From an uncultured virus (IMG/VR IMGVR_UViG_3300035698_029469) (lineage: Duplodnaviria > Heunggongvirae > Uroviricota > Caudoviricetes): a stretch of DNA of 20,000 nt. Within the stretch, counting starts at the first letter, position 1; the number at the start of each line of letters is the position of its first letter. The position numbers and the translations under genes were made by a program. Below the pieces are notes generated by a model that saw nothing but the letters and a program-made list of their open reading frames with translations, was not told the DNA's origin and did not search any database. Positions 1-20,000 of the stretch are shown here, piece after piece. The stretch is taken from the IMG/VR virus record IMGVR_UViG_3300035698_029469. One strand, written 5' to 3'.

Positions 1-63
1 GTTGAAATCGAGGATGAGTTGGGTGTAACACCCGAACTTCACCTTTTCGTTAAGGAGAGATGA
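1..63 (+). CDS. 3' end of a gene cut by the window edge (VEIEDELGVTPELHLFVKER*)
   Basis: Open frame from position 1 to TGA at 61-63; the stop lies inside the leader of the next gene, as elsewhere in this array. Confidence 0.5.
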   Translation, partial: VEIEDELGVTPELHLFVKER

Positions 64-66
64 AAA

Positions 67-426
67 ATGGATATAAACACAAATTATTTTGATGAAATAA
101 AAAAGGGTGGTATAAAAATGGAAAGTGTAAATGAGATAAGGAATAGATGGAAGCGAGAACTATCAGACATTACAATAGAAAATGTCGATAGTTTGATTGC
201 CGATGTAGATCGAGTCAAAGAACTATCTATAGATTTCCCGACTGAAAATATCGATATTCAGAAGCAAAGTGTCGATATAAAATTTTTATTGTTACATTTT
301 AAAATGTTATTGGAGTATTCCGATAACGCGAATCTTATTGCAACTTTAAATGAACAACACCTTTTCAATTTGAATTTTTATATGTCTGCCGCTGCAATAT
401 TGGAAATGCGGAGTTTTGATGATTAA
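67..426 (+). CDS. hypothetical protein, 119 aa (alternative start at 118)
   Basis: ORF preceded by the AAGGAGAGATGAAAAATG leader. Confidence 0.75.
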   Translation: MDINTNYFDEIKKGGIKMESVNEIRNRWKRELSDITIENVDSLIADVDRVKELSIDFPTENIDIQKQSVDIKFLLLHFKMLLEYSDNANLIATLNEQHLFNLNFYMSAAAILEMRSFDD

Positions 427-452
427 AGGGGATAAAAATGGAGGAATGAAAA

Positions 453-677
453 ATGGAAATGGAAAAAATGAGTTTTATATTAGGTGTGGGATTTACAATA
501 ATGATGGGAATAATAATTATGGCTTATCTTTATTATAGATGGCAGGAGAATTATTTTGTAAACCCGCCCGAAAATTTAACGAAAAAACAAGTTACAAAGG
601 GAACTGCTATTCTTTCCGTGCAATCTATTATAATTATTATTTGTATGTTTTTAATTCCGATAATAATTATCAGATAA
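453..677 (+). CDS. small membrane protein with 2 predicted TM segments
   Basis: GGAGG leader; hydrophobic stretches at both termini. Confidence 0.75.
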   Translation: MEMEKMSFILGVGFTIMMGIIIMAYLYYRWQENYFVNPPENLTKKQVTKGTAILSVQSIIIIICMFLIPIIIIR

Positions 678-691
678 TTTAAAAAGGAGGA

Positions 692-1177
692 ATGATTAAA
701 ATGCCGGAATTAGAAATGACTTGGATGGTAATATTATTATTTTTTATAATCGGAATAATAATTTTTATCGGATGTTTTTTATTTATTTTATTGAATAAAT
801 ATGTATTAGAGGAAGCAAATAAGGAATATCAAAAGGGCAATAAAGATGATTGTTATGGATTTATTATAATGCTTTTAATATTAGATTATTTAATTTTCGG
901 AGCTATATTTTGTATTGCGGATCATTATATTCGGGGTTATTATTCTTATACATGCGCAATTATAAGTTATACTATGATAGCTATTGTAGTTAATATTATG
1001 TTACTTGCTATGATTGCTTGTGGAATAGAAGATGTATCTGAAAAAGAAGAATCGTTAGGTATTATATTGGGTGTAGCAATATTAATTATTGTAAATTTAT
1101 ATTTAATATTAATATTGATAAATGCTTTGGATTATCTTGGAATGGATTTTCTGCCGATTGTAGTAATAAAGTGGTAA
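692..1177 (+). CDS. membrane protein with about 4 TM segments (start 692 or 701)
   Basis: AAGGAGG SD; four Ile/Leu-rich hydrophobic segments. Confidence 0.75.
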   Translation: MIKMPELEMTWMVILLFFIIGIIIFIGCFLFILLNKYVLEEANKEYQKGNKDDCYGFIIMLLILDYLIFGAIFCIADHYIRGYYSYTCAIISYTMIAIVVNIMLLAMIACGIEDVSEKEESLGIILGVAILIIVNLYLILILINALDYLGMDFLPIVVIKW

Positions 1178-1194
1178 ATAAGGAGGAATAAAAA

Positions 1195-1776
1195 ATGGAA
1201 GAATGTAATTGCGAAAAGTGTATGAGTTTGTGTTCAGGAATGCCGGGATGGTTTAAAGGCGGGCAGGCTATAAAAGCGGCCGAACATTTAAACTTATCAC
1301 TACTTGAATTTTTTGATCAATATCTTATGTTTGATAGTTGGGGTCAAAGCTTTATCCGGCATTGTTCGGCAGATATTGATGTCTTAATGCCACGAAATAA
1401 TAAATATAACTTATCAGATATAATGAAAAGACCGATGATGGAAAGGCGGCACGCTCGATGTAGATTATTGACGGATCACGGTTGTAAATTGCCATTAGAA
1501 CTTCGACCGTTTGAATGTGCCAACATATTTGGATGTAATTATCCGAATAAAAAAAATAGTCGAGAAATTCATATAGAAACTGCAAAATCTTGGGTTAAAA
1601 ATTATTTGGAAATTGAAGGAATATTGTCGATGAAGGGTTATACCCGCGAGAGACTTTATCGGGAAACAAACCAATATGAATATGATTTTGGTTTTAGCTC
1701 GAGAAATCAACATGATAATTGGGAAAATGATTGGGAATGGAAATATGTTCAAAATTTAAGTGATGAGGGATTCTAA
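1195..1776 (+). CDS. YkgJ/CxxCxxCC-like cysteine-cluster (Zn or Fe-S) protein
   Basis: N-terminal CxCxxCxxxC plus C-terminal CRLLTDHGCKL...RPFEC, matching the YkgJ pattern C-x-x-L-x(3-4)-G-C...R-P-x-x-C. Confidence 0.75.
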   Translation: MEECNCEKCMSLCSGMPGWFKGGQAIKAAEHLNLSLLEFFDQYLMFDSWGQSFIRHCSADIDVLMPRNNKYNLSDIMKRPMMERRHARCRLLTDHGCKLPLELRPFECANIFGCNYPNKKNSREIHIETAKSWVKNYLEIEGILSMKGYTRERLYRETNQYEYDFGFSSRNQHDNWENDWEWKYVQNLSDEGF

Positions 1777-1802
1777 AAAGGCCGAATAAGGAGAAATGAA
1801 AA

Positions 1803-1952
1803 ATGATTGTAAATGATTTGCTTAGATTGAGAGATGAGATAAAAGATTATATTTCAAATAGTGATAAAATAAAATATAATAGTTTTATAAGAATTGCGAA
1901 GGATGATTTGGATTTTGTAGAAAGTGAAATAGAAAGGGAAACGACAGATTAA
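1803..1952 (+). CDS. hypothetical 49-aa protein (MIVNDLLRLRDEIKDY...ERETTD), not in the ORF track
   Basis: Full leader AAGGAGAAATGAAAAATG at 1788-1805; fills the gap between flanking genes. Confidence 0.65.
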   Translation: MIVNDLLRLRDEIKDYISNSDKIKYNSFIRIAKDDLDFVESEIERETTD

Positions 1953-1981
1953 CCCGACCGAGTCAGAAGGAGGAATGAAAA

Positions 1982-2419
1982 ATAATTGTAAATGGAAAAC
2001 TCTTCAAACTCACAGATCGTTGGATTGGTTTACGAGTACGACGTAATGAGCAAAGAGGCCGATTTATGGGGTTTGATGAAAGCGGACGGCACATTGTTCA
2101 ATTTCAAACTTTTAAAACTGGAATTATAAACACAAATAATCTTAGCCTGGGATCACAAATAATGGATTTTCTTAATAATATGTATCGCGTCAGACGTGCT
2201 ATTACAACTGGTAATATATCAATATTAAATATATCGGGCGGTGATATTTTAAATATTGATAGAAATGTAATTAGATTAGAAGATATCGATGTTGCAGTAT
2301 TGAACGAATATTTTACTGAAGTAATGGAATTATATCGATTAATATTTGAAGTGTCAATTAAAATGACGGCGCCTTCAAATAAAATTGATTTGGGCCACCG
2401 GAAAAGTTGGTTCGATTAA
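1982..2419 (+). CDS. HRKSWF-family paralog 1; the homologous start position is ATA (first in-frame ATG at 2066)
   Basis: In-frame upstream extension IIVNGKLFKLTDRWIGL matches MIANGKQIELTDRWIGL of 3964..4431; C-terminus DLGHRKSWF. Confidence 0.7.
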   Translation: MIVNGKLFKLTDRWIGLRVRRNEQRGRFMGFDESGRHIVQFQTFKTGIINTNNLSLGSQIMDFLNNMYRVRRAITTGNISILNISGGDILNIDRNVIRLEDIDVAVLNEYFTEVMELYRLIFEVSIKMTAPSNKIDLGHRKSWFD

Positions 2420-2432
2420 GGAGGAATGAAAA

Positions 2433-2909
2433 ATGAGCGATTTGGATTTAATTATCACTACTACCAATTGCACAAGAGCCGAAGCCATTAACGCTTATAA
2501 AGTTTCGGGTCACAACTTTGTAAACACAATTGTTTATTTAGTTGATCATACTGAGTTGAAAAATCGAATAAAGGCGGAATTAACGGAAATATTAGATGAT
2601 TTTTATAAATTAATTTATCATAAAGATTGTAATGTTATGTCTATAAGTGATGATAGGATGTATAATAATGATAGTGGTCTTTATTTTTATAGAAATCATT
2701 CTGGATTTAGATTTTTTCAATCGCAATTATTTAAAGTGCATTTAGTAAATACTCGTTATGATGTAAATATGATAGACACACAAGAACTTGTAAGAATATC
2801 AACCGAAAAAGTAATTAATCTGTTAGTAGTGTCACGAATGACATTACCTAAGAATTGCGATAAAAAATTAATTATTAGATATATAAAACAATTTAGTCGG
2901 TTTATTTAG
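2433..2909 (+). CDS. protein with N-terminal NAC-alpha-like UBA domain; RFI-tail family paralog 1
   Basis: DLDLIITTTNCTRAEAINAYKVSGHNFVNTIVYL resembles the NAC-alpha/HYPK UBA pattern; C-terminal 40 aa similar to 3119..3469. Confidence 0.65.
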   Translation: MSDLDLIITTTNCTRAEAINAYKVSGHNFVNTIVYLVDHTELKNRIKAELTEILDDFYKLIYHKDCNVMSISDDRMYNNDSGLYFYRNHSGFRFFQSQLFKVHLVNTRYDVNMIDTQELVRISTEKVINLLVVSRMTLPKNCDKKLIIRYIKQFSRFI

Positions 2910-2925
2910 AAAGGAGAGTGAAAAA

Positions 2926-3114
2926 ATGAGTAAACGAATATATTTAATTATTGGTATTTTATATTTTTTATTATATGTAATATTAATAATACAATATAGT
3001 TTAAAGATAATAAATATTGATATGTTCACGATTGAAGTATCTTATCTAATGTTTATCGGCGTGGTTTTATATTGGTTGTTAAATCACCACCATCAAAGGT
3101 TAAAAGGAGAATGA
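2926..3114 (+). CDS. small 2-TM membrane protein
   Basis: Leader motif; two hydrophobic segments. Confidence 0.65.
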   Translation: MSKRIYLIIGILYFLLYVILIIQYSLKIINIDMFTIEVSYLMFIGVVLYWLLNHHHQRLKGE

Positions 3115-3118
3115 AAAA

Positions 3119-3469
3119 ATGAGTGAAACGATAACACGAATCAATCAGGCGACACTTGAAAGTTTTCCATTCCATTTAATTGACGATAGTCAATTACGTA
3201 GAGTGGATAAAGATTGGGGTAAAGATTGGGGAATCTTCATTCAGTTTCACAATGCTCCAAATCGAACCTTTATTTGGTTATTATCTGATAGTATTACTTT
3301 ATATTATAGGAAGATAATTTGTTGGTCACCTTTCGATTTTAAAGGTTGGGATTATAAAATAACCGAATCCGAATTGAATACCTTTTTGGCAATTGCCCGA
3401 TTATACGGCAAAAAGAAAACAGTAGCCGAAATTAAAGATGCTCTTAAAAAATTAGGTCGGTTTATTTAA
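3119..3469 (+). CDS. hypothetical protein; RFI-tail family paralog 2
   Basis: Leader motif; ends KITESELNTFLAIARL...LKKLGRFI. Confidence 0.75.
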   Translation: MSETITRINQATLESFPFHLIDDSQLRRVDKDWGKDWGIFIQFHNAPNRTFIWLLSDSITLYYRKIICWSPFDFKGWDYKITESELNTFLAIARLYGKKKTVAEIKDALKKLGRFI

Positions 3470-3483
3470 AGGGGGAATGAAAA

Positions 3484-3714
3484 ATGAAATCATTAGATGA
3501 ATTAGAAAATTTAGGATTTACATTATTTTCAATAGGTTTAATAGCTGCTATTGTGGGAACTATATTTACAATAATATATATGTGTTTAGGTGTTTTTAAT
3601 GAAATTGAAACTCAAAGCATGATACTTTCAATTATAGTTAGTTTTTTTATATGTTGGATAGGATTTACTATATTAAATTACGCCGATAAAATTCATGATG
3701 AAATAAATGAATAA
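3484..3714 (+). CDS. small 2-TM membrane protein
   Basis: Leader motif; two hydrophobic segments. Confidence 0.7.
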   Translation: MKSLDELENLGFTLFSIGLIAAIVGTIFTIIYMCLGVFNEIETQSMILSIIVSFFICWIGFTILNYADKIHDEINE

Positions 3715-3919
3715 GGTCGGTTTATTTAAACTAAAGCGACAAAATGGAAATGATAAGATGGAAAATAGAAATTATGTTTTTGTAAATATATCTCCTCCGG
3801 TTGATTATTTAATGCGCTACATATTTAGAAGTGTGGAGCGACCATATACATATAAGACAATAACTAAAATTTATGAAAATGGTTATCATAGTAAAGATGA
3901 AGAAATTATTCATTATTAA
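3707..3919 (+). CDS. hypothetical protein (true start possibly ATG 3758)
   Basis: ORF fills the gap; the 5' part carries the GTCGGTTTATTTA repeat and may be non-coding. Confidence 0.55.
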   Translation: MNKVGLFKLKRQNGNDKMENRNYVFVNISPPVDYLMRYIFRSVERPYTYKTITKIYENGYHSKDEEIIHY

Positions 3920-3963
3920 AACGACAAGGAGAAATGAAAAATGGAAAATAAAGAGATGATAAA

Positions 3964-4431
3964 ATGATAGCAAACGGAAAACAAATCGAACTTACAGATC
4001 GTTGGATCGGGTTACCTGTCCAAACTAAATTTATGTTTGTCGATAATGATGCTATTGAACAAGGGTTATTTAGTGGGCAATTTATATATTGTGATCATGA
4101 TAGATGCGTTATTGATTTTGGAGTTTATAAAAATAGACTTAGGAATTCTGATCAGATATTTTACGGTGTAAACATGCAAAGATTTGTCAAAGCTATGTAT
4201 TGGATTCGACGAAATTTCGAACAAAACGGGGCGGTTAATCCAAATTCTTTTGAATCAATCATACCAATTGTTGATGATCTCGAACCGATAGAGGTCGAAT
4301 TCCTCAATGAGTATTATGATGATTATATGATTATTTATAGAAAAATTTTTGTAGTTCCGTCCAAAATGATGGTTAATGCCGAAAAATACGACTTGGGTCA
4401 CCGGAAAAGTTGGTTTAAAGATGAGGTATGA
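3964..4431 (+). CDS. HRKSWF-family paralog 2
   Basis: N-terminal LTDRWIGL; C-terminal DLGHRKSWF. Confidence 0.8.
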   Translation: MIANGKQIELTDRWIGLPVQTKFMFVDNDAIEQGLFSGQFIYCDHDRCVIDFGVYKNRLRNSDQIFYGVNMQRFVKAMYWIRRNFEQNGAVNPNSFESIIPIVDDLEPIEVEFLNEYYDDYMIIYRKIFVVPSKMMVNAEKYDLGHRKSWFKDEV

Positions 4432-4435
4432 TAAA

Positions 4436-4819
4436 ATGATGTTAGGTAATAGTGATTATTTTTTAGATGATCGATTTTTGGGAATGCGTTTAAATGTTTC
4501 CGAAAATGTAACTTTTGGGCACGAAATGTTCAAAAACAAACCGACTTTTTATCAAACTGAAAATGAAAATTATATTAAAGTTATGATTTTAATGAAGGGA
4601 TCAAATCATAATAAAAGTCCTTTAATGTCAACTTTAGATTATATGGGACCCTTTTCAGTTAAGCGTAATTCTGTCTTTGCTTCATTAGAATTATTATTAG
4701 CGAGTGTAAATCCGAATTCTTATAATTTGGAACGATTAACAACACAAGAGAAATTATTTTATGATGAGTATTTATTTGATCACCGGAAAAGTTGGTTTGA
4801 AGATGAGGAATTAATTTAA
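4436..4819 (+). CDS. HRKSWF-family paralog 3 (start reassigned from 4376 to ATG 4436)
   Basis: GAGGT SD before 4436; MMLGNSDYFLDDRFLGM aligns with LTDRWIGL; shares VNPNS with paralog 2; ends DHRKSWF. Confidence 0.75.
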   Translation: MMLGNSDYFLDDRFLGMRLNVSENVTFGHEMFKNKPTFYQTENENYIKVMILMKGSNHNKSPLMSTLDYMGPFSVKRNSVFASLELLLASVNPNSYNLERLTTQEKLFYDEYLFDHRKSWFEDEELI

Positions 4820-4842
4820 ATTACAAGGAGAGATGAAAAATA

Positions 4843-5055
4843 ATGGGAATATTAAAAAAACTTATGCCGTTTCGGGTTCCATATAGTAATGGCCCGTGTT
4901 GGTATAAAGGAAAATGGAACGGTTATGACAAATTAGAATTATTGAATGGACATAAAGTATATAGACATTGGCGAAGTTTATCTATAAATTTATTAGATAT
5001 AATTTTAATTCCAATTTATATAATAATAAAGAGAAAAAGGAGAGTAATAAAATGA
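4843..5055 (+). CDS. small basic protein with a C-terminal hydrophobic segment
   Basis: Leader motif at 4825; LLDIILIPIYIII followed by KRKRR. Confidence 0.65.
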   Translation: MGILKKLMPFRVPYSNGPCWYKGKWNGYDKLELLNGHKVYRHWRSLSINLLDIILIPIYIIIKRKRRVIK

Positions 5056-5141
5056 AACGAAATAAAAAATATTTTTATGGCAAATATATGAAAATTACTA
5101 TTTTGGGATTGATTAATCGACTTTGGAGGAGAGAATAAAAA

Positions 5142-5399
5142 ATGGAAAATGAGAATGAAATTAGAATTAGGCGAAAAAATTACATGTTTAATTTTGACAC
5201 TAAATGTGTGGTTATTAACAATAAACAGGGAATGTCGTTGGATTCGTTTTTTGAAAAATTCGATCCAAAATCTCGTATAGAATGGCGCGATTGGAATGGA
5301 CTGCGCCGTTTCCGATTTTGGCAAGAATATTCACTTTTTATACAACAAAAAATGATAGAGCGGGATGCCATCGAAAATGCAAAAAGGAGGAATGATTAA
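5142..5399 (+). CDS. hypothetical protein
   Basis: GGAGGAG SD; abuts the next gene. Confidence 0.7.
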   Translation: MENENEIRIRRKNYMFNFDTKCVVINNKQGMSLDSFFEKFDPKSRIEWRDWNGLRRFRFWQEYSLFIQQKMIERDAIENAKRRND

Positions 5400-5753
5400 A
5401 TGAATAAAAGAACAAGATTAGTGAATCTTACACCGCATGAAATAACTATATATCGCGGAAGCAAGATAATCCAAATTATAGAGCCAAGCGGCCAAAAAGC
5501 CTTTATTACCACATCTTACAGAAAGTTGAGAACTGTTAACGGCATAGACGTTGTCGAAACAGAATGGGGGGAACCGAAAGGAATCCCGCCGCCGGCACCG
5601 AACACTTTTTATATTGTTTCGACGGTGGTGTTGCAGGGTAGCGACCGTGAGGATCTTATAGCGCCGGATACTGGTAAAACGGCTGTTAAAGCTAACGGTA
5701 AGATTATAGGAATAACCAGGTTTCAGGTGTGGGCTTGGGCACCTGGGAAATAA
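5400..5753 (+). CDS. NLTPH-motif protein, candidate Crn4-like ring nuclease / anti-CRISPR
   Basis: Motifs NLTPH, G.P.P, YIVS, R.DL.AP, G.IIG; 117 aa, beta-rich. The family assignment is from recall of the motif, not from a search. Confidence 0.55.
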   Translation: MNKRTRLVNLTPHEITIYRGSKIIQIIEPSGQKAFITTSYRKLRTVNGIDVVETEWGEPKGIPPPAPNTFYIVSTVVLQGSDREDLIAPDTGKTAVKANGKIIGITRFQVWAWAPGK

Positions 5754-5763
5754 AACCCAAACA

Positions 5764-5777
5764 TTCTTTATTTTTTC
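5764..5777 (+). terminator. oligo-T tract, candidate archaeal-type terminator of the accessory array
   Basis: TTCTTTATTTTTTC just after the last + strand gene, at the junction with the convergent tRNA cluster. Confidence 0.4.
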
Positions 5778-5782
5778 ATTAA

Positions 5783-5855
5783 TGCCCATAGTCGGTCTCG
5801 AACCGACGATCAACAGCTTAGGAAGCTGATGCCTTATCCACTAGACTATACGGGC
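5783..5855 (-). tRNA. trnR: tRNA-Arg(CCT)
   Basis: GCCCGTA-TA-GTCT-AGTGGATA-AGGC-A-TCAGC-TTCCTAA-GCTGT-TGATC-GTCGG-TTCGAGA-CCGAC-TATGGGC-A; complete cloverleaf, A20 Arg identity base, no encoded CCA. Confidence 0.92.
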
Positions 5856-5861
5856 TTAAAG

Positions 5862-5935
5862 TGCTCTTAGAGGGACTTGAACCCTCGCCGACCCGGTTAG
5901 AAGCCGGGCATTCTATCCAACTGAATTATAAGAGC
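5862..5935 (-). tRNA. trnR: tRNA-Arg(TCT)
   Basis: GCTCTTA-TA-ATTC-AGTTGGATA-GAAT-G-CCCGG-CTTCTAA-CCGGG-TCGGC-GAGGG-TTCAAGT-CCCTC-TAAGAGC-A; all stems fully paired. Confidence 0.95.
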
Positions 5936-5945
5936 TTGATTTGGA

Positions 5946-6018
5946 AGCCCACGGTCGGACTTGAACCGACAATTACGGATTCCGAAGACCCGAGCCTTAT
6001 CCTTTTGGCCACGTGGGC
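5946..6018 (-). tRNA. trnR: tRNA-Arg(TCG)
   Basis: GCCCACG-TG-GCCA-AAAGGATA-AGGC-T-CGGGT-CTTCGGA-ATCCG-TAATT-GTCGG-TTCAAGT-CCGAC-CGTGGGC-T, followed by TCCA. Confidence 0.9.
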
Positions 6019-6024
6019 TTATGA

Positions 6025-6110
6025 TGGTGGGCGGGAGCGGATTCGAACCGCTGTCTCCTCAGTAGTTTCCTAGGACTGACTTGAGGCGTCTGCCTCTAAC
6101 CTACCCGCTC
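6025..6110 (-). ncRNA. tRNA-like RNA A (86 nt) with a 20-nt anticodon loop; possibly an intron-containing tRNA of undetermined identity
   Basis: Acceptor GAGCGGG/CCCGCCC plus ACCA; T arm AGCGG-TTCGAAT-CCGCT; stem CCTCA/TGAGG encloses AGTCAGTCCTAGGAAACTAC. Confidence 0.75.
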
Positions 6111-6122
6111 ATAGACCTGGAT

Positions 6123-6250
6123 TGGTGGTAACTGCCGGATTTAAACCGACGTCATCGGGCGGCTTACACGTTCGAGCGCAATTAACGCTCCTCCCGACCC
6201 ATTGCGGGATGTGCCCTGTCCCTATGTAATCTCTGCTATACTAGGTTACC
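6123..6250 (-). ncRNA. tRNA-like RNA B (128 nt) with a multi-hairpin domain in place of the anticodon arm
   Basis: Acceptor GGTAACC/AGTTACC plus ACCA; T arm GTCGG-TTTAAAT-CCGGC; internal stems GGGC/GCCC, ACAT/GTGT, TCCCG/CGGGA and GAGCG/CGCTC. Confidence 0.7.
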
Positions 6251-6415
6251 ATTGTATTTTTTTAACAGTGTATTGATTCTTAAACAGCAGGACTCGATTC
6301 TATCATCCATATATTTCGTTTCGGCACGAGAACACTTTATGCCGTATATTATAACTAAGATAGGCCCCACTATAGCTATTATAATGCACAAAACATCGAT
6401 GTATAATGGTATCAT
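6236..6415 (-). CDS. 59-aa single-TM micro-protein inside the tRNA cluster, not in the ORF track
   Basis: AAAGGAGA SD then ATG; MIPLYIDVLCIIIAIVGPILVIIYGIKCSRAETKYMDDRIESCCLRINTLLKKYNGNLV*. Confidence 0.7.
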   Translation of the reverse strand: MIPLYIDVLCIIIAIVGPILVIIYGIKCSRAETKYMDDRIESCCLRINTLLKKYNGNLV

Positions 6416-6452
6416 TGTGTTTTCTCCTTTCTATTTTATGCTACGTCGAAAT

Positions 6453-6613
6453 TGGTGGCAACCGGTGGATTCGAACCACCGTTGATTGGATATCTCCTTA
6501 CTCTGTTTATTCGCGCGCGCCACATAAGCTGAGGGGATCATGAGTCCAACGTCTCAGAGGGCTTCTTACCCGGTTACCCGAGCGGTATGCCAACCTGGCT
6601 AGACTAGATTGCC
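6453..6613 (-). tRNA. tRNA(CAT), elongator Met or Ile2, with two introns (37/38 at 6492-6538; D-loop at about 6556-6591)
   Basis: Removing the 47-nt and 36-nt inserts gives GGCAATC-TA-GTCT-AGCCAGGTTG-AGAC-G-TTGGA-CTCATGA-TCCAA-TCAAC-GGTGG-TTCGAAT-CCACC-GGTTGCC-A-CCA (78 nt). Confidence 0.85.
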
Positions 6614-6620
6614 TTTAATT

Positions 6621-6697
6621 TGGTGTCAGCGAGTGGAGTTTAACCACTGCAGCCCGGGCAGACTGTACGCCTTGCTTTTGCACTCAGCCACACTGAC
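6621..6697 (-). ncRNA. tRNA-like RNA C (77 nt) with an enlarged D loop, a shifted anticodon arm and essentially no variable loop
   Basis: Acceptor GTCAGTG/CGCTGAC plus ACCA; T arm AGTGG-TTAAACT-CCACT; hairpin CAGTC-TGCCCG-GGCTG. Confidence 0.7.
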
Positions 6698-6706
6698 AAC
6701 AGTTAA

Positions 6707-6790
6707 CGTCTGTTCCCGCCTCACGGCAAGACGAGACGGATTACCCTTTTTTAATCTCCAACGGTAATCTGGAGAAGCCGCTTTCGGGGC
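6707..6790 (-). ncRNA. structured RNA: GAAA hairpin, H-type pseudoknot and GUGA-capped hairpin
   Basis: TCTCCA/TGGAGA stem whose loop GATTACC is complementary to downstream GGTAATC across TTAAAAAAG; CGTCT/AGACG and CTTGCC-GTGA-GGCGGG. GNRA loops and G-U pairs fit only the minus strand. Confidence 0.65.
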
Positions 6791-6811
6791 GCGCACCATA
6801 CCCTGTTTTCC

Positions 6812-6837
6812 CTTTAAAACGTCTATTTTTAAAGCTT
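6812..6837 (-). promoter_or_regulatory. candidate TATA-box promoter of the RNA operon
   Basis: AAGCTTTAAAAA (6837-6826) and TTTTAAAG (6819-6812) lie about 20-40 nt upstream of the structured RNA. Confidence 0.45.
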
Positions 6838-6893
6838 AGAGTGGTAATGCCTTTAAGTAGATCCTTCTATCTCTTATCTGTGCGGCCGGGTAT

Positions 6894-8729
6894 TTAATAA
6901 TCCCAAGTAGTTGCAACCGCAAAGCCCGAAAAATCATCATAATCATCATTTGTGAAATTTATAACTTTGGGTTCTTGTTGTGCTCTACCGCCGGGTGAGT
7001 TGCCCTGTCTATAAGCTATAGCGGCAACCGGTTCATGTCCCGGGCTATCGTCCCGCATTTGTCTTAATGCCCAAGCTCCCATAGCCAGGGTAATAACCCG
7101 ATCATCACGGCCGTTTTTGGGATATTTAATATTGCCGCTTTCCGTGAATTCTTGTCGGAATTCGCGCAGCTCGTTTTCGAGGGAATAGAGTTCATGATCT
7201 ATAGTTCCTTTAGTCTTTCGATGTTCGGGATTATAATAGGGAATTCGGATTTCGTTATTCTCGAAGAGGTGCTTGAGATTAGAAATAACCAGCGGTTTAT
7301 TTTGAGCTGTAAAGTTTAGGCCAAGATCGCCTTTGGTGCGCCAAAAATGCGGAGGTTCATATCCAAACATTTGATCGCAGGCTTTTTTAAGGCCTTTCAC
7401 AAATATTCGGCCGACATTTTTACCGTCAAATACTACGGCCGTCGGACGGAAAGCTTCAATTAATCTTAAAGCTTGGGGTAACAATACTTCTTCGTAGTCA
7501 GCATGTAGATAACTTTCCTGCCAAACAAGCGAAGTGCATTCTCTTACGATCATTGTCCCATCTTTATCGCTGTTTACGATTGTCGGGCGTTTTGTTATAA
7601 ATGAAAATACCGTTCGATCGTGGGCTTGACCAAGGTCCCCGGCAAATACAAGAGGATATTTTCCTTTTGGTTCGGGGTCTAAAAATGGATAGCCGGCCGA
7701 TTTAGTCTCGGCTTCTTTTGTAAAATGCGAGACCGAATCCAATAATTGATCTGCAATAAAAACTCCGCCTTTTGCCGGCTCTTGAATTAAATCTTTACCG
7801 TAGAGGCCGGCAATTGCTCTAACAGAATCGGTTTCGATAAATGGATTAACAATGGGGACCCAACCGTTTACATCGCGGGCACGGAGAATATATTCGTTCT
7901 TAAATACGCTATCGGCATCGGAAACAAATTCTCCTTGAAGTTCTTCTTTAATCGAACGCGGACTGATTCTGTGATCTTCCATTTTTTGAAGAAATAATTC
8001 TGTATTCATCCACGGTACTGCCCATTTACATTGATTTTCGATTAAATTACCGTGGTTATCGAAGAAGAGATCATCTTTAATATTATATTTTTTATAGTAA
8101 TTTTCGTTGGTTTCGCTTATCCATTGCTCATAAAACCAGCCGCTCATTCCGAACGGTGTAGAACCTGCAATAACACGGGAAAAATCAAAATTAGGTCTTA
8201 TTGTTGGTAAAACGGGACCAACAATGAATTCCGTGGGTAATTGTGCAACTTCATCTATAAAACCAATTTCAAAACTCCGGCCACGGCAAGCGTCGCTTAC
8301 AGGAAAAGCCCAAATGTCAGAACGATTTTTAAGTTTAAAATGATCTTTGGCAATATTTTTTGGAACTAAAGTATGAAAATCGCTGTTCCTGATAAATTGT
8401 TCAATTATTCCGACTGATCTTGTTGCTTCATTATAACCCACCGAAAAATAGCCGATTAAAATACCTGGCCGTGTGATCATAAGAGCCGCTGCTATCACGT
8501 GCATAAGTGTAGATTTAGCATAACCTCTGGGAGCTTTTAAAAGTAATGTTCTTTTGCCTTCATAGACACCATCTTCAGGAGAACCGTATTGAAAGAGCCG
8601 ACAAGCTTCTTTTTGCCATTCGAGAAGTCTAAATGGCCGAAGTCCTTTTTCTTCTTTAAAGAAAGTTTCAATGAAGGTTACGAGATCCCGCATTAGATGA
8701 AGGTCTGCCATGCTAACGTTTATTCTCAT
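6894..8729 (-). CDS. terL: terminase large subunit
   Basis: Adenine-binding WQ, Walker A APRGYAKST, Walker B GFIDEVA, coupling motif GSTP, RNase H-like AGDLG..DRT and DDRVITLAM. Confidence 0.95.
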   Translation of the reverse strand: MRINVSMADLHLMRDLVTFIETFFKEEKGLRPFRLLEWQKEACRLFQYGSPEDGVYEGKRTLLLKAPRGYAKSTLMHVIAAALMITRPGILIGYFSVGYNEATRSVGIIEQFIRNSDFHTLVPKNIAKDHFKLKNRSDIWAFPVSDACRGRSFEIGFIDEVAQLPTEFIVGPVLPTIRPNFDFSRVIAGSTPFGMSGWFYEQWISETNENYYKKYNIKDDLFFDNHGNLIENQCKWAVPWMNTELFLQKMEDHRISPRSIKEELQGEFVSDADSVFKNEYILRARDVNGWVPIVNPFIETDSVRAIAGLYGKDLIQEPAKGGVFIADQLLDSVSHFTKEAETKSAGYPFLDPEPKGKYPLVFAGDLGQAHDRTVFSFITKRPTIVNSDKDGTMIVRECTSLVWQESYLHADYEEVLLPQALRLIEAFRPTAVVFDGKNVGRIFVKGLKKACDQMFGYEPPHFWRTKGDLGLNFTAQNKPLVISNLKHLFENNEIRIPYYNPEHRKTKGTIDHELYSLENELREFRQEFTESGNIKYPKNGRDDRVITLAMGAWALRQMRDDSPGHEPVAAIAYRQGNSPGGRAQQEPKVINFTNDDYDDFSGFAVATTWDY

Positions 8730-8733
8730 TTAA

Positions 8734-9069
8734 TCAATCTTCCAGTTCTTCGCCGATAATAACACAGCCTGCACACCCGTGAGTATCCCAAATTTTCATG
8801 TTAAATTCTCGATTATTTCCGCCTTTAAATCTACAATGTTCTCCAGTGTAAGCACAACCTAAACAACGCTCAGTTTGTCCGTTTTCGCCGTTCCGTTCCT
8901 TCATTTGTTCACCGACATTGTAGTGTTCCTTTCCCCAATCTTCATCAACCGTATTGCACAGATGGCAATAGCCGGCAAACATCCGCTTGCCTTCGTCAAA
9001 ACAATCGCAATTTGGACACATACAATCACCACAAGCTTTACACCATTGTTTTCCGCATTCTATATCCAT
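8734..9069 (-). CDS. Cys-rich putative Zn-binding protein, paralog 2
   Basis: MDIECGKQWCKACGDCMCPNC...YCHLC...CLGC...C...CAGC. Confidence 0.8.
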   Translation of the reverse strand: MDIECGKQWCKACGDCMCPNCDCFDEGKRMFAGYCHLCNTVDEDWGKEHYNVGEQMKERNGENGQTERCLGCAYTGEHCRFKGGNNREFNMKIWDTHGCAGCVIIGEELED

Positions 9070-9072
9070 CAA

Positions 9073-9249
9073 TTATGACTCCCATCGATTCTTAGTTCCA
9101 TCTAAGTAACCAGGATATTCTAATTCCATTTCTTGGCAAAAGTCACAATAATGATGTGAATTTGATGATTTTACTCGAATCCAATTACATTCTTTACATA
9201 TACAATCACCACAACCCCAACAGAATAGTTTTCCGCATTCTATATCCAT
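9073..9249 (-). CDS. 58-aa Cys-rich putative Zn-binding protein, paralog 1, not in the ORF track
   Basis: AGGAG SD; MDIECGKLFCWGCGDCICKECNWIRVKSSNSHHYCDFCQEMELEYPGYLDGTKNRWES*; DNA repeat 9021-9069 vs 9201-9249. Confidence 0.8.
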   Translation of the reverse strand: MDIECGKLFCWGCGDCICKECNWIRVKSSNSHHYCDFCQEMELEYPGYLDGTKNRWES

Positions 9250-9347
9250 TTTTAATTGATCTCCTGAATTATATAGTAAAAATGGTAAATATAAATTTAT
9301 TTGGATTTTGGAAAGATTTTAAATATTCGGGCGCGTAGATTTAAAGT
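9250..9347. promoter_or_regulatory. divergent archaeal-type promoter region
   Basis: + strand GAAAGAT-TTTAAATA (9311-9325) about 30 nt before ATG 9348 with no SD, consistent with a leaderless transcript; - strand AAATAAA-TTTATATT (9302-9288) about 30 nt before the SD of 9249. Confidence 0.6.
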
Positions 9348-9620
9348 ATGAGTGACGAATTAACGCTCGTCGAGGCTATTGTATTTTCGGATGGTGTCGG
9401 CGATAAAACATTAACAGTCAGAGAAATTGTCAAACGTATGTTAAAAACGGATGATGGATATTGGTATTTGAATCGTTTAACCGGTATAAATGGACGAATG
9501 AATGGTGTGCGCAGAATTTTAAATAGTTTGGTAACTAAGGGTTTTGTAAAAAGGGTAAACCTTCGTTATGTTAGCGGCGGGAATATTCCCAGAATCGGGT
9601 ATCGGATATGGAGTGATTAA
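9348..9620 (+). CDS. winged helix-turn-helix DNA-binding protein
   Basis: LTVREIVKRM...VRRILNSLVTKGFVKRV followed by a beta-wing ending GYRI. Confidence 0.75.
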   Translation: MSDELTLVEAIVFSDGVGDKTLTVREIVKRMLKTDDGYWYLNRLTGINGRMNGVRRILNSLVTKGFVKRVNLRYVSGGNIPRIGYRIWSD

Positions 9621-9621
9621 A

Positions 9622-10416
9622 ATGCCGTTTGAAAAATATCCGTCTCGGCCGAAGTTTACAGTGGAAGAGGCCGAAGAATTTTTAAGCAAACGTAACGAAT
9701 TCATCTACGGCGATCTTAGCGGAAAGCCCAACACAATATTTATTGGCGCTGGGCCAAAATGGCGTAAACGACCACCTTGTAAGAGTTGTAACCCTCTTTT
9801 TTTCGGCAGAATTCGGGAACTGGGCGATATGGATTTAGATTCTAAAAAAATACGAAAACAGTTACAATCGGATTTACCCGAAATATTAAAACGATTTCCG
9901 GAAGAAAGTGGAATTACTATCCCAACACCGCAGAGTATTGGCCGGCATATGCGGGATCATGGTTATGATGAACCGGTTCCCGAGGTTAAATCGGCTACTA
10001 TTGCTCGAAAAGTGTGTAATGCGGCCTTGTCGCCTTCAATAGAAACTACCGATGCGGAAACAGAAGGCGAGGACGTATCAATTGATGGTTTGAATTCTGT
10101 TCAAGAGTTATTTAAGACGGCGCAGGCTTTATGCGAACGGGAAGAATATATATTGACCCGGCATTTTGAAGAGGAACTAACACAGGATGATATAAGGGTA
10201 ATTTCGGAGAAACGCCAGGCTATCAAGGCCTACGAGCTTGGAAGAGTAGAATACCAGGATAACGAGAAACAGAAGCAAGTTGCGGTTTTAAATGCTATTG
10301 CAGTTAATATGCAAAAAATGGAATATGAGATGGAAGAAGGAAGCCGGGTAAGACAGCTAAATGAAGCAATTCTTAAATTGGTTGAAATGGAAGAAGAAAG
10401 CGAAAATAATAATTAG
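9622..10416 (+). CDS. putative terminase small subunit / Zn-binding HTH-like protein (start reassigned to ATG 9622)
   Basis: GGAGTGA SD; CKSC...SIGRHMRDH followed by an acidic helical C-terminus; lies directly before the portal. The function is inferred from position. Confidence 0.5.
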   Translation: MPFEKYPSRPKFTVEEAEEFLSKRNEFIYGDLSGKPNTIFIGAGPKWRKRPPCKSCNPLFFGRIRELGDMDLDSKKIRKQLQSDLPEILKRFPEESGITIPTPQSIGRHMRDHGYDEPVPEVKSATIARKVCNAALSPSIETTDAETEGEDVSIDGLNSVQELFKTAQALCEREEYILTRHFEEELTQDDIRVISEKRQAIKAYELGRVEYQDNEKQKQVAVLNAIAVNMQKMEYEMEEGSRVRQLNEAILKLVEMEEESENNN

Positions 10417-10472
10417 TAAACATTTAAATTTATTATAAAAACTAAATTAGTTAGATTACTGGAGATTACATC

Positions 10473-12188
10473 ATGGACGATATAACATTAAATAATACTT
10501 CTGAAATTACAGAGCAAGCTTCAAATGGTTCTATTGATCTCATGGAATTTTTATGTTGTTCCTACGTGAATCAAAACGAAGGAGCGGGAAATTTCGCTCC
10601 GTCGGGAAGTCCGCCGGCACTTTTCGCTGAGGACGTAAACTCTTATTTTGACGGAAATCTTACGGTGCCCAAGCTTGATGAATTGCGCTATTGGATGACG
10701 CCGGCAACCGCCACGAATAACTGGTTTCTATTTTCAAAGGAATCAACTTGCCGAAACATCGCAGAAACGATTATCTCTATGGTTAAGGGATCCGGGGCTA
10801 ATGTTACTGTTTACAACGATGATGGAATTGATGATGAACTAACTGAAGTAGCTACAAATTGGTATAGGAATATTGCCGGTGTTGGACAGTCTTTTAATAA
10901 TTATGTGCTTAAATGGTTTATTATGGATAATTTAATATTCGGGCAATCTCTTATGTATAAATTCCGACCCGATAAAACAAGCCCGCAGTATGATAAAGAT
11001 GATCTTTATCTCAGAAAGTTAGATCCGAGAGAAACTGTTCGACACGTTCACGACCGCCAAGGTTGGGAGAAATATATCCAATATCCACGAGTTCAGGCGG
11101 GATTTGGCATTTATATAAAACCCCGGCGTAGTAATAAAGCACAGCCGAAATATACCTGGCTTGATCCCCCAACAACTTACGGGGAGTTTATGAAGTGGGT
11201 CCCCGGGTTTTCGACTCTTTATGATGTTTATTCGCACGGGGCACGAGTTCGGGATAAACCGCTTATTATTGAAGGTAAAAAGGTTATCAGATCCAATTTT
11301 TGGGTATGGGCGCCTTTTAACTCTGTAATTGACTACGTGGTAACCAAACTACGTTGTATTTTTTATATTCAGAAAGTTGTGGAAAAACATGCATTCCCTT
11401 TACCACTTATAAAGGTCCCCAGAAATGCACGATGGGATAGCAATCCCGCTAAATATATAAAAAAGGTTAAAAATGCGGCCCGCATGGGAGCACAAATGAA
11501 AACCGGCGATGGATTAGCTGTTCAAGGCCCGCAACATAATGAAGAGGGAAAAGTCATAGATCCTGGCTGGGAAGTAGAAATACTTGACACGAAGTCAGCG
11601 ATCATAGATTTTGAAAAAATAATTACTATTTTGAACAACGGAATAGCACACGGGTTGATGATGAATCCTTCGGTAATAGACTCCGATTCTAGCCAGGGAA
11701 AAATGGCCACGGGCTATATGGGCTGGCAATCAATGGTTGTAGTTATTGAGAGTATCCGAAGTGCGATTCAGGATGTAATGATTCCGGTTACACAGGAATA
11801 CATTAAGTTTAAGACCGGAAGGACTGTAGAAGAAAAGAATGTTCAACTTAGATGGCAACGAATAAGCGAGAACGATTCGGCAATAATCGGAAGCCAAATT
11901 GTGCAATTTTTACAGGCGGGTATTATAGATATAGAAGAAGCCCGGGAACAGGCAAATATTATCGGTTGGAATTTAGAAGGAAAGTCTATTGAAGATATTA
12001 TGGACTTTTATAAAGAATATATGGAGATAATACAGCCGCCGGGTAAATCGGAAGGTTCTGTAGATTCGGATCCTGGTAATACCGGCGATAGAAGTGGCGG
12101 ATACCAAAATAATCCGCAGGACCGGGTTAAAAACGTTAATGTGACCAGAAAAGGCGGTGGCGGTGGAACTGGAAGGGAGGGTACTTAA
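10473..12188 (+). CDS. portal protein
   Basis: 571 aa; DNLIFGQSLMYK...LRKLDP, KHAFPLPLIKV, IAHGLMMNP and GIIDIEEARE are portal-like segments; disordered tail; upstream of head genes. Confidence 0.85.
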   Translation: MDDITLNNTSEITEQASNGSIDLMEFLCCSYVNQNEGAGNFAPSGSPPALFAEDVNSYFDGNLTVPKLDELRYWMTPATATNNWFLFSKESTCRNIAETIISMVKGSGANVTVYNDDGIDDELTEVATNWYRNIAGVGQSFNNYVLKWFIMDNLIFGQSLMYKFRPDKTSPQYDKDDLYLRKLDPRETVRHVHDRQGWEKYIQYPRVQAGFGIYIKPRRSNKAQPKYTWLDPPTTYGEFMKWVPGFSTLYDVYSHGARVRDKPLIIEGKKVIRSNFWVWAPFNSVIDYVVTKLRCIFYIQKVVEKHAFPLPLIKVPRNARWDSNPAKYIKKVKNAARMGAQMKTGDGLAVQGPQHNEEGKVIDPGWEVEILDTKSAIIDFEKIITILNNGIAHGLMMNPSVIDSDSSQGKMATGYMGWQSMVVVIESIRSAIQDVMIPVTQEYIKFKTGRTVEEKNVQLRWQRISENDSAIIGSQIVQFLQAGIIDIEEAREQANIIGWNLEGKSIEDIMDFYKEYMEIIQPPGKSEGSVDSDPGNTGDRSGGYQNNPQDRVKNVNVTRKGGGGGTGREGT

Positions 12189-12190
12189 AT

Positions 12191-12361
12191 ATGGATAAAT
12201 TTAGTGATTGGGAAATGAAACGTATTTATATTTCACCAATAGGTTCTGATGGAAAGGGTGATTCGTTTTCTAATGGAGTTAAAAATTTAAAGGAAGCATT
12301 TAATAATTCAAATGAAAAGACAATAATAATGATTCCGCCACATCCATCACAGAGGTTATAA
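12191..12361 (+). CDS. 56-aa ORF resembling the N-cap of the beta-helix modules (possible gene fragment)
   Basis: GGAGGG SD; RIYISPIGSDGKGDSFSNGVKNLKEAF...TIIMIPP. Confidence 0.5.
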   Translation: MDKFSDWEMKRIYISPIGSDGKGDSFSNGVKNLKEAFNNSNEKTIIMIPPHPSQRL

Positions 12362-12363
12362 AT

Positions 12364-12522
12364 ATGATGTACGTGGAACAATTTAACGAACAACGCGATA
12401 CAATTGATGAAATTTTAATTTTACCTAATAACGAATATGAAATTATATCTAGTTATTTACCTATAAATCATTATCAAATTATGTTGGCTAAGGAATATGA
12501 TAGACAAAAGGACGAGAAGTAA
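12364..12522 (+). CDS. hypothetical 52-aa protein
   Basis: GAGGT SD; tiles between neighbouring genes. Confidence 0.5.
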   Translation: MMYVEQFNEQRDTIDEILILPNNEYEIISSYLPINHYQIMLAKEYDRQKDEK

Positions 12523-12523
12523 A

Positions 12524-12706
12524 ATGTTAAATATAGAAATATCAAGTGGAAATAAAACTCCAACTTTTTGGCAATATATTTATTATCCAGATCCTAATGG
12601 ACCAAAAACATATAATTGGGCTAATATTCCAAAAACTTTAAAAGAATTTACTATTCTTATGGAGAAATATAAATGGGGCAACGATATTATACGACAACGT
12701 CAATAG
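12524..12706 (+). CDS. hypothetical protein (start 12524 or 12497)
   Basis: In the ORF track; ATG directly follows the previous stop. Confidence 0.55.
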   Translation: MLNIEISSGNKTPTFWQYIYYPDPNGPKTYNWANIPKTLKEFTILMEKYKWGNDIIRQRQ

Positions 12707-12840
12707 AGCAAGACGTATTAGAATCAATTACATCGACCAAACGATATGAACTAGAACATAGAATTCTAGAATTAGAAGCTGAACTTAAGAAAGCAAGGCA
12801 AATGTTACAACAATTAAAAACAGCGGAGAGAGCTAAATGA
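12673..12840 (+). CDS. 55-aa coiled-coil protein
   Basis: GGAG SD; ELEHRILELEAELKKARQMLQQLK heptads; ATGA overlap with the next gene. Confidence 0.55.
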   Translation: MGQRYYTTTSIEQDVLESITSTKRYELEHRILELEAELKKARQMLQQLKTAERAK

Positions 12841-13028
12841 AATGCGATCTATGTGAAAATGAACTTATTTTATCGGTTCTTGTTGATTGTCCTAAGTTGC
12901 CGGAAGATCGTACTTGTGTTTGTCTATGCGAAGAATGTGGGGGAAAATATGCTAATACTCCAAGCATTCTTAGTAATATGATAAAAATAAGAATAGGTAT
13001 TAATGAAAATCGGGTGCTTTTAATATGA
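12837..13028 (+). CDS. small zinc-ribbon protein
   Basis: CDLC and CEEC pairs; GGAG SD. Confidence 0.65.
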   Translation: MKCDLCENELILSVLVDCPKLPEDRTCVCLCEECGGKYANTPSILSNMIKIRIGINENRVLLI

Positions 13029-13136
13029 GACGGCCAAAACGTGGGAGTTTTCAATCATTTCCTGATTATCTTTATTCGGAAAATGAAACACAAACCGAAT
13101 TATTTAGTTTAATTAATGAAAGGGATATGACAGAAT

Positions 13137-13604
13137 ATGAGCGTTACAATCAGAGACAACGACAATCTAAGCGAGTTAATAAACGATCTTGAAAAAAATG
13201 TCGAAAGAATTCGGGAAGAAATAGCTGATATAATTCATGTAAAAGTTGCCGGGCGTTTTTTAAAAGGGGAAATTGGAGGCCCTGCTTTATCGGTTATAAC
13301 TTTGGCGGGAAAAGTGCCGGAAATAAGACCGCTCATAGAAACTCATCAAATGATGGATGCCGTGAATATTTGGGAAACGAGTTCTGACACCTCACATATT
13401 GGGATTCAGGCCGGCGGAATAGGAAGAGTTGGAAGGGGTTTTAATAATGTAACAAATGAAGTTTTGGGTTGGGTTCATGAGGAAGGAACTGCGAGAATTC
13501 CGGCGAGACCTTGGCTTGGTCCGGCGGTGGACGAGAATTTAAATGAAATTTTGAATGAATTAGAAGAGAAAATATATGATATGATTGGGGATTATGAAGT
13601 ATGA
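13137..13604 (+). CDS. HK97 gp10-like / virion morphogenesis (tail completion) protein
   Basis: PLIET..M...V and HEEGTARIPARPWLGPA signature. Confidence 0.8.
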   Translation: MSVTIRDNDNLSELINDLEKNVERIREEIADIIHVKVAGRFLKGEIGGPALSVITLAGKVPEIRPLIETHQMMDAVNIWETSSDTSHIGIQAGGIGRVGRGFNNVTNEVLGWVHEEGTARIPARPWLGPAVDENLNEILNELEEKIYDMIGDYEV

Positions 13605-13960
13605 TGAAAACAGTTTCCTTGATTTTAGATGATAGAATTGGTAAAGGATATTATCATGAGGCGGTAAAAACATTAATAAATAAAGAAGTAGTTTTGAATC
13701 ATATATCGCCGATTGATGATCCATCGGCATATTTAGGACGTATTTTACATGCTTATATTGATAATGATGAATCTATAAAGTGTAATATTGATTTTTGTGA
13801 TAAAAAAAATATATATTGTAATTATATTGAAAATGGAAAGTTTTGGCCGGCTTTCACTATTTTTTATGTTAGTTGTGGAGAATCATCTAAAATGTTTATT
13901 CGTGAAATTATATTTGATCATATTAGTTTATGTATCAATTTAGAAAACATTAAAAATTAA
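13601..13960 (+). CDS. degenerate paralog of the prohead protease domain
   Basis: NKEVVLNHISPIDDPSAYLGRI vs NQEVLLSHVSPNDNVNSYMGRV; KFWPAFTIF vs KFWKGVSIG; DHISLCIN vs REVSLARN. Confidence 0.7.
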   Translation: MMKTVSLILDDRIGKGYYHEAVKTLINKEVVLNHISPIDDPSAYLGRILHAYIDNDESIKCNIDFCDKKNIYCNYIENGKFWPAFTIFYVSCGESSKMFIREIIFDHISLCINLENIKN

Positions 13961-13977
13961 ACTAAAGGAGATAAAAT

Positions 13978-14469
13978 ATGGCAACATGTACAGAACTTTC
14001 GTTGAATAACGAAGTAGATCGCGCCGCCGTAAAGGTAGTTATCGATCTCATTGCAAATACAACTTGCGGGACTCAATTTTATAATTTGGTCGGCGGGGTT
14101 AGCGATTTTGTTACAGCATTGAATGCTATTGATGTGGGTAATATTACCGTTAATGCCGGTGCTGATGCGCGTGCGTATGATCTTAGAAATGGGACAGATG
14201 AAGCACTCTTCGAAGCTGCATGCGAAACAGTAAATCTAATCGATGTAATCGTTTGGGAAACTCCAAGTAGCCGAAAGATGTATGGACTGACGTTGAACGG
14301 AGTCGGAACAACTTATCAAGGAGTTATTATAGTTCCGCTTAGCGGTGGAAAGAGTATAAACGCTATTATTATTACAAATAGTGGCGTTTCGAAATATAAT
14401 GCTTATCAAACCAAAATATACAGTATGCAAAGTGGCCTGCAAAAGATTGCAATAATTGAAGACGCTTAG
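13978..14469 (+). CDS. hypothetical protein, possibly virion-associated
   Basis: AAGGAGA SD; Ala/Gly/Thr/Val-rich composition like the structural genes. Confidence 0.75.
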   Translation: MATCTELSLNNEVDRAAVKVVIDLIANTTCGTQFYNLVGGVSDFVTALNAIDVGNITVNAGADARAYDLRNGTDEALFEAACETVNLIDVIVWETPSSRKMYGLTLNGVGTTYQGVIIVPLSGGKSINAIIITNSGVSKYNAYQTKIYSMQSGLQKIAIIEDA

Positions 14470-14614
14470 ACTTATTATATTGCTCTGCTGAACGTAGACC
14501 AAAAAGAATACCGATATTTTAATCCAAACTTTGACAGTGCGGCCTTGTCGCCGCCTCTTTTTCTACTCTATTTCTTTTCCGGATAAACCAAAATCTTTTT
14601 TTCGGGTTGGAATG

Positions 14615-14630
14615 GAAACACTTATATATA
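14615..14630 (+). promoter_or_regulatory. candidate BRE/TATA promoter of the capsid operon
   Basis: GAAACAC-TTATATATA in the 207-bp gap before the protease gene, downstream of oligo-T tracts. Confidence 0.5.
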
Positions 14631-14676
14631 GGTTCCCCCGTTTTTTATAAGTAGTTACTAAGGGGGATTTTGCGGC

Positions 14677-15801
14677 TTGGAAAAATTCTATCGGCAATAC
14701 GACGAAATTAGAATGCAATACAGCGGCGAAATTAGCCCGTTTTCAATAGATCAATCTGATTCTTTTTTTATCACTACTCCGATAGTTTCTACAGAGATAT
14801 ATTCCGAGGAAATTCTTCGGAACGCAGTATGGAGCGCGGGGAACCAGGAAGTATTACTTTCTCATGTTTCCCCGAATGATAATGTAAATTCATATATGGG
14901 TAGAGTAGCACAGGTTTGGTGGGATGATTCTGAGAAAGTAATTATGGGGAAACTCGAAATTAACGAAGGCGGGAGCACGGCAATATATGATGATGCCGGC
15001 GAAGGCAAGGAACATCCTGCGAGAGAGATAAGAGAGCAAATCAGATTAGATATGGATAAACCTATAAAGGAGAAATTTTGGAAAGGTGTCTCGATCGGGG
15101 CAATTGTATTCTTAACTAAAAAAGGAGATACCGAAAAAATAGAGAAAATTGAAATTAGAGAAGTAAGCTTGGCTCGTAATCCGGCCTGCAAGGTCTGTAA
15201 GATCCGCGCCATTACAGCTTACGAATTATCGGAGGTGGACATCGTGTCAAACGAATCCGAAACCGAGCAGGTAAGCGAGGTACGGGTATCACAGCATGAA
15301 GTGGTCACGGCTGAATTAGAAACTCGGGTTGTAGAACTTGAGCGACAATTAGCCGAAAAAGAAACTACAATTGCTGATAGCACGAATAAAAACAGTGTAT
15401 TACATGAGGATAATAAAGGCATGTTAGCCCAAATTCAAAAGAATTCAGAAACGCTTCAAAATTATAAAGTCCGGTTTAAGCGAATCGATGAACGGGAGAA
15501 AATTATTAAGATTAATCAAATATTCGACAACTTCGAAATTCCGAAAGGTGACGCTTCTGTGGATGGAATTCGCAGAGATTGTCTGACTTATGAAAAGGAA
15601 ACATTAAATACGTTTCTTCAATTATCGGAAGTTTTCAAAGCAACGAAAGCCAGCGGATTGGACAGGACTCCGGTATCGGAAATGCCTAATTTTGGTGGAA
15701 ACGCGTTAACTGTTGAGCATGAAATTGCCGGCGAACCCGAAGATCCCGTTGAATATAGCAATGTCTGGAGACAACGATATGGCGATGGAGGTGCGAACTA
15801 A
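14677..15801 (+). CDS. prohead (maturation) protease fused to a coiled-coil scaffold
   Basis: LLSH (His), GVSIG (Ser) and REVSLARNPA are HK97-type protease motifs; C-terminal heptads; TTG start after AAGGGGG. Confidence 0.88.
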   Translation: MEKFYRQYDEIRMQYSGEISPFSIDQSDSFFITTPIVSTEIYSEEILRNAVWSAGNQEVLLSHVSPNDNVNSYMGRVAQVWWDDSEKVIMGKLEINEGGSTAIYDDAGEGKEHPAREIREQIRLDMDKPIKEKFWKGVSIGAIVFLTKKGDTEKIEKIEIREVSLARNPACKVCKIRAITAYELSEVDIVSNESETEQVSEVRVSQHEVVTAELETRVVELERQLAEKETTIADSTNKNSVLHEDNKGMLAQIQKNSETLQNYKVRFKRIDEREKIIKINQIFDNFEIPKGDASVDGIRRDCLTYEKETLNTFLQLSEVFKATKASGLDRTPVSEMPNFGGNALTVEHEIAGEPEDPVEYSNVWRQRYGDGGAN

Positions 15802-16649
15802 TGGCAGCAGATTTTGACGGAGACGGCCCGAGAGCTTTTTGGGGTAGTACGCATAATATAAGTGATTTTTCACAGCGAGGTTGGCTTATCAAACCGGGTA
15901 GAGGCGATAATATTCGCAGTTATACTGCCGGGGAAGATTTGGGCCAGGGAACCAATTTAAGATCACCGCTCGGAAATATTACAGCATCGGGATTCCCGGT
16001 TTATTTAAGCGCGGAAAGAACGGTCAATGCGATAGACGATTCGGCTGCAATGACTCAGGTTTTGGCATATGAAGGACTTTTGCTAAATCCTGTATTAAGT
16101 GGCGGAAATGCACAAGTGATAAAAGGCGGCGGCTGGGAAGCATTAATTCCGGTTGGTTCAATTCCTGTAACATTCGGCGATATCGTTATGTGTGAAACTT
16201 CGGGAAGTGGGAATGGCACAGATATTGTTCCGCAGTTCAAGACTGTTCGGTTTACGTTTACAGCACTTGATCGGATTACAGCCGATACTTCAACATCATA
16301 TTTAACTACAAGCGTTGTAGATTTTCAGGCGATGGAATATATGAATACGGCGAGTTATTTTACGGCTGGAACATGTGTTTTGAAGAGCACAGGAGCAACT
16401 GCACAAGCTTTAACAGTGGATGCAGATGGAACTGCTAATGCAGGCGGAGCAACGTCTATTCGATTCAATCCTGCAACAGGAGTATTTACTACTGGTGCAC
16501 AGCTTGAAGATGGTGACGAGCTTCTTATTACCGGAGTTGCCCGGGACCAGACTATCCATCCCTATACAGTAGGTTATGCTCTAGAGAGCGGAGTTGTTAG
16601 AGACGGAACAACCGCGGCCCTTGTCCGTGTGAGGCTGAACAGCGCATAA
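15801..16649 (+). CDS. capsid decoration/cement protein with an inserted domain
   Basis: TAGEDL..G.PV, FGDIV and VGYALE...VRVRL motifs; lies between the protease/scaffold and the MCP. Confidence 0.65.
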   Translation: MAADFDGDGPRAFWGSTHNISDFSQRGWLIKPGRGDNIRSYTAGEDLGQGTNLRSPLGNITASGFPVYLSAERTVNAIDDSAAMTQVLAYEGLLLNPVLSGGNAQVIKGGGWEALIPVGSIPVTFGDIVMCETSGSGNGTDIVPQFKTVRFTFTALDRITADTSTSYLTTSVVDFQAMEYMNTASYFTAGTCVLKSTGATAQALTVDADGTANAGGATSIRFNPATGVFTTGAQLEDGDELLITGVARDQTIHPYTVGYALESGVVRDGTTAALVRVRLNSA

Positions 16650-16665
16650 AGCGGAGGAGATATAT

Positions 16666-17655
16666 ATGGCAACTTATGCACAGGATATACCTAATATTCT
16701 ACGAAGAAAATATATGCTCGGCCGATTTATTGAGCAAAAAAATCACCTTTTTGTCGGAGATTATATATTCGGCCAGCTTACTACGGAAGATCCAACGTTC
16801 CTTTATTTAGAGGAACGTCGAGGATATAGAATGACGCCTGAAACCGGTAGAAATACCGAAGGCGATGTTCTCAACGACATTTATGCTCAGCATGTTGGTC
16901 GAACTGTAAGCTATAAAGAGCGAATGCAAATTGACACACGAGTTAAGAAACCGTATGTGCTTATTGATCTTGCAGAACGACGAATGAAAAGTCTTACGAT
17001 TAATATGGCCCGACGAATGGAGTTTCTTAAGGTAAATGCACTGGCAAACGGTTATTTAAGTGCTGACGGAAACGAAAGCCTTTATTGGATCGATTTTGAT
17101 GATACAGCTGCGTTTGTCGGACAGAATTGGGTTGATGGAACCGGAAATGTTGATATTCGGGGAAATCTGGCATTTGCAAAAGCAAGAATGCTTGAAAACG
17201 CATTTGTCGCTCCGGATACGGTAATTTGTTCGCCAAAAGTTTGGGAATCTGTTGAAAGACAGTTAGTTTGGGAATACGGTAATTCCGGACCTTTTGGACA
17301 AAGTATGCTTCGGGACGGTCGATTACCAGACGGTGCAACCGAGCCTGATAGAAGTGCTTACCGTGGAAATTGGTATGACCTTGATTGGTTTGTTACAAAC
17401 GGGTATTATCAATCTGATAACGATAATATTTTCTCAAGTCTCACTAAAATGGTGGATAGACACGTTTATGTATTTAAAAGAGGAAATGATCTCGGCGGAC
17501 TCTACATGATGAAAGATACCGATATGATTAAAACGAGAGTTCCGGACCAAGGATTTACAAATCTGTATGAGGTTCAGCTTGAGTTTGAATGCACCCCGGT
17601 AATATTTCATCCGGAATACATATTTACATTTTTGAATGTAGAAACGGCTCCGTGA
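16666..17655 (+). CDS. major capsid protein (HK97 fold, lambda gpE-like)
   Basis: 329 aa; long helix RRMEFLKVNALANG, W....DI...L and PDTVICSPKVWESV; strong SD GGAGG; canonical gene position. Confidence 0.88.
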   Translation: MATYAQDIPNILRRKYMLGRFIEQKNHLFVGDYIFGQLTTEDPTFLYLEERRGYRMTPETGRNTEGDVLNDIYAQHVGRTVSYKERMQIDTRVKKPYVLIDLAERRMKSLTINMARRMEFLKVNALANGYLSADGNESLYWIDFDDTAAFVGQNWVDGTGNVDIRGNLAFAKARMLENAFVAPDTVICSPKVWESVERQLVWEYGNSGPFGQSMLRDGRLPDGATEPDRSAYRGNWYDLDWFVTNGYYQSDNDNIFSSLTKMVDRHVYVFKRGNDLGGLYMMKDTDMIKTRVPDQGFTNLYEVQLEFECTPVIFHPEYIFTFLNVETAP

Positions 17656-17668
17656 GGTGTATAGAGAA

Positions 17669-18181
17669 ATGAGGGCACAAGGTGCGAGCGCAGTTCATGG
17701 CGCAAAAGCAGTATCGGTTACAGCAGAAGAGAACGCAGTTTATTTTATGATAAACGGAACACTTACACGCGTTCCCAATCAATCTTTAAACGTGGTTCAA
17801 CAGCGTTCAGACACAGAAATTCCGATTTATTATATAGCACCCGATGACGATGCTCACAGTATTTTTCTACCTAGCTTTAACGATCCTGATATTCCTGCCA
17901 CAGCAATTACCGACGCCGATGGATTGCTCACAAACAATTATATTGTTACTGGGTGGTCTACTTTTATTTTTGGCGGAGATGGCTGGGCCGGCTTTGATTA
18001 TGAGCCGGTAGTCCTGCGATCAGCGCCGTTGGCAATTACTCCCGGGACTATAGTTAGTCCGTGGTATGAGGAACCGGGGACGGTAACAATTAAGAAAGGA
18101 TTATACGCAATGAATTTTGCCGCAGACGTAGATATAACAATCTATGGATATGCATACGTTAAACGGCCGACGCTATACTAA
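17669..18181 (+). CDS. hypothetical virion protein (start ATG 17669 or GTG 17657)
   Basis: GAGGTG SD at 17654-17659; beta-rich sequence; follows the MCP. Confidence 0.7.
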   Translation: MRAQGASAVHGAKAVSVTAEENAVYFMINGTLTRVPNQSLNVVQQRSDTEIPIYYIAPDDDAHSIFLPSFNDPDIPATAITDADGLLTNNYIVTGWSTFIFGGDGWAGFDYEPVVLRSAPLAITPGTIVSPWYEEPGTVTIKKGLYAMNFAADVDITIYGYAYVKRPTLY

Positions 18182-18215
18182 AAGCCTAATAATCTAATTA
18201 GGAGATGAGAAAAAC

Positions 18216-20000
18216 ATGGGACACATACCAGCACCGGGTGTAACTACAACAACAGTTGTAGAAGCCACGGTGGATGTTATTGAAGCGATTACACAAACTA
18301 CAACAACACAAGATGCCATATATGTCAAGGCTGATGGAGACAATTCAAAAGATGGCCGAAGCTGGCCGAATGCAAAAGCAGATATTGGTGACGGTATTAA
18401 TTTATGTTCTAGCGATGCTGATGATATTGGGGTTGTCTTTATAGGTCCTGGTACTTATGATATTGATATAGCAGTTCAAAATTGGAATTCTAACTTCATT
18501 TTATGGGGAGTTGGCGGTCCGAGAAGTGTTATACTTACAAATACAGCAGCTGGCGCAACTTCGGTTGTCGAATTAATTCGAACTAATATTTTGGCCAATG
18601 TCGTTATTGATACGGGCGCGTCAACTAGAGACGGCGTTGTATTTGCTGCAGGATCAAGCAGTTCAAAGCTAATGGGTTGTATATTTGACTGTGCCGCCGC
18701 TACTGGCGCGCAGGATGGTATCAGACTCGAAGGATCTATCATGGGAATTAATATACTTAATACTCAGATTTTCGGAGTTCTGGCAAACACAAGCGGAATT
18801 AGAACTAGTCAAGCGAATTTAAACGACATAAGTAATATTTGGATAAGTGATTGTTTAGTTGGGATCCATTTGGACCATACGGATGATCATGACAATAGAA
18901 TTGGAAACGTAACAATTAAAGACAGCACAACAGGCTTCTTATTTGATGCCGGCGCCGATGAAAACATCATAAGCGATATTGATTACATTAACGTAACCAC
19001 AACGATTAATAACAGTGGAGCCAACAATAGATTCCTTACGTCGGGAATTAAAGACGAAGGATACACTGATCGGATCAGTGTTGTGCTCAACGGAACATCC
19101 GAACTCACACATACTTACACAACCTTAACCGCGGGCTATGGAGGCGCCTCTACAGACGCCGATGATCACACGTTGCTACTATTAGGACCGGGCACTCATG
19201 ATTTAAATGCCGTTGGACCTACTTGTGGAGCAAACATTACAATTCGTGGTGAAGGAATAGGAACAACGATATTTTCAAATACCGACGTAACGGCCGCACC
19301 GATGATTATTTTCACTAGGAACGGCCACTTGGAAAACATGACAATCGATACCGAAACTCGGCATGGACCTCAGTTTAACGCTAATAACGGCGCTTCGATT
19401 ATAGATTGCTTTATAGACGGAACAGCGGATGCGGCGGCAAGATACGGCGCACAATTTATGAACGCGTCAACTAACTGCATTGTAGAAAACGTTCGAATTA
19501 CAGGAACCGTCGCAAACACAACTGGAATTGATATCAGTGCGGCAGACGATTGTATAGTTACCGAATGTAAGATTTCGACTTGTCTTGAAGGTATAAACGT
19601 CGGAGCAACTGCAGATCGAAGTATAATCTATGAAAACATTATACGCGGAAACGCAACAGGCATTGACATTACAGCGGGCGCTACAATCACCCAAATGTAC
19701 AATAACGTCATTTGGGGAAGTGCCACAGCCGATGTAGTTGATGCGGGAACTAACAGCGATAGTTTCTGGGGTCTTAGAACCGAAATGGACTCTAAATATC
19801 GAAAGACAATACTTGTGCACGCTGACGGCTCTAACACGGACGGACGAAGTTGGGAAACCGCTTTTACAAGCCTAAACGGAGCGATAGCCGACGCATCGAC
19901 CGATGCAAACGATAGAACACAAATCATCATAGGATTGGGAACATACGATATTAATTTGACTGGAAATGCCTTCGCGGCGCTTACAAACACCAATGTTGAT
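18216..20000 (+). CDS. large right-handed parallel beta-helix (pectin lyase-like) protein with at least 3 tandem modules, cut by the window end; not in the ORF track
   Basis: AGGAG SD, ATG 18216, open to the window end (595 codons); IYV...DGRSW..A cap motif at modules 1 and 3, G(P/L)GT(Y/H)D at 18444, 19185 and 19932, and GI-x-I/N ladders. Confidence 0.88.
   Translation, partial: MGHIPAPGVTTTTVVEATVDVIEAITQTTTTQDAIYVKADGDNSKDGRSWPNAKADIGDGINLCSSDADDIGVVFIGPGTYDIDIAVQNWNSNFILWGVGGPRSVILTNTAAGATSVVELIRTNILANVVIDTGASTRDGVVFAAGSSSSKLMGCIFDCAAATGAQDGIRLEGSIMGINILNTQIFGVLANTSGIRTSQANLNDISNIWISDCLVGIHLDHTDDHDNRIGNVTIKDSTTGFLFDAGADENIISDIDYINVTTTINNSGANNRFLTSGIKDEGYTDRISVVLNGTSELTHTYTTLTAGYGGASTDADDHTLLLLGPGTHDLNAVGPTCGANITIRGEGIGTTIFSNTDVTAAPMIIFTRNGHLENMTIDTETRHGPQFNANNGASIIDCFIDGTADAAARYGAQFMNASTNCIVENVRITGTVANTTGIDISAADDCIVTECKISTCLEGINVGATADRSIIYENIIRGNATGIDITAGATITQMYNNVIWGSATADVVDAGTNSDSFWGLRTEMDSKYRKTILVHADGSNTDGRSWETAFTSLNGAIADASTDANDRTQIIIGLGTYDINLTGNAFAALTNTNVD

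What the first reader, a model, noticed from the sequence alone, without database searches (positions are those of the whole stretch)
5783..6837. Viral RNA operon combining tRNA mimics, a multi-intron tRNA, an Arg tRNA trio, a pseudoknot RNA and a membrane micro-protein
Seen: one minus-strand unit of about 1 kb. It runs from a TATA-like promoter through a pseudoknot RNA, tRNA-like C, a two-intron tRNA(CAT), a 59-aa TM ORF, tRNA-like B and tRNA-like A to three tRNA-Arg genes. All four atypical RNAs end in genome-encoded ACCA and keep the acceptor stem and T arm, while their anticodon and D domains differ radically. Two of the canonical tRNAs lack CCA. Established: the acceptor/T half is the part recognised by RNase P, RNase Z, the CCA-adding enzyme and EF-1A, and tRNA mimics such as tmRNA and YrlA Y RNAs keep it. 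Inference: random decay should not spare the top half three times, so these may be a functional family of tRNA-scaffolded RNAs. They could be decoys for anticodon nucleases or the splicing endonuclease, ribosome-rescue RNAs, or carriers releasing small intron RNAs.
Basis: partly seen in the sequence, partly recalled or inferred. Interest (0 to 1): 0.88.

Follow-up and report, generated by a model that had tools for sequence, protein, structure and literature searches.

The report
Phage tRNA array with four tRNA look-alikes
A salt-lake phage carries three normal arginine tRNA genes preceded by four tRNA-shaped genes that keep the tRNA's upper half and CCA end but have no usable anticodon loop, so they are probably non-decoding look-alikes like phage T4's unexplained RNA C.

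Summary
The core observation holds. On the minus strand, 5783-6697, three canonical tRNA-Arg genes (Rfam 58-68 bits) follow four tRNA-derived elements. Each of the four has a 6-7 bp acceptor stem, a 5-bp T arm with an intact T-loop core, A73 and an encoded CCA. Searched alone, C and A pass Rfam's tRNA threshold (33.7 and 33.0 bits), CAT does not (25.4), and B gives nothing. None has a closable 7-nt U33/R37 anticodon loop.

The finer claims do not hold:
- No bulge-helix-bulge motif sits at any insert boundary, so "two-intron tRNA(CAT)" is unsupported.
- The pseudoknot is only marginally above chance.
- No promoter-like site was found at the proposed TATA site.
- Gene starts look bacterial, not archaeal.

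I found no relative carrying the cluster and no listed RNA run, so covariation and expression remain untested.

My best reading (about 0.5) is processed, non-decoding tRNA look-alikes of the T4 RNAC/RNAD kind. Decaying tRNA duplicates (about 0.25) are the main rival. An rnaD-family covariance model does not match (3.6 bits).

This scan has noted similar phage RNAs on other DNA. The adjacent gene is a Crn4b-like ring nuclease, a candidate anti-CRISPR.

The parts
5783..5855 (-). tRNA-Arg(CCT); no encoded CCA
   Evidence: ARAGORN. Rfam RF00005 60.0 bits. Folding z -3.10.
5861..5935 (-). tRNA-Arg(TCT); no encoded CCA
   Evidence: ARAGORN. Rfam 68.3 bits. Folding z -2.77.
5942..6019 (-). tRNA-Arg(TCG). 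It ends ...GGGC-T-TCCA, and ARAGORN draws an 8-bp acceptor stem with T as discriminator plus CCA.
   Evidence: ARAGORN. Rfam 58.4 bits over 5946-6018.
6025..6110 (-). tRNA look-alike A (86 nt). Its acceptor stem has 6/7 pairs (A2.C71 mismatch), followed by U8 A9. It has a D arm with GG, a canonical T arm (TTCGAAT), A73 and CCA. The anticodon stem CCUCA/UGAGG encloses 20 nt instead of 7.
   Evidence: Rfam tRNA 33.0 bits when searched alone, against a threshold of 29. ARAGORN at default calls it Leu(CAA) with the anticodon at position 28. No contiguous 13-nt deletion from the 20-nt loop leaves U33 plus a purine at 37. G+C 59.3%. Folding z -1.84.
6123..6250 (-). tRNA look-alike B (128 nt). Its acceptor stem has 6/7 pairs (C7.A66 mismatch), followed by U8 A9. 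The T arm is GTCGG-TTTAAAT-CCGGC, without C56, then A73 and CCA. The 90-nt centre holds a perfect hairpin, GAGCG-TTAATTG-CGCTC. The 5' end overlaps the last 15 nt of the 59-aa ORF.
   Evidence: Top-half scans. No Rfam match at E<=10 when searched alone. ARAGORN calls it only at a lowered threshold or after excisions: 82 of 4139 variants, all Ile-AAT. The 3' end is 75% identical to CAT's over 32 nt. G+C 53.9%.
6236..6415 (-). 59-aa ORF with one N-terminal hydrophobic helix, lying between CAT and B
   Evidence: ORF list. SD AAAGGAG upstream. Translation and hydropathy. G+C 33.3%. No Pfam or PHROG match. I did not search for homologues.
6453..6613 (-). tRNA look-alike CAT (161 nt, or 126 nt from the alternative 5' end at 6578). 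It has a canonical T arm, A73 and CCA. The half-stem TTGGA and loop-like CTCATGA are separated from TCCAA by about 47-50 nt. The D region is extended into a rod capped by GTAA.
   Evidence: Two 5' strands, 6613 and 6578, each pair 7/7 with the single 3' strand. Rfam tRNA 25.4 bits, below 29, over 6578-6456 with a 50-nt insert. The cloverleaf-constrained fold is -49.6 against an MFE of -50.4 kcal/mol, and neither shows a BHB. G+C 54.0%.
6621..6697 (-). tRNA look-alike C (77 nt). Its acceptor stem has 7/7 pairs. It has a D arm without GG, a T loop TTAAACT (A at position 56), A73 and CCA. The anticodon arm cannot be aligned.
   Evidence: Rfam tRNA 33.7 bits when searched alone, with 20 nt unaligned in place of the anticodon arm. 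ARAGORN calls it only at the 80% threshold, as Leu-CAG with loop TACAGTC. Folding z -0.53.
6700..6837 (-). Leader between TerL and element C. The part 6700-6800 is G+C-rich and holds the proposed pseudoknot (6775-6739).
   Evidence: G+C 53.5% for 6700-6800. Stems found, but only marginally above chance. No Rfam match. Folding z -0.81.
5400..5753 (+). Convergent neighbour gene: a Crn4b-like ring nuclease (candidate anti-CRISPR). This is context, not part of the RNA unit.
   Evidence: phrog_30542 at 7e-20. AF2 model pLDDT 90.6. Foldseek to 9r7b: E 2.3e-9, TM 0.75. Profile against the PDB sequence of Crn4b: 7.8e-14.
6894..8729 (-). Terminase large subunit, directly upstream on the same strand
   Evidence: phrog_2 at 2.3e-29. 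Pfam Terminase_6N weak.

Best explanation
This is the tRNA gene array of a tailed phage, probably of a bacterium.

The three 3'-most genes are working arginine tRNAs. They read AGA/AGG and CGA/CGG.

The four upstream genes are tRNA-derived but cannot decode. Each keeps what RNase P, the 3'-end trimming enzymes and the CCA enzyme recognise: the acceptor stem stacked on the T arm, the T-loop core, A73 and an encoded CCA. Each has an expanded or scrambled anticodon domain.

My inference is that the array is transcribed as one or two precursors. One would start at the terminase-operon promoter near 9290. An internal promoter-like site at 6461-6433 may start a second. Each unit would then be cut at its 5' end by RNase P and trimmed to its CCA. 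The four odd units would persist as stable tRNA look-alikes of the same kind as phage T4's RNAC (species 1 RNA), whose role is still unknown.

Their most likely job is to engage tRNA-recognising proteins without entering translation, as sponges or decoys, or as processing punctuation around the small ORF.

Shown here: tRNA descent, the intact top halves, the absence of a usable anticodon loop, the G+C island and the array layout. Inferred: transcription, processing, stability and any function.
For: 1. Descent from tRNA. C scores 33.7 bits and A 33.0 bits on Rfam tRNA over the full model, and CAT scores 25.4 bits. All seven units begin with a 7-mer followed by U8 and R9.
2. Top-half integrity. 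46 of 48 acceptor and T-stem pairs are formed, and T54, T55, A58 and G53-C61 are present in 4 of 4. The strict scanner finds only the 7 array units in 20 kb on both strands.
3. No decoding loop. A has 20 nt between CCUCA and UGAGG, and no 13-nt deletion restores U33/R37. In CAT the stem halves are 50 nt apart. C's anticodon arm is unalignable, with best loop TACAGTC (A33, T37). B has no Rfam hit.
4. No BHB motif lies at the insert boundaries, and gene starts are bacterial in style. A known splicing route is therefore unlikely.
5. All four elements, their inserts included, are 52-59% G+C in a 37.7% genome, while the embedded ORF is 33%.
6. Units are packed 5-12 nt apart, like the canonical tRNAs.
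7. B and CAT are paralogous at both ends: 75% over 32 nt at the 3' end and 10 of 12 at the 5' end. Between them, pairs 50:64, 51:63 and 3:70 differ on both sides yet still pair.
8. Precedent. T4 rnaC (139 nt) lies after tRNA-Arg and rnaD, has the T arm CCGGG-TTCGAAT-CCCGG, and fails the Rfam tRNA model. Its role is stated as unknown in passages of PMC3014915 and PMC9697503.
9. Unrelated viral contigs L047/L048 and L052/L053 also carry tRNA-shaped genes next to canonical tRNAs that ARAGORN does not call.
10. The three Arg tRNAs cover 238 of 294 Arg codons in the window's ORFs.
Against: - There is no comparative evidence. The only other copies are 100% identical fragments, and no relative with the cluster was found.
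- Whole-element folding is not better than shuffles: z is -1.84, -1.11, -0.89 and -0.53. T4 rnaD, a known stable RNA, is also only -0.83.
- The top halves are not flawless. There are two stem mismatches (A2.C71 in A, C7.A66 in B), each reachable by one G-to-A change, and C56 is lost in B and C. Early decay in an A+T-rich genome would look like this.
- The 6/7 acceptor matches of A and B are individually within chance. Each T arm has other 6/7 partners within 200 nt.
- B's 5' end lies 12 nt upstream of the ORF's stop codon. Cutting there would remove the stop, which sits awkwardly with a simple punctuation model.
- CAT is not a member of the T4 rnaD family: the covariance model gives 3.6 bits, E about 1.
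Confidence: 0.5

Rival explanations
1. The four elements are decaying duplicates or recombination scars of tRNA genes, with no function of their own. They are tolerated because they sit in a transcribed array.
For: - Two stem mismatches and two C56 losses are G/C-to-A/T changes.
- The anticodon domains are disrupted in four different ways, with no shared architecture.
- CAT has two nested 5' acceptor strands, which suggests rearrangement.
- Folding z-scores are unexceptional.
- No conservation could be shown.
Against: - About 450 nt of junk is unusual in a compact phage genome.
- G+C remains at 52-59% even in the inserts, against a 37.7% background.
- 46 of 48 top-half pairs and the T-loop core survive in all four, although the centres have diverged beyond alignment.
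- All four keep ACCA, while two of the working tRNAs lack it.
- B and CAT differ by pair-preserving double changes.
Confidence: 0.25
2. A and CAT, and perhaps B, are real decoding tRNAs. Their insertions would be removed after transcription, either by an archaeal-type splicing endonuclease, or by the unknown route implied for the 'enigmatic introns' of Lak megaphage tRNAs.
For: - The inserts of A (13 extra nt) and CAT (about 47-50 nt) lie in the anticodon loop, where tRNA introns usually sit.
- Joining CTCATG to A-TCCAA would give a 7-nt loop, CTCATGA, on a 5-bp stem.
- ATA is a heavily used codon, 198 in the window's ORFs, so an Ile2-type CAU tRNA would be useful.
- Phage tRNAs with unexplained inserts are in print (PMC6784885, passages read).
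Against: - None of the 37 strict BHB motifs in 6860-5770 lies at these boundaries, and they occur equally inside the canonical tRNAs and the ORF.
- The constrained fold shows a 7-nt/4-nt internal loop, not a BHB.
- The spliced CAT loop would carry G37, which is atypical for a CAU anticodon (recalled knowledge).
- For A, no contiguous deletion gives U33/R37.
- Gene starts look bacterial.
- ARAGORN with introns never calls Met(CAT).
- CAT also needs a second, D-region excision if its 5' end is at 6613.
Confidence: 0.1
3. The T-arm, acceptor and CCA segments are attachment-site (attP-like) copies of host tRNA 3' ends, used for integration. They are not RNA genes.
For: Phage attP sites often copy tRNA 3' ends (recalled knowledge). 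An earlier scan note describes such leftover halves elsewhere.
Against: - All four have matching 5' strands followed by U8/R9 and D-arm-like sequence, and two pass the full-length tRNA model.
- They lie in tandem, on one strand, within a tRNA array.
- No integrase was found in the window.
Confidence: 0.03

Closest known systems
Bacteriophage T4 RNAC (species 1 RNA, rnaC, 139 nt) and RNAD (species 2, rnaD, 119 nt)
   Same: - They are small RNA genes inside a phage tRNA cluster, on the tRNA strand, a few nt from tRNA-Arg.
- rnaC has a canonical T arm and long hairpins where the D and anticodon arms would be, and it is not recognised as a tRNA by Rfam.
- B (128 nt) and CAT (126 or 161 nt) are of similar size.
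- Their role is unknown (PMC3014915 and PMC9697503, passages).
   Different: - No homology was shown. The rnaD-family covariance model gives CAT 3.6 bits, E about 1, although a local alignment matches 32 of 47 positions.
- Similarity of A to rnaC is mostly the universal T loop.
- T4 rnaC's terminal stem is poorer, 5/7 by my reading, and its CCA is not encoded.
- Here there are four different look-alikes, two of them of normal tRNA length.
Canonical tRNA (Rfam RF00005)
   Same: Acceptor stem, U8, T arm, discriminator base and CCA are present. C and A exceed the gathering score when searched alone.
   Different: - None has a 7-nt anticodon loop with U33 and a purine at 37.
- B and C lack both G18G19 and C56.
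- CAT and B are 50-90 nt too long.
- Scores are about half those of the neighbouring Arg tRNAs.
'Enigmatic' introns in tRNA genes of Lak megaphages (Devoto et al. 2019, PMC6784885)
   Same: These are phage tRNA genes with unexplained inserted sequence that bacterial tRNA callers miss (passages read).
   Different: - In the Lak cases, eukaryote-mode prediction recovers a typed tRNA after removal of the insert, and the insert is conserved across cohorts.
- Here, removal does not give a canonical loop for A, and no relatives exist to show conservation.
- I did not read that paper's supplementary tables.
tRNA-like domain of tmRNA; YrlA (Y RNA-like)
   Same: Acceptor/T-arm mimicry with a CCA end around a large non-tRNA body.
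   Different: - ARAGORN calls no tmRNA at default settings, and Rfam reports none at gathering score.
- No G3:U70 pair is present in any of the four acceptor stems.
- The YrlA model scores 17.8 bits against a threshold of 69, and that hit spans two canonical tRNAs.
Allo-tRNAs and other non-canonical cloverleaf tRNAs (Mukai et al. 2017, PMC5389517)
   Same: Unusual tRNA architectures found in bacteria and their phages, some proposed to act as regulatory non-coding RNAs (abstract read).
   Different: Those have 8/4 or 9/3 acceptor/T branches and intact anticodon loops. The four elements here have 7/5 branches and no usable anticodon loop. Only Arg-TCG has a possible 8-bp acceptor stem.

Membership tests
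Canonical tRNA (RF00005) | Covariance-model score at or above the gathering score (29 bits) | tested here: inconclusive
   C scores 33.7 and A 33.0, so both meet it. CAT scores 25.4 and does not. B has no hit at E<=10. None was reported when the whole window or a 1.7-kb stretch was scanned.
Canonical tRNA (RF00005) | A 7-nt anticodon loop (U33, purine 37) closed by a 5-bp stem | tested here: not met
   A has a 20-nt loop. In CAT the stem halves are 50 nt apart. C's arm is unaligned, and its best loop, TACAGTC, has A33 and T37. B's hairpin loop, TTAATTG, has T37 and no surrounding cloverleaf.
Canonical tRNA (RF00005) | Elbow contacts G18G19 with U55C56 | tested here: inconclusive
   A and CAT have TTCGAAT T loops and GG in the D region. 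B (TTTAAAT) and C (TTAAACT) lack C56, and their D loops lack GG.
Archaeal intron-bearing tRNA | A bulge-helix-bulge motif (3-nt bulges, 4-bp central helix) at the exon-intron junctions | tested here: not met
   The strict scan found 37 motifs in 6860-5770. None lies at the insert boundaries of CAT, A or B. The cloverleaf-constrained fold of CAT shows a 7/4 internal loop instead. I examined relaxed hBH/HBh' forms only by eye.
T4 RNAD (species 2 RNA) family | Match to a covariance model of the family, with its invariant 5' and 3' modules | tested here: not met
   Model R1, built from 9 T4-like phages, gives its best hit in CAT at 3.6 bits, E about 1.1, with filters off.
T4 RNAC (species 1 RNA) family | Sequence or structure homology to rnaC | not tested
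   rnaC is nearly invariant in 7 of the 9 T4-likes fetched and absent in 2, so a useful model could not be built. Local similarity of A and CAT to rnaC is confined to the T loop and its neighbourhood.
T4 RNAC/RNAD kind (by analogy, not homology) | A non-decoding small RNA gene with tRNA-like features, in a phage tRNA cluster and on the tRNA strand | tested here: met
   Layout of the window compared with the T4 layout. Accumulation as stable RNA is not testable with these tools.
tmRNA | A tRNA-Ala-like domain (G3:U70), a tag reading frame and pseudoknots | tested here: not met
   ARAGORN at default calls none. Rfam reports no tmRNA at gathering score. The best weak hit is tmRNA_permuted at 16.7 bits against 47. 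No G3:U70 pair is present.
Crn4 ring nuclease (neighbour gene 5400-5753) | The Crn4 fold, with conserved Thr and His on one loop and a catalytic Arg | tested here: inconclusive
   The fold and sequence match Crn4b, and T11 and H13 are present. At the position of the catalytic Arg (R103 of Crn4b), the window's protein has Lys while its 4 homologues have Arg. The residue roles come from PMC12830947 passages.

The most novel reading that the evidence does not exclude
The four CCA-ended, anticodon-disabled tRNA look-alikes are an anti-defence device. They would be processed like tRNAs and then act as decoys or sponges for host nucleases or sensors that recognise the tRNA body and attack the anticodon loop. 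They sit beside another candidate counter-defence gene, a Crn4b-like ring nuclease. More broadly, they would be one instance of a widespread, uncatalogued class of phage tRNA mimics, to which T4 RNAC belongs by analogy.
Probability: 0.12. Interest if true: 0.85.

Novelty: new variant of a known kind. Interest (0 to 1): 0.48.

Why it matters
The role of phage T4's tRNA-cluster stable RNAs is still stated as unknown in the two papers read here (2010 and 2022). Phage tRNA genes with unexplained inserts have since been reported in megaphages. Phage tRNAs are also now linked to evasion of tRNA-cleaving defence systems (PMC10264068 abstract; titles listed).

This array holds four structurally different anticodon-less tRNA look-alikes next to working tRNAs, with a ring-nuclease gene alongside. 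That makes it a compact test case for what the tRNA upper half does outside translation.

On its own the locus proves little, because it has no relatives and no expression data. Its value lies in being one more, unusually rich, example of a recurring pattern.

Tried and rejected
- Relatives of the phage.
  - TerL found nothing by word-indexed search. The exhaustive HMMER search gave a best hit of 43% identity, and the query itself is not in that library.
  - Related-locus scans of viral, metagenome and genome contigs gave only two 100% identical fragments (L002, L003) and distant TerL loci without tRNAs.
- DNA patterns for C, for the shared 3' end of B and CAT, and for A found 0 matches in IMG/VR.
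- blastn against INPHARED gave nothing at 1e-5. At E<=10 it gave only T-arm-sized hits.
- Sequencing runs. Six DNA holders are listed, all labelled salt lake metagenome, and no RNA holder is listed. Contigs of four runs laid on 5500-7100 were identical to the window where they covered it, with no variants or joints. This gives no evidence on expression.
- No whole genome is held for the window.
- I found no complementarity longer than 12 nt between the elements and the rest of the window.
- PK-B similarity (score 25, p about 0.01 among 28 comparisons) is not significant after multiple testing.
- CAT-rnaD local similarity was rejected by the covariance model.
- The Crn4-like gene is flanked by tRNAs in only 4 of 79 IMG/VR loci, which come from one lineage, so I claim no association.
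- The host could not be identified. The proteome is not acidic, and the TerL atlas and phage searches were uninformative.
- tRNAscan-SE, SPLITS and R-scape were not available.
Full report
**What the window is**

The window comes from a tailed virus.
- It encodes a terminase large subunit (6894-8729, minus strand; phrog_2 at 2.3e-29), a major head protein (16666-17655) and a neck protein.
- G+C is 37.7%.
- Most ORFs are preceded by a strong Shine-Dalgarno site, typically GGAGGAATGAAAA-ATG.
- The predicted proteins are not acidic.
- A sigma-70-like site (TTTATA, 16 nt, TATAAT; 10 of 12 matches) at 9295-9268 sits upstream of an SD-bearing leader for the minus-strand operon that contains the terminase genes.

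This architecture suggests a bacterial host, although the promoter scan as a whole is not above its shuffles (12 found against 8.6 +/- 3.4). The only public runs that hold the sequence are labelled salt lake metagenome.

The phage is isolated.
- It is absent from IMG/VR: a 28-nt exact pattern from it finds nothing.
- It is absent from INPHARED.
- Its TerL has no relative closer than 43% identity in 1.8 billion representatives.

**The observation**

ARAGORN and Rfam agree on three tRNA-Arg genes: CCT at 5783-5855, TCT at 5861-5935 and TCG at 5942-6019, scoring 60.0, 68.3 and 58.4 bits.

Upstream on the same strand lie four more units. Each ends in a 5-bp T stem, a 7-nt T loop, a 7-nt acceptor 3' strand, then A and CCA. 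Each has a complementary 5' strand followed by U8 and a purine.

| Unit | Coordinates | Length | Acceptor pairs |
|---|---|---|---|
| C | 6697-6621 | 77 nt | 7/7 |
| CAT | 6613-6453 | 161 nt | 7/7 |
| B | 6250-6123 | 128 nt | 6/7 |
| A | 6110-6025 | 86 nt | 6/7 |

I then ran a stricter scanner. It requires T54, T55, A58, G53-C61, at least three G-C pairs in the T stem, an acceptor stem of at least 6/7, and U8. It returns exactly these seven units and nothing else on either strand of the 20 kb. The core observation is therefore real and far from chance.

One caveat applies. A 6/7 acceptor match alone is within chance, because each T arm has other 6/7 partners within 200 nt. The 5' ends of A and B rest on U8/R9 and the D-arm-like sequence that follows.

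**Descent from tRNA**

The whole-window and 1.7-kb Rfam scans missed the four units. Searched alone, with laxer filters, the results were as follows.
- C scores 33.7 bits and A 33.0 bits on the tRNA model over its full length. The gathering score is 29.
- CAT scores 25.4 bits.
- B gives nothing at E<=10.

The alignments show where each unit departs from a tRNA.
- In C, the acceptor, D and T arms align but the anticodon arm does not. Twenty nt are left unaligned.
- In A, everything aligns, including an anticodon stem CCUCA/UGAGG, but the loop is 20 nt.
- In CAT, Infernal uses an inner 5' strand at 6578 (GGTAACC, also 7/7). It places about 50 nt between CUCA and the returning stem strand UCCAA.

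With the stem that Infernal aligns, no contiguous 13-nt deletion from A's loop leaves U33 and a purine at 37. B and C also lack C56 (T loops TTTAAAT and TTAAACT), and their D loops lack GG.

**Do they resolve into ordinary tRNAs?**

A strict bulge-helix-bulge scan of 6860-5770 found 37 motifs, scattered through the ORF and the canonical tRNAs alike. None lies at the boundaries of the inserts.

I forced CAT into a cloverleaf with acceptor stem, D stem GTCT/AGAC, anticodon stem TTGGA/TCCAA and T stem. The result is -49.6 kcal/mol against an MFE of -50.4.
- The D arm becomes a long rod capped by GTAA.
- The anticodon arm becomes an irregular rod in which CTCATGA faces GATA across an internal loop.
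- Neither shows a BHB.

ARAGORN with introns allowed and a lowered threshold calls B as Ser(CGA), CAT as Phe(AAA) and C as Leu(CAG). It never calls Met(CAT).

Exhaustive single excisions satisfied ARAGORN as follows.

| Unit | Variants accepted | Call |
|---|---|---|
| A | 316 of 1010 | mostly Leu |
| B | 82 of 4139 | all Ile-AAT |
| C | 1 of 569 | Leu-CAG |

This shows how lenient that caller is. It does not show that a clean tRNA is hidden inside.

Published "enigmatic" inserts in Lak megaphage tRNAs (PMC6784885, passages) keep an unknown removal route from being excluded.

**Other parts of the claim**

The pseudoknot. The stems exist (TCTCCA/TGGAGA and GATTACC/GGTAATC, 6775-6739), but there is no linker between the first two strands. 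Interleaved stems of equal total length occur in 28 of 1000 shuffles and in 29 of 284 native 140-nt tiles. The leader 6700-6800 is nevertheless G+C-rich, at 53.5%.

The promoter. No promoter-like site was reported at the proposed TATA position. The nearest candidates are the operon promoter near 9290 and a 10/12 site at 6461-6433, which overlaps CAT's 3' end just upstream of the small ORF.

The small ORF. The 59-aa ORF has a good ribosome-binding site, a hydrophobic N-terminus and phage-like G+C of 33%. B's 5' end (6250) lies 12 nt upstream of its stop codon (6238-6236). Cutting B out would therefore remove the stop codon.

**Function or decay?**

Evidence for retention:
- 46 of 48 top-half pairs and the T-loop core are kept in all four units.
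- All four keep ACCA, while two working tRNAs do not.
- G+C is 52-59% throughout, inserts included, in a 37.7% genome.
- B and CAT are paralogous at both ends. Between them, pairs 50:64, 51:63 and 3:70 differ on both sides yet still pair.

Evidence against:
- The two stem mismatches and the two C56 losses are the G/C-to-A/T changes that decay would bring.
- Folding z-scores are ordinary: A -1.84, B -1.11, CAT -0.89, C -0.53, against -3.10, -2.77 and -1.95 for the Arg tRNAs.
- As a control, T4 rnaC gives -4.57 but T4 rnaD only -0.83. This measure therefore does not separate known stable RNAs from background.

No covariation test is possible. The only other copies, L002 and L003 and the contigs of four runs, are identical.

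**Comparison with what is known**

T4 keeps rnaD (119 nt) and rnaC (139 nt) directly after tRNA-Arg.
- rnaC has a canonical T arm between long hairpins, and Rfam does not recognise it as a tRNA.
- Two papers state that the roles of RNAC and RNAD are unknown (PMC3014915 and PMC9697503, passages).

A local alignment of CAT with rnaD looked striking: 32 of 47 positions, with 0 of 200 shuffles as good. I built a covariance model from nine T4-like phages, in which rnaD has invariant 5' and 3' modules. It gives CAT only 3.6 bits, E about 1. I therefore claim analogy, not membership.

The tmRNA and YrlA models do not match.

This scan has noted many similar phage RNAs on other DNA, usually also comparing them with T4 RNAC. 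Those are unchecked notes. They agree with what I saw directly in two unrelated contig pairs:
- L047/L048 carry a 76-nt cloverleaf with an 11-nt loop.
- L052/L053 carry a 130-nt element with an 8-9 bp acceptor stem and a 64-nt insert.

**Context**

The convergent neighbour gene 5400-5753 is a Crn4b-like ring nuclease.
- The AF2 model has pLDDT 90.6.
- Foldseek to 9r7b gives E 2.3e-9 and TM 0.75.
- A profile against the Crn4b sequence gives 7.8e-14.

Phage Crn4b homologues have been proposed as anti-CRISPRs (PMC12830947, passages). The window's copy keeps the Thr and His but has Lys where the catalytic Arg aligns. This places the RNA array next to a likely counter-defence gene. The Crn4-like gene is flanked by tRNAs in only 4 of 79 other loci, so I claim no general link.

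The three Arg tRNAs match 238 of 294 Arg codons in the window's ORFs. This is ordinary codon supply.

**Verdict**

- Best reading: a phage tRNA array with three working tRNA-Arg genes and four tRNA-derived, non-decoding look-alikes. These are probably processed like tRNAs and kept as stable RNAs of the T4 RNAC kind, with job unknown (confidence about 0.5).
- Main rival: decaying duplicates (about 0.25).
- Spliced genuine tRNAs are unlikely (about 0.1).
- Ranking: a new variant of a known but unexplained kind. It is moderately interesting and limited by the lack of relatives and RNA data.

Noticed in passing
window 5400-5753 (+): The gene convergent with the tRNA array is a Crn4b-like ring nuclease and a candidate anti-CRISPR. 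It keeps the conserved Thr and His but has Lys where the catalytic Arg of Crn4b aligns. Four homologues have Arg there.
   Followed up: partly
window 5942-6019 (-): tRNA-Arg(TCG) can form an 8-bp acceptor stem (an extra A-T pair), followed by T and an encoded CCA. Read as a 7-bp stem, its CCA is offset by one base.
   Followed up: no
window 6236-6250 (-): The 5' end of tRNA look-alike B overlaps the last four sense codons and the stop codon of the 59-aa ORF. RNase P cutting at B would leave that mRNA without a stop codon.
   Followed up: no
window 6433-6461 (-): A sigma-70-like site (TTGCCA, 17 nt, TAAAAT; 10 of 12) overlaps the acceptor 3' strand and CCA of CAT, just upstream of the small ORF's ribosome-binding site.
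   Followed up: no
window 6578 and 6613 (-): Two nested 5' acceptor strands, GGTAACC and GGCAATC, each pair 7/7 with CAT's single 3' strand. The inner one is identical to B's 5' strand, and from it CAT is 126 nt against B's 128 nt.
   Followed up: partly
L047 5547-5622 (identical in L048): An unrelated G+C-rich viral contig has a 76-nt perfect cloverleaf with an 11-nt 'anticodon' loop, right after tRNA-Tyr and next to a Crn4-like gene. ARAGORN does not call it.
   Followed up: partly
L052 6036-6166 (and L053): A 130-nt tRNA-like element follows tRNA-Ser. It has an 8-9 bp acceptor stem, a 4-5 bp T stem and a 64-nt insert, and scores 22.8 bits on the tRNA-Sec model. A weak skipping-rope RNA match follows it (22.1 bits against a threshold of 36.7).
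   Followed up: no
L018 3054-3172 and L098-L105: T4 rnaD is found in 735 phage records. Its first 50 or so nt and last 25 or so nt are invariant across four genera, while the middle hairpin varies. rnaC is nearly invariant in 7 of the 9 phages fetched and missing in VR20 and JS98.
   Followed up: partly
window 9016-9069 and 9196-9249: Two 54-nt stretches 180 nt apart are 85% identical. They lie within the two small ORFs upstream of the terminase genes.
   Followed up: no
window 6626-6799 (-): A 57-aa ORF with a weak ribosome-binding site runs through the G+C-rich leader and element C. It is probably not coding.
   Followed up: no

What the first reader, a model, noticed from the sequence alone, without database searches (positions are those of the whole stretch)
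6123..6250. tRNA-like RNA B: anticodon arm replaced by a branched two-hairpin domain
Seen: 128 nt with an acceptor stem (6 of 7 pairs), ACCA, a TA linker, a D-like GTAT..TTAC arm and T loop TTTAAAT. GGGC/GCCC and ACAT/GTGT helices carry two hairpins, TCCCG-CAATGGGT-CGGGA and GAGCG-TTAATTG-CGCTC; the latter has the 5-bp/7-nt anticodon-arm shape. I could not derive a standard anticodon loop by simple intron removal. Inference: a tRNA-scaffolded RNA with a cargo domain, architecturally like a miniature tmRNA but with no tag ORF.
Basis: partly seen in the sequence, partly recalled or inferred. Interest (0 to 1): 0.7.

Follow-up and report, generated by a model that had tools for sequence, protein, structure and literature searches.

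The report
Phage tRNA-shaped RNA with built-in insert
In an unknown salt-lake phage, this 128-base gene is a complete tRNA body whose anticodon loop is replaced by a 60-base two-hairpin insert, so it cannot read codons and is most likely a stable tRNA-shaped RNA like the unexplained RNAs C and D of phage T4.

Summary
On the minus strand, 6250-6123 has a 6/7 acceptor stem, encoded ACCA, U8-A9, a weak D arm, a strong T arm and two strong hairpins. The ACAT/GTGT helix is not favoured.

It is not chance. It lies in a tight minus-strand array downstream of the terminase gene, holding three ordinary tRNA-Arg genes and four aberrant tRNA-shaped genes that all end in ACCA.

The tRNA core is canonical, with G19:C56 swapped to A19:U56. 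Stem 27-31/92-96 sits where an anticodon stem belongs but encloses 60 nt.

ARAGORN, with or without introns, and Rfam do not call it. No single deletion gives an ordinary tRNA. There is no strict bulge-helix-bulge motif, and no tmRNA features.

No homologue was found anywhere; only identical copies occur in salt-lake metagenomes, and no RNA data exist. Conservation and expression are therefore untested.

Best reading (0.55): a non-decoding, tRNA-scaffolded stable RNA made from the tRNA operon, closest in kind to T4 RNAC/RNAD. Its function is inferred only. Rivals are a decaying tRNA gene and an archaeal-type spliced tRNA. Other viral contigs carry unrelated, structurally conserved tRNA-shaped RNAs with odd middles, so the kind recurs.

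The parts
6123..6250 (-). RNA B, whole tRNA-shaped gene (128 nt, RNA position i = 6251 - coordinate)
6244..6250 (-). acceptor 5' strand GGTAACC (positions 1-7)
   Evidence: pairs with 6127-6133, 6 of 7; probability 0.58-0.82
6226..6241 (-). D arm GTAT-AGCAGAGA-TTAC (positions 10-25); the loop fits A14 G15 .. G18 A19 .. A21
   Evidence: 3 pairs plus U.U, probability about 0.5; numbering read from the sequence
6220..6224 (-). 5' strand of the anticodon-stem equivalent TAGGG (positions 27-31)
   Evidence: pairs with CCCGA at 6155-6159 (4 of 5; A28.G95 unpaired); probability 0.30-0.44, competing with GGG35-37
6160..6219 (-). 60-nt insert in place of the 7-nt anticodon loop (positions 32-91): irregular helix, then a three-way junction
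6192..6209 (-). hairpin 1, TCCCG-CAATGGGT-CGGGA (positions 42-59)
   Evidence: probability 0.76-0.89
6174..6190 (-). hairpin 2, GAGCG-TTAATTG-CGCTC (positions 61-77); loop ATTG complements loop-1 CAAT
   Evidence: probability 0.99-1.0; loop complementarity has chance probability 0.067
6155..6159 (-). 3' strand of the anticodon-stem equivalent CCCGA (positions 92-96)
   Evidence: same 5-mer as in the tRNA-Met of L032
6151..6154 (-). 4-nt variable region TGAC (positions 97-100); its last C fits C48 opposite G15
   Evidence: read from the sequence
6134..6150 (-). T arm GTCGG-TTTAAAT-CCGGC (positions 101-117); U at position 56
   Evidence: probability 0.98-0.99
6123..6133 (-). acceptor 3' strand AGTTACC, discriminator A, encoded CCA
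6236..6415 (-). 59-codon frame for a small hydrophobic protein with AAAGGAG 9 nt upstream; its last 15 nt overlap the 5' end of B
6025..6110 (-). E4, 86-nt tRNA-shaped gene with a 20-nt loop on the anticodon stem, ending ACCA
   Evidence: ARAGORN's odd 'Leu(caa) at position 28'; fold
6453..6613 (-). E2, 161-nt tRNA-shaped gene ending ACCA. TTGGA-CTCATGA and TCCAA are separated by 47 nt, with a further ~34-nt insert after the D arm
6621..6697 (-). E1, 77-nt tRNA-shaped gene ending ACCA, with T loop TTAAACT and a non-canonical anticodon loop
   Evidence: called only at lowered ARAGORN threshold
5783..6018 (-). three ordinary tRNA-Arg genes (TCG, TCT, CCT), none with encoded CCA
6894..8729 (-). 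terminase large subunit gene upstream of the RNA array
   Evidence: phrog_2 E 2.3e-29

Best explanation
B is a tRNA-derived gene of a tailed phage that makes a stable, tRNA-shaped RNA unable to decode.

Shown by the sequence:
- It sits 12 nt upstream of the next tRNA-shaped gene, in a head-to-tail array with three normal tRNA-Arg genes.
- It keeps every element of the tRNA upper body and core: acceptor stem, U8, A14, G15, G18, A21, a purine at 26, C48, G53:C61, T54, T55 and A58.
- The outermost elbow pair is changed on both sides, from G19:C56 to A19:U56.
- The stem at the anticodon-stem position encloses 60 nt: an irregular helix, then a three-way junction with two 5-bp hairpins.

Inferred:
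- It is transcribed with the array.
- RNase P cuts it at G1, and its 3' end is trimmed to the encoded CCA.
- It folds into an L shape whose long arm carries the insert.
- It persists because tRNA bodies are stable.

Because no 7-nt loop with U33 can be formed, it cannot act on the ribosome as an adaptor.

Most likely role (inference, perhaps 1 in 4 on its own): a decoy or scaffold that occupies host proteins recognising the tRNA body or CCA end. These could be processing enzymes, tRNA-directed defence toxins or initiator-specific factors. The insert would then supply specificity or block decoding.

Its ancestry looks Met/initiator-like, which is a lead only.
For: - Array context: 7 tRNA-type elements lie on one strand within 915 nt, and 4 of them end in ACCA.
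- Core and helices.
- Not an ordinary tRNA: no ARAGORN call with or without the intron option; no Rfam match at gathering score or at E<=10.
- Single-deletion scan: of 4284 variants, 87 were called, and all 87 were 'tRNA-Ile(aat)'. These use hairpin 2 and leave a long variable region, 23 nt in the one variant I drew.
- No strict BHB motif. None of the 9 relaxed candidates is among those 87 deletions.
- Neighbours E1, E2 and E4 show the same pattern: intact acceptor, T arm and ACCA with an abnormal anticodon region. Four such genes in a compact phage genome argue for use rather than decay.
- Precedent: T4 rnaD (119 nt) and rnaC (139 nt) directly follow tRNA-Arg. rnaC keeps a canonical T arm and paired termini. 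Their roles are still unknown (PMC3014915, passage).
- Recurrence elsewhere: an unrelated family of 100-111-nt tRNA-shaped RNAs in 8 IMG/VR contigs shows compensatory changes in 4 of 7 acceptor pairs and 2 of 5 T-stem pairs. A 188-nt insert-bearing element lies beside 4 tRNAs in L182.
- Met/initiator lead: B shares CCCGA, GTCGG and CCGGC with the tRNA-Met of L032, and its T loop differs by one C-to-T change.
Against: - No homologue of B was found, so there is no covariation for the insert. Searches: phage records; IMG/VR (0 of 71 loop-pattern hits have both hairpins); species genomes. JGI metagenomes were scanned with the terminase only and gave only identical copies.
- No RNA run holds the region, so expression and processing are untested.
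- Folding energy is not better than shuffles.
- The base of the insert is ambiguous between two registers.
- The acceptor has a C.A mismatch and the D stem a U.U mismatch, as a decaying gene might.
- A 59-codon frame overlaps the first 15 nt, so RNase P cleavage would truncate that message.
- The proposed function rests on analogy only.
Confidence: 0.55

Rival explanations
1. B is a decaying tRNA gene. A former tRNA (perhaps tRNA-Met) had its anticodon region disrupted by insertion or internal duplication, and it no longer has a function.
For: - C7.A mismatch in the acceptor, U.U in the D stem and A28.G95 in the anticodon-stem equivalent.
- Repeated GGG and CCC tracts, and a stretch at 33-46 that reads like a shortened Met-type anticodon arm (GGG-CACAT-CCC). 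Both suggest duplication (sequence).
- Fold energy is no better than shuffles.
- No conserved relatives.
- Degenerate tRNA-Met 3' halves with the same C56-to-T change exist in bacterial genomes.
Against: - Four aberrant tRNA-shaped genes, about 450 nt in all, each keep the acceptor, T arm and ACCA in a compact phage genome.
- The 19:56 change is on both sides and keeps a Watson-Crick pair.
- The two insert hairpins are perfect 5-bp helices.
- The sequence is identical in contigs from four separately listed salt-lake runs and two JGI contigs. This shows only that the element is not an assembly error.
Confidence: 0.2
2. B is an intron-containing tRNA of an archaeal virus. The host splicing endonuclease and ligase remove the insert and yield a working tRNA.
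For: - The habitat is salt lakes, where archaea abound.
- Neighbour E2 resolves into a Met(CAT) cloverleaf if two segments are removed, one at the canonical 37/38 position. 4357 of the 12,934 called double-deletion variants, out of 58,080 tried, were tRNA-Met(cat).
- That site has a relaxed hBH arrangement.
Against: - No strict BHB motif in B.
- The 9 relaxed candidates do not give a tRNA.
- No 7-nt loop with U33 can be assembled next to either strand of the stem (sequence).
- The only ARAGORN-acceptable product has anticodon AAT, U at position 37 and, in the variant drawn, a 23-nt unpaired variable region.
- ARAGORN is permissive in the double-deletion test: 22% of variants were called.
- Gene starts carry strong, stereotyped AAGGAGG sites.
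- The one early protein with relatives matches mainly Bacillus and Paenibacillus phages: 8 of 11 records, against 1 archaeal-virus record.
- No splicing enzyme is encoded in the window.
Confidence: 0.1
3. B acts in cis on its transcript as a tRNA-like punctuation or 3' stabiliser for the small upstream frame. RNase P cleavage at B would control how much of the 59-residue membrane protein is made.
For: - The frame 6415-6236, with a good ribosome-binding site, ends 15 nt inside B.
- A promoter-like site lies at 6461-6433.
Against: - The promoter-like count equals that of shuffles: 3 found against 2.5 expected.
- Any frame running into a tRNA 5' end is stopped by the conserved U8-A9-G10 or Y13-A14-R15 triplets, so the overlap may be incidental.
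- This reading does not explain the 60-nt insert, nor E1, E2 and E4.
Confidence: 0.1
4. B works as DNA. It would be a recombination or attachment site that imitates a tRNA gene.
For: - tRNA 3'-half imitations are common at integration sites. The six genome hits to B's T-arm pattern are such partial copies.
Against: - B has both halves of the tRNA with a pairing 5' acceptor strand.
- It sits in a co-oriented tRNA operon.
- No integrase was found among 22 proteins of the window.
- No direct repeat of B is present in the window.
Confidence: 0.05

Closest known systems
Phage T4 RNAC (species 1, 139 nt) and RNAD (species 2, 119 nt), small stable RNAs of the T4 tRNA gene cluster
   Same: - Encoded head to tail with tRNAs, directly beside a tRNA-Arg gene.
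- Similar size.
- RNAC keeps a canonical T arm and paired termini while the rest is replaced by long hairpins.
- Non-decoding, with function unknown (PMC3014915, passage read).
   Different: - No sequence similarity.
- B keeps a D arm and the whole tRNA core and confines its extra domain to the anticodon loop.
- B encodes its CCA; the T4 RNAs as annotated do not end in CCA.
- That the T4 RNAs are stable RNAs is stated in the record's annotation note. Nothing is known about B as an RNA.
tmRNA (SsrA)
   Same: - An acceptor and T-arm module ending in ACCA.
- The anticodon arm is replaced by a long helix leading to further structure.
   Different: - No tmRNA call by ARAGORN and none over B by Rfam.
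- The 3:70 pair is U:A, not G:U.
- A D stem is present.
- No pseudoknots.
- No tag frame: the only frames are a 5-codon one and one that runs into the T loop (my reading).
- 128 nt; tmRNAs are about 300-400 nt (recalled).
Archaeal intron-containing pre-tRNAs with bulge-helix-bulge splicing
   Same: A tRNA body with extra sequence at the anticodon loop. Neighbour E2 has an insert at 37/38.
   Different: No BHB motif and no canonical spliced product for B. The host is more likely bacterial.
Bacterial YrlA-type Y RNAs (tRNA-mimicking domain)
   Same: A non-coding RNA that imitates the tRNA elbow and acceptor/T region (PMC4201824, search listing and abstract start only).
   Different: - As I recall, the tRNA-like part of YrlA is internal and the termini form the Ro-binding stem; B has the reverse arrangement.
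- Rfam YrlA does not match B. The only weak YrlA hit, 17.8 bits against a threshold of 69, lies over the normal tRNAs.
- No Ro-like protein among the 22 proteins scanned.
Unnamed 100-111-nt tRNA-shaped RNAs of IMG/VR contigs found here (L231-L241 family) and the 188-nt element of L182
   Same: - Acceptor 7/7, U8-A9, T arm and encoded ACCA.
- A non-canonical middle with hairpins.
- Where checked, they lie by tRNA genes and mostly escape ARAGORN and Rfam.
   Different: - Not homologous to B.
- A different, minimal D arm.
- Their structure is supported by compensatory changes; B's is not.

Membership tests
canonical tRNA (Rfam RF00005) | acceptor stem, T arm, D arm and core tertiary nucleotides | tested here: met
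   6/7 acceptor, 5-bp T stem, 3-bp D stem, U8 A14 G15 G18 A21 C48 G53:C61 T54 T55 A58; 19:56 is A:U
canonical tRNA (Rfam RF00005) | 5-bp anticodon stem closing a 7-nt loop with U33 and a purine at 37 | tested here: not met
   The stem 27-31/92-96 closes 60 nt. Hairpin 2's loop is TTAATTG (U at 37) and hairpin 1's loop has 8 nt.
canonical tRNA (Rfam RF00005) | score at or above the family threshold (29 bits), or an ARAGORN call | tested here: not met
   No match over 6123-6250 even at E<=10; no ARAGORN call
tmRNA | recognised by tmRNA models | tested here: not met
   ARAGORN -m found nothing; no Rfam tmRNA match over B
tmRNA | G3:U70 alanine identity pair (feature recalled) | tested here: not met
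   The 3:70 pair is U3:A122
tmRNA | internal tag frame with a stop codon, flanked by pseudoknots | tested here: not met
   Only a 5-codon frame (TTG at 70 to TAA at 85-87) and a 15-codon frame ending in the T loop. No pseudoknot is evident. This is my reading of the sequence.
archaeal intron-containing pre-tRNA | bulge-helix-bulge motif (3-nt bulges around a 4-bp helix) at the exon-intron borders | tested here: not met
   0 strict motifs. The 9 relaxed candidates have at most 1 pair in the second outer helix or 1 mismatch in the central helix.
archaeal intron-containing pre-tRNA | removal of the intron gives a canonical cloverleaf | tested here: not met
   Of 4284 single deletions, 87 were called, all Ile(aat); the variant drawn has a 23-nt variable region
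archaeal intron-containing pre-tRNA | host with a splicing endonuclease (archaeon) | tested here: inconclusive
   Strong AAGGAGG sites and mostly Firmicutes-phage relatives of one protein favour a bacterium, but the host is unknown.
T4 RNAC/RNAD-type stable RNAs of phage tRNA clusters | encoded within a phage tRNA gene cluster, co-oriented and closely spaced | tested here: met
   Spacers of 5-12 nt to neighbours; tRNA-Arg genes lie downstream
T4 RNAC/RNAD-type stable RNAs of phage tRNA clusters | tRNA-like termini and T arm but no anticodon | tested here: met
   T4; B
T4 RNAC/RNAD-type stable RNAs of phage tRNA clusters | accumulates as a stable processed RNA | not testable with these tools
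   No RNA run holds the region
T4 RNAC/RNAD-type stable RNAs of phage tRNA clusters | sequence homology to rnaC or rnaD | tested here: not met
   No blastn match of the array or of B to any phage record apart from a 23-nt chance hit
YrlA Y RNA | match to Rfam RF02553 and a neighbouring Ro (Rsr) gene | tested here: not met
   No match over B; no such protein among 22 scanned

The most novel reading that the evidence does not exclude
B and its three neighbours belong to a widespread, unnamed class of phage 'tRNA-scaffold' RNAs. On this reading phages exploit the host's tRNA processing and the stability of the L shape to display variable RNA modules. Here the module is a three-way junction with two mutually complementary loops, carried on an initiator-like stem with three G:C pairs. 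Such RNAs would act as decoys for host proteins that recognise the tRNA body or CCA end, for example tRNA-directed defence toxins or initiation factors. That would finally give a function to the T4 RNAC/RNAD type of RNA.
Probability: 0.2. Interest if true: 0.8.

Novelty: new variant of a known kind. Interest (0 to 1): 0.5.

Why it matters
Phage tRNA clusters have been known since the 1970s to hold extra stable RNAs. T4 RNAC and RNAD are the examples, and their role has never been found.

This window shows a cleaner case: a full tRNA core with a discrete insert exactly at the anticodon loop, next to three more aberrant tRNA-shaped genes.

If these RNAs are made and processed, standard tRNA finders and Rfam miss a recurrent kind of phage non-coding RNA. 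Its likely targets, proteins that handle tRNA, are at the centre of current work on phage-host conflict.

The present case alone cannot prove this, because it has no relatives and no expression data.

Tried and rejected
**Homologues of B**
- blastn of the 1101-nt array against phage records: none.
- blastn of B alone: only a 23-nt chance hit inside an ATPase gene.
- blastn of E2: a 55-nt match to phiKZ-like phages that proved to be a coding ribosome-binding region, not a tRNA-like element.
- B's T-arm 17-mer in IMG/VR: 2 chance hits in coding or unrelated DNA.
- B's two loop motifs at fixed spacing in IMG/VR: 71 hits, 0 with both hairpins.

**Relatives of the phage**
- Word-index search with the terminase: none at 1e-10.
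- Full HMMER search: best hit 43% identity. The top hits are singletons from unnamed contigs.
- Related loci in IMG/VR and JGI: only 22-34% identical terminases, plus two identical fragments of this same phage.
- 16 of those distant loci were scanned for tRNAs and hold none.
- tblastn of the capsid, the 571-aa protein (10473-12188) and the 3'-open 594-aa frame at 18216 against phage records: no match.
- The Atlas look-up confirmed a terminase but gave no host.

**Other attempts**
- No whole genome is held for the window.
- Sequencing runs: no RNA holder is listed. The four DNA runs laid gave 11 identical contig pieces, with no variant and no joint.
- Antisense targets: duplex energies of the insert against 25 translation starts gave one outlier at 2026-2085 (-42.7 kcal/mol; 0 of 200 shuffles). 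In a scan of 1983 windows it ranked fourth, within a continuous tail. The top window owes its score to an 11-nt match expected about once by chance. I draw nothing from this.
- The loop-loop complementarity CAAT/ATTG has chance probability 0.067 and is suggestive only.
- Promoter and terminator scans were at shuffle level.
- Paralogy of B and E2: 19 of 29 identical at the 5' end by my count on A3, but much of that is generic tRNA sequence.

**Literature**
Two full-text searches for insert-bearing tRNA-like phage RNAs found no description of this kind. One search on viral tRNA introns found only a remark on RNA ligases of HGTV-1.

Full report
**Where it lies**

The window is part of a tailed-phage genome.
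- The frame 8729-6894 (minus) is a large terminase subunit (phrog_2, E 2.3e-29; Atlas).
- 16666-17655 is a major capsid protein (Pfam Phage_cap_E and phrog_29).
- No whole genome is held.
- The same DNA occurs, letter for letter, in contigs of four salt-lake metagenome runs and in two JGI contigs. One of these, L020, spans 6090-7620 and so covers all of B.
- The phage is very distant from anything known. Its terminase has 43% identity to its best relative among 1.8 billion representatives. The capsid protein, the 571-aa protein and the 3'-open frame at 18216 have no tblastn match in 50,697 phage records.

**The array**

Downstream of the terminase, all on the minus strand and separated by 5-12 nt except where a small frame intervenes, lie:
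- E1 (6697-6621, 77 nt)
- E2 (6613-6453, 161 nt)
- a 59-codon frame (6415-6236)
- B (6250-6123, 128 nt)
- E4 (6110-6025, 86 nt)
- tRNA-Arg(TCG), tRNA-Arg(TCT) and tRNA-Arg(CCT)

Rfam recognises only the three Arg tRNAs, at 58-68 bits. The three Arg genes lack an encoded CCA, whereas E1, E2, B and E4 all end in ACCA.

A scan of both strands of the window for a T arm with a pairing acceptor gave 27 hits. The seven with G+C-rich stems are exactly these seven elements. Only one of the other twenty is followed by ACCA, and it lies inside a small coding frame. The tRNA-like nature of B is therefore not a chance reading, even though its folding energy is unremarkable (z -1.11).

**Anatomy of B**

Positions are counted from the 5' end (window coordinate = 6251 - i).

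| Positions | Element |
|---|---|
| 1-7 and 118-124 | acceptor, 6 of 7 pairs |
| 8-9 | U, A |
| 10-25 | D arm GTAT-AGCAGAGA-TTAC |
| 26 | A |
| 27-31 and 92-96 | stem TAGGG/CCCGA, 4 of 5 pairs |
| 97-100 | variable region TGAC |
| 101-117 | T arm GTCGG-TTTAAAT-CCGGC |
| 125 | A |
| 126-128 | CCA |

- The D loop fits the standard numbering A14 G15 C16 A17 G18 A19 G20 A21.
- The T loop reads T54 T55 T56 A57 A58 A59 T60.
- All nucleotides that build the tRNA core are therefore present. The usual G19:C56 elbow pair is replaced by A19:U56, a change on both sides that keeps a Watson-Crick pair. This is my reading of the sequence; the standard numbering is established knowledge.
- It is a single case, not a statistical test. 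In E1 (T loop TTAAACT) I could not find an equally clean match.

**The insert**

Where a 7-nt loop belongs there are 60 nt (positions 32-91).
- Hairpin 1 (42-59) and hairpin 2 (61-77) are strongly predicted, at 0.76-0.89 and 0.99-1.0.
- The helix that carries them is ambiguous. GGG29-31 and GGG35-37 compete equally for CCC92-94 (0.44 each).
- The loops contain CAAT and ATTG, which are complementary. Random loops of this size do that in 6.7% of trials.

**Can it become an ordinary tRNA?**

- ARAGORN finds nothing at B, with or without its intron option or at a lowered threshold.
- I removed every possible single segment, giving 4284 variants. 87 were called, and all were 'tRNA-Ile(aat)'. These use hairpin 2 as the anticodon arm, with U at position 37; the variant I drew leaves a 23-nt unpaired variable region.
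- A strict bulge-helix-bulge search finds none in B.
- A relaxed search lists nine weak candidates, none of which corresponds to a deletion that gave a tRNA.
- Next to either strand of the 27-31/92-96 stem there is no U at the position of U33.
- B therefore cannot decode by any standard route.
- tmRNA is also excluded as a family: no ARAGORN or Rfam call, U3:A70 rather than G:U, a D stem present, no pseudoknots and no tag frame.

**The neighbours**

- E2 is informative. TTGGA-CTCATGA and its partner TCCAA, which sits directly before a 5-nt variable region and the T arm, are separated by 47 nt at the canonical 37/38 position. A further ~34 nt follow the D arm.
- In a double-deletion scan, tRNA-Met(cat) was the commonest call: 4357 of the 12,934 called variants, out of 58,080 tried. 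ARAGORN called 22% of all variants, so this test is weak.
- E2's intron-like site has only a relaxed hBH arrangement, and its lowest-energy fold is not a cloverleaf.
- E4 has a normal body with a 20-nt loop on its anticodon stem.
- All four aberrant genes share one pattern: an intact upper body and CCA end, with an abnormal lower body.

**Ancestry**

- B's T-arm pattern found six places in 185,579 species genomes. Each is a partial, degenerate copy of the 3' half of a tRNA-Met gene, not called as a tRNA.
- The intact tRNA-Met next to one of them (L032 255-331) has anticodon stem TCGGG/CCCGA and T arm GTCGG-TTCAAAT-CCGGC.
- B has the same CCCGA, GTCGG and CCGGC, and its T loop differs by one C-to-T change.
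- B also contains TCGGG at 54-58, and a stretch GGG-CACAT-CCC at 35-45 that resembles a shortened CAT anticodon arm.
- Three G:C pairs at 29-31:39-41 are the mark of initiator tRNAs (established knowledge). B lacks the bacterial 1:72 mismatch, however.
- I take a Met-type origin, possibly with internal duplication, as a lead and not a result.

**Host**

- Gene starts carry strong AAGGAGG sites. One 19-nt start module occurs nine times.
- The only early protein with relatives in phage records matches Bacillus and Paenibacillus phages in 8 of 11 records, an archaeal-virus record in 1, and two other bacterial phages.
- This favours a bacterial host, by my estimate about three to one, and so counts against protein-catalysed splicing. 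It does not settle the question.

**What is known that resembles it**

- In T4, rnaD (119 nt) and rnaC (139 nt) follow tRNA-Arg directly.
- rnaC keeps a canonical T arm and paired ends around long hairpins.
- A review states that their roles are unknown (PMC3014915, passage read).

I also met other cases while searching with E2's T arm. Of 121 IMG/VR matches, 92 were ordinary tRNAs and 29 were not called.
- Among the uncalled ones are a 188-nt insert-bearing element beside four tRNAs (L182).
- There is also a family of 100-111-nt tRNA-shaped RNAs, found in 8 of 11 hits of a follow-up pattern.
- In the 7 members of that family that I aligned, 4 of 7 acceptor pairs and 2 of 5 T-stem pairs show compensatory double changes.
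- These are not homologues of B. They show that non-canonical tRNA-shaped RNAs recur in viral contigs and that some are under structural selection.

Earlier notes of this scan describe similar arrays in other phages. I treat them as leads only.

**Verdict**

- B is real as a tRNA-derived gene (about 0.95).
- It is most likely a non-decoding, tRNA-scaffolded RNA made and processed with the tRNA operon (0.55).
- Its function is unknown. The decoy or scaffold idea is inference.
- A decaying gene (0.2), an archaeal-type spliced tRNA (0.1), a cis-acting processing element (0.1) and a DNA-level site (0.05) remain open.
- The weakest point is that B is an orphan without expression data.

Noticed in passing
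window 6453-6613 (-), element E2: A 161-nt tRNA-shaped gene ending in ACCA. The halves of a Met-type anticodon arm (TTGGA-CTCATGA ... TCCAA) are split by 47 nt at position 37/38, and a second ~34-nt insert with a GTAA-capped hairpin follows the D arm. Its lowest-energy fold pairs the D-arm region with the first insert rather than forming a cloverleaf.
   Followed up: partly
window 6025-6110 (-) and 6621-6697 (-), elements E4 and E1: Two more tRNA-shaped genes ending in ACCA. E4 has a 20-nt loop containing the palindrome CCTAGG on its anticodon stem. E1 has T loop TTAAACT and a loop without U33. ARAGORN calls E4 an odd 'Leu(caa)' and calls E1 only at a lowered threshold.
   Followed up: partly
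window 6236-6415 (-): A 59-codon frame for a small hydrophobic protein with a good ribosome-binding site sits between E2 and B. Its last 15 nt are the 5' end of B, so RNase P cleavage at B would remove its stop codon.
   Followed up: partly
window 52-4843 (+): Nine copies of a stereotyped translation-start module (AAGGAGGAATGAAAAATG and variants) precede the small early genes. Several early genes also share longer 5' repeats: 1979-2046 with 3961-4028, and 2390-2426 with 4393-4429 and 4775-4811.
   Followed up: no
window 6698-6895 (-): The 200 nt between the terminase stop and E1 fold into several hairpins. These include a GTGA-capped hairpin and a hairpin loop GATTACC that is complementary to GGTAATC a few bases downstream, a possible pseudoknot. 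z = -1.97.
   Followed up: no
L231, L232, L233, L234, L236, L238, L240, L241 (IMG/VR): A family of 100-111-nt tRNA-shaped RNAs: acceptor 7/7, TA, a minimal D arm, a variable hairpin, a second hairpin, a T arm and ACCA. The 7 members aligned show compensatory changes in the acceptor and T stems. None of the copies seen was called by ARAGORN. Of the three copies scanned with Rfam, only one (L164) reaches the tRNA threshold, at 33 bits.
   Followed up: partly
L182 901-1088 (-) (IMG/VR): A 188-nt element with a 7/7 acceptor, TA, a T arm and ACCA and an insert of about 110 nt, lying beside four ordinary tRNA genes. ARAGORN and Rfam do not call it.
   Followed up: partly
L032 about 370-428 (and the equivalent places in L033 and L037), Rheinheimera genomes: About 70 nt downstream of the tRNA-Met(cat) gene and upstream of the rimP leader lies a degenerate second copy of that tRNA's 3' half, ending in ACCA, with a C-to-T change in the T loop.
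   Followed up: no
window 9002-9069 and 9182-9249: Two 68-nt direct repeats (79% identity), 180 nt apart, in and near the small frame 8734-9072 at the divergent junction of the two gene blocks.
   Followed up: no

Follow-up and report, generated by a model that had tools for sequence, protein, structure and literature searches.

Position 37/38 is the canonical intron site of archaeal and eukaryal tRNAs, and multi-intron archaeal tRNAs were reportedly described by Sugahara in 2007 and 2008. In the tRNA array of phage T4, the species 1 and 2 RNAs are stable and tRNA-shaped and do not decode. An Asgard tRNA gene has on average 2.2 intervening sequences, of which many lie in the D arm and lack a canonical bulge-helix-bulge (BHB) motif (bioRxiv 10.64898/2026.10.13.758758); on that preprint's account the D-arm sequences are often missed, about a third of them (33%) have a canonical BHB, splicing has been demonstrated for none, and the canonical share among Asgard intervening sequences is 35–58%, against 5–7% in null models. 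In three Asgard genomes 92–95% of the tRNA genes are described as interrupted (Valentin-Alvarado et al. 2024, PMC11291895). Relaxed motifs are reported to require EndA of the (alpha-beta)2 or epsilon2 type (PMC4090602, PMC4033280). Among viruses, the haloarchaeal tailed virus HGTV-1 is described as carrying one intron-bearing tRNA gene in a tRNA array (PMC13532342), and the Lak megaphages of Prevotella as carrying tRNA genes with “enigmatic introns” (Devoto et al. 2019, PMC6784885).

The locus considered here lies in a 20-kb window (the whole stretch of DNA that was analysed) of a tailed virus, and is a genuine tRNA(CAU)-derived gene with two insertions. As in the multi-intron tRNAs described for Asgard archaea, one insert can be placed at 37/38, the other sits in the D arm without a canonical BHB, the gene is of a kind that standard finders can miss, and the named relative of the viral terminase belongs to an Asgard virus; by the published description it is set apart in being virus-borne, in the size of its inserts (36 and 47 nt, against an Asgard median of 22–23 nt), in a D insert without even a relaxed motif, and in a product that would bear G37 and G21. 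With the multiple introns of Thermoproteales and other archaea, as these are described, it would share the idea that one pre-tRNA can lose more than one intron in independent excisions, through relaxed hBH or HBh′ motifs; unlike them, it has stems that are not of hyperthermophile type (12 of 21 pairs are G-C) and a D insert that fails the motif criteria. HGTV-1, an unrelated, high-GC virus, is described with a single intron annotated through tRNAscan-SE, whereas the gene studied here has two inserts, neither recognised by Rfam or by default ARAGORN. The Lak genes resemble it as oversized tRNA genes of a prokaryotic virus with inserts of no known intron class or splicing route, but Lak hosts are bacterial, the phages measure ~540 kb, and by description each of the interrupted genes has a single insert, in the anticodon loop. 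To the T4 species 1 and 2 RNAs the likeness is in CCA-ended, tRNA-like bodies placed among true tRNAs, with folded domains in place of loops, a pattern that a paralog of our gene fits; unlike those RNAs, the gene itself has an anticodon loop that is exactly restorable. In the literature on intron-bearing tRNAs of archaeal and Asgard viruses, as represented by main texts whose supplements may hold further cases, no doubly interrupted viral tRNA was found.

A doubly interrupted tRNA(CAU)-derived gene

The window encodes a large terminase, a portal, a major capsid protein and a neck protein; downstream of its terminase gene, a row of tRNA and tRNA-like genes follows on the minus strand. The units of the array are given in array order, after the three structural landmarks:

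6894–8729, minus: large terminase (PHROG 2, E 2e-29)
10473–12188: portal (structure-level match to Portal_Mu clusters)
16666–17655: major capsid protein (Phage_cap_E, E 6e-6; PHROG 29, E 1e-12)
6698–6800, minus: G+C-rich structured leader, first in the array
6621–6697, minus: aberrant tRNA-like unit with an ACCA end (el1), directly upstream of the candidate with a 7-nt spacer
6453–6613, minus: candidate tRNA(CAU)-type gene, between el1 and a small ORF
6236–6415: 59-codon ORF with a good ribosome-binding site, between the candidate and its paralog
6123–6250, minus: paralog (el3), tRNA-shaped, with an ACCA end, from repeat comparison and cloverleaf alignment
6025–6110, minus: aberrant Leu(CAA)-like gene (default ARAGORN)
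within the 5783–6110 remainder of the array, after the Leu(CAA)-like gene, minus: canonical tRNA-Arg genes TCG, TCT and CCT (Rfam and ARAGORN)

The G+C content is 28–32% in the small-ORF region (1–5000) and 33–45% in the coding sequence to the right of the array, and peaks at 47% over the array (6001–7000). Rfam in gathering mode returns three matches in the window, all tRNA-Arg (58–68 bits); default ARAGORN reports four genes, the three Arg genes and the Leu-like one, and misses the candidate, while el1 is called by ARAGORN only with a lowered threshold and is without an Rfam match at E ≤ 10. An encoded ACCA ends all four aberrant units, and CCA is absent from two of the three canonical Arg genes. 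The latter obey the position-37 rule (A37 for UCU and CCU, G37 for UCG), and the viral Arg tRNAs match the two commonest Arg codons of the virus, AGA (106 of 319) and CGA (73). With AUA accounting for 212 of 555 Ile codons, a tRNA with a CAU anticodon would suit the virus as well. A 15-nt stretch in which the D insert is complementary to the anticodon arm of tRNA-Arg(UCU) was set aside, two other pairs being listed with equal length and identity, and a search of the window for further copies of the inserts found none beyond chance words of 7–11 nt.

The candidate is composed as follows, all parts being on the minus strand:

6453–6613: whole precursor, 161 nt including the encoded ACCA; ARAGORN with a lowered threshold gives the same ends, c[6453,6613]
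6607–6613: acceptor stem 5′ strand, GGCAATC, pairing with GGTTGCC at 6457–6463 (7/7, one G-U)
6601–6604: D stem 5′ strand, GTCT, pairing with AGAC at 6551–6554 (4/4 Watson-Crick)
6556–6591: D-loop insert, 36 nt, after position 20a; its removal restores the D arm
6545–6549: anticodon stem 5′ strand, TTGGA, pairing with TCCAA at 6486–6490 (5/5 Watson-Crick)
6539–6544: anticodon-loop positions 32–37, CTCATG, with the anticodon CAT at 6540–6542 and G at 37
6492–6538: anticodon-loop insert, 47 nt, at 37/38; its removal restores the anticodon loop
6464–6480: T arm, GGTGG TTCGAAT CCACC (ARAGORN drawing and fold)
6453–6456: discriminator A73 and encoded CCA, read from the sequence

The original prediction had proposed a viral tRNA(CAT) from which the removal of a 36-nt D-loop insert and a 47-nt insert at 37/38 gives a clean 78-nt tRNA, and this proposal holds: every string it quoted is found on the minus strand where it had been placed, and deletion of both inserts leaves 78 nt that default ARAGORN draws as tRNA-Met(CAT), with stems of 7 (acceptor), 4 (D), 5 (anticodon) and 5 bp (T), a TTCGAAT T loop and an ACCA end. 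All 21 stem positions are paired in this form, 20 of them as Watson-Crick pairs and one as U6-G67, and 12 of the 21 are G-C. Position 38 is A6491, and the core bases U8, A14, G15-C48, G18 and G19, U33, U54, U55, C56 and A58 are present together with the T loop UUCGAAU and A73. Two positions of the insert-free product depart from the core, G21 standing for A21 and G37 for A37. tRNAs that read ANN codons carry A37, and a G37 beside a CAU anticodon, as well as G21, is unusual.

Given a good acceptor stem and T arm, ARAGORN is permissive, calling 196,778 of 1,380,943 one- and two-deletion variants of the gene, and we therefore used a strict cloverleaf test, in which a 4/4 D stem and a 5/5 anticodon stem had to be anchored to the T arm with Y32-U33-R37. 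When the 126 nt between the acceptor 5′ strand and the T stem were shuffled 20,000 times with dinucleotide content preserved, a strict two-insert cloverleaf arose 35 times; the parse is thus rare in shuffles, which marks the gene as a genuine derivative of a tRNA that has received two insertions. On the unspliced gene Rfam at E ≤ 10 gives no tRNA match over 6453–6613 among its 13 matches in 5700–6950. The intron-mode parses of ARAGORN were discarded as mutually conflicting (a 69-nt intron in Phe-aaa, an 86-nt one in Ser-gga), and a group I intron does not match in size, the inserts measuring 47 and 36 nt against a core of ~200 nt or more, with no Rfam intron match at E ≤ 10.

The boundaries of the inserts are not fixed uniquely by the sequence. 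Those of the D insert slide from −1 to +1 over a TG repeat. Because ATCC is repeated at the start of the anticodon insert and just after it, this insert slides from 0 to +4, and 37/38 is one of five equivalent placements that extend through 38/39 to 41/42. The D insert folds into a hairpin capped by a GUAA tetraloop (−13.0 kcal/mol, z = −1.85; 4.8% of shuffles are as stable), whereas 68% of shuffles fold at least as well as the anticodon insert (z = +0.5). Constraining the precursor to the cloverleaf yields −49.6 kcal/mol, against a minimum of −50.4 kcal/mol; the constrained fold keeps the D insert as a hairpin of its own and places the 5′ site of the anticodon insert within a 7-nt single-stranded stretch. 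The fold predicted for the precursor has G18 and G19 paired with the 3′ end of the D insert.

Contigs from runs annotated as salt lake metagenome contain DNA matching the window, and none of the eight runs listed is catalogued as RNA. Four DNA runs supplied contigs that agree with the window at every covered position and bridge each D-insert junction as well as the whole 47-nt insert, and no insert-less joint was seen among them.

Splice-motif geometry of the inserts

Motifs were scored by the BHB rules given in section 4.8 of bioRxiv 10.64898/2026.10.13.758758, as that section sets them out: the central helix pairs the four exon nucleotides before the 5′ bulge with the four intron nucleotides before the 3′ bulge, bulges measure 3 nt, outer helices have at least two pairs, and a motif with three central pairs is “relaxed”. 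A canonical BHB is found in none of the four array inserts considered, namely the two of the candidate and the two implied by the ARAGORN parse of el3. Placed at 37/38, the anticodon insert is “relaxed”, with three of four central pairs (CUC/GAG), an exon helix of 6 and an intron helix of 1, and its 3′ bulge, AUA, adjoins the 6-pair exon helix. The D insert falls into no BHB class at shifts from −3 to +3, either before or after removal of its inner 17 nt or of the other insert, and over these shifts its central pairs number at most two of four.

Nested BHB motifs in the two inserts, excised in up to four or five sequential splicing events, had also been proposed, and here the geometry gives another answer. 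Within the D insert, the inner 17 nt (6565–6581, TACC[GCT]CGG-GTAA-CCG-GGTA[AGA]) do qualify formally as HBh′, with central pairs 4/4 and h′ = 3, but RNAfold absorbs the supposed bulge into an unbulged 6-bp GNRA hairpin, so that the bulged helix is not formed, and the outer motif has two of four central pairs, its AGG/CCT pairing being a 3-bp central helix and not a BHB. Deletion of the inner 17 nt leaves 19 extra nucleotides that score “none” at all seven shifts; inner removal neither creates nor improves any outer motif. The three stacked units assigned to the anticodon insert are present as strings, and unit 3 has all four central pairs, albeit without an outer helix; unit 1 is “relaxed” (3/4), unit 2 reaches 2/4 at 4-bp spacing, and as a set the units miss this spacing.

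Shuffled sequences place these counts in proportion. Over the 161 nt, 48 canonical-class BHB candidates are counted, the inner 17-nt motif among them; 1000 shuffles give 37.1 ± 8.0, and 10.9% of them reach 48. The longest nested chain is 3 in the anticodon insert (shuffle mean 2.53; 52.7% of shuffles at least equal it) and 2 in the D insert (1.99; 99.2%). The anticodon insert does hold 103 cut-site pairs with at least three of four central pairs, against 80.1 expected, a count reached by 1.4% of shuffles, and this excess probably reflects its GCGCGCGC run. Nesting thus stands at shuffle level, the BHB-like geometry is what chance supplies, and four to five sequential splicing events find no support in it. 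Relaxed or unanchored BHB motifs are common by chance, and caution forbids reading them as evidence of splicing.

A paralog of the gene and the host of the virus

About 200 nt downstream of the candidate, el3 repeats its architecture with a different interruption. The D arm of this paralog is intact, its anticodon stem (UAGGG/CCCGA) is at the canonical place, and 59 nt replace the 7-nt anticodon loop. When the two genes are compared over the 21 cloverleaf pairs, 12 are the same, five have changed on both sides and are still paired (3-70, 12-23, 31-39, 50-64 and 51-63), one has changed on one side and three are broken; the elbow pair 19-56 has passed from G-C to A-U. A U33 anticodon loop is not recoverable in el3 by any single deletion, and the 16,858 of 646,231 deletion variants that ARAGORN calls are mostly Ile(AAU) genes built on an internal hairpin. 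The five compensatory changes therefore argue, from sequence comparison, for selection on the tRNA body in both paralogs, at least one of which would not be a decoder. Since the body of el3 is kept without a recoverable anticodon loop, the family appears to be maintained as a shape and not necessarily as a decoder.

The host of the virus has to be sought in its proteins and signals. The terminase has 125 representative matches, the best of them at 43% identity. Among 20 clusters consulted, a single one carried names of organisms (Helarchaeota virus Nidhogg; a Promethearchaeota MAG), and against the protein of that cluster the terminase aligns pairwise over its full length (23% identity, 106 bits, E 2e-28). 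It also matched 17 phage records, none covering at least 80%, and bacterial phage terminases match only its N-terminal 23–41%. Homologs of the ORF at 5400–5753 come mostly from Bacillus and Paenibacillus phages, with a Methanofastidiosa virus in addition, and two protein-atlas look-ups led no further than “viruses” and mixed taxa. The proteome as a whole lacks an acidic bias (pI 5.4; D+E 13.1%, K+R 10.8%), which argues against a salt-in halophile as host without settling the domain.

Promoter-like sites (81, against 72 ± 9) and terminator-like sites (16, against 13.4 ± 4) are not enriched, and the one perfect TTGACA-17-TATAAT is antisense to an ORF. TATA-box-like sequences are found ~25 nt before a start codon without a Shine-Dalgarno sequence at 9348, and downstream of the array lie oligo-T tracts that have no hairpins; both are weak hints at an archaeal host. 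AAGGAG-type ribosome-binding sites, including strong AAGGAGG, precede about two-thirds of the ORFs, and Shine-Dalgarno usage of this strength is compatible with many bacteria and many archaea alike. Taken together, we hold an archaeal host to be slightly favoured over a bacterial one. A hyperthermophile such as a member of the Thermoproteales is unlikely, because only 12 of the 21 stem pairs are G-C; the Thermoproteales-like host that the multiple introns had suggested also sits poorly with the salt-lake runs and with a named terminase relative from an Asgard archaeal virus. No EndA or RtcB domain was detected in the 36 window ORFs compared with Pfam or the 24 compared with NCBIfam.

The virus is novel, having no close relative in the collections searched. 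A phage collection yielded no relative by DNA or by capsid protein, protein and pattern scans of IMG/VR found none of the virus or of the gene, and metagenome scans, together with word-based protein searches using the terminase and the capsid protein, gave no match. One 20-residue match in IMG/VR was dismissed as spurious, and a pattern match in a species genome, a Pirellulaceae MAG, was taken as chance, the matched stretch being apparent coding sequence and not a tRNA.

Retention or splicing of the inserts

We lean toward a tRNA-shaped small RNA that keeps both inserts, a reading to which we assign a probability of roughly 40% and which we rank above a decoder spliced in two steps, because canonical motifs are absent from all four inserts of the array, the A37 rule is broken, el3 is kept without an anticodon, and the host may be archaeal or bacterial. 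We posit that a viral tRNA(CAU) gene was interrupted twice at the DNA level, by 36 nt inserted into its D loop and by 47 nt inserted into its anticodon loop, and that the array would be transcribed from a promoter near 6825–6835. The enzymes that process tRNA ends could then recognise the intact body (acceptor, T arm, D stem, elbow and CCA) and cut the units out, so that the candidate would persist as a 161-nt tRNA-shaped RNA with the inserts as extra arms, much like el3, and would not act as a normal decoder. Such an RNA might be used as a stable decoy or scaffold, or its gene might serve as punctuation for transcript processing around the ORF at 6236–6415. We know of no function for a tRNA-shaped RNA with retained inserts. 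A further possibility, which we advance more tentatively and rate below splicing, is that 6453–6613 and 6123–6250, perhaps with 6621–6697 and 6025–6110, form a family of paralogous, CCA-ended, L-shaped RNAs in which the tRNA body is a scaffold for processing and stability that carries varied folded inserts at the D loop and the anticodon loop. In that event, thanks to the ATCC repeat, a 3-bp stem (GGA/UCC) could form in the unspliced 161-nt RNA beneath an intact 7-nt CUCAUGA loop, displaying the anticodon without splicing and leaving the rest of the 47 nt as a side arm at 41/42.

The serious rival to insert retention, possible though to our mind the less probable of the two, is an archaeal-type intron-bearing tRNA spliced in two independent steps. 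A broad-specificity EndA of the (alpha-beta)2 or epsilon2 type would remove the 47 nt through the relaxed hBH and then the 36 nt, and RtcB would join the exons into a 78-nt tRNA reading AUG, or AUA after modification of C34. Exact restoration of the cloverleaf, far beyond chance, is shared by both readings, but the anticodon loop (C32, U33, CAU, a purine at 37 and A38) and its stem are restored perfectly, and this counts against retention, since an RNA kept for its shape needs no restorable anticodon loop unless the insertions are recent. The 47-nt insert, moreover, is compatible with the canonical 37/38 site, with the anticodon stem as exon helix, the AUA bulge beside that stem and three of four central pairs in CUC/GAG; a CAU tRNA would have a use in the codon repertoire of the virus; and the full-length terminase alignment leads to a Helarchaeota virus and a Promethearchaeota MAG, hence to Asgard archaea, whose tRNAs are described as heavily interrupted, with D-arm insertions often missed and a canonical BHB in only 33% of them, while HGTV-1 is a precedent for an intron-bearing viral tRNA (PMC13532342) and the TATA boxes and oligo-T tracts add their weak archaeal hints. 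Against splicing stand the D insert, without even a relaxed motif from −3 to +3, an anticodon motif at chance level in an array with no canonical BHB, a spliced product that would bear G37 next to CAU and also G21 although the Arg tRNAs beside it follow the rule, and neighbouring units that are aberrant; in addition, the host may not be archaeal, given the AAGGAGG sites and one ORF whose homologs are mostly in Bacillus and Paenibacillus phages, and the window ORFs scanned are without EndA or RtcB. In favour of retention, neither insert has boundaries with a canonical BHB, the body of el3 is kept through five two-sided changes and the 19-56 swap without a recoverable loop, ACCA ends the four aberrant units and not two of the three Arg genes, and the cloverleaf is nearly free energetically in the precursor. 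Bacterial tailed phages, too, have unexplained tRNA inserts, as described for Lak (PMC6784885), and inserts alone therefore do not imply archaeal splicing.

The remaining explanations appear to us unlikely in differing degrees. A former viral tRNA inactivated by two insertions, whose RNA would be functionless, accounts readily for the short direct repeats that flank the inserts (ATCC and TG), as after insertion at the DNA level, for three aberrant tRNA-like neighbours and for G37 and G21, which could be the first mutations of decay; it is hard to square with 21 of 21 paired stem positions, a tertiary core intact except for A21, compensatory changes against el3 that indicate selection on shape, and a sequence identical across the contigs of four runs. 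We give slightly less credence still to splicing of the anticodon insert alone, the D hairpin being kept as an additional arm of the mature tRNA. The length of the D loop naturally varies at positions 20a and 20b, the hairpin would project from this variable pocket (20a/21), and the D insert is indeed an autonomous GNRA-capped hairpin (z = −1.85) without a splice motif, BHB-like context being limited to the anticodon insert; yet the predicted fold ties G18 and G19 to the 3′ end of the insert, so that they are not free for the elbow, the G37 problem persists, and we know of no natural tRNA with such a D-loop arm. By far the least probable is the scheme of nested BHB motifs that drive four to five excisions (the inner 17 nt, the outer D intron and three anticodon units): the formal HBh′ of the inner motif, the 4/4 of unit 3 and the surplus of cut-site pairs in the anticodon insert speak for it, and are outweighed by the 19 nt left motif-free at seven shifts, the 2/4 of the outer motif and of unit 2 at the correct 4-bp spacing, candidate numbers and chains that match shuffles, and an RNAfold structure without the bulged inner helix.

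Should both inserts be spliced out after all, this would be, as far as the literature was searched, the first prokaryotic virus described to carry a tRNA gene with two interruptions, one of them a D-loop intron. The gene would then link this orphan salt-lake virus to hosts capable of broad-specificity tRNA splicing, Asgard archaea for example. If, as we favour, the inserts are retained, the array would add to a growing and unexplained class of virus-encoded tRNA-shaped RNAs, in which two paralogs display compensatory evolution of the tRNA body.

CCA ends and departures from tRNA form in the array

An encoded ACCA terminates all four aberrant units of the minus-strand tRNA array (5783-6697), namely the tRNA(CAU)-derived gene with inserts in its D and anticodon loops, the unit el1 that lies directly upstream of this gene, the gene's paralog el3 and a Leu(CAA)-like gene. 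Of the three canonical tRNA-Arg genes, two lack an encoded CCA; in the third (TCG), the gene end is succeeded by TTCCA. The array is also the G+C maximum of the window (47%). Three of the aberrant units have the following coordinates.

6025-6110, minus strand: tRNA-Leu(CAA), called by ARAGORN, perfect CTCAAGT loop
6123-6250, minus strand: el3, tRNA-shaped paralog of the tRNA(CAU)-derived gene, encoded ACCA
6621-6800, minus strand: aberrant tRNA-like gene (el1; 77 nt, ACCA end) and its leader

In el3, the D arm and the anticodon stem are both intact, and the anticodon loop is replaced by 59 nt that form two hairpins. The elbow pair 19-56 is A-U in el3 and G-C in the tRNA(CAU)-derived gene, and the first 15 nt of el3 are shared with the end of ORF 6236-6415. 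The Leu(CAA)-like gene has a tiny D arm (3 bp, with a loop of 4 nt), and pairing fails at two positions of its anticodon stem and at A2-C71; the Rfam tRNA model left 6025-6110 on the minus strand unmatched at E <= 10. The el1 gene combines a TTAAACT T loop and a TACAGTC anticodon loop with a D loop devoid of GG, and is preceded by a G+C-rich leader of ~100 nt with strong hairpins, one of them capped by a GUGA tetraloop. Rfam gave no match to 6621-6800 (minus strand). ORF 6626-6799 (57 codons), which has no ribosome-binding site, overlaps el1.

Small ORFs and promoter-like sites

Base composition steps sharply along the window, from 28-32% G+C in the small-ORF region (1-5000) to 33-45% in the structural module (7000-20000). 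The sole small ORF with clear relatives, 5400-5753 on the plus strand (PHROG 30542, E 7e-20), stands well above its neighbours at 44% G+C; its homologs belong to phages of Bacillus, Paenibacillus, Thermobifida and Pararheinheimera and also to a Methanofastidiosa virus.

A plus-strand ORF listed from ATG 2066 (1985-2419) is already open in the same frame from ATA 1985, directly 3' of a strong GGAGGAATGAAAA site, and the small ORF at 1804 starts with a near-identical ATGATTGTAAATG preceded by the same kind of site. ORF 1985-2419 may use an ATA or ATT start or else be a paralog that lost its start codon. Promoter-like sites total 81, which is not above shuffle expectation, and only one is perfect (12/12): TTGACA-17-TATAAT at 2329-2357 on the minus strand, antisense within a plus-strand ORF.

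Genes near the terminase gene

8734-9249, minus strand: a pair of small Cys-rich proteins, paralogs encoded side by side immediately upstream of the terminase gene

Both proteins start with M(M)DIECGK and carry several CxxC motifs; a family search with them returned no matches. Their place is the expected site of the small terminase subunit.

At 9318-9350 on the plus strand, TTTTAAATATT lies ~25 nt upstream of the ATG of ORF 9348-9620. This ORF lacks a ribosome-binding site and gives weak winged-helix hints (MarR/TrmB, E 0.02). The arrangement is similar to that of a leaderless first gene behind an archaeal TATA box.

Follow-up and report, generated by a model that had tools for sequence, protein, structure and literature searches.

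Between the large terminase gene terL and a series of tRNA-like genes of an uncultured tailed phage lies a short segment whose minus strand was proposed to fold as an H-type pseudoknot. The locus raises the question of whether this segment encodes a structured RNA at all, whether the structure includes the pseudoknot, and what such an RNA might do directly upstream of tRNA-shaped genes. Positions given below refer to the whole 20,000-nt stretch of DNA that was analysed, here called the window.

Position and layout of the module

The window is part of a tailed phage without close relatives. A full HMMER search of 1.84 billion representatives identified 125 relatives of its TerL protein, the best sharing 43% identity with it, and each of the four nearest forms a singleton cluster; identity to TerL of cultured phages is at most 27.6%. 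The terL gene lies upstream of the module on the same (minus) strand, and genes for a major head protein, a neck protein, and a NosD-like fibre are found further right on the plus strand. In the direction of minus-strand transcription the order is a promoter-like site (9295-9268), two small Cys-rich ORFs, terL, a 96-nt AT-rich spacer, the module, tRNA-like C (6697-6621), tRNA-like B (6613-6453), another promoter-like site (6461-6433), a 59-aa ORF, tRNA-like A (6250-6123), tRNA-Leu(CAA), and three tRNA-Arg genes. The module and its neighbours are composed as follows.

6894-8729, minus strand: terL, large terminase (phrog_2, E = 2.3e-29)
6707..6797, minus strand: GC-rich, ORF-free, putatively structured module (GC 0.571 across 91 nt)
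6777..6790, minus strand: 5' hairpin GCC-C-C[GAAA]G-C-GGC with a GNRA loop, weak, with a C/C mismatch
6775-6770 with 6760-6755, minus strand: S1, UCUCCA/UGGAGA, 6 bp, 9-nt loop GAUUACCGU, -6.5 kcal/mol alone
6769-6763, minus strand: 5' strand of S2, GAUUACC, within the S1 loop
6754-6746, minus strand: A-rich linker L3, DNA TTAAAAAAG, RNA UUAAAAAAG, which holds an A AAA AAG heptamer
6745-6739, minus strand: 3' strand of S2, GGUAAUC, seven perfect pairs with 6769-6763
6738-6707, minus strand: 3' hairpin, with a 5-bp lower stem, a 2x2 internal loop, a 7-bp upper stem containing G-U, and a GUGA loop
6706-6698, minus strand: AU-rich 9-nt linker UUAACUGUU, placing a U at -1 of tRNA-like C
6621..6697, minus strand: tRNA-like C, with a 7-bp acceptor stem, T arm, and encoded ACCA; presumed RNase P substrate, cloverleaf-like MFE

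Sequence inspection locates all of the helices and loops listed in the original prediction at these minus-strand coordinates. The S1 loop word GATTACC is, as proposed, fully complementary to GGTAATC across the A-rich linker (7/7 pairs, linker of 9 nt), and the element ends 9 nt before a CCA-ended, tRNA-shaped gene, the linker occupying 6706-6698 and tRNA-like C beginning at 6697. The 5' hairpin holds up only in part: the word GCCCC-GAAA-GCGGC is present at 6790-6777, but its stem is weak, because the C/C mismatch reduces it to 3 + 1 bp, and its local MFE is about -4.9 kcal/mol with flanks included. A single base, U6776, links this hairpin to S1. As drawn, the loops of the knot are L1 = 0, L2 = GT, and L3 = 9 nt. 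The 3' hairpin at 6738-6707 closes through the stems CGTCT..AGACG with an energy of -16.1 kcal/mol, and S2 could stack on it, since the 3' strand of S2 (6745-6739) abuts the base of the hairpin at 6738 with no linker between them.

The AT-rich spacer just upstream of the module contains on the minus strand a perfect 8-bp A/U hairpin, CUUUAAAA-AUAGACG-UUUUAAAG, at 6812-6834. A second ATTACC word, at 6843-6848, could pair with 6740-6745; ATTACC occurs in 22 copies in the window.

The GC content of the left arm (1-5000, small plus-strand genes) is 28-31%, versus 33-47% elsewhere (33-45% for the structural genes, 7000-20000), and the left-arm ORFs give no family match above curated cut-offs. No RNA-handling enzyme was found among the 30 ORFs scanned. 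A GGAG-type Shine-Dalgarno sequence precedes most of the 30 listed ORF starts and most early genes, and the protein encoded at 5400-5753 has homologues in Bacillus and Paenibacillus phages, plus one archaeal virus record; a search of contigs with this protein returned only an 11-residue match. The usual Shine-Dalgarno use and low GC, together with the Bacillus- and Paenibacillus-phage homologues of this one gene, hint that the host is perhaps Bacillota-like. Four salt-lake DNA runs, each from a different study, yield contigs that carry the stretch, and no RNA run was among those carrying it. Thirteen of the 14 contig pieces are without differences, no variant falls within the element, and the fourteenth is a 35-nt unlike piece inside terL. 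A metagenome contig of 1,531 nt, L290, matches the window at 100% identity over 865 nt.

The two small Cys-rich ORFs (9073-9249 and 8734-9072, both minus strand) are adjacent and lie upstream of terL, where a small terminase might be expected. They look like paralogues, since both start MDIECGK; the ORF at 8734-9072 has no family match. The plus-strand early genes meet the minus-strand tRNA array at 5714-5747. A strong hairpin at this point (-16.9 kcal/mol for the plus strand) may act as a two-way terminator, since a U-rich tail follows it on the minus strand; the terminator scan made no call there.

Stability of the fold and the predicted pseudoknot

The module is a GC island, with a GC content at 6707-6797 of 0.571 versus 0.385 for the adjacent spacer (6798-6893) and 0.377 for the window, and in this respect it equals the tRNA and tRNA-like genes (0.53-0.57). 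GNRA tetraloops cap both of its hairpins, GAAA at the 5' side and GUGA at the 3' side. No other 34-nt fold on the minus strand of the window is as stable as the 3' hairpin, which scores -17.1 kcal/mol, compared with a mean of -2.76 and a standard deviation of 2.66 for 34-nt folds on the minus strand across the 20 kb. The plus-strand copy of the same sequence reaches only -13.1 kcal/mol, and the G-U pairs of the hairpin exist on the minus strand only. The 203-nt intergenic stretch as a whole folds with z = -2.37, and only 3 of 200 shuffles are as good. Since the GC island, the GNRA loops, the minus-only G-U pairs, the outlier 3' hairpin, and the z value of the 203-nt stretch all point the same way, the module is likely to encode a structured RNA on the minus strand. 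Taken by itself, the nested fold of 6700-6800 is not significant (z = -1.55, with 16 of 200 shuffles folding equally well). By energy, only the strong end hairpin stands out from chance; the knot does not.

The segment does have the general form of an H-type pseudoknot, in that S1 (6 bp) and S2 (7 bp) are entirely Watson-Crick and the S1 loop pairs with sequence 3' of the stem, and whether this form is remarkable depends on how it is counted. As a strict pattern of perfect 6 + 7 bp with short loops it occurs at three places in the window, versus a mean of 0.22 in 100 shuffles, and when at least 6 G-C pairs are required the flagged knot is the only one, against 0.01 expected from shuffles. The two other perfect 6 + 7 places are both AT-only, and they indicate that the natural sequence yields such patterns more often than shuffles do. 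Energies were compared using a crude model consisting of helix energies, a 9 kcal/mol knot penalty, and 0.2 per loop base, with G-U allowed. In this model scores of -8 or better are found at 12 places on the minus strand and 11 on the plus strand of the window, many within genes; about ten places attain -10 or better. Within the local 100 nt, 17 of 500 shuffles match the best knot energy, and that best knot is a different, implausible one. The knot thus exceeds chance as a strict pattern, and as a statement about energy it does not.

The crude model places the knotted conformer at -32.9 kcal/mol, or at -30.9 kcal/mol if L1 is at least 1, versus a nested MFE of -32.0 kcal/mol, so the two are level. 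Taken singly, S1 (-6.5) and S2 (-6.7) are alternatives of equivalent energy, and the nested MFE takes S2. The L3 of 9 nt is ample, and the L1 of 0 is strained, requiring an L1 of at least 1 costing 2 kcal/mol in this model. In classical geometry an S2 of 6-7 bp needs an L1 of at least 1 nt, and with L1 = 0 an end pair would need to open. We regard the S1/S2 pseudoknot as no more than a possibility.

These results bear in opposite directions on two readings of the complementarity. According to the first, the S1/S2 match arose by chance and the segment is a GC-rich spacer acting as filler. The excess of 6 + 7 patterns over shuffles in the real sequence, including the two AT-only places, the roughly ten energy-equivalent knots elsewhere, some of them in coding sequence, and the z of -1.55 for the nested fold are all consistent with this reading, as is the fact that the finding was selected from one of very many windows. 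Nevertheless, filler in a genome of 38% GC would scarcely account for the GC island, the GNRA loops, G-U pairs confined to one strand, and a 3' hairpin of outlying stability, and we consider a segment without specific function unlikely. According to the second, the knot is genuine and has a specific job, whether it caps the RNA against exonucleases, binds a protein, or is a new small ribozyme or processing signal. The rarity of a perfect 6 + 7 bp knot with 6 G-C pairs, the A-rich L3, and an S2 that could stack directly on the 3' hairpin argue for it. However, the comparable knots in the window, the energetic parity with the nested fold, and an L1 of 0 across a 7-bp S2 argue the other way, as do the comparisons with known RNAs given below, and a knot with its own specific job is in our judgement quite unlikely. 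The functions put forward in the original prediction, namely a nuclease-blocking cap, a self-cleaving or processing element, and a stand-alone sRNA, gain no support from the analysis and stand as mere possibilities.

The statement in the original prediction that there is no ORF to frameshift is essentially right: the sole ORF across the knot (6799-6626, minus strand, 57 aa) lacks a Shine-Dalgarno sequence and overlaps tRNA-like C, and no slippery heptamer precedes S1. A role for the knot as a -1 frameshift stimulator was rejected, the A AAA AAG heptamer being located within L3 and its 57-aa ORF having no Shine-Dalgarno sequence. The heptamer (6745-6751, minus strand) does sit in the slippery frame of that ORF, 7 nt upstream of the strongest hairpin, in a layout that resembles dnaX; the -1 frame stops immediately after it (GGG UAA), and the resemblance is probably coincidental.

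Comparison with known RNAs and search for relatives

The absence of any catalogued RNA family, as originally claimed, was borne out by Rfam 15, which gives no match at gathering thresholds. With E values up to 10, two snoRNA models are all that touch the element (6707-6728), with scores of 11.6 and 13.5 bits that fall well short of their cut-offs. Up to the same E value none of the riboswitch and ribozyme families, including preQ1, SAM-II, pistol, hatchet, and twister, matches, nor does any HDV-type family, which also counts against a knot with a job of its own.

One architectural parallel is the exonuclease-resistant RNA known as coremin or xrRNA-C, with its Watson-Crick variant. Its first hairpin, hp1, has 3-5 bp and is closed by a YGAD or GNNN tetraloop; an S2 of 3 bp forms with a conserved spacer of 10 nt, and another hairpin, hp2, comes next (PMC6546385, PMC10321173). 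In coremin, and in the knot as drawn, the hairpin loop pairs with the 3' spacer and a second hairpin follows directly. The dimensions of the module are nevertheless unlike those of coremin, with an S1 of 6 bp, a 9-nt loop, an S2 of 7 bp, an L1 of 0, and a different, 9-nt spacer. Identity with coremin/xrRNA-C was rejected, as the module shares only the feature that an hp2 follows. A loose coremin descriptor is non-specific, finding 33 starts on the minus strand and 26 on the plus strand of the window, and the 9-mer AGACGUUAA that is common to the module and coremin is at about chance level, with roughly 1.8 occurrences expected arithmetically per window. The same source (PMC10321173) reports assays in which classical frameshifter-type H-knots do not stall Xrn1, with or without a downstream hairpin, which argues, by analogy only, against the idea of a cap.

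Against this background we weighed the proposal that an S1/S2 knot seated on a GUGA hairpin is a new compact module that phages place directly before tRNA-shaped genes, where it would serve as a directional exonuclease roadblock or insulate processing or folding, and would thereby be the prokaryotic equivalent of the exonuclease-resistant RNAs of viruses. Both the new module and this role, taken jointly, seem to us improbable. In the literature on exonuclease-resistant knots, judged from titles and the opening lines of abstracts, the xrRNAs found are those of eukaryotic viruses or are engineered. A functional knot at this locus would count as one of the first natural knots in a prokaryotic virus to be described as blocking exonucleases or directing processing.

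Theta ribozymes provide a second parallel, as they are located within 5 nt of a phage tRNA whose 3' trailer they are postulated to cut (PMC10879173). The likeness is that of a small pseudoknotted RNA adjoining phage tRNA genes, the knot being a predicted one in the present case. The theta fold, however, is a nested double-knot HDV fold, whereas the module has the helix order a-b-a'-b' followed by a hairpin, for which reason it cannot form the nested double knot of P1, P1.1, P2, P3, and P4, and it lies upstream of a tRNA-like gene. An HDV-like or theta identity was rejected by eye, because GAGAUUAAAAAAG cannot supply a P3 of 3 bp and L3 contains no C for P1.1. The position is not of the theta type either, since the element ends 9 nt before the 5' end of the tRNA-like gene and no tRNA lies upstream of the element. 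Riboswitches of the preQ1-I/SAM-II type resemble the module in having a stem with an A-rich 3' tail that is able to lie in the minor groove and whose end pairs with the loop. They differ from it in that the module has no Rfam match and no expression platform, and, S2 occupying 7 of the 9 loop bases, no ligand pocket.

Phage tRNA clusters carry leaders, spacers, and stable non-tRNA RNAs, an example being the T4 tRNA region with its stable RNAs. The module resembles these as an ORF-free, structured segment on the tRNA strand that is presumably released by RNase P; it differs in having no sequence or family relation to them, in following terL, and in preceding non-canonical tRNA-like genes. Several other identities were set aside. 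ARAGORN run with -m found no tmRNA, and a GAAA-tetraloop receptor (UAUGG with UCUAAG), a phi29-type pRNA, a C/D or H/ACA guide RNA, a pac or cos site, and an attP remnant were each dropped by eye, the features that would fit them being absent.

Relatives of the module were sought by sequence, through proteins, and by patterns anchored on its loops, and among the matches listed the only copies are identical, with no diverged relative. Against phages, blastn of 6100-6900 gave no match and blastn of 6698-6800 gave one 26-nt match with E = 0.3, and in viral contigs an exact 21-mer gave 0 matches. TerL produced only a 20-residue match in viral contigs, a TerL alignment used as query gave no confirmed match in viral and metagenome contigs, and a word-indexed protein search with TerL returned no match. 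Viral contigs gave no match to P0001 either, and TerL was found neither in the genome G001 nor in the 401 genomes searched of the same class. In the loop-anchored scans the loops were fixed in sequence and length and the stems were left free, a design that passes over relatives with altered loops. Viral contigs yielded at least 114 matches, and the best among the matches listed has 9 of 13 stem positions pairable. A stricter pattern that includes the GUGA loop gave 0 matches in viral contigs and 12 in metagenome contigs; 11 of the latter are non-complementary (8 of 13 positions or fewer), and the one with complementary stems is L290, the identical copy of the window phage. The matches listed in these scans thus include no structure-compatible variant, which is a further point against a knot maintained for a specific purpose.

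A proposed junction between the terL message and the RNA genes

The reading that we favour, tentatively and at slightly less than even confidence, is that the module forms a structured junction within a co-transcript running from terL to the tRNA-like genes, and that it ends and stabilises the terL message once RNase P has cut. All steps of this model are ones that we infer. Transcription from the promoter-like site at about 9295-9268, upstream of the small genes and terL, would run through the module into tRNA-like C. RNase P would then cut at U6698/G6697, freeing the RNA genes and leaving the terL message to end in the GUGA hairpin plus 9 nt. The GUGA hairpin and the helices that precede it would block 3'-to-5' exonucleases on the terL message, and the module may also keep the upstream fold from interfering with the tRNA-like C substrate. 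The S1/S2 pseudoknot would be optional, in that it may form, add stability, and stack S2 on the hairpin. If real, the module would show a phage joining a late protein message and RNA genes in one transcript, with each end defined and protected.

RNase P is known to make 3' ends at a downstream tRNA-like element, as in MALAT1/mascRNA and in bacterial mRNA-tRNA operons such as secG-leuU. The locus shares with these the succession of a message, a stable structure, a short linker, and a tRNA-shaped RNase P substrate. It differs from MALAT1, in which the structure is a U-A-U triple helix with a terminal A-tract, the module being a hairpin, possibly with an H-knot, and the processing putative.

The evidence that favours the junction consists of the GC island, the GNRA loops, the strand-specific 3' hairpin, the z of the 203-nt stretch, the lack of a Shine-Dalgarno-led ORF, and the features of tRNA-like C. 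In tRNA-like C a 7-bp acceptor stem is stacked on a 5-bp T stem, with a U at -1. An acceptor/T-stem stack, an encoded ACCA, and a U at -1 are features of a minimal RNase P substrate. As a tRNA, tRNA-like C is less convincing: ARAGORN needs a relaxed threshold to call it tRNA-Leu(cag), it gives no match to the Rfam tRNA model, and its "anticodon" arm has a 4-nt loop in the MFE. Promoter-like sites flank the unit, upstream of the operon (9295-9268) and downstream at 6461-6433, and the scan called no sigma-70-like promoter and no terminator between terL and tRNA-like C, although for promoters it is limited to the sigma-70 consensus. The non-significant z (-1.55) of the 101-nt nested fold, searches that turned up no diverged homologue, and a promoter candidate at 6825-6795 that was noticed by eye stand against the junction model.

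The last of these points leads to an alternative in which the module is the promoter-driven 5' leader of tRNA-like C and B. Transcription would begin near 6790-6797 from a phage promoter or a weak host promoter in the AT-rich region 6893-6798, and the 5'-terminal hairpin and the helices behind it would guard the precursor against 5'-end-dependent decay until they are cut off by RNase P. The GC content does step from 38% to 57% at about 6797, the AT-rich region just upstream contains TATA-like and weak -35/-10-like words, and a start at about 6790 would put the GAAA hairpin at the very 5' end. The candidate, a weak TAGACG-19-TATGGT site at 6825-6795, could start a transcript near 6790. It has, however, a 19-nt spacer and 4/6 matches per hexamer, and the sigma-70 scan finds no site there. 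Both the promoter-driven leader and the shielding role assigned to it are in our view rather unlikely, though to be taken seriously.

A second alternative is a leaky terminator or attenuator, in which the strong hairpin followed by UUAACUGUU would partly halt transcription after terL and so set the ratio of terL to downstream RNA. The hairpin is the strongest on the strand, it lies about 155-185 nt past the terL stop codon, and a moderately U-rich 9-mer follows it. The tail UUAACUGU, on the other hand, has 4 U in its first 8 nt, and the terminator scan makes no call at 6707-6698; an intrinsic terminator proper, with a GC-rich hairpin and a U-run, was rejected at that position. Read-through into tRNA-like C would still be required, since tRNA-like C starts 9 nt after the hairpin and there is no room for a promoter of its own. 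Attenuation at this site is thus a doubtful explanation, to which we give little weight.

Least probable of all, and in our opinion very improbable, is a larger RNA in which the 5' edge of the module (6797-6773) pairs with both insertions of tRNA-like B, creating a domain of about 290 nt that encloses the knot and tRNA-like C. The MFE of 6800-6440 does pair GGCUUCU/AGAAGCC, AAGC/GCUU, and GUGCGCGCC/GGCGCGCGC, and the duplex of 6773-6797 with 6510-6566 (7 + 4 + 9 bp) gains -12.8 kcal/mol, with 4 of 300 shuffles as good. The pairing was, however, spotted in hindsight, and its words are common or palindromic: AGAAGCC has 7 copies in the window, and GCGCGC self-pairs. It also competes with the cloverleaf of tRNA-like B. 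Separately, duplex folding of long sequence was set aside as uninformative, since 101 of 300 shuffles were as good.

As a prediction from a single sequence, the element has its main value in pointing to the unusual RNA island at 6123-6797, and the island around the module may repay study more than the module does, tRNA-like B above all. Within it, tRNA-like A (6123-6250, minus strand) is 128 nt long and encodes ACCA; its acceptor stem has one C/A mismatch, and its T-arm loop reads UUUAAAU. It is called by neither ARAGORN nor Rfam. The 59-aa ORF (6236-6415, minus strand), whose final codons overlap the 5' end of tRNA-like A, lies among the RNA genes, has a hydrophobic N-terminus and a good Shine-Dalgarno sequence (AAAGGAG), and has no family match. 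The promoter-like TTGCCA-17-TAAAAT (6433-6461, minus strand) precedes this ORF and overlaps the 3' end of tRNA-like B. tRNA-like B itself (6453-6613, minus strand) looks like a tRNA-Met/Ile(CAU) gene, with an encoded CCA, that carries two insertions, one of about 36-40 nt in the D-loop and the other of 47 nt in the anticodon loop. Both insertions fold into irregular hairpins, one of them with a GUAA loop, and inspection by eye found no clean bulge-helix-bulge. When both insertions are removed in silico, ARAGORN with default settings calls tRNA-Met(cat) in 51 of 63 junction variants.
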